Assembly: GCA_008080745.1 (NCBI GenBank)
Contig: SHMX01000003.1
Span: 1-32,000, forward strand
Direction: 5' to 3'
Length of the DNA: 32,000 nt
DNA from: Candidatus Thorarchaeota archaeon
GTDB lineage: Archaea; Asgardarchaeota; Thorarchaeia; Thorarchaeales; Thorarchaeaceae
In this document: piece after piece, positions 1 through 32,000 of the stretch
How positions within the stretch are numbered: the stretch's first letter is position 1
How the letters are laid out: each line of letters begins with the position of its first letter
Translations under genes and position numbers: made by a program
Notes under the pieces: model-generated
The model's input: only the letters and a program-made list of their open reading frames with translations
Database searches by the model: none
Told to the model about the DNA's origin: nothing

Positions 1-75
1 CTCTAAAAAATTAATTATAAAAAAAGAAAAACAAATTTTTAATAAGTATAGAAACCATAATGATAAATGGTTCGC

Positions 76-192
76 ATGAGTCAACACCGATTATTTGGTC
101 CATGTATAGATTGTGCAGCCCGCCTTATGAATGTACTAGAAAGAAGTTTGCTAACTAATGGAAAGTATTGGACTCCATTCTTTCAGACATGA
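76..192 (+). CDS. Candidate 38-aa small ORF with CxxC motif (MSQHRLFGPCIDCAARLMNVLERSLLTNGKYWTPFFQT)
   Basis: Translated by hand: ATG 76, TGA 190-192. A TATA-like TTTTTAATA lies at 36-44. Below the ORF-track cutoff; no homology recognised. Confidence 0.2.
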   Translation: MSQHRLFGPCIDCAARLMNVLERSLLTNGKYWTPFFQT

Positions 193-209
193 ACCTTACC
201 AGCCATACA

Positions 210-1025
210 TTACTCTTTGGTAGCCATAATTGAGAATACGAGTGGTAATTCGATGTCCGAATCCTCATACCGATAATACCCATCATCTGACTTTGTTGTA
301 AAGGAGAAATTCTTGAATGGGGACATTGGAAATTCGTGAATATACTTTATCTTAAGGCCTACACTAATGAGAGCATTAAGTACATCGCTCATCGTATGAG
401 CCCATTCATGACCCTCTCTCTCTCCGCAGCTCTTATCGCTTTCAGCATAGGAGCCTTCTGTTGTGTAACTTAGTGGATTGGGATCATGAAAATAGCTATG
501 TTTAACGATGGGTTTTTCTCCATCCCAATCAAATATCCACATGAAGCGATGAAATTCTACGATATAGAATATTCCACCATTCTTTAGAAAGTGATGGATT
601 ATCTCAGCCCAACGTTCTATGTCCTTCAACCAACATAATACTCCATAAGAGGTGAATATGATATCGAATTGTTCATCGAGTAAATCAGGCAAGTCATAGA
701 TATTTGATTTAATGAATTCAGCCGGAAGGTTTGTTTTTTCAGCCAATATTCTCGCAAAATCAATGGCTTTTCCTGAAATATCAACACCAGTTGGAATAGC
801 ACCTTCACGCGCCCAGGAAAGGGTATCAAGCCCAAAATGACATTGTAGATGAAGTAGTGATTTTCCTTTAACAAATGGACTCAATTCTTCTAATTCTATG
901 GTGTTCAAAACACTATCACCCTTGAGGAAGTCTTCTGTTCTGTAGGAAGGAGAATCGAAATGTAATTCTGCAAACGCATCCCACATAATCTCATTGTCCT
1001 GATAGTATCGGTGGATATCCTTCAT
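210..1025 (-). CDS. Class I SAM-dependent methyltransferase
   Basis: Motif I region LLHLQCHFGLDTLSWAREGA, motif II VDIS, and downstream FDIIFTSYGVLCWL and GGIFYIVEFH, all typical of Methyltransf_11/25-type enzymes. Confidence 0.9.
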   Translation of the reverse strand: MKDIHRYYQDNEIMWDAFAELHFDSPSYRTEDFLKGDSVLNTIELEELSPFVKGKSLLHLQCHFGLDTLSWAREGAIPTGVDISGKAIDFARILAEKTNLPAEFIKSNIYDLPDLLDEQFDIIFTSYGVLCWLKDIERWAEIIHHFLKNGGIFYIVEFHRFMWIFDWDGEKPIVKHSYFHDPNPLSYTTEGSYAESDKSCGEREGHEWAHTMSDVLNALISVGLKIKYIHEFPMSPFKNFSFTTKSDDGYYRYEDSDIELPLVFSIMATKE

Positions 1026-1136
1026 CGTCAGTCAATCCTGAATTATACGTGTTTTCTCAAAATGTATTTTCTTCTATTTAATCAAATCTTTAAAGCAAGA
1101 CCATGCTGACTTGATAAATATTAAAAAGAGTGAGAA

Positions 1137-1160
1137 GAGATTGCGATTGGTCGCAACCTC
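1137..1160 (-). terminator. Stem-loop immediately after the hydA stop; probable terminator or 3' stabiliser of the hyd operon
   Basis: Minus strand GAGGTTGCGA-CCAA-TCGCAATCTC forms a 10-bp stem with one G-U pair. It starts 8 nt after the TAG at 1169 and is followed by a pyrimidine/T-rich run (ttctcactctttttaatattt). Confidence 0.65.
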
Positions 1161-1168
1161 ATTATATT

Positions 1169-2446
1169 CTATTTTACTTCTGCTACATGACATGAACAGC
1201 TTATACAGGGATCGTATGCACGAATCAATCTGTTAAGCATTAATTCAAGCTCGGGTCGTGGTAAGTCCGCAATTGATGGATATAGAGCTCTAACGTCCTC
1301 TTCCATGTTCAGATAATTCATGGTGGTGGGTGCAATGATGTCAGCCTTCTTCAAGAGACCGTCATCACCGAACTCGTAAGAGTGTACCAATGAACCACGT
1401 GGTGCCTCAGTGATATGTGTACCGAACCCAGCCTTAGGCACAGTCTCAAACTCGTGCCATTCTAGGTCGCTCTTTAGCAATGCATCAATGGTGTCAATAG
1501 CCATATCAAAGACCTGAGCGGTCTCGATTAGCTGAGCAGCATTATTATGGAATGTATTGTAGCTTGGTAATTTGATTCCAAGCTGACTAAGAGCCTTCTT
1601 GGCAAATGGTGAGAGCTGATCTGTATTATTATTCAATCGCGGTAGTGCACCAACAAAGAATCCATGACCATCGTGAACTCCAGACTTAGCAAAGCTATAA
1701 GCTGGTTGATCTTCACCAATTATTTCCTTGTATTTTTCAACAGGAACTCGATGACCCTCGGAAGTGATCAAATCTCCATCCACAAGTGCGTACTCATCAT
1801 CACGCTTGATGGACACATATGTCGTCTTTCGTTCAAAGTCTGGTTCTTCCAATGTAGCCCAAACATCTAGACATTTTTGAAGGTCCGCTCGAGCTTCATT
1901 GATTCGCTCCTTTATCTCATCAAGAGTTTGATGGGTTGGGTAGCTTGTGAAACCACCCACAGCAGTTGAAACCTGATGAACCTCACGTCCACCTGTCAGA
2001 ATCTGCATGTCATTACCGAGTTTTTTCAGTTTAAGAGCAATCTTGACAACTTCTGGAAAGTCTGCAGCAGCAGAGATAACACTCTCATGGCCAACATAGT
2101 CAGGAAGAGCGAGATATAAAGCGTGTAGAATGTGCGATTCAATATACTCACCCCAGACAAGGAGTCTGCGTAGATCAACAACTTGTTGGTCCACCTTAAT
2201 ACCCATTGCTTTCTCGACAGCCTTGGTTGATGCAACTCGATGAGAGGCACTACAGATTGCACATATACGACATGCCATCTCAGGAACCTCTGTGTATTCA
2301 CGACCGCGGAGGAATGCTTCAAATAAGCGAGCTCCCTCATCAACAGCCATCTTTACATCAACTAGTTCTTTGTCTTTAGTTGTAACGTAGAGAGAACCAT
2401 GTCCCTCTACTCTTGCAATGTGTTTGATATCAATACTTTCAGTCAT
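1169..2446 (-). CDS. hydA: Group 3b [NiFe]-hydrogenase (sulfhydrogenase) large/alpha subunit
   Basis: N-terminal ARVEGHG, L1 motif RICAICSASH, EAPRGSLVH, and L2 motif RAYDPCISCSCH with a short cleavable tail (VAEVK). Last gene of a beta-gamma-delta-alpha operon. Confidence 0.96.
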   Translation of the reverse strand: MTESIDIKHIARVEGHGSLYVTTKDKELVDVKMAVDEGARLFEAFLRGREYTEVPEMACRICAICSASHRVASTKAVEKAMGIKVDQQVVDLRRLLVWGEYIESHILHALYLALPDYVGHESVISAAADFPEVVKIALKLKKLGNDMQILTGGREVHQVSTAVGGFTSYPTHQTLDEIKERINEARADLQKCLDVWATLEEPDFERKTTYVSIKRDDEYALVDGDLITSEGHRVPVEKYKEIIGEDQPAYSFAKSGVHDGHGFFVGALPRLNNNTDQLSPFAKKALSQLGIKLPSYNTFHNNAAQLIETAQVFDMAIDTIDALLKSDLEWHEFETVPKAGFGTHITEAPRGSLVHSYEFGDDGLLKKADIIAPTTMNYLNMEEDVRALYPSIADLPRPELELMLNRLIRAYDPCISCSCHVAEVK

Positions 2447-3219
2447 TAGAATTCCAACTCCTTGAATTCCTCCATATCAGCCACAGATGGACAATACTTC
2501 AGGAATTTCCGTTTTACATCTTCACTAGTTGCTCCTATCTTTTTCAGGATTTCAACTTCTGCAGCCCAGTTAGCCTCAGGAGCAGGACCTCGACATCCTT
2601 CACATGCTGCACCGTATGTTGGACAGAGTGCATCACAGCCAGCTTGGACAACGGGCCCCATGCAGAACTTCCCCTCCTTCAGAAGACAGACATTTTCCTT
2701 TGCCTTGCACTCACCACAGACACTGTATTGTGGAATGTAAGGGGTCTTTCCTATGAGGAGTGCTTTTACAGCTTCTACAAATTCAGCTTTGTCCATTGGA
2801 CACCCTGGAAGTGAATAATCGACTTTGACGTAATGCGAAACTGGTTTGATGTCAATTGCATCAATACGTTCATAGTCATCGCCATAGACCTCTTTCTTCC
2901 ATTCATCAGTATCTGCAAGGTTACGCAGAGCAGGAAGGCCACCATGAGTGGCACAAGCACCTATTGCTACTAAGACACCAGATTTCTCCCGGATTTTCTT
3001 GAGTCGTTCGATATCGGTTGATTTAGCTATTGATCCTTCAACGAAAGCTACATCCCAAGGGCCATCATCATTTTCAGCCTTTGCCATGACCCAGGAGGTG
3101 ATATCAACGAGGCTGATAATGTCGAGCAAGTGATCCTCAAGATTCAAGATATTGAGCTGACAACCAGCACATCCTGTAAATCCAAAGATACCTACGGTTG
3201 GCTTGCCATTATTCCCCAT
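2446..3219 (-). CDS. hydD: Group 3b hydrogenase small/delta subunit (NuoB/20-kDa-like Fe-S fold)
   Basis: TGCAGCQ, VEGSI, IGACATHGG, LPGCP and C-terminal CGEC...CL...CMG...C...C..CEGCRG ligands. TAATG overlaps with both neighbours. Confidence 0.95.
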   Translation of the reverse strand: MGNNGKPTVGIFGFTGCAGCQLNILNLEDHLLDIISLVDITSWVMAKAENDDGPWDVAFVEGSIAKSTDIERLKKIREKSGVLVAIGACATHGGLPALRNLADTDEWKKEVYGDDYERIDAIDIKPVSHYVKVDYSLPGCPMDKAEFVEAVKALLIGKTPYIPQYSVCGECKAKENVCLLKEGKFCMGPVVQAGCDALCPTYGAACEGCRGPAPEANWAAEVEILKKIGATSEDVKRKFLKYCPSVADMEEFKELEF

Positions 3220-4067
3220 TAGATCGCCTCCTGCATCTGCTCAACTTGGAACAAAGTGAATACAGGTCCATCAATACAGGTGAGTTTGTGACCAATCTGG
3301 CAGTGTGCACATTTGCCTACACCACATTTCATCTTTCTTTCAAGAGAGAGAAGAATCTGATCCTTACCTACACCAATGTCTAGTAGTTCCTTTACAACGA
3401 ACTTGTAGACAATAGGTGGACCACAGACCACTGCGCTGAGATTTTCAGTTTTGAACTTCTTCTTCTTGAATAAGGTAGTAACAACACCAACATTGCCTTT
3501 CCAATCATCGTCGCCTGCATCTACAGTTACGTGGAGATCGATATCATCTAGTGCTTCCCAGGCTGCAAGTTCGTCCTTGAAGAGGAGCAAATCGGGTGAG
3601 CGAGTTCCATAGAAGATAGTTACTTCACCAAAATCATCCCGATTATCAATAACGTAGTTAATCAATGAACGTAGAGGAACTAGACCGATTCCACCTGCAA
3701 CAAACAGAATGTCACGTCCCTTGAGAGACTCTGTTGGGAATCCATTACCATAAGGGCCTCGGATACCTACAACATCTCCAACTTCAAGCTCATGAATCTT
3801 GTTAGTTACATCACCAGTCTTACGAATACCTAGTTCAAGATAACCACGTTTTGTAGGACTAGAACTGATTGAGAATGGAGCTTCACCAATACCAAACATG
3901 CTGAGTTGGACAAATTGACCAGGTTTGTAAGTAAATAGGTCTTTCATTCTGCCTTCAACAAATTCGAAGGTGAACAGAGTTTCCCACTCGGTCATCTTTC
4001 TTTTCTTAATCAACTTTGCTAGATCAGGAACGTATACATTTTCTTTCTTAATCTGTAATTGAACCAT
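3219..4067 (-). CDS. hydG: Group 3b hydrogenase gamma subunit (FAD/NAD(P)-binding, [2Fe-2S])
   Basis: KPGQFV, PFSISS, RGPYGNGF, FVAGGIGLVPLRS, VCGPP and C-terminal MKCGVGKCAHC...CIDGPVF. Confidence 0.95.
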   Translation of the reverse strand: MVQLQIKKENVYVPDLAKLIKKRKMTEWETLFTFEFVEGRMKDLFTYKPGQFVQLSMFGIGEAPFSISSSPTKRGYLELGIRKTGDVTNKIHELEVGDVVGIRGPYGNGFPTESLKGRDILFVAGGIGLVPLRSLINYVIDNRDDFGEVTIFYGTRSPDLLLFKDELAAWEALDDIDLHVTVDAGDDDWKGNVGVVTTLFKKKKFKTENLSAVVCGPPIVYKFVVKELLDIGVGKDQILLSLERKMKCGVGKCAHCQIGHKLTCIDGPVFTLFQVEQMQEAI

Positions 4068-5144
4068 CTATTTCCCTCCCTGAGCTGTGGGAGCTACTTC
4101 CCAGATTCCTGAGAGCTCCTTGAGTACATCTTTGATGCTGATATCACTGGGACAAGCGGCGGTACAACGACCACAACCCGTACATCCTAGAATGCCTTGA
4201 TCATGGGCAAAACCTCTCATCTTATGATAGAATCGATACTTGAAACGAGCTGCAGGTGACTCTCTAAAATTATGTCCACCAGCAACAAGTGCGAACTCTT
4301 GGAATAAGCAAGCATCCCATTTCCTTGTTCTATCTGCAGATGTTAGGGAGAGATCAAGGTCATCCACCACATCATAACAATAACAGGTTGGACAAACCAT
4401 AGCACATGCACCACAATTGACACAATCCTCTGCCATTTTATCCCAAAATTCATGATGGAATGATAGGTCAAGATATTCATTGATACCTTCAACATCTACC
4501 TCATGTGGTAATGACTCATTCTTGTGCTTGAGGGCTGCTTTGAATGCTCCAAAGTCTTCTGGTCCTGCCTCTTGGAAAATATCTCTAGCCATGTGAACTA
4601 GATGTTCACCTTTAGCAGTACCAACTTGTACATAGTATCTATCTCCAGATATTGGAGTCAAGAAGAGGTCATAACCTTCAACAACATGATGGGTATTCAT
4701 TGATCGACAGAAACCATATTCACAAGAATCTAAACAATTTATTCCAACAATAGTGGTTTTCTCCCGTCGTGCGAAATAGTATTTGTCTGTATATTCTCCG
4801 CCAAATACTCTATCAAGATGCAGAATTCCGTTAAGGTCACAGGAATGCACTGCCATCAATAAACGAGGACGCATTGCACGAAGCTCGTCTAGGGTATCCT
4901 CAACTTTATTTTCCTCAAGGTCAAAACTCATCATGACCTCGTTCTGCGGTTGGAAATATTTGCGAGGGGATAGAATGGTGCTATCATAATCCATGACAAG
5001 ATTGTCAGGATTATCTATCTTCCCGAAAACGTGCTTACTCCTTTTCTTTACTGGTCCGAATACATCATACTCGTTTGACGCAGCCTCTACGAGCTTTTTG
5101 ATGTCGGTCCGCTTCATTACATAGGGTGGACTCATAATTATCAT
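4068..5144 (-). CDS. hydB: Group 3b hydrogenase beta subunit (AsrA-like 4Fe-4S dicluster protein)
   Basis: CVNCGACAMVCPTCYC, WDAC and CTGCGRCTAACP. Its stop abuts the hydG ATG. Confidence 0.94.
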   Translation of the reverse strand: MIIMSPPYVMKRTDIKKLVEAASNEYDVFGPVKKRSKHVFGKIDNPDNLVMDYDSTILSPRKYFQPQNEVMMSFDLEENKVEDTLDELRAMRPRLLMAVHSCDLNGILHLDRVFGGEYTDKYYFARREKTTIVGINCLDSCEYGFCRSMNTHHVVEGYDLFLTPISGDRYYVQVGTAKGEHLVHMARDIFQEAGPEDFGAFKAALKHKNESLPHEVDVEGINEYLDLSFHHEFWDKMAEDCVNCGACAMVCPTCYCYDVVDDLDLSLTSADRTRKWDACLFQEFALVAGGHNFRESPAARFKYRFYHKMRGFAHDQGILGCTGCGRCTAACPSDISIKDVLKELSGIWEVAPTAQGGK

Positions 5145-5367
5145 CGGTCCTTCTTTGGTCTAAGATATGTGTGTTGCATTGATTTAATACCAATAAGGTT
5201 TGAGGAACGGCAAATTACACGAATTGTAAAGATTTCTTTCGAAAACAAAAATTTTCATGGATAATGTGTCCAAAATCAATAAAAATCAAGAATTCCTTGA
5301 ATTAAGGTCTGTAACTTACAAAAATTGGTGTTTAAAGAGGCTGGTGTAGAACATAATAAGGAGAAAA

Positions 5368-5859
5368 ATGGCTGACGATGTCACCAGAAAAACACCTGAT
5401 GGATTGGAATTCACATTCATTCGAGAATTAAGAAGAGAATCGAAGGATGTTAGGGTTCGATTCACAGTACTAGAAATTTCGGAACCGAGAGAAGTATTTT
5501 CGCGAAGGTCCAATCGCATATATTTAGTTGCTAATGCATTACTAGCTGATGAAACAGCTAAAGTAACACTTCAGTTGTGGAACTCAGATATTGATAAGAT
5601 TGAGGTAGGAGAAACCTATGTTCTTGAGAATGCGTACATATCAGTTTACAATGAATGCATGTATCTCAATAGAGGGTACACAGGAGGTATTATTCAAAGC
5701 CATGAATCAATTGAAGTTCCCTCTGATCTCAAAAATATGAGTCTGCCTTTTGTGGGTGTAAAAGTATCAAAGAGAACATCAGATGTGAAAACTGGAAAAA
5801 CATTCCGAGGAGAACCAGGAAGAGCAGCAAAGGGATACTGCTCATCCAAAGAGTTCTAA
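5368..5859 (+). CDS. ssb: Single OB-fold single-stranded DNA-binding protein (crenarchaeal SSB/RPA-like)
   Basis: VRVRFTVLEISEPRE...ALLADETAKVTLQLWN...GETYVLENAYISVYNECMYLN follows the Sulfolobus-type SSB pattern (GDETGRVKLTLWG...IENAW). Confidence 0.85.
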   Translation: MADDVTRKTPDGLEFTFIRELRRESKDVRVRFTVLEISEPREVFSRRSNRIYLVANALLADETAKVTLQLWNSDIDKIEVGETYVLENAYISVYNECMYLNRGYTGGIIQSHESIEVPSDLKNMSLPFVGVKVSKRTSDVKTGKTFRGEPGRAAKGYCSSKEF

Positions 5860-5862
5860 GTT

Positions 5863-8800
5863 TCAACTTACCATTAGACCAAGTGCAATGGTTCCACCAA
5901 AGATTGCAATTGAGGCGACTAGTGCAATAAGCACGACGAGCCGCAGATAAACAAGATTTGGATTATCTTTTTCCTTCTCTCGAATAAAGAGAGCAAAGAA
6001 TAGGAATGACACCGCTAATGCTAACATCAGACTTTGCAGGAAGATTCCAAAGACTGAGGTATAAGCAAAACCCGTCACTCCAAAGAATAAGAGAGAGAAG
6101 AAGACGTATTTGGAATCTTTACCAATCACAGGAAATAGGACAATCGATGCCATAACAATTGTTAGATATCCTGACGCAACCAGAGAAAAGGTAGCTAACT
6201 GGGAAGCAATGTAAACTATCACACCTAGACTGATAGATTTCGTAATCCATAGGGGGTTACCAAGTTTCTTTGGTAGATAGCCAAGGGAGGTCGAGATTGT
6301 ATAAAGAACAGATGTTGCTAAGACACTTAGTGTAAAAACCAAGATCTGAATATCCAGTGTAACTGCCGCAATTAGTAGTCTATCCAATAGGATTACACCT
6401 AATGCTGCAGGAATAGGAACCCAAAATATAGTACGCCACTTTTGTGTCTTATCTGCTTCAGAAATAACAACCAATCCAGCAATGGACAGAGCCAAGATAC
6501 CAAGAGAACCAGCAAGTAGAAATTCACCATATTCTGTGAGCCATGAGGCAGTAGTAGCACCTAGACCAATTGATATGAGAAATAGGCTGACCGAACCAAA
6601 AGAGGTCTTGACCTGTCGCCGGATAATAGCAATAACAAGTAGCATCATCCCCAGAATACTCATTGGAAGGGATATGCTGGGAACCACATAGAGAGAACCA
6701 GTGGGAGGCATGGCTACTAGTTCACTGAAGAATGGAAAACTGAATACTGCTATTGTGATAGTAAATGCAGACGAGAATACTCCCCACATGATGTAACCAA
6801 ATCGGTCAAAGAGATAGCGAAGTGTACCCGTGAAATCACGTAGGAGTTGACCAAGTAAAGAACCAAGATTCTTCACTACATTAATGATTCGTTGAATCTG
6901 ATTAGGAATCAGAGGGGCCATCACCATTAATCCAACTACAAGTCCAGCTATAATGGAGTATGCAATATTGATAGTTGTGAATAGAAGAGTACCAATGGAA
7001 ACCGTTGGAATGAGTGTGAAGCTGATCAACCAATGTGCAGTTTTCTTCATAGATTCAAGGTGATTGAATGAAAATACCGGATAGCTAATCACACAAGATA
7101 ATACCACCACAGCTCCTACTTGATAGCCCAGGGAGAGGATATCTGTAAATATATCTGGAATTACGAAATACAATATTGCCTGATACAATCCGAATACGAA
7201 TAAAACTCCGCTTGGAGTTCTCAAACGTATTCCATCTTCTAGTGATAGTATCGTATTCGCAACGAGATACAAAATTCCAGTTATGAGGTAGATAGTCGCT
7301 ATAAACCCAATTGTCGATCTAATGTTGAGACCCAAAACCAAACCACCAGAAGTATTACTGAAAAGAGCAGTTGCAATCAAAATTCCCAAAATAGGTGGTA
7401 TAGTACTGGAAAAGAAGAATATATTCCTGCGAATAAAATCTGCAGAGTGTTCGATAAAACGTATGGTAGGATCGATTAATGAGGGTATAGCCAAAATATA
7501 CCAGAATGCAAATGTCCAGATAGCATAGCTGACTGGTTCCAGTGAAAATCTAGCTAACCAGAACAGTCCAGCCATTGAGCTAGCAAATCCGAGGTTCAAT
7601 GCTGAAGGCATCCAGCTAGGTTGCTCAGGAAGGGTGAGATAATACAAACCGGAACCAATGCAAAGAACCGCACTAGTTGCGAATAGTCCAAATATTGGGT
7701 TCCATTCCAAATATGAACCAGCTGAATAAGTTAGAAGAGCAGCTCCTGCTATGCCTGGTAGCAAAGTCATGTGACCTGCTGAACTATTGCTATGAGTTCT
7801 TAGCTGACTTTCGTATTTCAAGAAGACAGGTGTTGTAAGCAGACTCATCAGAAATAGAGAAACCCCGAGTGTTCCTGAAATATTAGCAGGAGGAATAAGA
7901 GTAGTATATTCCCAACCTGTGATATAAGCTGCTAACAGAATAGATGTAATTCCGGTTTGAATCTCCCAGATGTGGCTAAAGTTTTCCCACTTCACAGAAT
8001 GAAGGTACAATCCAAATAGAGAAAGAAGGGATAATCCAGCAGCTCCAGCAACAACACCTGTAAATGGTAAAATGGGATAGGAATAGGAAATCCAAATTGA
8101 CTCTAACCAAATTATGGATGAAACAACGAAACTCTGAACAACAATCCCACTTTTCATATCTTGCCCAATAGGCCGTATTTGAGTCAGGAGGAAGGTCGTA
8201 GTCCACGTAGTAATGAATAGAATAGGAGAGGAGGAGATACCAAGAAGATACCAAACTAAAGAAACAAGGGTTGATAGTGTTATACCAAACAGCCCCCATC
8301 CAATAGTATGATATTTCTCAACAAGCGATACATCGAGAAGAATCAACAATACAGGAATAGCAGAGATATAAAGAGAAATACCAAATGGAGCTAAAAGAAT
8401 ATCGTAGAAAAAGTGGAATATTGCAATTGAAGATAGTATTGCTACCCCATTGATAGACCCAACCAATATTAGATCAGATAACTCACTCCAGATCGATAGC
8501 AAATTCATAAGAATAAAGACAAATGCTGCAACTTCAATTGAAAGAACTAAACTTACAGGAAGAATTAGTAGACCTGTGCCAACTGCAAGAATTGAAGAAC
8601 GCACTAACGAAAATGCGATTGAGAGGTTTGATAGGTCATTATCTTTGGAAGGTGTGATTCGTATCAATTCAGAAACAACTAGCACACTTGCCAAAACCGC
8701 AAAGATGCCAAAGCCCTGAAGAAGATAGTACATCCCCAACCCCACTAGAATACTGAAGCCCCACCATGTATAGCTCTTTCTGAGCTCTTTTGGCATAGAC

Positions 8801-11800
8801 AAAGAAGCCATTTCAAAGACAAGAAATCCAAGCCCGACCAACACTGGATCACGAAGTATTGATAACAGGTTCCAAAATATGACAGCCAGAGTGAGAGTGA
8901 TAACAAGAGTGTAACTCACGATGATTCTTTTTTCACGAGGTACAAAGAAAGCTCCTAATAGAATGGTTTCGATTGATAACAATATAATTTTTGAAAGGAT
9001 ATCAATTGGTAGTAGATATATTCCTAGAACAGTCGAAGCGGTTATAGTGGCTATGAATGCAGGAATGACTGAACCAGATATATGTATTTCAGAGGATCCC
9101 AACATAGAGAAAAGTGATACTAAGCAAACCCAACCAAGAATGGCGACAATAGGATCGGGAGGGTTCATGTAGGTTATAATTTCAAAACTGATAGTCCCTA
9201 CAAACAATAGAAACACTCCAGTCAACAAAGACGGATATTGTTCCTTTTTGATATGAAGAATGGGAATCCACAAAATAGTGAATAACACCATATACAATGA
9301 ACCTATTATTAGAATATCAAAACCCATCTGCAGAAGAGAAGTATAGGTAGAAGATGCCACATAATATGTTAGACCAAAGAATACGGCACCGAAGAAAGGT
9401 ACAGCGTTACGATTTATGAATTTCACAATTTGCTTTATCCCAACTAAAATAGTTGTGCCAATAGTCTGTAATGTTCTAATGTAGAGAGAATATGCGTATG
9501 GAATCGGAGCTAAAATACAGACTAATCCACTTAGTATTAGGTCAAGAGTAATCATGTATGTGAATAATACTGCAGGAATAGCTGAGAGACCTATATACAT
9601 TCCACCTACTACCCTCTTTGGTAATCCGATAACTCTGTAACCTGTAGCCCCAATCCCCGAAGCTATAGAGGTTAGAAGAATAGCATGAATTGTGCTCATT
9701 AAGGGCGATACTAATAGATAAAATTCGTTGGTCACTGCAGCCAATATCAGTGAATATCCAATAACTGGTAATGCAGTAGAGATACTCTCAGAGAACTCAT
9801 TTCTTCCCAAGAGGAGTATACCCATTGAACTAATGGATGCTATCAGTATTTGACTAATAGGATTGACGAGTGCTACGTAGGTGTAGACTAATCCACCTGT
9901 AGCTATAGATAGACCAACGACTGAAGCCTGTGTGAGTATTGGAGATGGACGGTCTATTTTTACCAGCATCCCGAGATAGAGTATGAAGAAGCAACAGCCG
10001 AGAACGAATGCAGTTGGTATGAAAGACATTCCAAGATAGGGTATTAGCACTCCATAACCAAGAGACAAGCAGAGAAAAATCGAAAAAACTGCCCAGGATA
10101 TAAAAATGAACTTGAGCAAAATTTGTCCAGCAACAACAGCAGCATCATAAGCAACCTTACCGGCCTTGGTAAATCCGTTCTTGATGGTGGAACCAATCCA
10201 TCCCAAACCTCTGCGGATTACAGAAATAATTCTAACAACACCATTTTTGATTTTATTCCCAACTAAAATTAGACCCGCATGTATCCATCTTCCGAAACGT
10301 ATCCCAGCCCCTATGAGAATATGTCCAACTCGGATATAGCCGGGATGTGCTACCGGAATTGGGAGAAGAACCAAAGCTACAATGATGACAAGAGGACTGA
10401 TTATTGATAGATATGTTGCTTGAATATTCCATGATATCCAGAGACCTCCAACGAATCCTGGAAGATATGGAATGGAAGTTTTTCTTAGTGAGACCCCATT
10501 CTTCTGAAGTGCACTAGTAGCCAACATCAAGAGAAGAGCAATTGGCAATGCCTCTCCAATATTCATCGCAATAGGACCGATTAGATACCACAGTATTAGG
10601 GCAGAAAGACTGGCCAGAAAACAGACTGATCCAATACTAAGGAGCTGACCTCTTCTCTTCAACTTAGTGAGAGCCCCGACACCCAGAGTTCCACAACCTG
10701 CAAAAATCACACCAGATAACGCCGCTAACCCCATAAAGGGATGATTGAAACTTAGAAATAGAGGATAGAGAAGGTATGCAATTGTACCAGTGAAGATTAC
10801 ATTAAGTGCAGTTCCAGATATTAGAATGTGCTGCTTAACCCAATATTTCATTCTTCGAAAGGCATTTGTGAAAGATTCCCAAATAGTACGAAAAACCCTT
10901 CGTACTCTTTTGAAAAGTCCCGTTATACCTGCTAAGAAAGTCATTGATGAAAACGAAATAGATAGAGCTATTGGAAACAAGTAAAATTGAGTCCATAAGT
11001 ATAGTGATAATGCTGCAGTGATTACCACCATAGTGCCAAATATTCGTACTATAATTCCTTCAAAGCTTCGTTTTAGAGTACCACCTAATCTCAGATATAC
11101 GGGAAATGGCATCAGAATCAGAAGTGAAATCATAATGCTAAGTGGAGCGAACAACGGAATGAACTGGGATACCAATCCCCAACTAGTCTGAGATGTTAGG
11201 AAAATAAAAACTGTAGGAGTTCCCAATGCTATCAATAGTAGACCAAATGCAGCTAAAATTTGGGCTAGTTCCACATCAATAATCCATTCTGCAGCTTCCA
11301 TTTTGATGTGCAAAGGATCTTCTTTAGTTGTATGAGTCTCAGCATGTGGTTCAAAATTACCTTCTTTAACCAAACTGCTGTTGGAAACGATTGGAGGTGT
11401 CATGGGAATTTGGGAGATTACCCGTAATTGAAAACGACGTAGAATCCTAGTTGTAGCTAGTAAGCTTAGACCCGTTCCCATCGAGAAGACAGACAGGTAC
11501 AATAGCAAGTCTATCATAGGATATAGAACTCGTGATTGTTCTACTAGAATCAGACCAAGACCTACGGAAAGTATCACACTAATAATGGGTCCTAATATTT
11601 TGTTTCGAAGAACTACCTGTGTAATCAAGAGGTATGCGCTTAGCGTAATCAGAGCCAAGAAAACACTATGAAGGGGGCTAAATAGGTTGAAAGTTAGAAT
11701 GTAGACGAATAAAGGCCCAGTGAGAACGATTAGGATTCCTAACCCCTTCTGAATGTTCAACCAAGTTGATTCTGTTAGATTTTCATTCCGATTTAAACTG

Positions 11801-12150
11801 GTAGAAACAACCAAAGTCATCCCTAGTAGGACGTGAAGTCCAAGAGCTATTGTAGCAAAAGAAGATATTGTCATGTATGCAGCTATACATGCCATACCTG
11901 AACCAGCTAAAACAGCCACTGAACCAATATATCGATGATTAATTCGATTCAGTAATAGTCCAGCTAACATTACTCCTACCGAGAGCGACACTAACATCCG
12001 TATAGAGTAGTCACTGATAATAGGTACAGTAATGAAAAATGTAGCTAAAAGTACCGCAAGGGGTACAATAATTACCAATATTATGAACCTTAATACCGCT
12101 AGTAAGAGATCGGCCAACCTAGCGGCGCGTACTGTTCGATGGTCGTCCAT
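5863..12150 (-). CDS. Giant (2095 aa) polytopic membrane protein of unknown function
   Basis: Uninterrupted 6.3-kb ORF made almost entirely of hydrophobic helices (well over 40 by eye) with short loops. GAGG precedes the ATG. No catalytic motif recognised. Confidence 0.85.
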   Translation of the reverse strand: MDDHRTVRAARLADLLLAVLRFIILVIIVPLAVLLATFFITVPIISDYSIRMLVSLSVGVMLAGLLLNRINHRYIGSVAVLAGSGMACIAAYMTISSFATIALGLHVLLGMTLVVSTSLNRNENLTESTWLNIQKGLGILIVLTGPLFVYILTFNLFSPLHSVFLALITLSAYLLITQVVLRNKILGPIISVILSVGLGLILVEQSRVLYPMIDLLLYLSVFSMGTGLSLLATTRILRRFQLRVISQIPMTPPIVSNSSLVKEGNFEPHAETHTTKEDPLHIKMEAAEWIIDVELAQILAAFGLLLIALGTPTVFIFLTSQTSWGLVSQFIPLFAPLSIMISLLILMPFPVYLRLGGTLKRSFEGIIVRIFGTMVVITAALSLYLWTQFYLFPIALSISFSSMTFLAGITGLFKRVRRVFRTIWESFTNAFRRMKYWVKQHILISGTALNVIFTGTIAYLLYPLFLSFNHPFMGLAALSGVIFAGCGTLGVGALTKLKRRGQLLSIGSVCFLASLSALILWYLIGPIAMNIGEALPIALLLMLATSALQKNGVSLRKTSIPYLPGFVGGLWISWNIQATYLSIISPLVIIVALVLLPIPVAHPGYIRVGHILIGAGIRFGRWIHAGLILVGNKIKNGVVRIISVIRRGLGWIGSTIKNGFTKAGKVAYDAAVVAGQILLKFIFISWAVFSIFLCLSLGYGVLIPYLGMSFIPTAFVLGCCFFILYLGMLVKIDRPSPILTQASVVGLSIATGGLVYTYVALVNPISQILIASISSMGILLLGRNEFSESISTALPVIGYSLILAAVTNEFYLLVSPLMSTIHAILLTSIASGIGATGYRVIGLPKRVVGGMYIGLSAIPAVLFTYMITLDLILSGLVCILAPIPYAYSLYIRTLQTIGTTILVGIKQIVKFINRNAVPFFGAVFFGLTYYVASSTYTSLLQMGFDILIIGSLYMVLFTILWIPILHIKKEQYPSLLTGVFLLFVGTISFEIITYMNPPDPIVAILGWVCLVSLFSMLGSSEIHISGSVIPAFIATITASTVLGIYLLPIDILSKIILLSIETILLGAFFVPREKRIIVSYTLVITLTLAVIFWNLLSILRDPVLVGLGFLVFEMASLSMPKELRKSYTWWGFSILVGLGMYYLLQGFGIFAVLASVLVVSELIRITPSKDNDLSNLSIAFSLVRSSILAVGTGLLILPVSLVLSIEVAAFVFILMNLLSIWSELSDLILVGSINGVAILSSIAIFHFFYDILLAPFGISLYISAIPVLLILLDVSLVEKYHTIGWGLFGITLSTLVSLVWYLLGISSSPILFITTWTTTFLLTQIRPIGQDMKSGIVVQSFVVSSIIWLESIWISYSYPILPFTGVVAGAAGLSLLSLFGLYLHSVKWENFSHIWEIQTGITSILLAAYITGWEYTTLIPPANISGTLGVSLFLMSLLTTPVFLKYESQLRTHSNSSAGHMTLLPGIAGAALLTYSAGSYLEWNPIFGLFATSAVLCIGSGLYYLTLPEQPSWMPSALNLGFASSMAGLFWLARFSLEPVSYAIWTFAFWYILAIPSLIDPTIRFIEHSADFIRRNIFFFSSTIPPILGILIATALFSNTSGGLVLGLNIRSTIGFIATIYLITGILYLVANTILSLEDGIRLRTPSGVLFVFGLYQAILYFVIPDIFTDILSLGYQVGAVVVLSCVISYPVFSFNHLESMKKTAHWLISFTLIPTVSIGTLLFTTINIAYSIIAGLVVGLMVMAPLIPNQIQRIINVVKNLGSLLGQLLRDFTGTLRYLFDRFGYIMWGVFSSAFTITIAVFSFPFFSELVAMPPTGSLYVVPSISLPMSILGMMLLVIAIIRRQVKTSFGSVSLFLISIGLGATTASWLTEYGEFLLAGSLGILALSIAGLVVISEADKTQKWRTIFWVPIPAALGVILLDRLLIAAVTLDIQILVFTLSVLATSVLYTISTSLGYLPKKLGNPLWITKSISLGVIVYIASQLATFSLVASGYLTIVMASIVLFPVIGKDSKYVFFSLLFFGVTGFAYTSVFGIFLQSLMLALAVSFLFFALFIREKEKDNPNLVYLRLVVLIALVASIAIFGGTIALGLMVS

Positions 12151-12405
12151 CCTCTATCATCGCCTCTCTCATTGATTCGATGTGAATTCAATGCGTGCGT
12201 GCTCCTCAAGCCTCGAACCAATGAGCAAGTAAACATTTTGCGCGACTGCTTATAACCTAATATTGATTGTTTGGGGGTTTTTACTAGATGAAATGCGCAA
12301 ATGGTATTGCACAAACTTTGAACTAGGTAGTTGATAAAAATATCCACAGGACAGATTTATCTCTTTTGAAGAACAAAATAGTATGTACGCTTTGAGGGAA
12401 AAACC

Positions 12406-12906
12406 GTGCCAGAAAAAGTTCAATGCCGATATTGTGGCAAAGAAAACAAAGCTGATGAGACAATATGTGTCCATTGTGGAGCAGGACTCTCTGATGCATT
12501 CAAGAAAGTATTTTGTGATCGATGTGGAGTACCATTATCAGAAGACATAGACCCATTTGGTAAATGTGTAGAATGTCAAAAACCAGTATATCTTTGTGAA
12601 AAACACAAGAAGAAGGTAGTTGGTGAAGAAGTTTACTGCAAGGAACATGAATCTGAATGTTTCATAGCCACTGCAGTTATTGGTACACCACTCGACCCAC
12701 ATATAGACCTTCTAAGGGATTTCCGTGACGAATGGCTCCAATCAAACCCACTAGGCCGGGCAGCGGTCTATACATATTATGAAATTTCGCCACCTATAGC
12801 CAACGCAATTAGACACAATTCAATTCTTCGCCGAGTTTTCAGAAGGGTAGTAGTTGAACCTGCATTGTCAATTGCAAAGACTATTCTTGGAAGAGAAGAA
12901 ACTTAA
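12406..12906 (+). CDS. Zinc-ribbon protein with C-terminal CFI-box-CTERM-like domain
   Basis: CRYC/CVHC, CDRC/CVEC and CEKH/CKEH pairs, followed by CFIATAVIGTPLDPHIDLLRDFRDEWL...GRAAVYTYYEISPPIA. GTG start with a GAGGG RBS. Confidence 0.82.
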   Translation: MPEKVQCRYCGKENKADETICVHCGAGLSDAFKKVFCDRCGVPLSEDIDPFGKCVECQKPVYLCEKHKKKVVGEEVYCKEHESECFIATAVIGTPLDPHIDLLRDFRDEWLQSNPLGRAAVYTYYEISPPIANAIRHNSILRRVFRRVVVEPALSIAKTILGREET

Positions 12907-12941
12907 AGACTAAACAAGTACCGGGTATTTGAGCGATTCAA

Positions 12942-13805
12942 ATGAGAGATAAGAAAGAATCTCTACCATATCCTCTAGTAGTTCTTACAGGAAGGATGAG
13001 ACTAAGTGGTCTTTCCTGGGTGTTAGCTGAGAGTATAACTCAACAGATTAGAAAAAAGAATCCTGATGACTTGATTCAGACCTGTATAGATCATATAACT
13101 CCATTCTCTACTGAAGCTGCAGAACGATTCGAATTTCTCTCCGAATTCAGTAATTCAAGAAAGGAAGATATTCCCTCGATTATTCTCTCACTTGAAGGAG
13201 CTTCTGCTACTGGAAAATCAATTCTTTCAATGGGTATGATTCGTGCCCTTTCGGCATCGAGAATCGTTAGCACTGATACTATTCGACAAGTCCTACGAGC
13301 TAAAGGTTCCGTCGAAAAACATCCTGAACTCTATTGTCACACGTATCAAGCTCATAGGCATAAACAAGTAGGAGATGAAGAACTTAATCCAGTAGTAAGA
13401 GGTTTCCTCGCTCAATGTGAGCAAATTACACCAACAATTCGTAAATTAGTGAAACGTCTTACCAATGAAGGAACAACTGGTCTCATTGAAGGAGTGCATA
13501 TCATACCAGGAACACTGCAGGAGATTGCTGAGGGAGTGCTAGAGATACTGATTCATCCACCTGAATTCGTCCATCGTGATATGTTCCTCTCAAAGGGAAC
13601 TGACACTAAATTGAAGACAGTTTCAAAAGACGAGTCAATTCGGCTGAGTGAGTATGAAGCAACTAGGAAAATTCAGAACTTCATGCTAGATAGAGCACAA
13701 GTACACGAATGTGCTATTATAGAGATGAAAGACTTCGATGAAGCGGAATCAGCTATATGTGACCTTGTGGTTTCAAAGGTTTCAGAAATAATAATGAAAG
13801 AATAG
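12942..13805 (+). CDS. pgk2: 2-phosphoglycerate kinase-like P-loop kinase
   Basis: Degenerate ATP-cone-like N-terminus, Walker A LEGASATGKS, STDTIRQVLR and IEGVHIIPG, matching the archaeal 2-PGK pattern. Substrate specificity is not proven. Confidence 0.72.
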   Translation: MRDKKESLPYPLVVLTGRMRLSGLSWVLAESITQQIRKKNPDDLIQTCIDHITPFSTEAAERFEFLSEFSNSRKEDIPSIILSLEGASATGKSILSMGMIRALSASRIVSTDTIRQVLRAKGSVEKHPELYCHTYQAHRHKQVGDEELNPVVRGFLAQCEQITPTIRKLVKRLTNEGTTGLIEGVHIIPGTLQEIAEGVLEILIHPPEFVHRDMFLSKGTDTKLKTVSKDESIRLSEYEATRKIQNFMLDRAQVHECAIIEMKDFDEAESAICDLVVSKVSEIIMKE

Positions 13806-13862
13806 CTCATGTGGGCAATCTTATCAAGGATTTTGTTGCCGAAGCAGATGAGGTCTAGAAAG

Positions 13863-15269
13863 TTGAGTTGGAAAAACGAGTCCTTGGACAAGTTATTCAA
13901 TGCACAATCAATCGCAGTAATTGGTGCCTCGGATAAATCAGAGAAACTTGGAGCACTCACTCTTAAGTGTCTTGAAGAGTTTCAGGGTGAAGTATATCCT
14001 GTAAATCCACGACTAGAAAATATTGGAGAAATGAAGTGTTATCCAAGTGTTACTGCTATTGAAAATCAGGTGGATATGGCAATCATATGCCTTGGAGCAC
14101 ATCATATTATTCGGACACTTGAAGAGTGTATCGAGGCAGGTGTACGAAGTGCTATAATATTCTCTGCAGGTTTCAAAGAATTAGGATCAGAAGGAGAAGA
14201 GCTGCAGGAAAGAGTTAGAGAAACAGCTGACAGAGGGAAGATTGCTGTAATAGGACCCAATTGTCTTGGAGCGGGAAACGTGAGAGCAGACCTCAATGCA
14301 ACCTTCTTTCCGCATCCCATTCCTCCACGAAAAGGAAAGGTATCCTTTGTAAGTCAGAGCGGAGGAGTGGTGAGCTTGATACTGTACCGATCTGCAGATT
14401 CTAATCTTGGTATATCAAAATTCGCTAGTGTTGGGAATCGTGTTAATATCGACTTTCATGACCTAATCAAATATTACCGAAATGATCCAGAAACTGATGT
14501 AATTGGATTATTTGTTGAGGGGACTGGACATGCACGTGAGATGGCCGAAGAGATTGCAAAGACAACACCGAAGAAACCAGTTGTAGTCTTCAAAGTCGGT
14601 AAGACACCAACTTCCAAACAAGCTGCTCTAAGCCACACTGGGAGTCTCGCAGGAAATGCCGACCTCTATTCAGCGGCAATCAAACAGTCAGAGGGGCTCG
14701 AAGTTGAAAGTATTCAAGAAATGATTGATGCGGTTAGTGTACTATCGATATGTAGGACGAGACCAAAAGGAAAACGTGTCGCAGTAATAACTCATAGCCT
14801 AGGAATTGCCCTGATTGCTGCGCAGACATTGGAGCTACATGGTGCTGAATTACCATTGCCAGATGATGAAACTGTGCAGGTTGTTCAAAAACTACTAGAC
14901 ATGCCAGTAGAGATACCAATTAAAAACCCAATAGATCTTCTTGCAAAAGGATGGGCAGAACCGCGTGTATTTGCTGAAGCTTTCAAACATGTCGTGCAAT
15001 CAGATACGTATGATGCTGTTCTGACTGTTTTTTCACCGAACTATCAAGAGGGAATCGGTGGCGGGATGCCCGTTACGGATGTTGTCGAAGCCGCTAAGAA
15101 AGCAGGAAAACCAGTGGTAAGTGTCCTGAATTCCCCAGCAGATCGAAAGCCCCCTGGAAGAGAAGAGCTTGAAGAAGGGGGAATACCTTTCTTTGCAAGT
15201 CCTCAAAGGGCAGGGAGAGCATTAGCAACCGTGCTTAGGTTAGCAGATCGACATAAGACACAAGTCTAG
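13863..15269 (+). CDS. ADP-forming acetate/acyl-CoA ligase alpha subunit (CoA-binding plus ligase domains, no ATP-grasp)
   Basis: SIAVIGAS, YPVNP, IGPNCLG, SQSGG, FASVGN and phospho-His motif SHTGSLAG. Preferred start is TTG 13863 (GAGGT RBS at 13850-13854); the ORF track gives 13809. Confidence 0.9.
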   Translation: MSWKNESLDKLFNAQSIAVIGASDKSEKLGALTLKCLEEFQGEVYPVNPRLENIGEMKCYPSVTAIENQVDMAIICLGAHHIIRTLEECIEAGVRSAIIFSAGFKELGSEGEELQERVRETADRGKIAVIGPNCLGAGNVRADLNATFFPHPIPPRKGKVSFVSQSGGVVSLILYRSADSNLGISKFASVGNRVNIDFHDLIKYYRNDPETDVIGLFVEGTGHAREMAEEIAKTTPKKPVVVFKVGKTPTSKQAALSHTGSLAGNADLYSAAIKQSEGLEVESIQEMIDAVSVLSICRTRPKGKRVAVITHSLGIALIAAQTLELHGAELPLPDDETVQVVQKLLDMPVEIPIKNPIDLLAKGWAEPRVFAEAFKHVVQSDTYDAVLTVFSPNYQEGIGGGMPVTDVVEAAKKAGKPVVSVLNSPADRKPPGREELEEGGIPFFASPQRAGRALATVLRLADRHKTQV

Positions 15270-15310
15270 AAATTCATATAGGTAATCATCATTATACGAG
15301 TGTGTTCAAA

Positions 15311-15970
15311 ATGGTAGACTCTGAGGATTGTGCACTAGGATGCGATGATAAACCAAATCCAGGCATCATAGATAGATTGGAGGATGAACTGCAACTCACT
15401 CATCGATATGAAATTGTACGCAGACACATTGCAATGGATGTGTTTTCAGGAATCCTTCCACTTCTGGGAATTCTCATGGCAGGGATTATAGCTGCTCACG
15501 CACAAGAGAGCTTTTTAGTATTTGAAACCACAATCTTAGCTGCTGTTGGTACAGGTATCGCACACTTTTTCGCAGGTTTTAGCTCAGCATATTTGACTGA
15601 AACTGCAGAAGGAAAAGTCCTGATAGAAGAACTTGAGAAACAACATGTGCCTCTTTCTCACGATAGAATTGTCGCTATAGAACACGAAACAACCCTTCTG
15701 ATTTCAGTCATGAATGGAATAGTTCCATCGGGGTCTGTGTTTATCACATCAATCCCAATGATCCTATCTGCTGCTGGAGTCTTCCCACACCTCTACCTTG
15801 AGTCAATGTACGCATCTGTTGGAGTTGGATTCCTTCTTCTGCTCATTGTGGGAATCTATCTGGGTTTTATAGCTCGTGACAATATCTGGATTTATGTTGT
15901 TAGAACAATGGCAGCGGGGGGTCTCACTATATTTCTCTTGATGATAGTATCCTTAATTACAGGAGCTTGA
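15311..15970 (+). CDS. VIT1/CCC1-family (archaeal type) membrane protein, divergent
   Basis: RRHIAMDVFSGILPLLG...AYLTETAEGK...ELEK, followed by three C-terminal TM helices ending LGIYLGFIARDNIW. Start is ATG 15311 or GTG 15302. Confidence 0.65.
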   Translation: MVDSEDCALGCDDKPNPGIIDRLEDELQLTHRYEIVRRHIAMDVFSGILPLLGILMAGIIAAHAQESFLVFETTILAAVGTGIAHFFAGFSSAYLTETAEGKVLIEELEKQHVPLSHDRIVAIEHETTLLISVMNGIVPSGSVFITSIPMILSAAGVFPHLYLESMYASVGVGFLLLLIVGIYLGFIARDNIWIYVVRTMAAGGLTIFLLMIVSLITGA

Positions 15971-16021
15971 ATCTTAAGTAAAATAGATGGGAATGGAGCA
16001 GTAGTCCATAAAAAATGATAA

Positions 16022-16043
16022 GCCTAGAAGGTCTAGGCCTTTT
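16022..16043. terminator. Inverted repeat between convergent genes; possible bidirectional terminator
   Basis: GCCTAGA-AGG-TCTAGGC (16022-16038), followed by CTTTT on the + strand and by a T6 run a few nt later on the - strand. Confidence 0.55.
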
Positions 16044-16051
16044 GATTCATC

Positions 16052-16423
16052 TTATCGGTTGAAACGCCTTTTGATATTTTCCTGATTTAGGTAAATCAGT
16101 ATAATTATACTGATTATTACACCGCCCCAATTCTGCCCAGCAATTCCAATTATGATACTGATGATATTTATAATAAATGCCCACTGCCATGCCCATTCTT
16201 CCAAGTTTAAAAGACCATTCCCAACATAGAATGAAACTAAACCTAGAATAAGAAGCAGACCACCAATAATCCAACCAATGATTGGAATTATCATTATGAG
16301 AGCACCAACTACGACCATGAACACTCCTGCAATAACTTGAAGGAATCCGAGAATGGTAATTCCCAATGGTCTATCATCAGAGGTGTGGTATTCTCTGTCC
16401 TCAGGCATAGGAATCTCTGACAT
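16052..16423 (-). CDS. Small multi-pass membrane protein (RPLGITIL...WAW...IYL..F type, function unknown)
   Basis: About four hydrophobic segments, GGAG RBS and a TATA-like TTTTAAAA upstream. Confidence 0.8.
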   Translation of the reverse strand: MSEIPMPEDREYHTSDDRPLGITILGFLQVIAGVFMVVVGALIMIIPIIGWIIGGLLLILGLVSFYVGNGLLNLEEWAWQWAFIINIISIIIGIAGQNWGGVIISIIILIYLNQENIKRRFNR

Positions 16424-16576
16424 TTTGTATTATCTCCAATGATAAGTATACTATACTTTGTTTTTAAAACAAACTGAAATGTCCAAGATGTCAAATTATA
16501 GGATACTTAGTATTTTGGATTAGATAAGCCAAAGATATAATTGCAGATGGTGATATTCATACGGGAGGTTTTCTAG

Positions 16577-18157
16577 ATGGGAGATTATACCGAACTAATG
16601 GGTGCTGCTGGGGCAGGTCATCTGGGGAATGTTGAACGATTGCTGAAAATGGGTCACGATCCAAATGCTAGAAGATTGTCAGGGAGAACACCGTTGATGT
16701 ATGCTGTGTTTAGTGGTTCAGTTCCAGTTGTGAAACGTCTGATTGAAGCTGGAGCGGACATTGATACTCAAGACAACGACGGATGGACTGCATTAATGGT
16801 TGCAATTGACCAGGGATATGAAGAAGTGGCGAAGATTCTCATTGAATTAGGTGCTGATGTAGACCGATCAACAAAAAGAAATCAGTCTCCACTCATGTTA
16901 GCTGCTGGAAGAAAACAACTTGATTTAGCTCGGTATATTCTCCAAAGTGGAGCAAATCCTCATCATGTAAGAGTAGATGGTTTCACGGTTTTGATGTCAG
17001 CCTGTCAAGGCAATCTCCTGCAACTAGTCCAAGATCTTATTGGAAAATACCAATGTGAGATAAATGCCACCGCAAATGATGGATGGAATGTCTTATCTTA
17101 TGCTCTTCAGTATGCAAGTGATGATTTGGTCATATATCTGATACAGAACGGAGCTAAGCCAAACTGGAATCACCCTAGCCAAGAAGAATTGATTACTGGA
17201 ATCATAAAGAGTCAGAAAACCAATCTCATCAGACTCATGCTTGAAAATGGAGCGGACATTGATGCGAAATTTGACAGGGGTTGGACACCACTGATGATTG
17301 CCGCTAGATTTGGAGATGAAGATATGGTCAAACTATTTCTTGACCATGATGTGGATATAAACGCAAGAACAGAGGAGGGATACACAGCACTCATGATTGC
17401 AGCGGAATTTGAAAGACCCCAATCAATAGATTTACTTCTTGAATATGGAGCAGATTTCAGAATAATAAGTGATACAGGATATACATGTCTAATGGCGGCT
17501 TCAATGGGTGGAATGAAAGAGTTTGTGCAATTTCTGATTGATAAAGGAGAAGATGTGAACCAAAGAAATCATGTGGATTGGACAGCACTCTTTTGTGCAG
17601 CAAAGATGGGAAATCGGGATGTCTTAGATCCTCTAATAGAAGCTGGTGCGAAAATTGACTTGAAGGATACAGATGGACAAACTCCTCTCTTCATAGCAAT
17701 AATGTACGATAAAGTGGAGTTTGCACTACGATTGATTGAAATCGGTGCGGATGTTAATATTATAGATAATGATGGTTGGTCACCACTAATTGCTGCCGCA
17801 TCACATGGTCAGCATGAGGTGTGCAACAATCTGATAGAGAAGGGAGCAGATACAAAACATCGAAGACCTAATGGGTATGGATTGTTTCTGGCAGCATCAA
17901 CAGGAGGTTTGACTAGTCTTGTCAAACGAGCACTCGAAGAGGGCAGTGAAATCAATGAAACAGATGAAGAACAGATTTCTGCGCTCATATATGCTGCAGA
18001 GAACGGTAACCTTGACACTGTGAAATTTCTGATTGAGAATGGTGCAGATCCAAATCTTACAGATGGAAATGGTCATACGGCATTAGAATGTGCCCGAGCT
18101 ACAAGAGAAAATGCAGTAGCTGAGTTCTTAGAAGGATTAGAGAGCAGACCAGATTAG
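16577..18157 (+). CDS. Ankyrin-repeat protein (15 full 33-aa repeats plus a partial C-cap)
   Basis: Recurrent G-x-T-[PA]-L-M-x-A...G...L[IL]xxGAD[IV][ND] units counted by hand; GGAGG RBS. Confidence 0.95.
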   Translation: MGDYTELMGAAGAGHLGNVERLLKMGHDPNARRLSGRTPLMYAVFSGSVPVVKRLIEAGADIDTQDNDGWTALMVAIDQGYEEVAKILIELGADVDRSTKRNQSPLMLAAGRKQLDLARYILQSGANPHHVRVDGFTVLMSACQGNLLQLVQDLIGKYQCEINATANDGWNVLSYALQYASDDLVIYLIQNGAKPNWNHPSQEELITGIIKSQKTNLIRLMLENGADIDAKFDRGWTPLMIAARFGDEDMVKLFLDHDVDINARTEEGYTALMIAAEFERPQSIDLLLEYGADFRIISDTGYTCLMAASMGGMKEFVQFLIDKGEDVNQRNHVDWTALFCAAKMGNRDVLDPLIEAGAKIDLKDTDGQTPLFIAIMYDKVEFALRLIEIGADVNIIDNDGWSPLIAAASHGQHEVCNNLIEKGADTKHRRPNGYGLFLAASTGGLTSLVKRALEEGSEINETDEEQISALIYAAENGNLDTVKFLIENGADPNLTDGNGHTALECARATRENAVAEFLEGLESRPD

Positions 18158-18254
18158 GTACAAGACAACAAATCCAAGAAAGCGATGAATCGATAACTTT
18201 CATAGAATTGCAGAGTTTATTAGTTTGCGGAACTAAAGTGAGTTGGTCAATATT

Positions 18255-18482
18255 ATGTTCAGTAGATTATCTACCTCAGCAATCTTATTTTTCATTGTTC
18301 TTTTTTTGGCCCTTCCCCCTTTGGCATCATCTATAGATGATTCTACCAAACGACTAACTCGTAGTTATACTCCTAGTTCAGGGTATTTTGAATATTTATC
18401 AATTGTAATTACGAGCGGGTCGCTTGGAGTAATTATCATATTTGGCACCCTAATAGGGATGAATTACAAGGAAGGTAGATGA
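18255..18482 (+). CDS. Small protein: signal-peptide-like N-terminus, short polar linker and C-terminal TM with basic tail
   Basis: MFSRLSTSAILFFIVLFLALPPLASS...LSIVITSGSLGVIIIFGTLIGMNYKEGR. TTTATTAG at 18216-18223. Fills the gap between the ankyrin gene and the nuoN end. Confidence 0.5.
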   Translation: MFSRLSTSAILFFIVLFLALPPLASSIDDSTKRLTRSYTPSSGYFEYLSIVITSGSLGVIIIFGTLIGMNYKEGR

Positions 18483-18500
18483 TTACCTTTCAAATCGAAA

Positions 18501-20027
18501 TCAGCCGAGCAAAAACGTAGCCGCTTCTACAGCATAATCCAACAAGATCCCAGGCATAATAAACAGAATAAGAACAGCTATGCTAGAAATTATGACCGCA
18601 ATCATTGGGATTCGGGGCAGATTCAGTTCATTAGCAGAATCGTCAGTACTCTTAGTGGAATGATCTCCATCCATGTACATCACTTTCAAGACACGAAGGT
18701 AATAACCCAGAGAGAAGACAGAATTTAGGAGAGCAATCAGAGCTAACCACCACATTCCTACTTCAACTGCACTCTGAAATAATATCAACTTTGACCAAAA
18801 TCCAGCAGTCAGGGGCATCCCAGCTAATGATAGAATAAGGACCGAAAAAGAAGCTGCTGCCATAGGAGCTTTTTTGCTAAGACCAATCAGATGATCATAT
18901 GTGATTTGCTTTCCAAGAACCACTGCCATGGACCAAATGAGAATGAAGCTACCAGTCTTCATTATTGCATGAATGAAAGCGTGAAAGAGAGCCGCTGCGG
19001 TTCCCAACTCGGTCCCTACCGCCATTCCAATTAATAGATACCCCATCATCGCGATACTGGAGTATGCTAACATTCTCATGATGTTTTTCTCAGCAAGTGC
19101 GAACAAGTTACCAATTATCATGGTCAATATTGAAACGATGACTAAGAGCGGCATCCATTCGATTCGAGCTGCAAACATTCCAACCATCAGAATCTGAATG
19201 AGTGCTGCAATACCTGCCTTCTTTGTAGCACCAGCAAGGTAAGAAGTGACACTGCCATCTGCTGTACTATAAGTATCAGGCACCCACATCCAACCAGGAA
19301 ACACGCCAATCTTAAACCCGAATGCAATGATGAACGTAATCAGAGCTAAAATGATAGTGTATGCCGCAGCAGGTGATGTTGCAGATTCCAACCAGATGGT
19401 GCTAATAGATGCTCCGACGGCAGATAACGACGTAACACCAGTGACACCAATAATGATTGCAATTCCAAATATCAGGAAGGTAGTTGAGAGTAGACCCATT
19501 ACGAAATATTTTGTTGCCCCATCTACAGCTCCTCGATGAGGACCAAGGGCTGCCAGTATATACGTTGGAGTTGACATCAATTCCCATGCTATGAAAAGAG
19601 CAACAAGATCCGTAGCCATTACAACCCATATAGCTCCTGCAAAGGACATTAACAAGAGAAAGTTGTAAGGCCCCTTATCACCTCCAAAAAGGGTAGAAGA
19701 CATTAGGACAAAAACAGCTACGACAAGAATCATGATGATAAAGAAATCTGACATGGGATTCCGGACAAAGAGACCACCAAAGGAACTTCCATAAAGTGTA
19801 GAATCAAAAACTAACATCCAAACTCCAGAAGTGATAACCCCAATAAAACTTAGCAAGAGAGGATTCCTTTTCATCCCCACTAATAGAATCAAGAGGGAAA
19901 AGCCGACCAGATTGAGAGCTGGCAGAGATCCGATCCATTCTACAGGAATGACTTGAAGTGCAATATCCCGAAGAGGAGCCAAGGCAAGTCTAAGTGAGTC
20001 TAAAATAGTTGATATTTGTATCATCAA
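18501..20027 (-). CDS. nuoN: Complex I-like antiporter subunit N
   Basis: FIAWELMSTPTY, KYFVMG, GFKIGVFPG..WVPDTY, RMLAYSSIA, GFWSKL and YYLRVLKVMY. Confidence 0.9.
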   Translation of the reverse strand: MMIQISTILDSLRLALAPLRDIALQVIPVEWIGSLPALNLVGFSLLILLVGMKRNPLLLSFIGVITSGVWMLVFDSTLYGSSFGGLFVRNPMSDFFIIMILVVAVFVLMSSTLFGGDKGPYNFLLLMSFAGAIWVVMATDLVALFIAWELMSTPTYILAALGPHRGAVDGATKYFVMGLLSTTFLIFGIAIIIGVTGVTSLSAVGASISTIWLESATSPAAAYTIILALITFIIAFGFKIGVFPGWMWVPDTYSTADGSVTSYLAGATKKAGIAALIQILMVGMFAARIEWMPLLVIVSILTMIIGNLFALAEKNIMRMLAYSSIAMMGYLLIGMAVGTELGTAAALFHAFIHAIMKTGSFILIWSMAVVLGKQITYDHLIGLSKKAPMAAASFSVLILSLAGMPLTAGFWSKLILFQSAVEVGMWWLALIALLNSVFSLGYYLRVLKVMYMDGDHSTKSTDDSANELNLPRIPMIAVIISSIAVLILFIMPGILLDYAVEAATFLLG

Positions 20028-21541
20028 GGTACACCTCCAACAATGAAGTCTGTTGACGTTCGTATAAGATCTAAAATAAGATCAGGCCAGACTCCAAGAA
20101 GAATCACGGGAATCAACATGATAATAGGAGCTATAAGGTCTGACCACGGAGCATCAACAACATCCTTCTCAGGGTCCGGATCACTGAAAACGATTCGATT
20201 TAGTGTCCAGAGTAAATATCCAACCGTGAGAAAAATACCAAAGGCGATCACTGGAGCCCATATGTAGACCACTACAGCTCCAAATAATATCAATGCCTCT
20301 GCTACAAAACCGCTCAGGCCTGGAAGACCAAAGGCAGCAAAAGATGCTAGTATCAAGACCGTTGACATCTTAGGAGCCCTTTCCATTAACCCATGAATCT
20401 CTGGAATCTCCCGGGTTCCTGATGCATGCTTGAGTTGTCCAGCCATGATAAACATCACAGAGATTATCACGCCATGAGATACCATCATGAATACAGCCCC
20501 TTGAATAGCCAAGCTGGTGCCTACCGCAACTCCAAGAAGGACCCATGCCATGTGATTGATGGAAGTATAGGCAACCATTGATTTCATGTCGGTCTGAGCC
20601 AATGCTGTAAAGGCTGCATAGATACAAGTGAATATCGCAAGAATAGCAAAGGGAATACTTAGTCTTACAAAAGCGTCAGGAATAAGCCAAAGACCCAATC
20701 GAATGAAACCATATCCACCCATTTTCAAAAGAATGCCTGCAAGAATAACTGAACCAGGCGTGGGGGCTTTCACATGAGCCCATGGAAGCCAGTTGTGCAA
20801 TGGAAACACTGGGAGTTTCACGCCAGCACCCATAAAAATAGCGAGCGCGAATCCGATCTGAATATCTGCTGGTAGCCCCATCTCTCTAAGTAATAGCATG
20901 TTGAATGTATTGGGAGTTGATACAAAGAAGAGAACGAAGAATCCAACTAGCATCACTGCGGAACCAAGATGAGTATAGATGAAGAATTTGACCGCTGCGT
21001 GTTCACTGCCTTCTTCACCCCAACGACCGATGATGAAAAACATTGGTATCAGAACTAGCTCCCAGAATATGAAGAATCCAATCAAATCCAGTGACATGAA
21101 TACCCCTAAAAGTCCGGATTGGAGTAGGAGTAAGAGTGCATAATACAGTCCTTTTGATTTGTTAATGTGATTCGAACTGATTGTTGCGATAAACACAACT
21201 AGATTAGCGAGGATAACCATTGCTACAGAAATTCCATCAACACCAAGATAAATCTGAAATGTGATATCTGAGCTACCAGTAGATATAGTTGCGAAAGTAT
21301 ACTCCCATAGAAATTGCATTCCAGCAAAAGAGTCGCCTTCAGTGTAGGTGGTGTTGATTGTTAAGGCGAGGATAAAAGCTAAAACGAGTTCTATGAAGGT
21401 AATGATAAGAGTGATGAAACGTGACCCTCTCGACCCGGCGATATAAGCGATGATTGTACCCAACAAGGGTAGAAATACCATTAATGGGAGTATATCATAT
21501 GGTAAAAGGGCTAAGATGTCTTGAGCTAGATCCAGTTGCAT
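20024..21541 (-). CDS. nuoM: Complex I-like antiporter subunit M
   Basis: GVDGIS, FFIFWELVL, VKLPVFPLHNWLPWAHVKAPTPGSVILAGILLKMGGYG, SHG and GFVAE. Confidence 0.92.
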   Translation of the reverse strand: MQLDLAQDILALLPYDILPLMVFLPLLGTIIAYIAGSRGSRFITLIITFIELVLAFILALTINTTYTEGDSFAGMQFLWEYTFATISTGSSDITFQIYLGVDGISVAMVILANLVVFIATISSNHINKSKGLYYALLLLLQSGLLGVFMSLDLIGFFIFWELVLIPMFFIIGRWGEEGSEHAAVKFFIYTHLGSAVMLVGFFVLFFVSTPNTFNMLLLREMGLPADIQIGFALAIFMGAGVKLPVFPLHNWLPWAHVKAPTPGSVILAGILLKMGGYGFIRLGLWLIPDAFVRLSIPFAILAIFTCIYAAFTALAQTDMKSMVAYTSINHMAWVLLGVAVGTSLAIQGAVFMMVSHGVIISVMFIMAGQLKHASGTREIPEIHGLMERAPKMSTVLILASFAAFGLPGLSGFVAEALILFGAVVVYIWAPVIAFGIFLTVGYLLWTLNRIVFSDPDPEKDVVDAPWSDLIAPIIMLIPVILLGVWPDLILDLIRTSTDFIVGGVP

Positions 21542-23737
21542 TTAGATTACCCCCAGCCAAATTAGTGCAATAATCGCCATCAACCCCACACCAAAAATAA
21601 TCACCGAAACATAATCATTGATCCTACCCGTTTGGGCATGGAGACTGACTTCGGAGGCATCAATACTTCTAGAGGAAACACCCTCGGCAAATCCATCAAC
21701 TACATTATCATCAAACCAGCGAATTCGCCTAGATAATCCTATAGCCAGATCTGCTGAACGAAAGTCAATTCCATCTATAATACGATTGTCAATCTTTTCC
21801 CTCCACCAACTGGCAAAATTGAGGAATTTGTTCAGAATCCAATAATATCCCTCATTGATATACCAACGATGTTTCAAGAAATCGTAGATCTTTCTTTTGA
21901 TGCCCTTTTCTGGAATGATAGTGTTGCCCTTTTCAGCCCCTTTAATGTAGATGAGATATGCGGGAAATCCACCAATAGCTAACGCACCTAATGTAATTGT
22001 AAATGGAATCAGACCAGGTAAGGTCAGCTTCACCAATAACATTTCGACCATCGTATCTGACCAGAGAGATAGTGTAAGTGCACCTTCCTCCAATAGTATC
22101 CCCTGAACAAATGGATATATTGCAAATGCAATGATAGTAAATGCAGCAAGTATGTAAAGAGGAATCATCATAGCTGGACCAGGATCATGAGGTGCTTTAT
22201 GGCTCTCTTCATGAGTTTCTTGTGAGTGAGATGCATCAGTATCTTCAAACTTTGATGATCCGTAGAAGGTCATTCCCATTAGCCGTAAACTGTAGAAAAT
22301 GGTACATGCTGCTGCAATAACAGCAAATGAAAAGAGAATCCAACCAATTGGCTCATGCAGTGCTAGCTCATAAGTGTATTCGATAATCGAGTCCTTAGAC
22401 CAAAATCCAGAGAAGGGAGGGATTCCAGCTAACGCTAGAACGCCAATCCACATAACAATGAAGGTCTTCCGCATATGTTTTTTGAGACCTCCCATCTTCG
22501 TCATGTATTTGGTGTGTAAGGCATGAATCACCCCTCCTGATGCCAAGAATAGTAACGCTTTGAATGCCCCGTGACTGATTACGTGAAGAATACTTGATAG
22601 GTAGGCATGTTCGTAATGGGCCAATACACCGCCCACTCCAATTGCCAACATCATGTATCCCAATTGACTAAGGGTTGAGAATGCAAGCACCTGTTTCAAT
22701 TCATTAGAAACCATACCCATTGTAGCTGTCATTAGTGCAGTAATCGCTCCAACGATGGCCACTATTGTGAAAAAGGGTATTGCAGCCTCAAATCCAACGA
22801 TCTGTAAAGGATTGAAGAACGACTCCGCATGACTTGAGCCAGCTGCATCCACCATGGTGACTAAAAATCGAGCACTGATGTAAACACCCGCTTTGACCAT
22901 TGTTGCAGCATGGATAAGTGCTGAAACTGCGGTAGGCCCTGCCATAGCCTCAGGGAGCCATATTTGTAGAGGAGCTTGACCAGATTTTCCGATTGCGCCC
23001 ATAAACAAGAGTAAGAAAGTTGGAACCAACATTCCAGTGGTGGCCATTGCACTCCACCAGTGCTGAGCATCATGGGACATACCAGTGAAGGAGAAAGTTC
23101 CAGTGAATACGAAGAGAAGTAGAATGCCAGCGAGCATGAAGGCATCACCAATACGAGTTACAATGAATGCCTTTGTTCCACAATGGGTATTGTATTCTCC
23201 TTCAGTGTCAAATTGTAAGAGGGGGTTATTATATTCAACATCAGTTGGGTCTGTTTCAGGGGGATTCCGCTTATCATTCCAAAAGCCAATGAGGCCATAA
23301 GAACAGAAGCCCATAATTTCCCAGCCGATAAAAGCAATCAGCAGACTATCACTCAGAACCAATGTGAGCATTCCTCCACCGAAAGCCAACATCAAGAAGA
23401 AGAATCGATCTCGGTCCTCCTCATGGGCCATGTATTCAGTACTATAAACGTAAATCAAAAAACAGAGGGTGCTTGCAAGTACCCCCATAATGATAGATAA
23501 TGGGTCTAATAGTATTGTGAAGTTCAGATTTAAAGAATCAATCCAAATCCAAGAAGTAATAGTAGCGGGGTTGTTAATCTCAAACAATAGAGACCAACAA
23601 AGAATCATTGATAGGCCCATGAATAACGATGGAGTCCAATCCCTTAGTTTCTCGTTGAATCTTCCAATCACTGGTACTAATAGAGAGCCCGCTAAGGGTA
23701 GAACAATGATGAGATAGTATGGTAGTCCAAATAGCAT
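21542..23737 (-). CDS. nuoL: Complex I-like antiporter subunit L
   Basis: DPLS, YSTEYM, FIGWEIMGFCSYGLIGFW, GKSGQAPLQIWLPEAMAGPTAVSALIHAATMVKAG, HGAFKALLFL, GFWSKD, plus the C-terminal lateral helix and final TM. Confidence 0.93.
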   Translation of the reverse strand: MLFGLPYYLIIVLPLAGSLLVPVIGRFNEKLRDWTPSLFMGLSMILCWSLLFEINNPATITSWIWIDSLNLNFTILLDPLSIIMGVLASTLCFLIYVYSTEYMAHEEDRDRFFFLMLAFGGGMLTLVLSDSLLIAFIGWEIMGFCSYGLIGFWNDKRNPPETDPTDVEYNNPLLQFDTEGEYNTHCGTKAFIVTRIGDAFMLAGILLLFVFTGTFSFTGMSHDAQHWWSAMATTGMLVPTFLLLFMGAIGKSGQAPLQIWLPEAMAGPTAVSALIHAATMVKAGVYISARFLVTMVDAAGSSHAESFFNPLQIVGFEAAIPFFTIVAIVGAITALMTATMGMVSNELKQVLAFSTLSQLGYMMLAIGVGGVLAHYEHAYLSSILHVISHGAFKALLFLASGGVIHALHTKYMTKMGGLKKHMRKTFIVMWIGVLALAGIPPFSGFWSKDSIIEYTYELALHEPIGWILFSFAVIAAACTIFYSLRLMGMTFYGSSKFEDTDASHSQETHEESHKAPHDPGPAMMIPLYILAAFTIIAFAIYPFVQGILLEEGALTLSLWSDTMVEMLLVKLTLPGLIPFTITLGALAIGGFPAYLIYIKGAEKGNTIIPEKGIKRKIYDFLKHRWYINEGYYWILNKFLNFASWWREKIDNRIIDGIDFRSADLAIGLSRRIRWFDDNVVDGFAEGVSSRSIDASEVSLHAQTGRINDYVSVIIFGVGLMAIIALIWLGVI

Positions 23738-23748
23738 CTTATTTCACC

Positions 23749-25257
23749 TCATGGAATAAGCCCACTCACTCCCTCTAACCCCGCAAATATGATATCCACT
23801 GCGATACCGGGAAAGATTCCAAAGAACACGATCAACACAGCAAGTACCACCATGGGAATGACCATCGATTGTGGTGCCTCTGAAGTGTCTTCAAGCTCTC
23901 GTGGATGAGGGCCAAGAAAGACCTTCCAAAGAAACCGGAGCATATACCCAGCACTTACAATTGAACTAGTAACTGCCAAGATACTTAGAAGAATAAATTC
24001 AGGTCGTAGAATAATTGCGCCGGATATCTGTGCAGCATCGAAGCCGCCTAGAAACATCATCCACTCACTAGCAAAACCAGAAAGGGGTGGACTTCCAGCT
24101 ATACTTAGGGCACCAATTGCTGCTGTAAATGCAGTAAGAGGCATTTTATTTGAGAGACCCCCCATTTTCGTGATATCACGTAAACCAGTCTGATGAATGA
24201 CTGCTCCGGCGGTCATAAACAGCAACCCCTTTGAGAAAGCATGATTGATAAGGTGAAATAGCCCCCCAGTGACACCTACGGTTGTATAGACACCGAGAGA
24301 GAAGAGTATGTATCCCATCTGAGAAACTGAAGAATATGCTAGGAGTCGTTTGATATCTATCTGTGCCAGTGCCATAAAACCGCCATAGAACATCGTAAGG
24401 ACACCAATAGCTGCAATCCAGAATGCTAGAGCAGCGGCAGCAGGTCCGAGTAAAATAGTACCAAATCTCACTAATGCATAAGCACCAGTTTCAATCATAG
24501 CTCCAGATAGAAGAACCGAGATGGGAGTTGGAGCTTCGGCATGAACAGGGGGTAACCACCAATGTATTGGAAAGACTGCCATCTTTACCAAGAAACCAGC
24601 AGCCATTAGAATAAAGATAATCTTGAGTAAATCAGTAACAGTGGAGCCCATTAATGTATCTTGGATAGTTTGTAATTCAAATGATCCCGTAAGCATGTAA
24701 AGTAGTCCAAATCCAACAAGGATACAGAGAGCACCTGATTGAGTATAAAGCCAAAATTTCAGTGCAGTTCTCTTTCTTGTTTCCGGGAGACCCCAGAATA
24801 AAATGAGGAAGTAACTTGGAACCAGCATTATCTCCCATGCAATAAAGAATTCTATGAGATTCGTTGCAAGAACAACCCATTGCATACCCATAAGGAAGAA
24901 GAGTTGATTTGCAAAGAAAGTTGGTCTGTTCTTGGTGTGTTCAGTATATCCTACAGCATATACTACTGAGAGAAAACCAAGCACAACAATAGCAAAAACT
25001 ATGGGAAATGAGACACCATCAAGAAACAGTCCGAATTCTCCAAATACTTCAGACCATGTAGCTGACTCTTTCACAACACTTCTTTCAACTATAATTCGGT
25101 AGAAGGGGGGGAGCATGAATACTAAGGATAAAAATGAAAATCCTACCGCAACCTTTCCTGCTGAGTGTTCAAGCTTAGACTTTAAGAGGTAGATTAGTAA
25201 AGCACCTATGAATAGAACGGCCAATGAACTTGCCATGAAGGGCATTTCGATTTGCAT
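23749..25257 (-). CDS. Additional (fourth) antiporter-like subunit, NuoM/MrpD/HyfB family
   Basis: LDGVS, FFIAWEIM, VKMAVFPIHWWLPPVHAEAPTPISVLLSG, KRLLAYSSVSQMGY, NHAFSKGLLF and GFASEW. Preferred start is ATG 25257 (TAATG overlap with the nuoI stop, AGGAGG RBS); the ORF track gives 25281. Confidence 0.88.
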   Translation of the reverse strand: MQIEMPFMASSLAVLFIGALLIYLLKSKLEHSAGKVAVGFSFLSLVFMLPPFYRIIVERSVVKESATWSEVFGEFGLFLDGVSFPIVFAIVVLGFLSVVYAVGYTEHTKNRPTFFANQLFFLMGMQWVVLATNLIEFFIAWEIMLVPSYFLILFWGLPETRKRTALKFWLYTQSGALCILVGFGLLYMLTGSFELQTIQDTLMGSTVTDLLKIIFILMAAGFLVKMAVFPIHWWLPPVHAEAPTPISVLLSGAMIETGAYALVRFGTILLGPAAAALAFWIAAIGVLTMFYGGFMALAQIDIKRLLAYSSVSQMGYILFSLGVYTTVGVTGGLFHLINHAFSKGLLFMTAGAVIHQTGLRDITKMGGLSNKMPLTAFTAAIGALSIAGSPPLSGFASEWMMFLGGFDAAQISGAIILRPEFILLSILAVTSSIVSAGYMLRFLWKVFLGPHPRELEDTSEAPQSMVIPMVVLAVLIVFFGIFPGIAVDIIFAGLEGVSGLIP

Positions 25258-25688
25258 TACCTGAACCTCCTTCCTCGCCATTCTAACGGTTCTCTATCTA
25301 ATGTCGTAATTTCATCCGGTCCATAAATCAGGTCTTCTCTGTTTTCAGCACTGATATCGACAACTTTAGTATGATAAAGCGCATTGAATCTACAGGCCTG
25401 AACACATAAACCGCAGAAAATGCATCGTGTATAGTCAAAATAGAGAGCGGCATCCTTGTTGTATTTTTGATCCATAACATCAATCCTGATTGCTACGACC
25501 GGACAGACACGTACACATTGTTTGCACGCTGTGCAATTTTCTCGCACATGTATATGTCTTCCACGGGTACGTTCAGGGTATTCTCGATCTTCAAAAGGAT
25601 AAAAGTATGTGAAAGGTCTCTTGAAAATCTGTCTGAACACATGCCTTAGAATTCTGAAGATATCGCCTAGTGTTGAGAAGAATCCCAT
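25257..25688 (-). CDS. nuoI: Complex I-like subunit I (2x[4Fe-4S])
   Basis: T..YPFE...RGRH, CTACKQCVRVCP and CIFCGLCVQACR. Confidence 0.92.
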   Translation of the reverse strand: MGFFSTLGDIFRILRHVFRQIFKRPFTYFYPFEDREYPERTRGRHIHVRENCTACKQCVRVCPVVAIRIDVMDQKYNKDAALYFDYTRCIFCGLCVQACRFNALYHTKVVDISAENREDLIYGPDEITTLDREPLEWRGRRFR

Positions 25689-25693
25689 TCATA

Positions 25694-26824
25694 TCAACCT
25701 CCAATCATCAGTAACCCAGCTAATCCGGGCAGATACACAATAGCCAGCATGGCAAGTACGACATTGAGTATCGAAAGTGGCAGTAGATATTTCCAACAAT
25801 ATTCTACAATCTGATCAGGTCTCAATCTATAGAAAGAAGATGTGACCACGATATAAAGGAAGAACACTATCAAGAACTTGATAATGAAGTTCATAGCAGG
25901 GGGTAGGAACGGAAGTCCGTGAAAGCCTCCAAGGAATAATGCAACCATCATAGCACTGTAAAGCATCTGTTCTGCAAATTCAGCAAAATACGTCATGGTG
26001 AAATAGATTCCTGAGAATTCAGTTCGCCATCCAAAAATGATTTCTGAATCAGCCACAGGGGAATCAAAAGGAAAAGTACCTACAGATGCAATTGAGCTTA
26101 CCATAAATGTAGCTAAATTGATGGGTAACAACACAACAAACCAAACATTACTCTGGGCTTGAGCAATGCCCATCAAACTAAGAGAACCAGCCAGAAGTGT
26201 CGGACCAACTGAAGAGATAATCATTGGAATCTCTGCTGCGAACTGATTGTTGGCTGCTCTGAATCCACCTATTAGAGAATACTTGGAACCTGAAACCCAT
26301 CCTGCAAGAAGAGCAATCACTGGTACAGCAGTTAAGAATGCAAAAATCAGAACCAAGCTTACAGATAGATCAGCAATGAACCAAGAGGGAGACCAAGGTA
26401 TGAAAGCAAAGGGTAAGAGCACAATTACCAAGAGAAGGCATGGAAGAAATCTAAACATCCAGCGTTTTGCTTTATCAGGAATTATGGTCTCCTTTGAAAC
26501 TAGTTTAATCGCATCTGCGAAGAGTTGAAAACCACCATATTTGCCAATATGAGTAGGACCTCTCCGATCTTGTATTCTGCCCCACATCTTTCGTGTGAAC
26601 CAGACTGCAAAGATAATACCTAGCACTATGAATACCAAGCCTGGGAATATGATAGCTCTGAAGAGGAACCAGAAGTTTCCAACCACTGCTGCCCATACAA
26701 ACACAAAGATACCCCAGACGCCATTAAATATCCAGACTATGATTCCATGCAACCACATGATTATATCGTATAACCAAGTAGGTATTCCAGCCAACCATTG
26801 GAAGAAATCTATCTGCAACGTCAC
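25694..26824 (-). CDS. nuoH: Complex I-like subunit H with long N-terminal extension
   Basis: RKMWGRIQDRRGP, GGFQLFADAIKLVSKE, KYSLIGGFRA, PFD.P.A..E...G..TEFSG and R.RPDQ...CWK. GTG start with a GGAGG RBS. Confidence 0.92.
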   Translation of the reverse strand: MTLQIDFFQWLAGIPTWLYDIIMWLHGIIVWIFNGVWGIFVFVWAAVVGNFWFLFRAIIFPGLVFIVLGIIFAVWFTRKMWGRIQDRRGPTHIGKYGGFQLFADAIKLVSKETIIPDKAKRWMFRFLPCLLLVIVLLPFAFIPWSPSWFIADLSVSLVLIFAFLTAVPVIALLAGWVSGSKYSLIGGFRAANNQFAAEIPMIISSVGPTLLAGSLSLMGIAQAQSNVWFVVLLPINLATFMVSSIASVGTFPFDSPVADSEIIFGWRTEFSGIYFTMTYFAEFAEQMLYSAMMVALFLGGFHGLPFLPPAMNFIIKFLIVFFLYIVVTSSFYRLRPDQIVEYCWKYLLPLSILNVVLAMLAIVYLPGLAGLLMIGG

Positions 26825-26832
26825 GCTTCCTC

Positions 26833-27966
26833 CTATCTATCCCACCATCCAGGATATGGATCTAGACTGCCAAATATCACAATGAAATCAGCAAACTTGT
26901 TTCCGGGGACAAGATGCTTCAATGAATAATACGAGTTGAAACAAGGACCGCGTATCTTTGCACGATAAGGGGTCTGTGCTTTATCCATAGTTCTAAGATA
27001 GAGTGATGTGACTCCTCTTGTTCCCTCCACACGTCCATAAGCTTCTCCCTCAGGAAGTCGATTAACTTTGCCACGAGCTTTTCTTTCGTAAATTTCACCC
27101 TCGGGAACTTGGGGTAACAATTGACGAATTATATCTACTGAGGTCTCTATTTCTAAAAATCTCTGAACCATCCTGTCATAAGCATCACTCTCACCAGGAT
27201 GATCTTCATTGGTATAGGTGGGAACTTCCCAGTCAGCCATATCATAAGTGAGATTTTCATCTGGAGAATCCTTTCTGAGATCCATTGGAACACCACAGGC
27301 CCGGATATTTGGTCCACTGATTCCCCAACGCAATCCTTGGTTTGCATCAAATCGACCTATTCCTTTAGTTCGTACTTTGAATGTGGGACTTCTCAGTAGC
27401 ATATCACGAAACTTGGGCATCCGCTCTTCCAGACGTTGAATGGCTCTATCTAACTTGGACAGAAATTTATCTGTAAAATCGTACTTCACTCCCCCCGGAG
27501 TATTATAGGATACAGCATGTCTAGACCCAGTCAATTCTTCAAAAGCATCAAGGAAGAACTCTCTGTCAACCCAAGGCCAAAGTAGCATTGTAAATAATCC
27601 TAGTTCTGCTGCGAATTGCCCCCACCAGAACTGGAGACTATGAATTCGACTCGCTTCCATCATAATTGTTCGCATGATTTTAGCACGGTCTGGTACATCT
27701 ATTCCAGCAATTTTCTCAACTGCTGATACATACGGATATTCAGCAAGAAATGCCTCAAGCATGCAAAGCCGTTCCATTATTAGTGCGCCCTGCCGGAAAT
27801 CTCTAAACTCTAAACACTTCTCAGCAGATCGATGGAAATAACCAGCATTGGGATCACATTCCACTATGTAATCTCCTACTAGCGTGAGTTTTGCTGCCCA
27901 GCCATGCGCTGAAACGTGCTGAGGACCAAACCAGATTTCAGTTGCCTCTTCAAGAACGTCTTTCAC
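26833..27966 (-). CDS. nuoD: Complex I-like subunit D (49-kDa family; not a NiFe catalytic subunit)
   Basis: FGPQHVSAHG, GYFHRSAEK, EASRIHS, EELTGSR, GEAYGRVEGTRG and PYRAKIRGP. Both Ni-binding CxxC pairs are incomplete (RLCMLE; DPYPGWWDR). Confidence 0.9.
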   Translation of the reverse strand: MKDVLEEATEIWFGPQHVSAHGWAAKLTLVGDYIVECDPNAGYFHRSAEKCLEFRDFRQGALIMERLCMLEAFLAEYPYVSAVEKIAGIDVPDRAKIMRTIMMEASRIHSLQFWWGQFAAELGLFTMLLWPWVDREFFLDAFEELTGSRHAVSYNTPGGVKYDFTDKFLSKLDRAIQRLEERMPKFRDMLLRSPTFKVRTKGIGRFDANQGLRWGISGPNIRACGVPMDLRKDSPDENLTYDMADWEVPTYTNEDHPGESDAYDRMVQRFLEIETSVDIIRQLLPQVPEGEIYERKARGKVNRLPEGEAYGRVEGTRGVTSLYLRTMDKAQTPYRAKIRGPCFNSYYSLKHLVPGNKFADFIVIFGSLDPYPGWWDR

Positions 27967-28493
27967 TCGTCCTCACCTCCCTCTGAGGGTCCGGGACGTC
28001 GTTGAGTTAAGCCAGATTCATGGATTCTACTTCTATCAATCTCAAAACTTTTCCTCAAAGGGAATTCTCCCTTCAATTCATCTGGAAGTAGCAATAATCT
28101 TAGGTCTGGATGCCCGGAAAAATTAATTCCAAACATCTCATGAGTTTCTCTTTCATGCCATTCCATGCCGGGAAATATATCAGCTATAGTAGGGACTTCT
28201 GGAGAATCAGCTGGCAGCTTGAGAACTATCTTACAAAGAACTCTACTATTTCGAGACCAGAAATAATAGATAATTTCAAACCCATCTTCTTCAAAATCAA
28301 TACCTATTAGATTTTCAGGAAAGATATCCGAATACAGTCTATCTAGCATCTCAACAAGTTCTCTAAGCTGTTCCGGAGTAATACGAATTTGGACGGTTTC
28401 TTTTCCGATGGCTCGAGTTTTGATGGTATCATCTACCTGTTTCAATTCGTGAATCAGTAAGGCTCCAGATTTTCCTTGTTCTGAATCAGACAC
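27963..28493 (-). CDS. nuoC: Complex I-like subunit C (30-kDa family)
   Basis: PTIADIFPGMEWHERETHEMFGINFSGHPDLRLLLLP...FPLRKSF. Confidence 0.92.
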   Translation of the reverse strand: MSDSEQGKSGALLIHELKQVDDTIKTRAIGKETVQIRITPEQLRELVEMLDRLYSDIFPENLIGIDFEEDGFEIIYYFWSRNSRVLCKIVLKLPADSPEVPTIADIFPGMEWHERETHEMFGINFSGHPDLRLLLLPDELKGEFPLRKSFEIDRSRIHESGLTQRRPGPSEGGEDE

Positions 28494-28806
28494 CTGTAAT
28501 CTCCTCCTGTCTTACTGGTTGTCCAAGATCTACAGTTCCATATCTACGATGATACATTAGCATGAGGACCATTGCAAGAGCAGTATGTGCAGCTGCTATA
28601 GCTATGATAATGATAGTTAGACCTTGACCTGTGAAGGTGAAAGGAGAATTGTAGAGAGCAAGAGCTACCAATGCGATGGTCACTCCATTGCCAATTATTT
28701 CTGCCCCAATGAGTACTCTGATGAGATTTCTTTTCACCATCATCCCGTATACTCCAAGGCCAATTAGTATGAAAGCCAAGACCAAATACCACGAAAGTGG
28801 AATCAT
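28486..28806 (-). CDS. nuoK: Complex I-like subunit K
   Basis: Three TM helices, GLGVYG...KRNLIRVLIGAEII.NG...GQ...IAAA. Confidence 0.9.
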   Translation of the reverse strand: MIPLSWYLVLAFILIGLGVYGMMVKRNLIRVLIGAEIIGNGVTIALVALALYNSPFTFTGQGLTIIIIAIAAAHTALAMVLMLMYHRRYGTVDLGQPVRQEEITGV

Positions 28807-29414
28807 TGTTCTTCCTCCTGGGTTTCAGTATATGCTGGATGTGTTTCTGCCTCGATACCAAATTCACCTTTTATAGGTTCGAGACGTTCAGCCTTCTCCA
28901 TCTTCATAATCACAACGGCACCCACCAAAGCAGTGAGAATTATTAGCGCCGTCATTTGCACATATATTCCATGAGACCCCCATAGCCATTTAGCTAGCTC
29001 CTCTAGATTTTGGGAGAGATTGATATTTTCGCTAACAAAGCTTTCAGGCCATGGGAACAAGAGGGCTAAAATTCCAGAGAGAATCATCACAACTGATGTA
29101 ATCAGAACACCAATACGTTTTGCCCGGGATGTTGGAAATACTTCAAGAGTGCTATCCTGTGCACGTGGGAGCAATAACACACCAAAGATAATCAACGCAC
29201 TTATTCCACCAGTATAGACAGCAATTTGCATTCCAGCAATAAATGGTGCTTCTAGAAGCAGATAGAAGCCAGCGACAACAGAAGCCATCATGCCAAAGAA
29301 AAATGCTGCATAGACAATATCTTCGTGTTCTAAAGCAAGATATGCAAGTATTAGTACTAATCCAGCTAGCAGAATGAATTCAACCTGTTCAAAGAGGGTT
29401 TCAAAACCTTGCAT
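28803..29414 (-). CDS. nuoJ: Complex I-like subunit J
   Basis: IVYAAFFF...VAGFYLLLEAPFIAGMQIAVYTGGISALIIFGVLL, and C-terminal WLW...LTALVGAVVI. Confidence 0.9.
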   Translation of the reverse strand: MQGFETLFEQVEFILLAGLVLILAYLALEHEDIVYAAFFFGMMASVVAGFYLLLEAPFIAGMQIAVYTGGISALIIFGVLLLPRAQDSTLEVFPTSRAKRIGVLITSVVMILSGILALLFPWPESFVSENINLSQNLEELAKWLWGSHGIYVQMTALIILTALVGAVVIMKMEKAERLEPIKGEFGIEAETHPAYTETQEEEQ

Positions 29415-29417
29415 TCT

Positions 29418-29858
29418 CTAAGCCTCCTCATGTGCCGAAGATGATTTACTCGATGCCCTAGCCTTCTGATACAGTTCTACCGTTTCAGAACCTGAAAGGT
29501 ATGTTTCGGGAAGTCTTTTGATAACATACCATATTCCCACCATAAAAATTCCAGTGAAAAGAATGAATTGCCAGACAGTAATTTCTGTGAATCGCAGAGA
29601 AGATGATGATAGTAACCATAGAAATGCTCCTAGAACATCAACGACAAGAAAGAGTATCGTATAGGTCAAATAGTTATAAGGAAAGGAAACTCGTGCCGGG
29701 CCAATGGGTTCCTCACCACACTCGTAAGTAGAGGTCTTTTCTGAATTCTGAAGCACATGTGGTCGTAATACCCAAGATGCAAAGAGCATTACAATTACAA
29801 GGACAGCGGCAAGCATAGCCCAGATTAGAACTGGGATGAAGTCGATGAAGAGCCTCAT
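29418..29858 (-). CDS. nuoA: Complex I-like subunit A
   Basis: KTSTYECGEEPIG.A...Y..Y.ILFLVVDV. Preferred start is ATG 29858 (GGTGG RBS); the ORF track gives GTG 29876. Confidence 0.9.
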   Translation of the reverse strand: MRLFIDFIPVLIWAMLAAVLVIVMLFASWVLRPHVLQNSEKTSTYECGEEPIGPARVSFPYNYLTYTILFLVVDVLGAFLWLLSSSSLRFTEITVWQFILFTGIFMVGIWYVIKRLPETYLSGSETVELYQKARASSKSSSAHEEA

Positions 29859-29899
29859 TTTTTCCACCAAGTGCACACATTTCTCATATGACCAAGACT

Positions 29900-29970
29900 A
29901 ATCACCGCATTCGCTGTGATTGAAATCGTTCAGTCACTGAAGGAGCAAGTATCGTAGTCTATCATAAAAA
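29900..29970 (-). promoter_or_regulatory. Putative promoter/operator region of the complex I-like operon
   Basis: TATA-like TTTTTATG on the - strand (29963-29970), perfect palindrome TTCAGT-C-ACTGAA (29929-29941) and inverted repeat AATCAC-N10-GTGATT (29900-29921). Confidence 0.5.
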
Positions 29971-29989
29971 CGTTCTGTCTTTTTCATCT

Positions 29990-30005
29990 CGAAAGTCTTA
30001 TAGAG
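29990..30005 (+). promoter_or_regulatory. Archaeal BRE/TATA promoter for the 30044 gene
   Basis: CGAAAGTC-TTATAGAG about 40 nt upstream of ATG 30044, which has an AGGTG RBS. Confidence 0.55.
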
Positions 30006-30043
30006 AACGTTGTTAGAAACAATCATTAACGTAGGTGTCTATT

Positions 30044-30397
30044 ATGGAAAAAGATAGCCATGTTGGAGCATTTCATTACATCGCACTGATTCTAGGAATC
30101 CTTACTCTCACAATATATGCATGGTGGATTTTTTCTGTAGGTAGCTGGGTGCTTAATTTTATGGAAACCCTGTTTATTGCAGCTGGAATTTCCATGATCC
30201 CTATCACACTCCTGATAGGCAAGTCAGATACTCGGTCTGGTCGAGTACTATTCACCATAATCTCTGCTGCTCTTGGAGGTGTTCACGGTTATCTGGTCTT
30301 GGCTTTCTTTCCAACTACTGGTGCAATGATGTTTCTCCTTTTTGGTTTCGGACTTCTAATGACTGCAGCTTCTATAACATGGATACAAAAGGGATAA
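30044..30397 (+). CDS. Small four-TM membrane protein, unknown function
   Basis: Four hydrophobic segments separated by GKSDTRSGR-type loops, with its own promoter and RBS. The ORF track starts at GTG 30035. Confidence 0.8.
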   Translation: MEKDSHVGAFHYIALILGILTLTIYAWWIFSVGSWVLNFMETLFIAAGISMIPITLLIGKSDTRSGRVLFTIISAALGGVHGYLVLAFFPTTGAMMFLLFGFGLLMTAASITWIQKG

Positions 30398-30407
30398 GCT
30401 AAAAGTC

Positions 30408-31412
30408 CTAGCTATCATCTTCTAATGGTGAGAACTGCACTATTGCCCAAGTGATATCGGTTGAAATAACTGGAAGACCATCAATCCCAATATCAAAGAT
30501 CTCGCTTGAAACAGTTGGTTCTACCGACGAAACATCTTCAAACAGGATTTGAGTTTCAAGCAATGGTGAAGACATGGATAGTAATCGGTTCTTGAATCCG
30601 AATTCCATATTGTGTTCTATGAGAACATCTGCATTGGCATCTCCATTATCTGGAAAGAAAAATGTAAGAAAGTAAGCTACACCACCAAGACATCTTACCA
30701 ATTCATTGAGAAATTCTTCACTACTGGTTATATTGGTCAATCCCATATTGGTCGTAATGACCTCTACTGATTTTTCTTTGAAAGGCATCTTTCTAGCATC
30801 AAATGCAATAAGGCTTACTTTCTCATAGATACCGAAATGCTCCAATCTATCCTTATTTCTCTGAAGAATACTTGGACTGATATCACTCAAGATGACAGGA
30901 TTTTCCAATTCAGAGAATAATTCAGCGAATCCACCCATTCCAGATGCAATATCAATAATGACGCCTGTTTTATCAGAGAGTAATTTTTGTAGCTGTGTTT
31001 TCTTTTCTTGATATGCTTGAGTATAAGAACTAGTATATAGGTCCCTCACGGCTTCAGCTCTAATTTCTCTTGCAGTATCATAGTCTCCTCGCTCATCAAG
31101 AATCATTGAATGTAAGAGTTTGTCTGCGGGATTCAAATTATCCAAATCAGTTTGCATGAGTTTTCGTTCATATTCAGGATTGCTACGCAATGCCTTTGAT
31201 AGATTACTTTGCACAACTTTCCAAAAATCTTCATCATTTGATGCATCTAAAAGAAAAATAGCAATACCATTCTTTACAAAATAAGATTTATGACATGCGA
31301 TACAAGAAACCTCAGCATCAATAATCCGATGATCTGTTTCTTTTTGAATATCCCATGCTAAAGAATCATGACAGATAGGACAATAAAGCAAATTTTGAAT
31401 AGATTTTAGCAT
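30408..31412 (-). CDS. Class I SAM methyltransferase with N-terminal Trm112-like Zn-knuckle
   Basis: LLYCPICHDSL...CIACHKSYFVKNGIAIFL, motif I IIDIASGMG, LSDISP, and FDARKMPFKEKSV. Preferred start is ATG 31412; the ORF track gives 31502. Confidence 0.85.
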   Translation of the reverse strand: MLKSIQNLLYCPICHDSLAWDIQKETDHRIIDAEVSCIACHKSYFVKNGIAIFLLDASNDEDFWKVVQSNLSKALRSNPEYERKLMQTDLDNLNPADKLLHSMILDERGDYDTAREIRAEAVRDLYTSSYTQAYQEKKTQLQKLLSDKTGVIIDIASGMGGFAELFSELENPVILSDISPSILQRNKDRLEHFGIYEKVSLIAFDARKMPFKEKSVEVITTNMGLTNITSSEEFLNELVRCLGGVAYFLTFFFPDNGDANADVLIEHNMEFGFKNRLLSMSSPLLETQILFEDVSSVEPTVSSEIFDIGIDGLPVISTDITWAIVQFSPLEDDS

Positions 31413-31564
31413 GAATATCAAAGATTGAAGATATTCGAAATCTAAAATAGATTTACAACTAAGCAAAATAAAGAAAATAGCCCATTCTATTTTAGAAAAC
31501 AATTCAGTAATTCACTCGTAAAGATTAAGAGGGCTCGTTAATAATTCTAATTTGAGATTTGAGA

Positions 31565-31801
31565 ATGAATGCCTCCAAACTAATGGCTATATTAACTGGA
31601 ATACTCGGATGTGTAATTCTAGCGATTAGCGGCTGGCTAATACTCTTTGGAATTCAATGGGCAATATGGAATGCACCATTATCAGGTCATCCTCCAACTG
31701 ATATTGCATGGTTAGTCAATTCTGCAGTACCGCTAGGTTTTTTTCTCTTAGGACTAGGTTTTATGATGATACTATGGAGTAAACCATTAAGTGTGCAATA
31801 A
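31565..31801 (+). CDS. Small two-TM membrane protein
   Basis: Two hydrophobic segments around a W/P-rich loop (WAIWNAPLSGHPPTDIAW); ATG 31565. Confidence 0.65.
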   Translation: MNASKLMAILTGILGCVILAISGWLILFGIQWAIWNAPLSGHPPTDIAWLVNSAVPLGFFLLGLGFMMILWSKPLSVQ

Positions 31802-31929
31802 TCTCTGCAATCGGTTCTTATTTCATAAAAGAATGATATGATAGTGAAGAACCCAGATAGATAAAAAAGCAGAGGTGAATACTTTAAGATATTATTACCT
31901 CTAACAAAATTCCATCGAGAGAGTCATCT

Positions 31930-32000
31930 ATGAGTATGAGAGAAAAATTTCAGAAAGTCAGAAATGATAAGCTGTTCGATGAAATAAAAGAACATATGAT
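31930..32000 (+). CDS. 5' end of a gene truncated by the window edge (MSMREKFQKVRNDKLFDEIKEHM...)
   Basis: Open frame from ATG 31930 to the window end, with a TATA-like CTTTAAGA at 31882-31889. Confidence 0.45.
   Translation, partial: MSMREKFQKVRNDKLFDEIKEHM

Follow-up and report, generated by a model that had tools for sequence, protein, structure and literature searches.

A stretch of 32,000 nucleotides from Candidatus Thorarchaeota archaeon (assembly GCA_008080745.1, contig SHMX01000003.1), referred to here as the window, encodes a protein of 2,095 residues, P0001, which is predicted to cross the membrane about 67 times and about 45% of which evidently goes back to tandem duplications of a module about 235 residues long. 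The gene consists of a single intact open reading frame on the minus strand (positions 5863-12150) with an ATG start and no internal stop codon, in agreement with the original prediction. Together with its orthologues, P0001 forms a family defined here as the Thorarchaeal 67-TM family, which, judged from sequence comparisons, belongs to no described family and which is represented in P0001 by full-length collinear homology, copies of the module and a divergently oriented neighbour gene for a Zn-ribbon/CFI-box protein (Table 1).

Table 1 Features of the P0001 locus in the window
Feature	Position	Strand	Basis
P0001 gene (2,095 aa, about 67 TM)	5863..12150	-	ORF; intact full-length orthologues elsewhere
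N-terminal 8-TM domain (residues 1-247), best-predicted part, pLDDT 75-93	11410..12150	-	
Polar acidic loop (residues 248-292), cytoplasmic	11275..11409	-	pLDDT <50
4-TM segment (residues 293-407) with conserved cytoplasmic motif R354/R361/E364	10930..11274	-	
Module copy U1 (residues 408-596), shortened: basic amphipathic helix 412-440 and 6 TM	10363..10929	-	
Module copy U2 (residues 597-881): PIPVAH..Y motif, long amphipathic linker, 8 TM	9508..10362	-	
Amphipathic linker of 11-residue repeats (residues 607-676) within U2	10123..10332	-	
Module copy U3 (residues 882-1112): PIPYAY..Y motif, amphipathic helix 888-914, 8 TM	8815..9507	-	
Central region, no detectable repeat (residues 1113-1743, about 22 TM)	6922..8814	-	
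Module copy U4 (residues 1744-2001): amphipathic helix 1745-1783 and 8 TM	6148..6921	-	
C-terminal 3-TM tail (residues 2002-2095)	5866..6147	-	
Divergent intergenic region between the P0001 and P0043 genes, 255 bp	12151..12405	.	
P0043, 166 aa: Zn-ribbons and CFI-box-CTERM domain	12406..12906	+	NF041770, Zn_Ribbon_1

Orthologues, topology and database searches

Intact full-length orthologues of 2,033-2,295 residues are present in 13 other genomes, which are independent MAGs from different studies. Because the reading frames in these 13 genomes are unbroken at identities of 25-55%, P0001 can be regarded as the product of a real gene under selection; both ends of the protein are conserved, and the lysine/arginine (K/R) parity described below is kept along the whole chain. 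The gene is found in one copy per genome, and the DNA of the window occurs in two metagenome runs (marine sediment, one study); no RNA data were found among the runs carrying it. The original prediction of an undescribed family was borne out, as no model library matches the protein and only 38 cluster representatives were retrieved from 1.84 billion proteins, every one of them from one Thorarchaeota family, to which the distribution is confined. Protein searches gave no homologues of shorter length among the matches listed and, with the module alignment as query, likewise no homologues among the matches listed. Within the Thorarchaeota family the gene was seen in about 25 of 85 genomes, and the closed genome G320 lacks it; it is therefore dispensable.

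Leucine, isoleucine, valine and phenylalanine make up 43% of the residues of P0001 (GRAVY 1.06), and what had been described as a mostly transmembrane protein with dozens of helices contains about 67 TM helices when the DSSP helices of two AlphaFold2 half-models are combined with hydropathy. The half-models, built from 14-sequence alignments, are of moderate confidence only (pLDDT 70-72, pTM 0.41-0.44). Positively charged residues are strongly biased towards alternate loops, with 96 K/R in even-numbered and 6 in odd-numbered loops, and all loops containing at least two K/R (25 of 25) are even-numbered. Since this bias recurs in all 14 orthologues (90-108 in even against 5-9 in odd loops), it fixes an N-in/C-out topology; the test gives parity alone, and a miscount by two helices from one basic loop to the next would be missed. 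The five basic helices of the protein all lie on the K/R-rich, cytoplasmic side, the loops on the extracellular side are minimal, and a soluble domain is absent. The one polar loop expected near residues 235-290 was located at residues 248-292 and is assigned to the cytoplasmic side because it is even-numbered.

As anticipated, no transporter, enzyme or extracellular domain could be recognized: a Pfam-A hmmscan gave no family at E<=1, the models of NCBIfam, PADLOC and PHROGs, which include transporter, enzyme and secretion membrane families, gave zero families, and no PDB chain was matched by sequence profile. The suggested link to DUF2339/DUF2157 had to be abandoned, as there was no Pfam match at E<=1 and DUF2339 (PF10101; Pfam gathering score 33.6 bits) was found nowhere in the genome at E<=10 by a search that was positive in four control genomes. 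For folds, a Foldseek E<=0.001 or a VIA Z well in excess of the helical background (about 13) would have counted as a match; the half-models, each of more than 1,000 residues and of moderate confidence, reached a best Foldseek E of 0.15-0.18 and best VIA Z values of 9.2 and 10.4 (rmsd 4.8-9.9 Å, to soluble helical proteins), gave nothing but generic arrays of helical hairpins, solenoids and Bro1 among them, and had no Piezo chain among their matches. The ESM Atlas returned sub-threshold unnamed clusters only.

The repeated module

The module comprises about eight TM helices, which are preceded by a P-x-P..[Y/H]..Y motif and then a basic amphipathic helix that lies in the membrane plane and consists of 11-residue repeats. 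Four copies, designated U1-U4, are present in P0001, and the orthologues contain four, five or six. All copies are predicted to be parallel in the membrane, because the number of helices per module is even (eight). Copies were detected with a profile HMM seeded with U3, using reversed sequences and Nuo subunits as controls, for which hits had iE values of at least 0.002. U1 (iE 2.3e-4) and U2 (iE 5e-6, with full profile coverage) were each recovered in the first round before they had entered the profile, as was U4 (iE 5e-8) before its own inclusion; in hhalign, the copies gave P values of 1e-42 to 3e-11 (3.4e-11 for U1, 3.7e-40 for U2 and 1e-42 for U4) against 1e-3 for reversed controls. In addition, the extra module copy of orthologue L037 aligns to the equivalent of U3 with an SW score of 236 (z = 23.8), the z values against its neighbouring copies being 23.8 and 10.2. 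U4 is located within the best-conserved stretch of P0001.

It takes 14 orthologues and profiles of the module to make the repeat evident: a BLAST self-search of P0001 gave no repeat match, and in a self-comparison with just five sequences the off-diagonal hhalign value of 42.9 was no better than that of the reversed control (42.2). Long drifting self-alignments of P0001 (shifts of 176 to 291) were rejected as repeat evidence and ascribed to generic hairpin periodicity. The internal duplication that had been postulated from the DNA alone is thus supported by copies found against reversed and Nuo controls, four to six per orthologue, and the notion of a protein built from repeated modules holds for about 45% of the chain with its four copies; it has no support in the other 55%, where no significant repeat was found, the module scores of residues 1-407, 1113-1743 and 2001-2095 being at control level with both the profile HMM and hhalign. 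The five sequence strings on which the postulate had been based are all present (residues 437-446, 677-690, 911-921, 1572-1582 and 1780-1793), and WAVFS (686-690) and WGVFS (1789-1793) are in register with each other when the module copies are aligned. Four of the five sites at which an amphipathic segment was said to precede a TM start mark the beginning of supported module copies, and the fifth (1564-1582) is not significant.

The linker of U2 has self-identity peaks at lags of 11 and 22 residues, its hydrophobic moment is highest at 98.2 degrees, and its length differs among orthologues by -11, -33 and -44 residues, all multiples of 11. These properties are those of 11-residue repeats of the 3-11 type, as which the amphipathic linkers, on the predicted cytoplasmic side, are classified here.

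Non-repeat parts and the divergent neighbour

Outside the module copies, the N-terminal 8-TM domain and the C-terminal tail give only a weak module-like (iE 0.005) and a weak partial-module signal (iE 0.008), respectively; in the central region, residues 1559-1577 form a short basic helix. Buried polar residues that are conserved are few and belong without exception to parts in which no repeat is detectable, namely the invariant intramembrane H106, located 8 residues deep in TM4 of the N-terminal domain, and R1184 and E1350 of the central region, located 11 residues deep in TM37 and 10 residues deep in TM43, respectively. These residues would suit an ion path or catalytic site no less than a structural role.

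The protein encoded by the neighbour gene, P0043, matches NF041770 (CFI-box-CTERM) with 86.2 bits (curated cut-off 40 bits), residues 85-150 covering profile positions 1-66 of 69, and its gene is the sole CFI-box gene of the genome. A gene for such a cytoplasmic Zn-ribbon/CFI-box protein is adjacent and divergent to the P0001-type gene at all 16 of the 16 loci, and the two genes co-occur in 20 genomes. The closed genome G320 has kept the partner without the giant, and the link is therefore not obligatory; gene order kept in just one family is a weak argument for a physical interaction with P0001. A full-text search for 'CFI-box' or 'CFIATAA' gave no papers, and a PDB sequence search with P0043 gave generic Zn-ribbons only. 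A general tie between the CFI-box domain and giant proteins was rejected, as in lokiarchaeial genomes the CFI-box is located far from the giant gene.

Possible function and comparison with known systems

Piezo channels are trimers whose chains consist of a blade of nine 4-TM units and a C-terminal pore module. By analogy, we tentatively favour the view that P0001 might be a membrane-embedded scaffold working like the Piezo blade. Rows of parallel helix bundles, whose in-plane amphipathic helices would be inserted like wedges in the inner leaflet, would occupy a large patch of membrane and bend, stiffen or sense it, comparable to the repeats and in-plane helices of the Piezo blade, and a specific activity or coupling to the cytoplasm would come from the core outside the repeats and from the Zn-ribbon partner. 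The points counted for a scaffold comprise the topology, the homology of the modules and their range of copy numbers, the 11-residue periodicity, the side of the basic helices and the synteny of the partner, and also the lack of a catalytic or transporter family match and the generic helical-hairpin arrays to which the fold searches were limited.

Arc3A of Pseudomonas aeruginosa (PA5114), for which 35 TM helices are predicted, lacks catalytic residues, has a small partner protein and prevents the accumulation of lysophospholipids, and its unusual helix number and density were linked to the mechanism by the authors (PMC8926400). P0001 shares with this DUF2339 protein the gross features of being nearly all transmembrane, of having no enzyme motif and of having a small conserved neighbour, and might likewise serve lipid handling or membrane homeostasis, its dense TM array binding, sequestering or redistributing particular lipids such as damaged or lyso-lipids, although we consider this unlikely. 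There is no sequence relation to DUF2339 (protein E<=1, genome E<=10), no lipid-enzyme neighbour is kept across the loci compared, and the specific role of Arc3A is made uncertain by the ether lipids of archaea and by the fact that no phospholipase antagonism is known here. An ion channel or transporter, in which the conserved non-repeat core would form the pathway, maybe gated by membrane tension, and the modules would be accessory arms, is rather improbable as well: the invariant or nearly invariant charged residues deep in the membrane (R1184, E1350, H106) speak for it, as does an arrangement of repeated arms and distinct core that recalls the Piezo layout (PMC9256749), but no channel or transporter family is matched, nor any such fold in the searches with the moderate-confidence half-models, and the usual alternating-access design is absent because the repeats are parallel and not inverted.

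That P0001 is not one functional protein at all but stems from faulty assembly or annotation, from a gene in decay or from readthrough across several small genes for membrane proteins is highly improbable and already largely refuted. An orthologue is split into 1,256 and 839 aa in genome G318, another carries an in-frame TAG in G384, and a single module homologous to U4 is free-standing as a 308-aa protein in G387, but the unbroken frames of the 13 independent MAGs with their conserved ends and K/R parity, the single copy per genome and the presence of the DNA in two metagenome runs are at odds with an artefact.

Returning to the scaffold, Piezo is cited as having more TM passes than any other membrane protein found so far, namely 114 in the trimer and 38 in each chain (PMC9256749). 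Eukaryotic Piezo1 and Piezo2 resemble P0001 in the very large polytopic chain, the repeated parallel TM-helix units, the amphipathic in-plane helices at the cytoplasmic leaflet and the distinct non-repeat part, a likeness that is an analogy only; Piezo has no sequence match to P0001 in Pfam-A at E<=1 and did not appear in the fold searches. In contrast to the 4-TM units of Piezo, the modules of P0001 contain eight TM helices (six in U1) and are present in four copies (four to six in orthologues), the linkers consist of 11-residue repeats, and an extracellular cap domain is missing. If the count of 67 holds, the passes per chain far exceed the 38 of Piezo, itself the highest value among characterised membrane proteins (PMC9256749), with hardly any of the protein protruding from the bilayer; this is not put forward as an absolute record, because very large proteins with many predicted helices have been published for Omnitrophota (bioRxiv 10.1101/2023.11.21.568195). 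P0001 offers structural biology a tractable new architecture with a clear rule of evolutionary growth, the gain or loss of whole 8-helix modules and 11-residue linker units, and could serve to test how integral proteins organise or shape large membrane patches. Arc3A (PF10101) is comparable as a dense many-TM protein with a small adjacent partner gene, no catalytic motifs and a TM number that differs between species; it is, however, a bacterial protein with roughly half as many TM helices and without detectable homology to P0001, and its partner is a lipoprotein unrelated to the Zn-ribbon/CFI-box protein. Amphipathic helices of 11-residue repeats (3-11) are known from alpha-synuclein, apolipoproteins and perilipins, which have the same periodicity, basic/hydrophobic pattern and variable repeat number as the P0001 linkers; these are free peripheral proteins without sequence homology to the linkers, whereas the repeats of P0001 are short tethers between TM bundles.

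Further counterparts are polytopic giants of 3,090-3,331 aa in Lokiarchaeia (e.g. MBY8989327.1, annotated as 'hypothetical protein'), which have no adjacent CFI-box gene and are located upstream of a Liv-type ABC operon. Like P0001, they are Asgard-specific, have a GRAVY of about 1.1 and no Pfam domain, and are internally repeated in tandem, in units of about 250 aa that include basic segments; these repeats are their own and do not match the Thorarchaeal module, only one C-terminal module being detectably common to both, in that the last ~170 residues of a lokiarchaeial giant match the module with iE 3.5e-12 (HH P 2.9e-8; reversed control, 0.06). The P0001 family is confined to Asgard archaea, a group in which membrane biology is relevant to the origin of eukaryotes. 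It is a doubtful idea that the Thorarchaeial and lokiarchaeial proteins form an ancient, lineage-specific superfamily of 'transmembrane solenoids', with chains of 67 to about 100 helices, a membrane-shaping or tension-sensing role and growth by 8-helix modules and 11-residue amphipathic repeats; if true, the closest prokaryotic relatives of eukaryotes would share a principle of membrane remodelling as yet undescribed in any organism.

The giant gene and its membrane topology

The giant gene is a single ATG-started open reading frame of 2,095 codons without internal stop, which has a G+C content like that of the flanking DNA (0.38-0.41) and is present once in its own genome (3.16 Mb, 98% complete). 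Its product consists to 43% of leucine, isoleucine, valine and phenylalanine and has a GRAVY value of 1.06. Unbroken giant frames, encoding proteins of 2,033-2,295 aa which are 25-55% identical to the window protein and collinear with it from end to end, were found in 13 genomes. The gene is real and under selection, and an artefact or a decayed gene is very unlikely; its patchy occurrence within its family indicates that it is non-essential. The orthologues of two genomes are interrupted, that of G318 being split into two overlapping frames (1,256 and 839 aa) and that of G384 containing an in-frame TAG, which could be due to frameshift, decay or assembly error.

AlphaFold2 models of the two halves, each built on a 14-sequence alignment, reached pLDDT values of 70.2 (residues 1-1125) and 71.5 (residues 1055-2095) at a pTM of 0.41-0.44. 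The DSSP helices of these models combined with hydropathy gave 67 membrane-spanning helices, plus or minus an even number because the independent check on this count, a tally of lysine and arginine residues in alternate loops, is blind to two helices too many or too few between adjacent basic loops. Even-numbered loops contain 96 and odd-numbered loops 6 of these residues (59 versus 6 for short loops alone), and all 25 loops with at least two of them are even-numbered. When the helix boundaries were projected on 13 orthologues, the sums were 90-108 versus 5-9 in every case. Under the positive-inside rule, this bias places the N-terminus in the cytoplasm and the C-terminus outside. By the same parity, all five basic amphipathic segments and the polar loop are cytoplasmic; the latter, placed near residues 235-290 in the original prediction, occupies residues 248-292, and the five sequence strings quoted there all occur in the protein. 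The outside loops comprise a few residues each.

Module copies and relatives of the giant

Self-comparison of the giant with a five-sequence profile was no better than the reversed-sequence control. The repeat first became visible in the 14-sequence alignment as an insertion in four orthologues, which follows residue 892, is about 236 residues long and carries at both ends the motif P-I-P-V-A-[Y/H]-x-x-Y followed by a basic helix. At locus L037, which encodes an orthologue with an extra module copy, the Smith-Waterman score of the extra piece was 236 against the 236 residues that follow it (z = 23.8 relative to shuffles; 54 for the reversed control) and 148 against the 236 residues preceding it (z = 10.2). 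A profile built from these pieces matched the window protein at residues 597-879 with full profile coverage (iE 5e-6) and at residues 418-551 (iE 2e-4), with no match to reversed sequences. After iteration, the profile matched residues 1767-1998 (iE 5e-8) before this copy was included, the controls (reversed sequences and the NuoL/M/N-type subunits of the window) never scoring better than 0.002. In hhalign, the final 49-member profile gave P values of 1e-42, 4e-40, 4e-35 and 3e-11 for four copies, versus about 1e-3 elsewhere in the family alignment and in the reversed control. The profile and hhalign scores thus establish four module copies in the window protein (Table), which bears out the proposed internal duplication. 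The proposed sites at which basic segments precede similar TM starts agree with module copies, except that the fifth (1564-1582) lies in a region of borderline signal. Such signal (iE 0.005-0.008) was obtained for residues 1-407, 1113-1743 and the last 95, which cannot be called repeats. Four copies are present in family members of 2,033-2,130 aa, five in those of 2,241-2,295 aa and six in a member of 2,447 aa.

In each module, a proline-rich junction is followed by a basic amphipathic helix and then by eight TM helices. Because the number of helices per module is even, the copies are parallel and all linkers lie at the cytoplasmic face. The self-identity of the longest linker (residues 607-676) peaks at 11- and 22-residue lags, and its hydrophobic moment peaks at 98.2 degrees per residue, the value of a 3-11 helix. 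Among orthologues, this linker differs in length by -11, -33 or -44 residues and other linkers by +11 or +22; some lengths not divisible by 11 also occur. Conservation in 13 or all 14 sequences was seen at 138 of the 2,095 aligned positions, mostly of glycine, leucine, proline, tryptophan or phenylalanine. Conserved polar residues buried deep in the membrane are few, namely H106 (TM4), R1184 (TM37) and E1350 (TM43), and none of them falls within the proven modules.

When 5.8 billion proteins were searched by word index, only four relatives were retrieved, all of them unnamed or "hypothetical" entries of MAGs labelled Loki or Thor. The C-terminal half (alignment A3), used in an exhaustive HMM search of 1.84 billion cluster representatives, yielded 38 proteins, all of them full-length relatives or fragments of such, and no other family. 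Within the phylum, of which 400 genomes were searched, clear matches were confined to the GTDB family of the window (25 of 85 genomes, including partial or weak matches in G387 and G388); a short match outside this family (E 3e-4) was spurious. Genome G387 lacks both the giant gene and the CFI-box partner described below and encodes a stand-alone 308-aa membrane protein equivalent to the giant's last module and its tail (GRAVY 1.22; 39% identity to giant residues 1792-2089).

The module profile also matched the last ~170 residues of open frames of 2,281-3,341 aa, all from a single genus belonging to another Asgard family. Of four such Lokiarchaeial giants, three are complete (3,090-3,331 aa) and one is ended by a contig edge (2,259 aa). 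They are almost wholly transmembrane (G+C 29-31%, GRAVY 1.1-1.15), one is annotated as hypothetical protein (Lokiarchaeota MAG), and a Pfam scan of two complete ones (L056, L057) revealed no domain. The C-terminal module is common to both groups (iE 3.5e-12; HH P 2.9e-8; reversed 0.06). The Lokiarchaeial giants possess a strong ~250-residue tandem repeat of their own (P 1e-54), which does not match the Thor module. In all four cases, the gene is immediately followed by a Liv-type ABC transporter operon of the same orientation.

Genomic context and the CFI-box partner

When the ORFs of 16 giant loci were clustered, the sole neighbour present in all of them was a divergent gene 255 bp upstream, the remaining neighbours being variable. 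The 166-aa product carries Zn-ribbons at its N-terminus, together with a CFI-box-CTERM domain (NF041770, 86.2 bits versus a cut-off of 40), and the genome has no other CFI-box gene. Partner and giant occur together in 20 genomes, with exceptions mostly at contig edges. In G320, a single closed contig, the partner retains its usual neighbours, of the OB-fold and 287-aa types, on either side, whereas the giant is absent, apparently by a clean natural deletion. The pairing is thus a conserved one, though not obligatory. In other Asgard archaea, the CFI-box domain resides on different proteins distant from any giant gene. It is sporadic in other families (G044, G134, G217, G250 and others) on proteins of 134-601 aa with differing architectures, and a literature search returned no paper on it.

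The sulfhydrogenase-like cluster recurs near the giant in 5 loci, and the OB-fold protein, convergent with the giant's 3' end, accompanies it in 8 of 16. Directly downstream of the partner, the 287-aa protein is conserved in 5 loci as well as in G320.

Coordinates of the giant gene, its module copies, neighbouring genes and related loci
Feature	Location	Strand	Description
Giant	5863-12150	-	
Module copy U1	residues 408-596		shortened, 6 TM
Module copy U2	residues 597-881		
Module copy U3	residues 882-1112		
Module copy U4	residues 1744-2000		
Partner	12406-12906	+	Zn-ribbon/CFI-box
Sulfhydrogenase-like cluster	1169-5144	-	four genes: 4Fe-4S protein, FAD/NAD-binding protein, NiFe small-subunit-like protein, NiFe large subunit
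OB-fold protein	5368-5859	+	small, Ssb-like
287-aa protein	12942-13805	+	weak P-loop (AAA_33-like) signal only
G318 orthologue	L045:7061-13314		split
G384 orthologue	L043:6820-10974		interrupted
G387 308-aa protein	L049:10046-10972	+	one module and tail
G320 locus	L047:10692-12731		giant absent
Lokiarchaeial giant	L056:9825-19796	-	
Lokiarchaeial giant	L057:9969-19241	-	
Lokiarchaeial giant	L058:9955-19950	-	
Lokiarchaeial giant	L059:9654-16433	-	

Possible function and comparison with known systems

No match to the giant was obtained in Pfam, NCBIfam, PADLOC, PHROGs or PDB sequence profiles; the suggested relationship to DUF2339 was not borne out, as this model had no match genome-wide even at E ≤ 10. 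For the long, moderate-confidence half-models, the best Foldseek hits were soluble alpha-solenoids (E 0.15-0.18), and the best VIA-align matches, prenyl synthases and Bro1 domains (Z 9.2 and 10.4; rmsd 4.8-9.9 Å), did not reach the background that the tool states for helical proteins. The architecture is outside every described family, and the original assignment to an undescribed family agrees with the 38 relatives among 1.84 billion representatives and the lack of a library match.

Tentatively, the giant may best be viewed as a membrane-embedded scaffold, because the chain is almost wholly intramembrane, lacks a catalytic or transporter signature and grows by parallel eight-helix bundles on basic tethers. 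The chain would be extended by addition of such bundles, each tethered on the inner leaflet by its basic in-plane 11-residue-repeat helix, and the array might organise, bend or sense a large patch of membrane. A channel or transporter is an improbable reading; its path would follow the non-repeat core, including R1184, E1350 and H106. It also appears unlikely that the giant is a lipid handler similar to Arc3A, which provides the precedent of a protein with 35 TM helices and no catalytic residues that prevents lysophospholipid build-up (PMC8926400).

As Omnitrophota proteins that are much larger and have many predicted helices have been published (bioRxiv 10.1101/2023.11.21.568195), no absolute record in TM helices is claimed for the giant. 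For the scaffold reading, the closest working analogy is the blade of Piezo, which with 38 TM passes per chain has been described as having the most found so far (PMC9256749).

Follow-up and report, generated by a model that had tools for sequence, protein, structure and literature searches.

The evolution of complex I-like enzymes is thought to proceed by exchange of electron-input modules, while the pump that they serve is conserved. A locus from Thorarchaeia, relatives of the archaeal ancestor of eukaryotes, raises the question of where such a pump obtains its B subunit, and by what route it exchanges electrons, when the operon encoding the other subunits holds no nuoB. Within the window (the whole 32,000-nucleotide stretch of DNA that was analysed), 11 tightly packed genes lie on the minus strand in the order nuoA-J-K-C-D-H-I-M'-L-M-N, as determined from the ORF listing and from Pfam and NCBIfam scans. 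Successive genes are separated by gaps of 0-11 nt or overlap by 4-25 nt, which confirms the tight coupling described in an earlier sequence-only reading, including the gap of 3 nt from nuoA to nuoJ.

The Pfam and NCBIfam matches identify 10 core subunits in the operon (A, J, K, C, D, H, I, L, M and N). The operon opens with nuoA (29418..29876, 152 aa; Pfam Oxidored_q4, 1.1e-18), whose orthologues lie directly before nuoJ in 12/12 relatives examined, and continues with nuoJ (28803..29414, 203 aa; Pfam Oxidored_q3, 1.8e-22, and NCBIfam NuoJ models) and nuoK (28486..28806, 106 aa; Pfam Oxidored_q2, 1.7e-19). Directly after nuoK comes nuoC (27963..28493, 176 aa; Pfam Complex1_30kDa, 8.2e-30); at that point, between K and C, a sister family (G025) with the same cluster has a free nuoB. 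Next are nuoD (26833..27966, 377 aa; Pfam Complex1_49kDa, 3e-63) and nuoH (25694..26824, 376 aa; Pfam NADHdh, 3.1e-87), the latter with an N-terminal extension of ~50-60 aa, the NADHdh match beginning at residue 63. The product of nuoI (25257..25688, 143 aa) matches Fer4 families and NCBIfam NuoI, and two CxxCxxCxxxC [4Fe-4S] motifs can be read in its sequence.

Four antiporter-like subunits complete the operon. The extra one, M', is of the NuoM/MrpD type (23749..25281, 510 aa; Pfam Proton_antipo_M, 8e-73) and occupies the same position in all of the relatives' loci that were fetched; it keeps the TM5 Glu, TM7 Lys and TM12 Lys, and has Glu in place of the TM8 Lys. NuoL (21542..23737, 731 aa; NCBIfam NuoL, 3.3e-148) has both a lateral helix and a C-terminal TM anchor. 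Its lateral helix is elongated, with ~106 aa of amphipathic sequence from TM15 to the last TM against ~72 aa in the genome's other NuoL, and among the ~34 extra aa of this region a DNxxVDG motif is repeated ~26 aa apart. The product of nuoM (20024..21541, 505 aa) matches TIGR01972 NDH_I_M (1.4e-131) above its cutoff, and nuoN (18501..20027, 508 aa; Pfam Proton_antipo_M, 8e-55) is the last gene.

When all six frames of the genome were searched with PF01058, nothing NuoB-like turned up within 18501-29876, in agreement with the earlier statement that the operon has no nuoB. The accompanying claim that NuoF or FpoF input genes are missing held for the genome at large, as neither NuoF (Complex1_51K) nor FrhB/FpoF (FrhB_FdhB_C) had a match anywhere in the 98%-complete assembly. 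The synteny survey that had been proposed was carried out, and the B-less order with A directly before J was found in 12/12 related loci fetched, which were independently assembled and represent 10 genera. B-less J-K-C-D-H-I-M'-L-M-N clusters also occur on metagenomic contigs.

The genome-wide search did find a complete complex-I-type NuoB outside the window, as residues ~485-646 of a 646-aa protein (G000:C3:36560-38500, minus strand; L007:4560-6500) encoded 6.7 kb upstream of nuoA on the same contig and strand. Residues 1-450 of this protein form a GlcD/LDHD-fold FAD domain and residues 451-501 amphipathic linker helices. The absence of nuoB from the operon is explained by this NuoB, encoded at a distance of 6.7 kb at the C-terminal end of a flavoprotein; all eleven complex I core subunits are encoded, ten in the operon and B in the fusion. 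There are five Oxidored_q6 matches in the genome, and the tandem-Cys motifs GLGCC, GQC and PGCPP are present in the fusion only; the remainder are three hydrogenase small subunits (257-304 aa) and one CxxC-type small subunit on contig 11. The three motifs are invariant across the fusion orthologues, and all four N2 Cys ligands, including the tandem CC, are kept. For the B domain, complex I NuoB/PSST/NdhK is matched at 1e-42 (~147 bits), whereas MbsJ of MBS reaches 105 bits and MbhJ 95 bits; the domain also scores above the NCBIfam NuoB cutoffs. The earlier suggestion that nuoB is encoded separately was therefore right in that a NuoB congruent with NuoD exists on the same contig, but this NuoB is a C-terminal fusion domain rather than a canonical stand-alone gene: the locus is essentially a split operon, with the fusion as its twist. 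Databases label the protein 'NuoB' or 'hypothetical', and we found no paper describing a flavoprotein::NuoB fusion. Calls of 'nuoB absent' in metabolic reconstructions of Thorarchaeia are wrong, the subunit being hidden in a fusion protein.

The FAD domain matches Pfam FAD_binding_4 (1.6e-40) and FAD-oxidase_C (1.6e-9). An AF2 model of the fusion has both domains folded, with a mean pLDDT of 85.5 and values >90 across the FAD domain, for which the top Foldseek match is mouse LDHD (TM-score 0.85, target-normalised). The conserved HxGDGNxH and (G)EHG motifs of LDHD/LctD alignments, which belong to the metal and catalytic site and form the metal triad in the LDHD and D2HGDH structures, are absent from the domain, where VTSKSGVTM and HAHSTG are aligned with them; the whole subfamily carries GGxPYxxGxW in their place. 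A single 50%-identity cluster matches the fusion over its full length among the 150 best matches listed from 1.84 billion representative proteins.

The arrangement of the fusion gene is best understood from the relatives. In 8/10 related loci, the order is a divergent HdrD/TfrB/GlpC-like 2x[4Fe-4S]/CCG protein adjacent to the fusion, the fusion, a 4-TM protein of 155 aa, a small membrane protein encoded on the other strand (seen in 7 of those 8) and nuoA-J-K; the fusion lies 1.0-1.8 kb upstream of nuoA in these loci, and in most relatives the distance is 1.0-1.4 kb. The small membrane protein of the window (30035..30397, plus strand, 120 aa), hydrophobic and divergent from nuoA, has no Pfam or NCBIfam match, and by tblastn it lies between the fusion unit and nuoA in 7/10 related loci examined. 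A UbiE/MenG-like methyltransferase (30408..31502, minus strand, 364 aa; Pfam Ubie_methyltran and NCBIfam UbiE, all below cutoffs) is found between nuoA and the fusion in this genome (G000) and in G001 only. It belongs to a genus-specific insertion of 5.5-7 kb that parts nuoA from the fusion gene; the 6.7 kb spacer in this genome holds a kinase, a TPR protein and the methyltransferase. The fusion gene was ancestrally just upstream of nuoA, and the insertion in this genus displaced it.

We consider it quite likely that the operon encodes a headless complex I-like pump with four antiporter-like subunits, '2M'-like, whose B subunit is the flavoprotein fusion. The fusion and the operon are, however, separate transcription units, 6.7 kb apart in this genus, and in relatives the opposite-strand small gene intervenes. 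The nearest homologues of the FAD domain are linked to CCG/Fe-S or NrfD modules in settings where complex I is absent, and the metagenomic contigs show B-less clusters with no B in view. Such observations would suit a separate membrane-associated dehydrogenase that the fusion forms with the 4-TM protein and the HdrD-like CCG protein, the NuoB domain serving only as an Fe-S relay; the operon complex would then be truly B-less and without N2, for example an Mrp-like translocator or an enzyme of altered chemistry. This seems improbable to us given the distribution of the genes: the fusion is present in 17/17 family relatives having the B-less cluster and in 0/7 family members without it, and its adjacency is conserved. 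Across the 17 relatives, NuoD orthologues are 73-91% and fusions 74-90% identical to those described here; of the fusion copies, 15 are intact, another is divided between contig ends and a scaffold gap of 100 N interrupts the last. The seven members that do not have the cluster have only a hydrogenase-type B beside a NiFe D. An unfused homologue of 499 aa is found in genus g2.

Phylogeny and complex prediction also argue against a separate dehydrogenase. ML trees of B and D have the same deep split between hydrogenase-type and complex-I-type sequences (support 100/99 and 100/100), and they agree in the placement of the Thor clade relative to G025, G033 and G035, in the basal position of G013 and in G000 and G001 as sisters. 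NuoD and the fusion B domain were predicted as a complex with a score of 0.75, compared with 0.00 for the best of three controls; the mark was reached by 58/80 solved complexes and 2/110 mismatched pairs, a calibration that is only rough because own alignments were used. At least 97% of contacts are shared between the runs, partner pLDDT is at least 76, and the model sets B on NuoD with high confidence; because NuoD and B are a textbook pair, passing the mark shows likeness and not binding. The B domain has its four N2 cysteines, NuoI keeps both of its clusters, which would lead nowhere without N2, and the sister family retains a free B within the operon. A complex working without any B subunit, as once proposed for this locus, is not supported.

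The best PF01058 match in the genome is a free-standing NuoB-like protein of the usual size (191 aa, 114 bits) on contig 11, which could in principle be shared and also serve as the B subunit of the window's complex. We think this very improbable, as the protein has a CxxC motif (SCNGCDIE) and a neighbouring large subunit with RICGICSATH and DPCFSC, and is on these grounds a group 4 [NiFe] hydrogenase small subunit; the window's NuoD and the fusion B domain fail the corresponding motifs (RxCGxC...DPCxxC; CxxC). Trees place the contig-11 B and its D partner in the hydrogenase clade, split from the window's D with support 100/100. Moreover, the contig-11 gene is kept in family members without a window-type operon, and the contig-11 pair has its own complete set together with J1-J2-K-L-M-N on contig 5. 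The genome's other 'Nuo' set is a hydrogenase. As for an artefact of mis-assembly, deletion or pseudogene formation, the genome is a metagenome bin of 19 contigs (98% complete, 4.8% estimated contamination) and the window begins at a contig end, but the comparative data already refute this reading: all eleven frames are open and tightly coupled, and an assembly error at 29414-29418, which the sequence-only reading had allowed for, is excluded because the same A-J junction and B-less order recur in the 12 independently assembled relatives, as well as on metagenomic contigs.

With the fusion as the probable B subunit, the question becomes what the complex reduces or oxidizes. In established complex I structures, His38 and Tyr87 (T. 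thermophilus numbering) are the quinone ligands. Alignments to 2fug_4 and 6u8y_L indicate that the equivalent of Nqo4 His38 is kept in NuoD as His21 and that Met69 stands at the Tyr87 position in all Thor orthologues. The NiFe ligands are absent from NuoD save for one invariant Cys (Cys68), the motifs being ERLCMLE and DPYPGWWDR, and the nearest relatives of the protein are Asgard or metagenomic at 47-50% identity, followed by others at <=38%. Of the menaquinone head-group pathway, neither MqnA/D nor MenD nor MqnC had a homologue above cutoff. Beside the fusion gene there are a MenA-like UbiA prenyltransferase, a polyprenyl synthase and a GGR-family reductase.

In the model that we favour, the fusion protein would supply NuoB with its N2 [4Fe-4S] cluster in trans. 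The B domain would dock on NuoD/NuoC/NuoH as in complex I, which would put the flavin domain, and probably also the neighbouring HdrD-like protein, on the side of the peripheral arm nearest the membrane. The NuoB N-terminus in solved complex I points to the membrane surface, away from the NuoI clusters, which counts against the model in that a 450-aa domain would have to find room there. In the most likely mode of operation, reduced ferredoxin would pass electrons to the NuoI clusters and on to N2, where an acceptor, either lipophilic or bound to HdrD, would take them up, and this flow would drive ions through the four antiporter-like subunits; the flavin/HdrD-like module may then serve as a second point of electron entry or exit. 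The fusion probably attaches a new redox module to the pump. The earlier conclusion that there is no electron-input module probably does not hold in spirit: both the FAD domain of the fusion and the adjacent CCG protein are candidates for such a module, whether for input or for output. A more specific and doubtful proposal is that the pump is a quinone-independent energy-converting oxidoreductase in which electrons are exchanged at N2 between ferredoxin, acting by way of NuoI, and a flavin-bound substrate or disulfide, acting by way of the FAD and CCG clusters, with five ion channels coupled to the exchange. If true, the complex I superfamily would gain a new class of input/output module, one that gene fusion has hard-wired in Asgard archaea.

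The known modules of this superfamily (NuoEFG, FpoF, NdhS/ferredoxin, and hydrogenase or formate dehydrogenase subunits) attach without covalent bonds at the far end of the peripheral arm, whereas here a flavoenzyme is covalently joined to the N2 subunit, next to the coupling site. Headless 11-subunit enzymes, such as cyanobacterial and chloroplast NDH-1 and the Fpo-like complexes of methanogens, have the same core set without NuoEFG, and share with this complex the two [4Fe-4S] clusters of NuoI (likely the point of ferredoxin entry), the tandem-Cys N2 site of NuoB and the NuoL lateral helix. The Thorarchaeia complex differs from them in having B as the C-terminal domain of a flavoprotein, the A-J-K-C-D-H-I-M'-L-M-N order, a fourth antiporter-like subunit, Met for Tyr87 in NuoD, and no FpoF or NdhS-type partner (FrhB/FpoF was not found in the genome). 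Among solved structures, the best match to NuoD is MbsL of Pyrococcus furiosus MBS (PDB 6u8y; 6e-58, full length), and the two share an R-x-C-[VM]-x-E motif in which one former NiFe cysteine is retained. In contrast to MBS, Cys is missing from the C-terminal motif of NuoD (DPYPGWWDR, where MBS has DNCPPD), the B domain clearly resembles that of complex I rather than MbsJ, and a NuoL bearing a lateral helix is part of the membrane arm.

Covalent joining of NuoB to another protein of the complex is itself familiar from NuoBC, NuoBCD and NuoCD fusions; archaeal B-C and B-C-D fusions have been reported (PMC11237513), and NCBIfam has a NuoB/C/D model. In those cases, neighbouring core subunits are joined to the C-terminus of B, whereas here an enzyme domain foreign to complex I is joined to its N-terminus. 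The Nitrospira-type '2M' complex I (Chadwick et al. 2018), as far as it is described in PMC9040806, likewise has an extra NuoM-like pumping subunit, a cluster without NuoEFG and, in NuoL, a lateral helix longer by about one subunit width, its NuoL insertion being similar in length to 26 aa. By that description, the '2M' pair of features, a second NuoM-like subunit and a matching NuoL extension, is found in both. The Thorarchaeia complex is distinguished by its archaeal host, the position of M' between nuoI and nuoL, Glu at the TM8 Lys position and the fused NuoB, and the likeness to the Nitrospira type is likely due to convergence.

A further close parallel is offered by Methanomassiliicoccales, where an Fpo-like complex with HdrD has been proposed as a ferredoxin:heterodisulfide oxidoreductase, a proposal itself unproven (Lang et al. 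2015 as cited in PMC6147122). As in that proposal, a headless pump is putatively associated with an HdrD-like 2x[4Fe-4S]+CCG protein, with no obvious quinone pathway; in Thorarchaeia, unlike there, the genes themselves are physically linked, by way of the flavoprotein that is fused to NuoB. In a metagenomic relative, HdrE/DsrM-like and HdrD/DsrK-like genes lie directly upstream of the B-less cluster. The fusion links a GlcD/HdrD-type redox module genetically to the pump, and with it the idea of direct coupling between Fpo-like complexes and HdrD becomes testable.

The genome under study (3.16 Mb on 19 contigs, 98% complete, with 4.8% estimated contamination) encodes eleven tightly coupled genes on the minus strand of the window, at 29876-18501, which Pfam and NCBIfam models assign in order to nuoA, J, K, C, D, H, I, M', L, M and N, M' being an extra antiporter-like subunit. 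The window covers the first 32 kb of contig 3, and near-identical database proteins bear names from Candidatus Thorarchaeota, which places the genome among the Asgard archaea. Neighbouring genes either overlap by 4-25 nt or are separated by 0-11 nt, and the end of nuoA lies 3 nt from the start of nuoJ. When the genome was searched in all six frames with PF01058, the NuoB family, no match fell within the operon, and neither NuoF (Complex1_51K) nor FrhB/FpoF was found across the whole genome. The B-less run of eleven genes and the 3-nt spacing described by the sequence-only reading were thus confirmed. The possibility that the arrangement is an assembly artefact, raised at the same time, is contradicted by its recurrence: the order A-J-K-C-D-H-I-M'-L-M-N is repeated in 12 of 12 fetched relative loci from 10 genera, and metagenomic contigs with a roughly 50% identical NuoD likewise carry J-K-C-D-H-I-M'-L-M-N without B. 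Orthologues of NuoD (73-91% identity) are present in 17 of the 24 sampled genomes of the same family. A sister-family genome (G025) has the order J-K-B-C-D-H-I-M'-L-M-N, and since its free nuoB sits between K and C, B was lost from there within the Thor lineage.

Among sequencing runs, the stretch itself was found only in two marine-sediment metagenomes of one study, which are probably where this DNA comes from, and in no RNA run listed. Directly downstream of the operon, a 526-aa protein consisting almost entirely of ankyrin repeats is encoded on the opposite, plus strand (16577-18157); the largest reading frame of the window is a single 2095-aa ORF on the minus strand (5863-12150). Contigs C14, C15, C17, C18 and C19 of the assembly (2.4-14.6 kb) have 62-65% G+C against 39-43% in the rest of the bin and are probably contamination.

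The genome-wide search for NuoB, as proposed in the earlier reading, returned five PF01058 matches. Three are hydrogenase small subunits of 257-304 aa, one of which (window 2446-3219, minus) belongs to a four-gene cluster resembling cytosolic group 3 (sulf)hydrogenase at 1169-5144 on the minus strand. The other three genes of this cluster lie on that strand too: the NiFe large subunit is encoded at 1169-2446, an FAD/NAD-binding protein that has a DHODB Fe-S domain at 3219-4067, and a Fer4_22 protein at 4068-5144. The fourth match is a 191-aa protein on contig 11, within a minus-strand nuoA-B-C-D-H-I cluster (L006:2303-6436, in coordinates of the fetched locus). It carries the motif SCNGCDIE and its adjoining large subunit, the D of this cluster, carries RICGICSATH and DPCFSC, so the pair is a genuine group 4 [NiFe] hydrogenase. 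With nuoJ1-J2-K-L-M-N on the plus strand of contig 5 (L010:6657-12685), these genes form a second, complete (split) complex I-like hydrogenase set, of the same kind as the complex I-like hydrogenases recently described in other Asgard archaea.

The fifth match, at positions 36560-38500 of contig 3, on the strand of the operon and 6.7 kb upstream of nuoA, is a NuoB of the CC type. It forms the C-terminal domain of a protein of 646 aa, the first 450 residues of which are FAD_binding_4 and FAD-oxidase_C domains. This B domain scores 180 bits against the NCBIfam NuoB model (cutoff 116, passed). Against solved complex I structures it matches NdhK, PSST and Nqo6 with values of about 1e-42; the matches to MbsJ of MBS and to MbhJ are at 2e-29 and 3e-26, respectively. 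It bears the tandem-cysteine signature of cluster N2 (GLGCC, GQC, PGCPP). The earlier claim of a complex with neither nuoB nor an input module stands for the operon itself; for the complex, it comes down to a split arrangement in which B is fused. Database entries label the fusion protein 'NuoB' or 'hypothetical'. Among the 150 best matches listed from 1.84 billion representatives, only one 50%-identity cluster matched the fusion over its full length, and a feature search of the ESM Atlas recovered generic FAD-oxidase clusters only.

The fusion was found in all 17 operon-bearing relatives, at 74-90% identity and intact in 15. In G023 the gene is divided between two contig ends, the nuo contig carrying its C-terminus. 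A 100-N scaffold gap breaks the gene in G006, and as its last 21 residues are present this genome was rejected as an exception without the B domain. The seven family members without the operon (7 of 7) have only a hydrogenase-type B, adjoining a NiFe D; as all of these genomes are kin, the counts are descriptive and carry no statistical test. The genus g2 has an unfused homologue of the flavoprotein, 499-503 aa long. In 8 of 10 relative loci the order is a divergent HdrD-like CCG protein, the fusion, a 155-aa protein with four transmembrane helices, a small membrane protein, and nuoA-J-K onward, with the fusion 1.0-1.8 kb from nuoA (mostly 1.0-1.4 kb); in seven of these eight a membrane protein of about 120 aa was detected on the opposite strand. 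An insertion of 5.5-7 kb between fusion and nuoA is confined to this genus (G000 and its relative G001), whose two genomes share a UbiE-like methyltransferase and a TPR protein within it, G000 having a histidine kinase there as well; a smaller one occurs in G005. The survey of relatives thus upheld the conserved B-less order, with the fusion near nuoA in most of them.

Throughout the phylum, B of the CxxC type is always paired with a NiFe-type D, and CC-type B with a D lacking NiFe. In maximum-likelihood trees, built on 164 columns for B and 376 for D, the hydrogenase and complex I types separate each time, with support of 100/99 and 100/100. The clades of Thor fusion-B and window-D take the same placement relative to G025, G033 and G035 in both trees, with G013 basal and G000 and G001 as sisters. 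The congruence of B and D, a comparison asked for in the earlier reading, was found for the fused B and not for the B of contig 11. AlphaFold2 modelled the fusion with a mean pLDDT of 85.5, above 90 in the FAD domain and 50-79 in the B domain, with linker helices at 451-501. When NuoD and the B domain were modelled as a complex, the score was 0.75, and the best of three controls had 0.00. This passes a mark that 58 of 80 solved complexes attain, as do 2 of 110 mismatched pairs; the runs agreed in at least 97% of contacts, with a partner pLDDT of at least 76. As NuoB and NuoD are a textbook pair and own alignments were used, the pass denotes likeness to the canonical interface and is not proof of binding. 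These data show which genes are present, that NuoB is fused and that the fusion is linked to the operon; the B domain probably occupies the canonical position on NuoD, C and H.

Among database matches, a 533-aa protein with a NuoB domain (P0116) proved irrelevant, being a eukaryotic gene on a 38-Mb record. The closest free NuoB (P0118, 59% identity) is encoded beside nuoA, and this pair runs divergently from nuoJ and is followed by a B12/radical-SAM gene. The layout hints at an intermediate arrangement, but the metagenomic contig, of 2.6 kb, is too short for use. In another family of the phylum, G039 has a nuoA-nuoC-nuoD trio (L037:12044-14025) in which A and C are not separated by nuoB and D is followed by neither H nor I; its CC-type NuoB lies elsewhere in the genome (contig 2:114050-114475).

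The fold of the FAD domain is nearest to mouse LDHD (target-normalised TM-score 0.85), LctD and alkyl-DHAP synthase. It shares GGxPYxxGxW with the whole subfamily and lacks HxGDGNxH and EHG, which are both present in the aligned LDHD and LctD, and membership in the D-lactate dehydrogenases was rejected on that ground. Its nearest homologues (33-40% identity) are for the most part proteins of 870-1030 aa that are fused to an HdrD-like module of two [4Fe-4S] sites and CCG. The 410-aa, TfrB/HdrD/GlpC-like CCG protein divergent from the fusion is consistent with these fused modules and would be the redox partner of the FAD domain. A metagenomic homologue of 867 aa (P0054, 40% identity) has an NrfD/PsrC-type membrane subunit at its N-terminus, another hard-wired link from this flavoprotein subfamily to a membrane module taken as quinone-interacting. 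Directly upstream of a B-less and A-less J-K-C-D-H-I-M'-L-M-N cluster on a JGI metagenome contig (NuoD 49% identical), two genes (L050:1-1826) encode a partial HdrE/DsrM-like membrane protein and an HdrD/DsrK-like Fer4+CCG protein of 483 aa. In our genome the CCG gene is followed by genes for a 417-aa MenA-like UbiA prenyltransferase, for a polyprenyl synthase and for a member of the geranylgeranyl-reductase family (together with the CCG gene, contig 3:38673-43393 or L007:6673-11393), which may provide a pathway for a prenylated carrier. The menaquinone head-group enzymes MqnA/D, MenD and MqnC were not found in the genome, and a lipophilic carrier is not thereby absent.

NuoI keeps both [4Fe-4S] motifs. 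NuoD has lost its NiFe ligands save Cys68, retains the equivalent of His38 of Thermus thermophilus Nqo4, has Met69 at the position of the quinone ligand Tyr87, and ends in a cysteine-free DPYPGWWDR motif; its ERLCMLE resembles RICVPE of the P. furiosus MBS, its best solved match. The TM5 Glu and TM7 Lys are conserved in each of the four antiporter-like subunits, and M' has Glu in place of the TM8 Lys. NuoL is 731 aa long. Its amphipathic stretch between TM15 and the last transmembrane helix measures about 106 aa (about 72 aa in the other NuoL of the genome) and contains a DNxxVDG motif repeated at a spacing of about 26 aa. NuoH (25694-26824) has a Trp-rich N-terminal extension of about 50-60 aa, the Pfam NADHdh match starting at residue 63; this extension might dock the linker of the fusion.

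The complex probably operates as a headless pump of the 2M-like complex I or Fpo-like kind, with eleven core subunits plus M' and the flavin domain tethered near the membrane-proximal coupling site. Reduced ferredoxin, an input proposed for other headless complexes (PMC9723677, PMC6147122), could pass electrons to NuoI, from which they may flow to N2 and leave by way of a lipophilic carrier or the flavin/HdrD-like module, and the four antiporter-like subunits would translocate ions. Electrons may instead take the alternative direction, from a substrate through FAD and the CCG clusters to N2 and a carrier. On a thermodynamic argument from textbook potentials, the span between a 2-hydroxyacid and quinone would not pay for five ion channels.

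A full-text literature search found no description of an FAD-oxidase::NuoB fusion or of the B-less operon, and the split arrangement with a fused B is of real interest for complex I specialists. The nearest functional idea in the literature is the unproven Fpo-like/HdrD coupling of Methanomassiliicoccales (PMC6147122). In the Nitrospira '2M' complex I, a lateral-helix insertion of similar length is reported to accompany a fourth pumping subunit (PMC9040806), and the longer NuoL helix and fourth antiporter-like subunit seen here fit the same logic. Three features set this complex apart from every described headless complex I or Fpo-like member: its flavoprotein::NuoB fusion, its gene order and its NuoD pocket.

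Follow-up and report, generated by a model that had tools for sequence, protein, structure and literature searches.

A complex I-like operon with four antiporter-like genes and a lengthened NuoL lateral helix in a Thorarchaeota archaeon

The DNA analyzed here (the window) is a stretch of 32,000 nucleotides of contig SHMX01000003.1 from Candidatus Thorarchaeota archaeon. It carries a complex I-like operon with four antiporter-like genes and a repeated motif in the lateral helix (HL) of NuoL, which raises the question of whether a longer clamp helix accompanies a fourth pump. The operon lies on the minus strand, spans positions 18501-29876, and reads A-J-K-C-D-H-I-M'-L-M-N (Table 1). The four antiporter-like genes proposed in the initial annotation (M', L, M, and N) were all recovered by PF00361, N through the genome scan, and NCBIfam names M' and M as M-type, alongside L and N. 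The genes are tightly packed: nuoI and M' overlap by 1 nt, 11 nt separate M' from nuoL, nuoL and nuoM abut, and nuoM and nuoN overlap by 4 nt. The core set (NuoA, B, C, D, H, I, J, K, L, M, and N) is complete, with ten members in the operon. NuoB is encoded apart from it, 6.7 kb further upstream and in the same orientation, as a fusion to an FAD-linked oxidase; most Thor relatives instead carry a NuoB-like gene immediately 5' of nuoA.

Table 1. Operon genes and NuoL helix features in the window (coordinates in nucleotides)
Feature	Position	Strand	Basis or remark
nuoA	29418..29876	-	first operon gene; PF00507, E 1e-18
nuoJ	28803..29414	-	PF00499, E 2e-22
nuoK	28486..28806	-	PF00420, E 2e-19
nuoC	27963..28493	-	PF00329, E 8e-30
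nuoD	26833..27966	-	PF00346, E 3e-63
nuoH	25694..26824	-	PF00146, E 3e-87
nuoI, 2x[4Fe-4S] ferredoxin-type subunit	25257..25688	-	Fer4 families
M', additional M-type antiporter-like subunit	23749..25257	-	PF00361, E 8e-73; TIGR01972
nuoL, 731 aa, lengthened lateral helix	21542..23737	-	PF00662 and PF00361; TIGR01974, 472 bits
nuoM	20024..21541	-	PF00361; TIGR01972, 439 bits; start abuts nuoL stop
nuoN	18501..20027	-	last gene; PF00361 (genome scan); TIGR01770, 289 bits, below the 332.6 cutoff
Lateral helix HL, NuoL residues 625-698	21644..21865	-	AlphaFold2 model mfd8507060a06, single continuous helix; pLDDT 50-68
First 26-residue unit, IDNRIIDG, residues 649-674	21716..21793	-	unit missing from three-pump NuoL
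Second 26-residue unit, FDDNVVDG, residues 675-700	21638..21715	-	aligned to the one motif present in canonical NuoL
TM16, anchor helix following HL, residues 707-727	21557..21619	-	AlphaFold2 helix H707-727

Several related enzymes share these subunit families, and the operon content separates the window from most of them. A motif check of NuoD detected no Ni-binding CxxC motifs (the corresponding sequence reads RLCMLE, and the C-terminus DPYPGWWDR), so that the protein lacks the CxxC pairs that define the large subunit of group 4 [NiFe]-hydrogenases of the Mbh/Ech type. In Mrp antiporters, the helix HL of MrpA braces MrpD (PMC7419157), and the same brace principle applies here, with two-pump Asgard operons carrying a one-unit helix. 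However, the Pfam matches in the operon include no Mrp-specific families; the MrpB domain and the MrpE/F/G genes are absent, and NuoC, D, H, and I are present instead. Escherichia coli NuoL/M/N, the cyanobacterial NDH-1 (6hum), and a second arm encoded in the same genome have the subunit families, the channel residues, and the helix-plus-TM16 clamp in common with the window. These canonical three-pump enzymes have one motif unit fewer (52 versus 78 residues) and one pump subunit fewer, whereas the window combines four pump genes with a three-unit lateral helix.

M' scores 312 bits against TIGR01972 (NDH_I_M), above the cutoff of 263.8, and its best match among solved structures is the MrpA pump core (7qru_A, E 2e-60). 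The longest open reading frame begins at 25281 (23749-25281), but the ATG at 25257 is the likelier start, as the initial annotation had it: this codon shares a nucleotide with the nuoI stop (TAATG), and GGAGG lies 8 nt upstream. The channel residues—the TM5 Glu, TM7 Lys, TM11 His/Lys, and TM12 Glu—are retained. Across 12 Thor operons, M' has the highest mean identity of the four pump proteins (73%, compared with 70% for L, 67% for M, and 58% for N). From these retained residues and this conservation, M' is predicted to be a working M-type pump module.

Whether M' belongs to this complex in a stoichiometric manner is a separate matter, as it might instead substitute for M as an isoform or work with another membrane arm. 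The genome does encode a second J-K-L-M-N arm, located on contig C5 and lacking neighboring redox genes, and in the tree M' groups with the NuoM proteins of such arms. That arm has its own M, however, and M' sits, translationally coupled, between nuoI and nuoL, a position kept in 12/12 Thor operons as well as in loci L026, L040, L047, and L052. Taken with the top rank of M' in conservation among the pump subunits, these observations make either assignment quite unlikely. An A-B-C-D-H-I cluster on contig C11 was considered as a possible source of redox subunits for a second complex I and rejected; because its large subunit contains both Ni-binding CxxC pairs (RICGIC and CFSC), the cluster was identified as a hydrogenase module. 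With regard to descent, the M' clade (support, 97; FastTree) nests among the NuoM proteins of three-pump Asgard operons, apart from the neighboring M. At the level of this FastTree phylogeny, M' derives from the NuoM lineage of those operons rather than from a recent copying of M.

The recurrence of IDNRIIDG as FDDNVVDG 26 residues later, which drew attention to the NuoL helix initially, is exact. The first motif occupies residues 649-656 (nt 21793-21770) and the second residues 675-682 (nt 21715-21692). The double motif occurs at this spacing in 113/120 of the closest (Thorarchaeota) homologues, and D655, D676, and D681 are each conserved in at least 90% of a 44-sequence alignment. Recurrence by chance, as a compositional effect of an amphipathic helix with no structural meaning, was weighed, given that the two units are identical at only 5/26 positions and have no DNA-level similarity. 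Nevertheless, the units align with a BLOSUM62 score of +11, compared to -24 +/- 12 for 20,000 shuffles (p 0.003), and an offset of 26 is the top self-similarity offset in two independent profiles, one built from 78 Thor homologues (z 2.0) and one from 23 diverse homologues of equal helix length (z 3.8). In bacterial homologues, the repeat is far more evident, occurring two or three times with an identical interval. A chance origin is thus highly improbable. Because the likeness between units is mainly confined to the first 8-10 residues and is absent at the DNA level, we read the repeat as an old unit and not as a recent duplication.

Alignments to canonical NuoL indicate which of the two units is additional. 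In alignments with PDB sequences, the single motif of canonical NuoL pairs with the second motif of the window, and the first motif follows the RWY anchor at the canonical distance. E. coli NuoL R562-N566 likewise aligns with the second motif, and an alignment of the window protein with E. coli NuoL and three-pump NuoLs shows a gap of 26 residues. In the AlphaFold2 models, HL covers residues 625-698 (74 aa) in the window NuoL and residues 595-645 (two pieces; 51-aa span) in the paralogue from the same genome, where a helix pLDDT below 50 supports an approximate length only. Helix length was also expressed as the distance between RWY and QTG anchors located by regular expressions, which gave 78 residues for the window NuoL and 52 for its three-pump paralogue. 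Therefore, the longer clamp helix proposed at the outset is present; its match to a fourth pump was assessed by comparing helix length with pump number across genomes.

In the Asgard sample, which comprised 42 loci (40 retrieved ones plus the window and its paralogue), length tracks pump number. Helices of 25-26 residues accompany two pump genes, those of 51-53 residues accompany three (19 loci), and those of 77-79 residues accompany four (16 loci). Mismatches were found in G184, with a helix of ∼105 residues and a genome-wide total of three pump genes (84% completeness), and in L041 and L042, with 106 residues and four pump genes; the contigs of P0158 and P0169 are too short to show the operon. 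Phylogenetically, the 17 four-pump NuoLs of archaea fall into a single clade (support, 98; FastTree), and all 17 have helices of 77-79 residues, whereas in the sister groups the helix of three-pump Asgard NuoLs measures 51-53 residues in 19/19 cases. A bacterial horizontal origin of the window NuoL was rejected, since the sequence sits inside the archaeal clade.

Beyond the Asgard archaea, the correspondence is looser. Helix lengths in diverse representatives cluster at 25-26, 50-54, 77-81, and 104 residues. Non-Asgard lengths were accepted under a strict rule requiring flanking hydrophobic helices, with 17 unmeasured loci left out. Among the non-Asgard loci with good flanks and helices of 78-85 residues, 15/18 have three pump genes and 3/18 have four; one further non-Asgard locus, with a 104-residue helix, has three. 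In the 86-locus table, four pumps coincide with a long helix (at least 78 residues) in 21 loci and with a short helix in none, a count that is inflated by kinship, as the four-pump state has ∼3 independent origins in the sample. For this reason, a kinship-aware independent-pairs test had only 2-3 usable pairs, too few to reach significance. Conversely, 19 loci with helices of at least 78 residues, mostly bacterial, lack a fourth pump gene within the cluster. A long helix thus looks necessary but not sufficient for a fourth pump. The co-occurrence of double motif and fourth antiporter gene anticipated in the initial annotation holds for the most part within Asgard archaea and fails outside this lineage; because long helices are frequent in clusters with three pump genes, the double motif alone does not predict a fourth pump.

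These mismatches bear on another explanation, in which the additional helix unit does not serve M' but extends beyond NuoN across the small subunits or holds a different partner, with M' located elsewhere, such as distal to L. In its favor are the 19 loci noted above; two genomes of this kind (G201 and G205) have just two three-gene operons each and no spare pump gene, and the helices of L041 and L042 exceed by one unit what four pumps would need. The same disparity is on record for Ca. Manganitrophaceae, whose Complex_I_1 and Complex_I_2 have a single nuoM yet a lengthened NuoL helix (PMC9040806). In our sample, bacterial operons with a single nuoM, a long helix, and no NuoEFG were numerous and came from Zixibacteria, Ignavibacteria/Melioribacter, Acidobacteriota, Udaeobacter, and NC10. 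They share the 26-residue unit with the window, with D-x-x-V-V-D-G repeated two or three times at that spacing, but have three pump genes, whereas in the window the additional unit is paired with an additional pump gene. Against this explanation stand the consistent lengths in the archaeal four-pump clade and its three-pump sister groups and the lack of any four-pump operon with a short helix; moreover, an M' distal to L would require no lengthening of the helix. We regard it as unlikely, though less so than a role for M' outside this complex.

The reading that we favor, and consider probable, is that the operon encodes a NuoEFG-less complex I-like ion-translocating oxidoreductase of the 2M type, with a four-pump arm (L, M', M, and N) and a helix one unit longer to match. 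The NuoL helix would be built of 26-residue units, each opening with a motif of the D-x-x-(I/V)-(I/V)-D-G type. If helical, the additional unit would add ∼39 Å, and the helix with its TM16 anchor would therefore still span all subunits from L to the small-subunit end. In E. coli NuoL, P564-N566 form a kink that touches NuoM (PMC3274701). Since the motif aligns with this segment, the two motifs of the window would suit the two middle subunits, M' and M. The expected consequence would be one extra translocated ion per cycle.

This design has a published precedent. As summarized in citing papers, 2M complex I (Chadwick, Hemp, Fischer and Orphan 2018, ISME J 12:2668) combines a second NuoM with a 26-residue HL insert in NuoL (PMC6606698, PMC9040806, PMC7419157). 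Reported examples include Nitrospira CI_1 (clade 3), Chloroflexi with the order nuoL-M1-M2-N, and heterotrophic marine Thaumarchaeota (clade 2) (PMC6606698, PMC7117926, PMC7300363, PMC9040806, PMC7419157); no solved 2M complex I structure was found in the literature searched. The window agrees with those accounts in its second NuoM-type gene within the nuo cluster (PF00361, TIGR01972, and the placement of M' in the M clade), in a lateral helix ∼26 residues longer by anchor distance, model, and alignment gap, in the absence of NuoEFG, and in a full core subunit set once the fused NuoB is counted. A fifth translocated ion has been proposed for 2M complexes, as would be expected here. Relative to the examples in those same accounts, the window differs in that M' is upstream of L instead of lying between it and N, M' and M come from separate NuoM lineages, NuoB is outside the operon as an FAD-linked oxidase fusion, and the host is an Asgard archaeon. 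To the extent that these sources describe the design, the locus clearly adds a further example of it, and the machine is of a kind already known.

A broader and distinctly more tentative idea is that the NuoL helix acts as a ruler assembled from modular 26-residue units (∼26, 52, 78, and 104), each with a contact motif for one pump, which would set the maximum number of pumps without counting them. The Thor complex may then have recruited an M from a different archaeal NuoM lineage under the added unit, giving a five-ion machine fed by the flavoenzyme fused to NuoB, and the bacterial combination of three units with three pumps might reflect another partner or a clamp over the small subunits.

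In annotation, a fourth pump should not be deduced from a lengthened NuoL helix alone, given that the majority of bacterial cases lack one. With this locus, an Asgard (Thor-type) lineage joins the four-pump complex I enzymes of the published accounts consulted here, and it comes with a clean internal control, as the three-pump arm of the same genome has a helix exactly one unit shorter. If the four-pump arrangement is confirmed, one more ion would be moved per cycle, or one more would be needed in reverse, which would bear on the balance of membrane energetics in energy-limited sediment archaea.

Eleven close-packed genes, nuoA, J, K, C, D, H, I, M', L, M, and N, run on the minus strand from 29876 to 18501 of the window, which is the first 32 kb of contig C3 in a 3.16-Mb source genome that is 98% complete. 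The four antiporter-like (pump) genes recognized in the initial annotation were borne out by NCBIfam subfamily models: M' scored 312 bits on the NuoM model (cutoff, 263.8) and M scored 439 bits, and L and N fit NuoL and NuoN best. The coordinates proposed for M', the extra M-type gene (23749 to 25257), also stand, as its overlap with nuoI and the upstream GGAGG make this the likelier start. The junctions from nuoI to nuoN show translational coupling (see the table).

In NuoL (21542 to 23737), whose best homologues are Thorarchaeota MAG proteins with 65 to 85% identity, the reported motif pair was located exactly as described (nucleotides 21692 to 21793), with IDNRIIDG at residues 649 to 656 and FDDNVVDG at residues 675 to 682, an offset of 26. 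The two 26-residue units score +11 with BLOSUM62, compared to −24 ± 12 in shuffles (p 0.003). Self-similarity also peaks at an offset of 26, both for the profile of the Thor family (z 2.0) and for 23 diverse homologues (z 3.8), and the pair is retained in 113 of 120 close homologues. A recent duplication was rejected, as the two units have no DNA-level similarity; judged from sequence, the unit is evidently an old repeat. Solved canonical NuoL/NdhF chains align with a single motif: in cyanobacterial NdhF1 it corresponds to the first copy and keeps canonical spacing to the W-Y-x-(D/N)-E anchor upstream, and in mycobacterial NuoL and chloroplast NdhF it corresponds to the second, with canonical spacing to the Q-T-G before TM16. 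The motif position in E. coli NuoL is R562 to N566, and since the helix kinks at P564 to N566 and contacts NuoM there (PMC3274701), the motif would by analogy mark a point of contact with a pump subunit. Relative to the solved chains, NuoL also has loop insertions at residues about 154 to 186 and 293 to 320 (e.g., NDKRNPPETDPTDVEYNNPLLQFDTEGEYNTHCG), which are kept across Thor homologues.

Between two anchors flanking the lateral helix, before TM16, the window NuoL has 78 residues, compared to 52 in the second NuoL of the same genome (671 residues, within a J-K-L-M-N arm on contig C5). The AlphaFold2 model of the window NuoL (44 sequences; mean pLDDT of 77.6, only 50 to 68 in the helix) has an unbroken helix at residues 625 to 698 (74 residues), followed by TM16 at 707 to 727. 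The model of the C5 paralogue has helices at 595 to 624 and 629 to 645, a span of 51 residues with a pLDDT there below 50. Anchor distances and modeled spans agree with the earlier proposal of 26 added residues, and the difference corresponds to a single 26-residue unit, which would add about 39 Å if helical.

Helix length was then compared with pump number at 40 loci around same-phylum (Asgard) NuoL homologues, chosen for family spread before the helix was inspected; subunits were called by BLAST against the window proteins, and the window and the C5 paralogue were also counted. The anchor distance is quantized across this set: in 19 three-pump operons it is 51 to 53 residues, and in 16 four-pump operons (those of the window, 12 Thor orthologues, and loci L026, L040, and L047) it is 77 to 79. 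Two operons with only L and N have a one-unit helix of 25 to 26 residues, which extends the quanta downward. Three Asgard lineages depart from the pattern. L041 and L042 combine a 106-residue helix of three motif units with four pump genes, in the order B-C-D-H-I-J-K-M'-L-M-N; L048 has a helix of about 105 residues and three pump genes; and L035 and L036 encode NuoL with an 80-residue helix and an M-type gene apart from other nuo genes, the remaining two pump genes lying on another contig. Whole-genome scans account for part of these mismatches: genome G061 has four dispersed pump genes, G184 (84% complete) has three in total, and G011, one of the two L041/L042 genomes, has an orphan pump gene (C2:124626-125576) that is possibly a fifth subunit.

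A set of 150 diverse cluster representatives gave the same quanta (25 to 26, 50 to 54, 77 to 81, and 104 residues), and in the bacterial representatives the F-D-x-x-V-V-D-G-x-V-N repeats, double or triple and spaced by 26 residues, are very clear. Outside the Asgard phylum, pump genes were counted at 80 named loci from species genomes, plus contigs from exact protein look-up, and the counts were restricted to clusters flanked on each side by 2.5 kb or more. Helices of 52 to 59 residues accompany three pump genes at 25 loci and four at none. The expectation that the double motif predicts a fourth antiporter fails here, as helices of 78 to 85 residues accompany three pump genes at 15 loci and four at only 3 (the archaeal L052 and Nitrospira L072 and L078). 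The single 104-residue helix, at L049, also accompanies three. Genome scans of a Zixibacteria MAG and an Udaeobacter MAG found no spare pump gene, each having only two three-gene operons. Across 86 loci, the proposed association holds in one direction: four-pump loci number 21 with a long helix (78 residues or more) and 0 with a short one, yet loci with fewer pumps include 19 with a long helix and 46 with a short one. Mapped onto the NuoL tree, possession of four pumps changes state only 3 times, compared with 11 changes for the long helix, so a kinship-aware test of these counts has no power. The query alignment used to collect the bacterial sample consisted of long-helix NuoLs, so the share of long helices in that sample is unrepresentative; the helix/pump mismatch is independent of this bias, and Yu et al. 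describe the same mismatch in Ca. Manganitrophaceae (PMC9040806).

The initial annotation had called for a phylogeny of M'. A FastTree built from 84 pump subunits separates the L, M, and N types, and M' of the window clusters with the genes in first position at L026, L040, and L047 (support, 97) among NuoM of Asgard three-pump operons. The M and N of the window are placed in separate clades, together with M and N of four-pump operons and L048. Since the M' clade lies apart from the window M, a recent tandem copy of M was rejected, and M' looks like a recruited paralogue or old duplicate. M' retains the TM5 Glu, TM7 Lys, TM11 His and Lys, and M-type TM12 Glu; at residue 264, the TM8 Lys is replaced by Glu (MIETG), as in 8 of 9 M' sequences and 5 of 14 NuoM of Asgard three-pump operons. 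Its mean identity across 12 Thor operons is the highest (73%; L, 70%; M, 67%; N, 58%), and its best solved-structure matches are the MrpA pump core (7qru_A), MbsH' (6u8y_X), and MbhH. Within the archaeal NuoL group, the NuoLs of the 17 archaeal four-pump operons make up a single clade (support, 98). The four-pump state arose once in this lineage, and a bacterial source of its NuoL was rejected.

No nuoB was found in the eleven-gene operon. Among five NuoB-like domains in the source genome, a FAD-oxidase-NuoB fusion lies 6.7 kb upstream on the same strand, outside the window, and is likely the NuoB of this operon; a TPR gene, a histidine kinase, and a methyltransferase gene separate it from nuoA. 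In most Thor relatives, the gene directly upstream of nuoA is NuoB-like, and its product has a long N-terminal extension. A motif check found no Ni-binding cysteines in the window NuoD. Both Ni-binding pairs (RICGIC and CFSC) are present in the A-B-C-D-H-I cluster of contig C11, which is a [NiFe]-hydrogenase module; it and the separate C5 arm may belong together. The methyltransferase adjoining nuoA may be linked to quinone synthesis.

Features of the operon, its surroundings, and the compared loci
Feature	Location	Strand	Remarks
nuoI/M' junction	ATG at 25257	minus	TAATG overlap, GGAGG 8 nt 5' of ATG
M'/L junction		minus	11 nt gap
L/M junction		minus	genes abut
M/N junction		minus	4 nt overlap
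FAD_binding_4 + FAD-oxidase_C + NuoB fusion, 646 residues	G000:C3:36560-38500 (L008:4560-6500)	minus	domain content
UbiE/COQ5-family methyltransferase, 364 aa	30408-31502	minus	adjoins nuoA
Ankyrin-repeat protein, 526 residues	16577-18157	plus	nearly all repeats; convergent with nuoN
ORF of 2095 residues	5863-12150	minus	no hit in Pfam at E 1e-5; lies in a region of strong AT skew
Fer4_22 protein, FAD/NAD-binding protein, NuoB-like small subunit, NiFeSe large subunit	1169-5144	minus	four genes; resembles soluble [NiFe]-hydrogenase
Six-gene [NiFe]-hydrogenase module	L007:2303-6436 (C11)
J(split)-K-L-M-N arm	L006:10657-16685 (C5)
Two-pump Asgard operons	L043:5149-7143, L044:8192-10234
106-residue helix	L041:8076-10376, L042:6954-9254
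NuoL + M-type gene	L035:5732-9387, L036:6944-10599
Bacterial three-unit helix, three pump genes	L053, L054, L057, L059, L061, L063, L066, L067, L070, L071, L077, L083, L084, L119, L124
Bacterial four-unit helix, three pump genes	L049:10001-12124

The observations made initially are thus confirmed, and their interpretation holds only in part. In 2M complex I, a published type with a second NuoM, the lateral helix insert is 26 residues, according to PMC9040806, and PMC6606698 and PMC7419157 read it as a sign that the extra subunit is incorporated. PMC7300363 records archaeal members among marine Thaumarchaeota. In the literature searched, Thorarchaeota were not found named together with NuoM, only shorter arms were discussed for Asgard, and no solved 2M structure was found. 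The window locus is a further example of this already published type. In our reading, a four-pump arm needs a sufficiently long helix, and a long helix is no proof of a fourth pump.

Follow-up and report, generated by a model that had tools for sequence, protein, structure and literature searches.

A tyrosine-less NuoD with a conserved, non-standard pocket in the complex-I-like gene cluster of a Thorarchaeota archaeon

The first 32,000 nucleotides of contig SHMX01000003.1 of a Candidatus Thorarchaeota archaeon (assembly GCA_008080745.1; referred to here as the window) contain an operon of complex-I-like genes whose nuoD-like member departs from its familiar relatives at the former nickel-ligand positions and at the position of the quinone-ligating tyrosine. 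This raises the questions of which class of enzyme the protein belongs to, whether its pocket is still at work, and with what partner. The genes and motifs are listed in Table 1; a coordinate check of the minus-strand translation places the stop codon of nuoD at 26833–26835.

Table 1. Genes of the nuo operon, its neighbour, and motifs of NuoD, with positions in the window.
Feature	Coordinates	Strand	Remarks	Basis
nuoD-like gene, 377 aa	26833–27966	-		PF00346 (E=3e-63); AF2 model and NCBIfam scores
NuoD beta1-beta2 loop GPQHVSAHGW, residues 14–23	27898–27927	-	His17/His21 = Thermus H34/H38, kept; Trp23 clade-specific
NuoD L1 relic ERLCMLE, residues 65–71	27754–27774	-	Cys68, Met69, Glu71
NuoD helix with FWWG, Gln117 and Glu121	27604–27630	-	W114 ancestral; W115 clade-specific; Gln117 = Thermus T135; Glu121 = Thermus D139, partner of the loop His
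NuoD FWWG	27619–27630	-		Coordinate check
NuoD LWPW	27571–27582	-	W130 widespread in the family; W132 common to NiFe hydrogenases
NuoD C-terminal relic SLDPYPGWWDR	26836–26868	-	Asp369 = Thermus D401; Tyr371; Trp374; Trp375
nuoC	27963–28493	-		PF00329
nuoK	28486–28806	-	Second membrane Glu replaced by His	PF00420 and sequence
nuoJ	28803–29414	-		PF00499
nuoA	29418–29876	-	nuoJ directly next; operon lacks nuoB	PF00507 and ORF map
nuoH	25694–26824	-	Nearest solved relative E. coli NuoH; TRK for complex I ERK; PFDSPVADSE in the TM5-6 loop	Profile and structure-sequence comparison
nuoI	25257–25688	-	Two 4Fe-4S motifs	Profile and sequence
Antiporter-like subunits M', L, M, N	18501–25281	-	M' 23749–25281; L 21542–23737; M 20024–21541; N 18501–20027	PF00361 in all four
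UbiE/MenG-like methyltransferase gene	30408–31502	-	N-terminal Trm112-like zinc ribbon; just upstream of nuoA

Residue equivalences were taken from an alignment of the window NuoD to Thermus Nqo4 and Pyrococcus MbsL. A preliminary description of this DNA, made from the sequence alone, had reported the motifs ERLCMLE and, at the C-terminus, SLDPYPGWWDR, and both are present; the interval 27751–27777 that it gave for the first includes one extra codon on each side, and 26836–26862, given for the second, spans DPYPGWWDR alone. Translation and alignment also bear out its reading that only one nickel-ligand cysteine survives and that methionine occupies the tyrosine position. The remaining cysteine, Cys68, lies at the position of Thermus D86 and NiFe Cys1, and Met69 at that of Thermus Tyr87, the canonical quinone-ligating residue. 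Glu71 corresponds to NiFe Cys2, Tyr371 to Thermus V403 and NiFe Cys3, and Trp374 to NiFe Cys4, where most other sequences have Glu or Asp.

These motifs fit none of the known classes, as the preliminary description had proposed. The protein is not a group 4 [NiFe]-hydrogenase large subunit, as RxCxxC and DPCxxC are both lacking and Cys68 alone is left; the same genome encodes a real enzyme of this kind on contig C11, with RICGIC and DPCFSC. FpoD of the Methanosarcina F420H2:methanophenazine oxidoreductase is similar in belonging to an archaeal 11-subunit complex without NuoEFG and in retaining Cys1, but the window NuoD scores 250.9 bits against the FpoD model NF040602 (cut-off 600; 723 for the FpoD representative P0139) and lacks the Cys1-Tyr87...Cys3 pattern of P0139 and P0182; P0139 (DRICYLVA, SMDGCTSEADR) has Tyr87 and Cys3 and is without H38 and D139 (see also PMC4758237). 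Canonical quinone-reducing NuoD (Nqo4, the 49-kDa subunit, and NdhH of NDH-1) shares with the window protein the fold, the GPQHxxxHG loop with both histidines, the acidic residue at the D139 position and the D401 equivalent, and the partner subunits NuoB, NuoH and NuoI in the window complex are of complex I type. It differs in Tyr87 (here Met) of its RxDY motif, Asp86 (Cys), V403 (Tyr) and the acidic Cys4 position (Trp), and the window NuoD falls below all NCBIfam NuoD cut-offs (NF004739, 326.7 versus 360; TIGR01962, 271.2 versus 459; NF008974, 272.7 versus 522). MbsL (MbxL) of the Pyrococcus furiosus sulfane sulfur reductase (PDB 6U8Y) has likewise lost the NiFe site, keeps Cys1 with an acidic residue at the Cys2 position (RICVPE) and has no Tyr87; however, it retains Cys3 (LDNCPP) where the window protein has Tyr371, it has no second loop histidine, and its partners, MbsJ with a three-Cys proximal cluster and an Mrp-like arm, contrast with the tandem-Cys NuoB and Nuo-like arm of the window complex. 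The His–acid pair of quinone-reducing complex I, the role of which is described in PMC4758237, is present here and absent from both MbsL (GPQHMATENF) and FpoD.

Phylogeny places the protein on the MbsL side. In an IQ-TREE analysis (LG+C20, 66 rows) a clade of Fpo and Nuo sequences (support 99/91) excludes the window NuoD, which groups with MBS-like sequences (92/81) among tyrosine-less intermediates that include the MBS-like proteins; a FastTree analysis of 184 rows gave the same topology. Tree representatives were labelled by motif and NCBIfam, whereas named references were compared through PDB HMMER alignments. An AF2 model of NuoD (pLDDT 92.6) matches complex I NuoD and MbsL alike in Foldseek comparison with the PDB (TM ~0.9; 0.91 for MbsL) and does not discriminate between them.

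The pocket is strongly conserved. Among 60 NuoD orthologs (72–91% identical to the query, with a mean per-column identity of 0.79 and 38% invariant columns), C68, E71, H17, H21, W23, E121, Y371 and W375 are invariant, position 69 is Met in 58 and Leu in two, and W374 is kept in 58 of the 59 compared. Both histidines of the GPQHVSAHG loop, which the preliminary description had found retained, are thus fixed, the CML and GWWDR motifs whose conservation it had left in doubt are maintained, and drift is ruled out by this level of invariance. It had also reckoned with the motifs being common in known NuoD clades, and the loss of Tyr87 is indeed not unique, as it is reported in Sulfolobus, Nautiliales and Desulfurobacteriales (Degli Esposti 2015, PMC4758237). 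H21, M69, E71, E121 and Y371 are shared with two sister groups (~50% identity), which counts for a working carrier site. Tyrosine at position 371 is confined to sequences without Tyr87, in three lineages, and occurs in none of the 109 Tyr87-bearing sequences.

Tryptophans are unusually abundant in the query's clade, with 10.9 per NuoD protein compared to 3.4–5.5 in other groups, and six of them (W23, W115, W214, W246, W374 and W375) are clade-specific. The extra tryptophans listed in the preliminary description are accordingly a mixed set: W23, W115, W374 and W375 are particular to the clade, W114 and W130 occur widely in the family, and W132 matches the residue of hydrogenases. Roughly half of those listed are ancestral.

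The NuoB subunit is encoded 6.7 kb upstream of the operon as a fusion to a GlcD-like flavoprotein (FAD domain) that is attached to the N-terminus of NuoB by an amphipathic linker, and with this gene the complex-I-like subunit set is complete (A, B, C, D, H, I, J, K and L/M/N). The four antiporter-like subunits include a second NuoM-like protein, a likeness to the '2M' complex I, which reportedly carries an extra NuoM; this is the only feature compared, and in the 2M enzymes described so far NuoD is, to our knowledge, canonical and NuoB a separate protein. The NuoB part of the fusion contains an N2 motif with tandem Cys, LGCCMVD, as well as two more cysteines, and scores ~150 bits to NdhK, PSST and Nqo6 compared with 109 to MbsJ and 99 to MbhJ. 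NuoH gives 180 bits against E. coli NuoH, and its matches among solved-structure sequences at E<=1e-20 include no MbsM or MbhM chain. The scores of both subunits count for a complex-I-like carrier site, and the tandem-Cys motif of the small subunit is known to separate MBH, MBS and complex I (PMC7684303). We considered whether the small residues following the NuoB CC (GAAG, versus MMH in PSST) offset the NuoD tryptophans, but the sister-clade NuoB has small residues without the tryptophans.

The fusion and this NuoD travel together. All of the sampled family genomes that have this NuoD also encode the full FAD-NuoB fusion, mostly 3–6 kb away on the same contig, and none of those without this NuoD does; neither gene has internal stops in the family genomes carrying them, and three genera (g4, g5 and g11) have neither. 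In the sister clade, NuoD has Ser68 and lacks the clade-specific tryptophans, and the NuoB ortholog is a standalone 189-aa protein. Next to the fusion are the gene of a CCG iron-sulfur protein and a cassette with a MenA-like prenyltransferase; at least 15 genomes have MenA-like orthologs beside the fusion. The relatives examined retain the 11-gene operon intact, and in one of these (G005) a single contiguous cluster contains polyprenyl synthase, MenA-like, CCG, FAD-NuoB, 4TM and nuoAJKCDHIM'LMN. Only in the genome studied here is the operon parted from the FAD-NuoB gene by an insert of ~6 kb, within which the methyltransferase gene lies.

The strict conservation, together with the co-occurrence with the fusion and the prenyl-quinone cassette, argues that the pocket is non-standard but working rather than decayed. 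We tentatively propose, with a probability of roughly 45%, that it is a proton-coupled site binding a quinone-type carrier that is prenylated and possibly non-standard, and that NuoD is the subunit bearing the substrate site in a complex-I-like ion pump specific to this lineage (Thorarchaeia-type Asgard). The carrier would be a lipid-soluble, prenylated aromatic made by the adjoining MenA-like prenyltransferase, polyprenyl synthase and GGR cassette, either menaquinone built on a scavenged head group or a compound with a non-canonical one. Because there is no NuoEFG and no FpoF (and no FrhB/FpoF family match in the genome that would provide F420H2 input), ferredoxin would deliver electrons to NuoI, its likely docking subunit, from which they would pass through the N2-type cluster of the four-Cys NuoB domain to a carrier held between NuoB, NuoD and NuoH. 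The His21–Glu121 pair, equivalent to Thermus H38–D139, would act as proton donor and coupling trigger. The hydrogen-bonding role of the lost Tyr87 may have passed to Tyr371, at the former Cys3 position beside Cys68, and W23, W115, W374 and W375 may form an aromatic, less acidic head-group pocket. The GlcD-like FAD dehydrogenase of the fusion would pair with the CCG protein, and the same carrier probably shuttles between this hydroxyacid (D-lactate-type) dehydrogenase and the NuoD site. Electron flow could run either way, as ion-pumping ferredoxin oxidation or as gradient-driven ferredoxin reduction.

Several observations count against a carrier site. The quinone-ligating tyrosine is missing and NuoD falls outside Fpo+Nuo with the MBS-like proteins; E-channel carboxylates are substituted in NuoH (ERK to TRK), NuoK (the second Glu to His) and NuoA (FDxE to VDVL); and the MenA-like protein does not reach the MenA cut-offs of NCBIfam. 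A search of the low-GC part of the genome revealed no quinol oxidase of the NrfD or NarI type, and the single NrfD match, on contig C14 with 64.5% GC compared to 41% for the genome, is a likely contaminant. Neither menaquinone head-group pathway was found: MqnA/D is present in none of the 41 family genomes, MenD exceeds its cut-off in none of them, and in this 98%-complete genome no MenB or MqnE does so, the MenB matches being crotonase-level only. With the MenA-like cassette syntenic with the complex, these genomes fit the non-standard acceptor or donor that the preliminary description had suggested, and its interpretation as a whole is partly supported. A further genus (g13) has the MenA cassette, the CCG protein and the FAD protein without any Nuo complex, so the cassette may serve the flavoprotein rather than NuoD.

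That no canonical head-group pathway was found also favours wiring that dispenses with quinone. Here Cys68, Tyr371 and the tryptophan cluster beside N2 would be a plug or a protein electron relay, the partner of N2 would be the fused GlcD-like flavoprotein with CCG, and the enzyme would be an ion-motive hydroxyacid:ferredoxin oxidoreductase. Cys68, W23, W115, W374 and W375 arise in the same clade as the fusion, the sister clade having none of these features, and a preprint makes the case that quinone has no access to other complex-I-like enzymes of Asgard archaea (10.1101/2024.07.04.601786). However, this co-occurrence represents a single evolutionary event, the cassette for the prenyltransferase, polyprenyl synthase and GGR has kept its place beside the fusion, the His21–Glu121 proton-donor pair is invariant, and NuoH, the quinone-tunnel subunit, is complex-I-like. 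In known complex I structures the N-terminus of NuoB is found at the surface of the membrane and well away from N2, and since this is the end at which the flavoprotein is fused, direct FAD-to-N2 transfer appears improbable. On balance we regard quinone-independent wiring as unlikely. A more specific form of it, in which Cys68 and Tyr371, at the two former terminal nickel-ligand positions, would build with the clade tryptophans a protein-derived redox relay by N2, possibly with a cross-linked Cys-Tyr cofactor, that replaces quinone and gives direct exchange with the flavoprotein, is a long shot; if true, the archaea most closely related to eukaryotes would have a quinone-free, ion-gradient-coupled hydroxyacid:ferredoxin oxidoreductase on a complex I scaffold.

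Chemistry of the MBS/Mbx type, with sulfane sulfur, polysulfide or another non-quinone acceptor reduced at the proximal cluster or close to it in the manner of Pyrococcus MBS, is suggested by the tree, by the retained Cys1 and acidic Cys2 position, and by MbsL (6u8y_L) being the best solved-structure sequence match (E=6e-58). We nevertheless consider it very improbable, as MBS catalysis is defined by a shortened three-Cys motif in the small subunit in place of the four cysteines with a tandem pair found here, and the MbsL cysteines are not catalytic (PMC7684303); moreover, MbsL lacks the His–acid pair, the membrane arm is of NuoA/H/J/K/L/M/N type rather than Mrp type, and the scores of NuoB and NuoH put them far nearer to complex I/NDH-1. 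The degenerate site that the preliminary description had offered as an alternative, a functionless relic with residues left over from its past, in a complex that is decaying or serves ion movement alone, would accommodate the lost tyrosine, the E-channel substitutions and the unlinking of nuoB in this genome, but is scarcely credible given the pocket residues invariant in 60 orthologs against 38% of columns, the intact operon in relatives, the absence of internal stops and the strict co-occurrence of NuoD with a dedicated NuoB fusion.

A further comparable system is the Fpo-like complex that Methanomassiliicoccales possess (Lang et al. 2015, described in PMC4758237), compared here by description rather than by sequence. 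It likewise has no input module, its NuoD has H38 and D139, its membrane carrier is unknown, and cooperation with a CCG-domain protein, HdrD, has been proposed; that description reports no flavoprotein-NuoB fusion.

A literature search of incomplete coverage yielded no published description of this NuoD type or of the FAD-NuoB fusion. Complex I is usually thought to have arisen by the stepwise loss of the four nickel-binding cysteines and the subsequent gain of the quinone tyrosine. This clade took another route, in which a complex-I-type NuoB with tandem cysteines, NuoH and the His–acid pair occur together with a NuoD that has lost the quinone tyrosine but retains one cysteine and has a tyrosine at a different former ligand position. 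A gene fusion wires this complex to a flavoprotein dehydrogenase. The host is an Asgard archaeon, so its energy metabolism bears on models of eukaryote origin, and our preferred reading points to a prenylated electron carrier in organisms without known menaquinone pathways.

The minus-strand nuo operon has the order nuoA-J-K-C-D-H-I-M'-L-M-N, with four antiporter-like subunits (M' being an extra NuoM-like one), and lacks nuoB and NuoEFG. Translation of nuoD recovers every motif named in the preliminary description, at coordinates that prove right to within one codon, and the nearest proteins to the product are mostly labelled Candidatus Thorarchaeota. The genome (3.16 Mb, 41% GC, 98% complete) has a second NuoD homologue on contig C11, a genuine group 4 [NiFe]-hydrogenase (RICGIC and DPCFSC) that offers an internal reference for the hydrogenase state. 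Five short contigs (C14, C15, C17, C18 and C19) have 62-65% GC versus 39-43% in the rest, and are therefore probably contamination.

Coordinates of nuoD, its motifs and other loci considered here (window positions unless a contig or neighbouring locus is named)
Feature	Position	Strand	Description
NuoD homologue	26833-27966	minus	377 residues; translation; Pfam PF00346, E=3e-63
GPQHVSAHGW	27898-27927	minus	motif in translated NuoD ORF
ERLCMLE	27754-27774	minus	motif in translated NuoD ORF
FWWG	27619-27630	minus	motif in translated NuoD ORF
LWPW	27571-27582	minus	motif in translated NuoD ORF
SLDPYPGWWDR	26836-26868	minus	motif in translated NuoD ORF
NuoH	25694-26824		TRK versus ERK in complex I; PFDSPVADSE in TM5-6 loop
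NuoK	28486-28806		second membrane Glu replaced by His (AIAAAH)
NuoA	29418-29876		FDxE replaced by VDVL
Insert	29877-32000 and L013:1-4091 (contig C3, 32001-36091)		UbiE-like methyltransferase with Trm112-like zinc ribbon, TPR-like protein, histidine kinase
FAD-NuoB fusion	contig C3, 36560-38500		646 residues
Cytosolic [NiFe]-hydrogenase	1169-5144	minus	four genes: large, small, FAD/NAD-binding subunit with DHODB-type Fe-S domain, Fer4_22 subunit; group 3b (sulfhydrogenase-like) layout
Long ORF	5863-12150	minus	2095 residues; no Pfam match at E<=1e-5
Ankyrin protein	16577-18157	plus	526 residues, nearly all ankyrin repeats (Ank_2, E=5e-103)
Group 4 [NiFe]-hydrogenase	L014:2303-6436 (contig C11)		six genes, order A-B-C-D-H-I; nickel motifs intact; C-terminal extension past DPCFSCTDR; no antiporter-like subunit nearby
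Unfused cassette, genome G140	L028:5445-11941		GGR, polyprenyl synthase, MenA-like protein, CCG protein, 499-residue FAD protein
Sister-clade upstream genes	L015:1-1826 (JGI metagenome contig)		membrane-protein fragment at contig end, putative HdrE/NarI-like; CCG/Fer4 protein

HMMER alignments to solved structures give the residue equivalences. Cys68, Met69, His21, Glu121, Asp369 and Tyr371 correspond to Thermus Nqo4 D86, Y87, H38, D139, D401 and V403, respectively, and the nickel-ligand positions Cys1 to Cys4 of the NiFe enzymes are occupied by Cys68, Glu71, Tyr371 and Trp374. For comparison, 150 representatives from an exhaustive search and earlier matches were sorted by motif. Canonical NuoD proteins have RxDY and D[IL]V, MbsL has RICVPE and LDNCPP (by HMMER alignment to the solved structure), and the FpoD representatives P0139 and P0182 (723 and 640 bits, respectively, to NF040602) have GPQHPMQPGPF, DRICYLVA and SMDGCTSEADR; this combination of Cys1, Tyr87 and Cys3 without the loop His was also described by Degli Esposti 2015 (PMC4758237). 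The window NuoD reaches none of the curated NuoD cut-offs and falls far short of that for FpoD, and has the proton-donating His-acid pair, unlike both MBS and Fpo. In other Asgard lineages (P0123 and many matches of 663-676 aa), NuoD is fused behind a NuoB domain in a protein of ~670 residues (in P0123, NuoB 140-278 and NuoD 303-668, with motifs QRICVLDG and SFDNCPADHDR).

In an IQ-TREE phylogeny (LG+C20, PMSF) of 66 selected sequences (8 NiFe outgroup, 31 intermediates, 9 Fpo-like and 18 canonical; near-duplicates and fragments excluded), Fpo and canonical NuoD form one clade (support 99/91) with the window protein outside it. The window clade (100/100) joins its sisters (100/100) and then the representative P0122 (92/77), inside a less well supported group (92/81) of intermediates lacking the tyrosine, MBS-like sequences among them; a FastTree of 184 rows agrees. 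By this placement the window clade is a tyrosine-less lineage independent of canonical NuoD rather than a decayed form of it. Absence of Tyr87 is not by itself unique to the clade; the residue is also lost in NuoD of Sulfolobus, Nautiliales and Desulfurobacteriales (PMC4758237). Neither this NuoD type nor the FAD-NuoB fusion is described in the literature searched, and the group 4 variants covered in a 2024 Asgard preprint (10.1101/2024.07.04.601786) are nickel-containing only.

The pocket motifs picked out in the preliminary description hold up among orthologues. Across 60 of these (72-91% identity to the query), with a mean per-column identity of 0.79 and just 38% of columns invariant, H17, H21, W23, C68, E71, E121, D369, Y371 and W375 show no variation; M69 is retained in 58 of 60 and W374 in 58 of 59. 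This pattern excludes drift as an explanation of the pocket residues, and the pocket is, on sequence evidence, under strong constraint. Two sister groups (~50% identical) retain H21, M69, E71, E121 and Y371, have Ser at the Cys68 position, and are missing W374 and W375. The window clade averages 10.9 Trp per NuoD versus 3.4-5.5 in other groups, and W23, W115, W214, W246, W374 and W375 are specific to it. The earlier list of extra Trp residues is only partly right: of its members, W23, W115, W374 and W375 belong to this set, whereas W114 and W130 occur widely across the family and Trp at 132 is what hydrogenases have.

The sole fitting NuoB in the genome lies 6.7 kb upstream of the operon, as the C-terminal domain of a protein whose residues 1-450 are a GlcD-type FAD dehydrogenase (PF01565 and PF02913), with a hydrophobic, amphipathic linker between the two. 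Besides the tandem-Cys motif LGCCMVD, the NuoB domain carries two more Cys; it scores ~150 bits to NdhK, PSST and Nqo6 versus 109 to MbsJ and 99 to MbhJ; the tandem-Cys motif of the small subunit is reported to tell apart the chemistries of hydrogenase, MBS and complex I, and the two MbsL cysteines were shown to be non-catalytic (PMC7684303). NuoH is nearest to E. coli NuoH (180 bits), with no MbsM or MbhM chains among its matches at E<=1e-20. By these matches, the partners of NuoD are of a complex-I-like type. Several E-channel carboxylates are substituted, and ions may be coupled along a path other than that of canonical complex I.

A full-length FAD-NuoB fusion is present in every sampled same-family genome that has window-type NuoD, mostly 3-6 kb from the operon on the same contig, and genera g4, g5 and g11 have neither. 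In a relative's genome, G005, the order is contiguous (polyprenyl synthase, MenA-like prenyltransferase, CCG iron-sulfur protein, FAD-NuoB, 4-TM protein, nuoAJKCDHIM'LMN), the halves being adjacent there and lacking the ~6 kb insert that separates nuoA from the 4-TM and FAD-NuoB genes in the window genome. At least 15 genomes have a MenA-like orthologue next to the fusion. The FAD protein of G140 (genus g13), a genome without a Nuo-like complex, stops just past the amphipathic linker with the NuoB domain absent, and represents either the flavoprotein module in its unfused state or the outcome of secondary loss. The flavoprotein module thus forms, with its prenyl cassette, a separate unit that in most genera is fused onto the pump. 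G112, from the same taxonomic order, has a 40%-identical NuoD that retains Cys1 and Cys3, and its nuoB is a separate gene in the order J-K-B-C-D; in the sister clade, a standalone NuoB orthologue is encoded elsewhere in the genome. On the sister-clade contig L015, a 483-residue CCG/Fer4 protein and the putative HdrE/NarI-like fragment lie directly upstream of nuoJKCDHIM'LMN, and nuoB is absent from the operon.

The preliminary description proposed a check for quinone biosynthesis and prenyltransferase genes. A MenA-like cassette (prenyltransferase, polyprenyl synthase and GGR) is present, its MenA-like protein scoring just below the MenA cut-offs; neither MqnA/D of the futalosine pathway nor, over cut-off, MenD of the classical menaquinone pathway was found in any of 41 family genomes, MqnE was not found in the window genome, and MenB matches there are crotonase-level only. 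The window genome also yielded no FpoF/FrhB-like protein and no match to a NarI-type quinol-oxidising subunit, and its sole NrfD-type quinol-oxidising subunit is on the high-GC, probably contaminating contig C14.

In the main rival explanation, which is possible, the Trp residues would plug the NuoD pocket, and N2 would exchange electrons with the fused flavoprotein with no diffusible carrier in between. The strong constraint, the retained His-acid pair, the N2-type cluster, the complex-I-type NuoH and the linkage to cassette and flavoprotein together suggest a functional site that takes a prenylated aromatic carrier, with a scavenged or non-canonical head group, a reading that we put at slightly under even odds (about 0.45). 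Flavoprotein/CCG dehydrogenases of this kind normally feed membrane carriers. The prenylated carrier would be handled at the pocket facing the N2-type cluster, on the complex-I-type NuoH, with Tyr371 substituting for Tyr87. The Cys1 and Cys3 positions of hydrogenases are both nickel ligands, so NuoD residues 68 and 371 should adjoin; the equivalent MbsL cysteines are together, ~12 A from the proximal cluster (PMC7684303). Tyr at position 371 is confined to sequences without Tyr87, but the sequences that have it represent only three lineages. Ferredoxin is the likely electron donor or acceptor at NuoI, and the extra pump subunit would be compatible with a large ferredoxin-to-carrier drop or, alternatively, with a reverse flow, driven by the gradient, in which a lactate-type substrate reduces ferredoxin.
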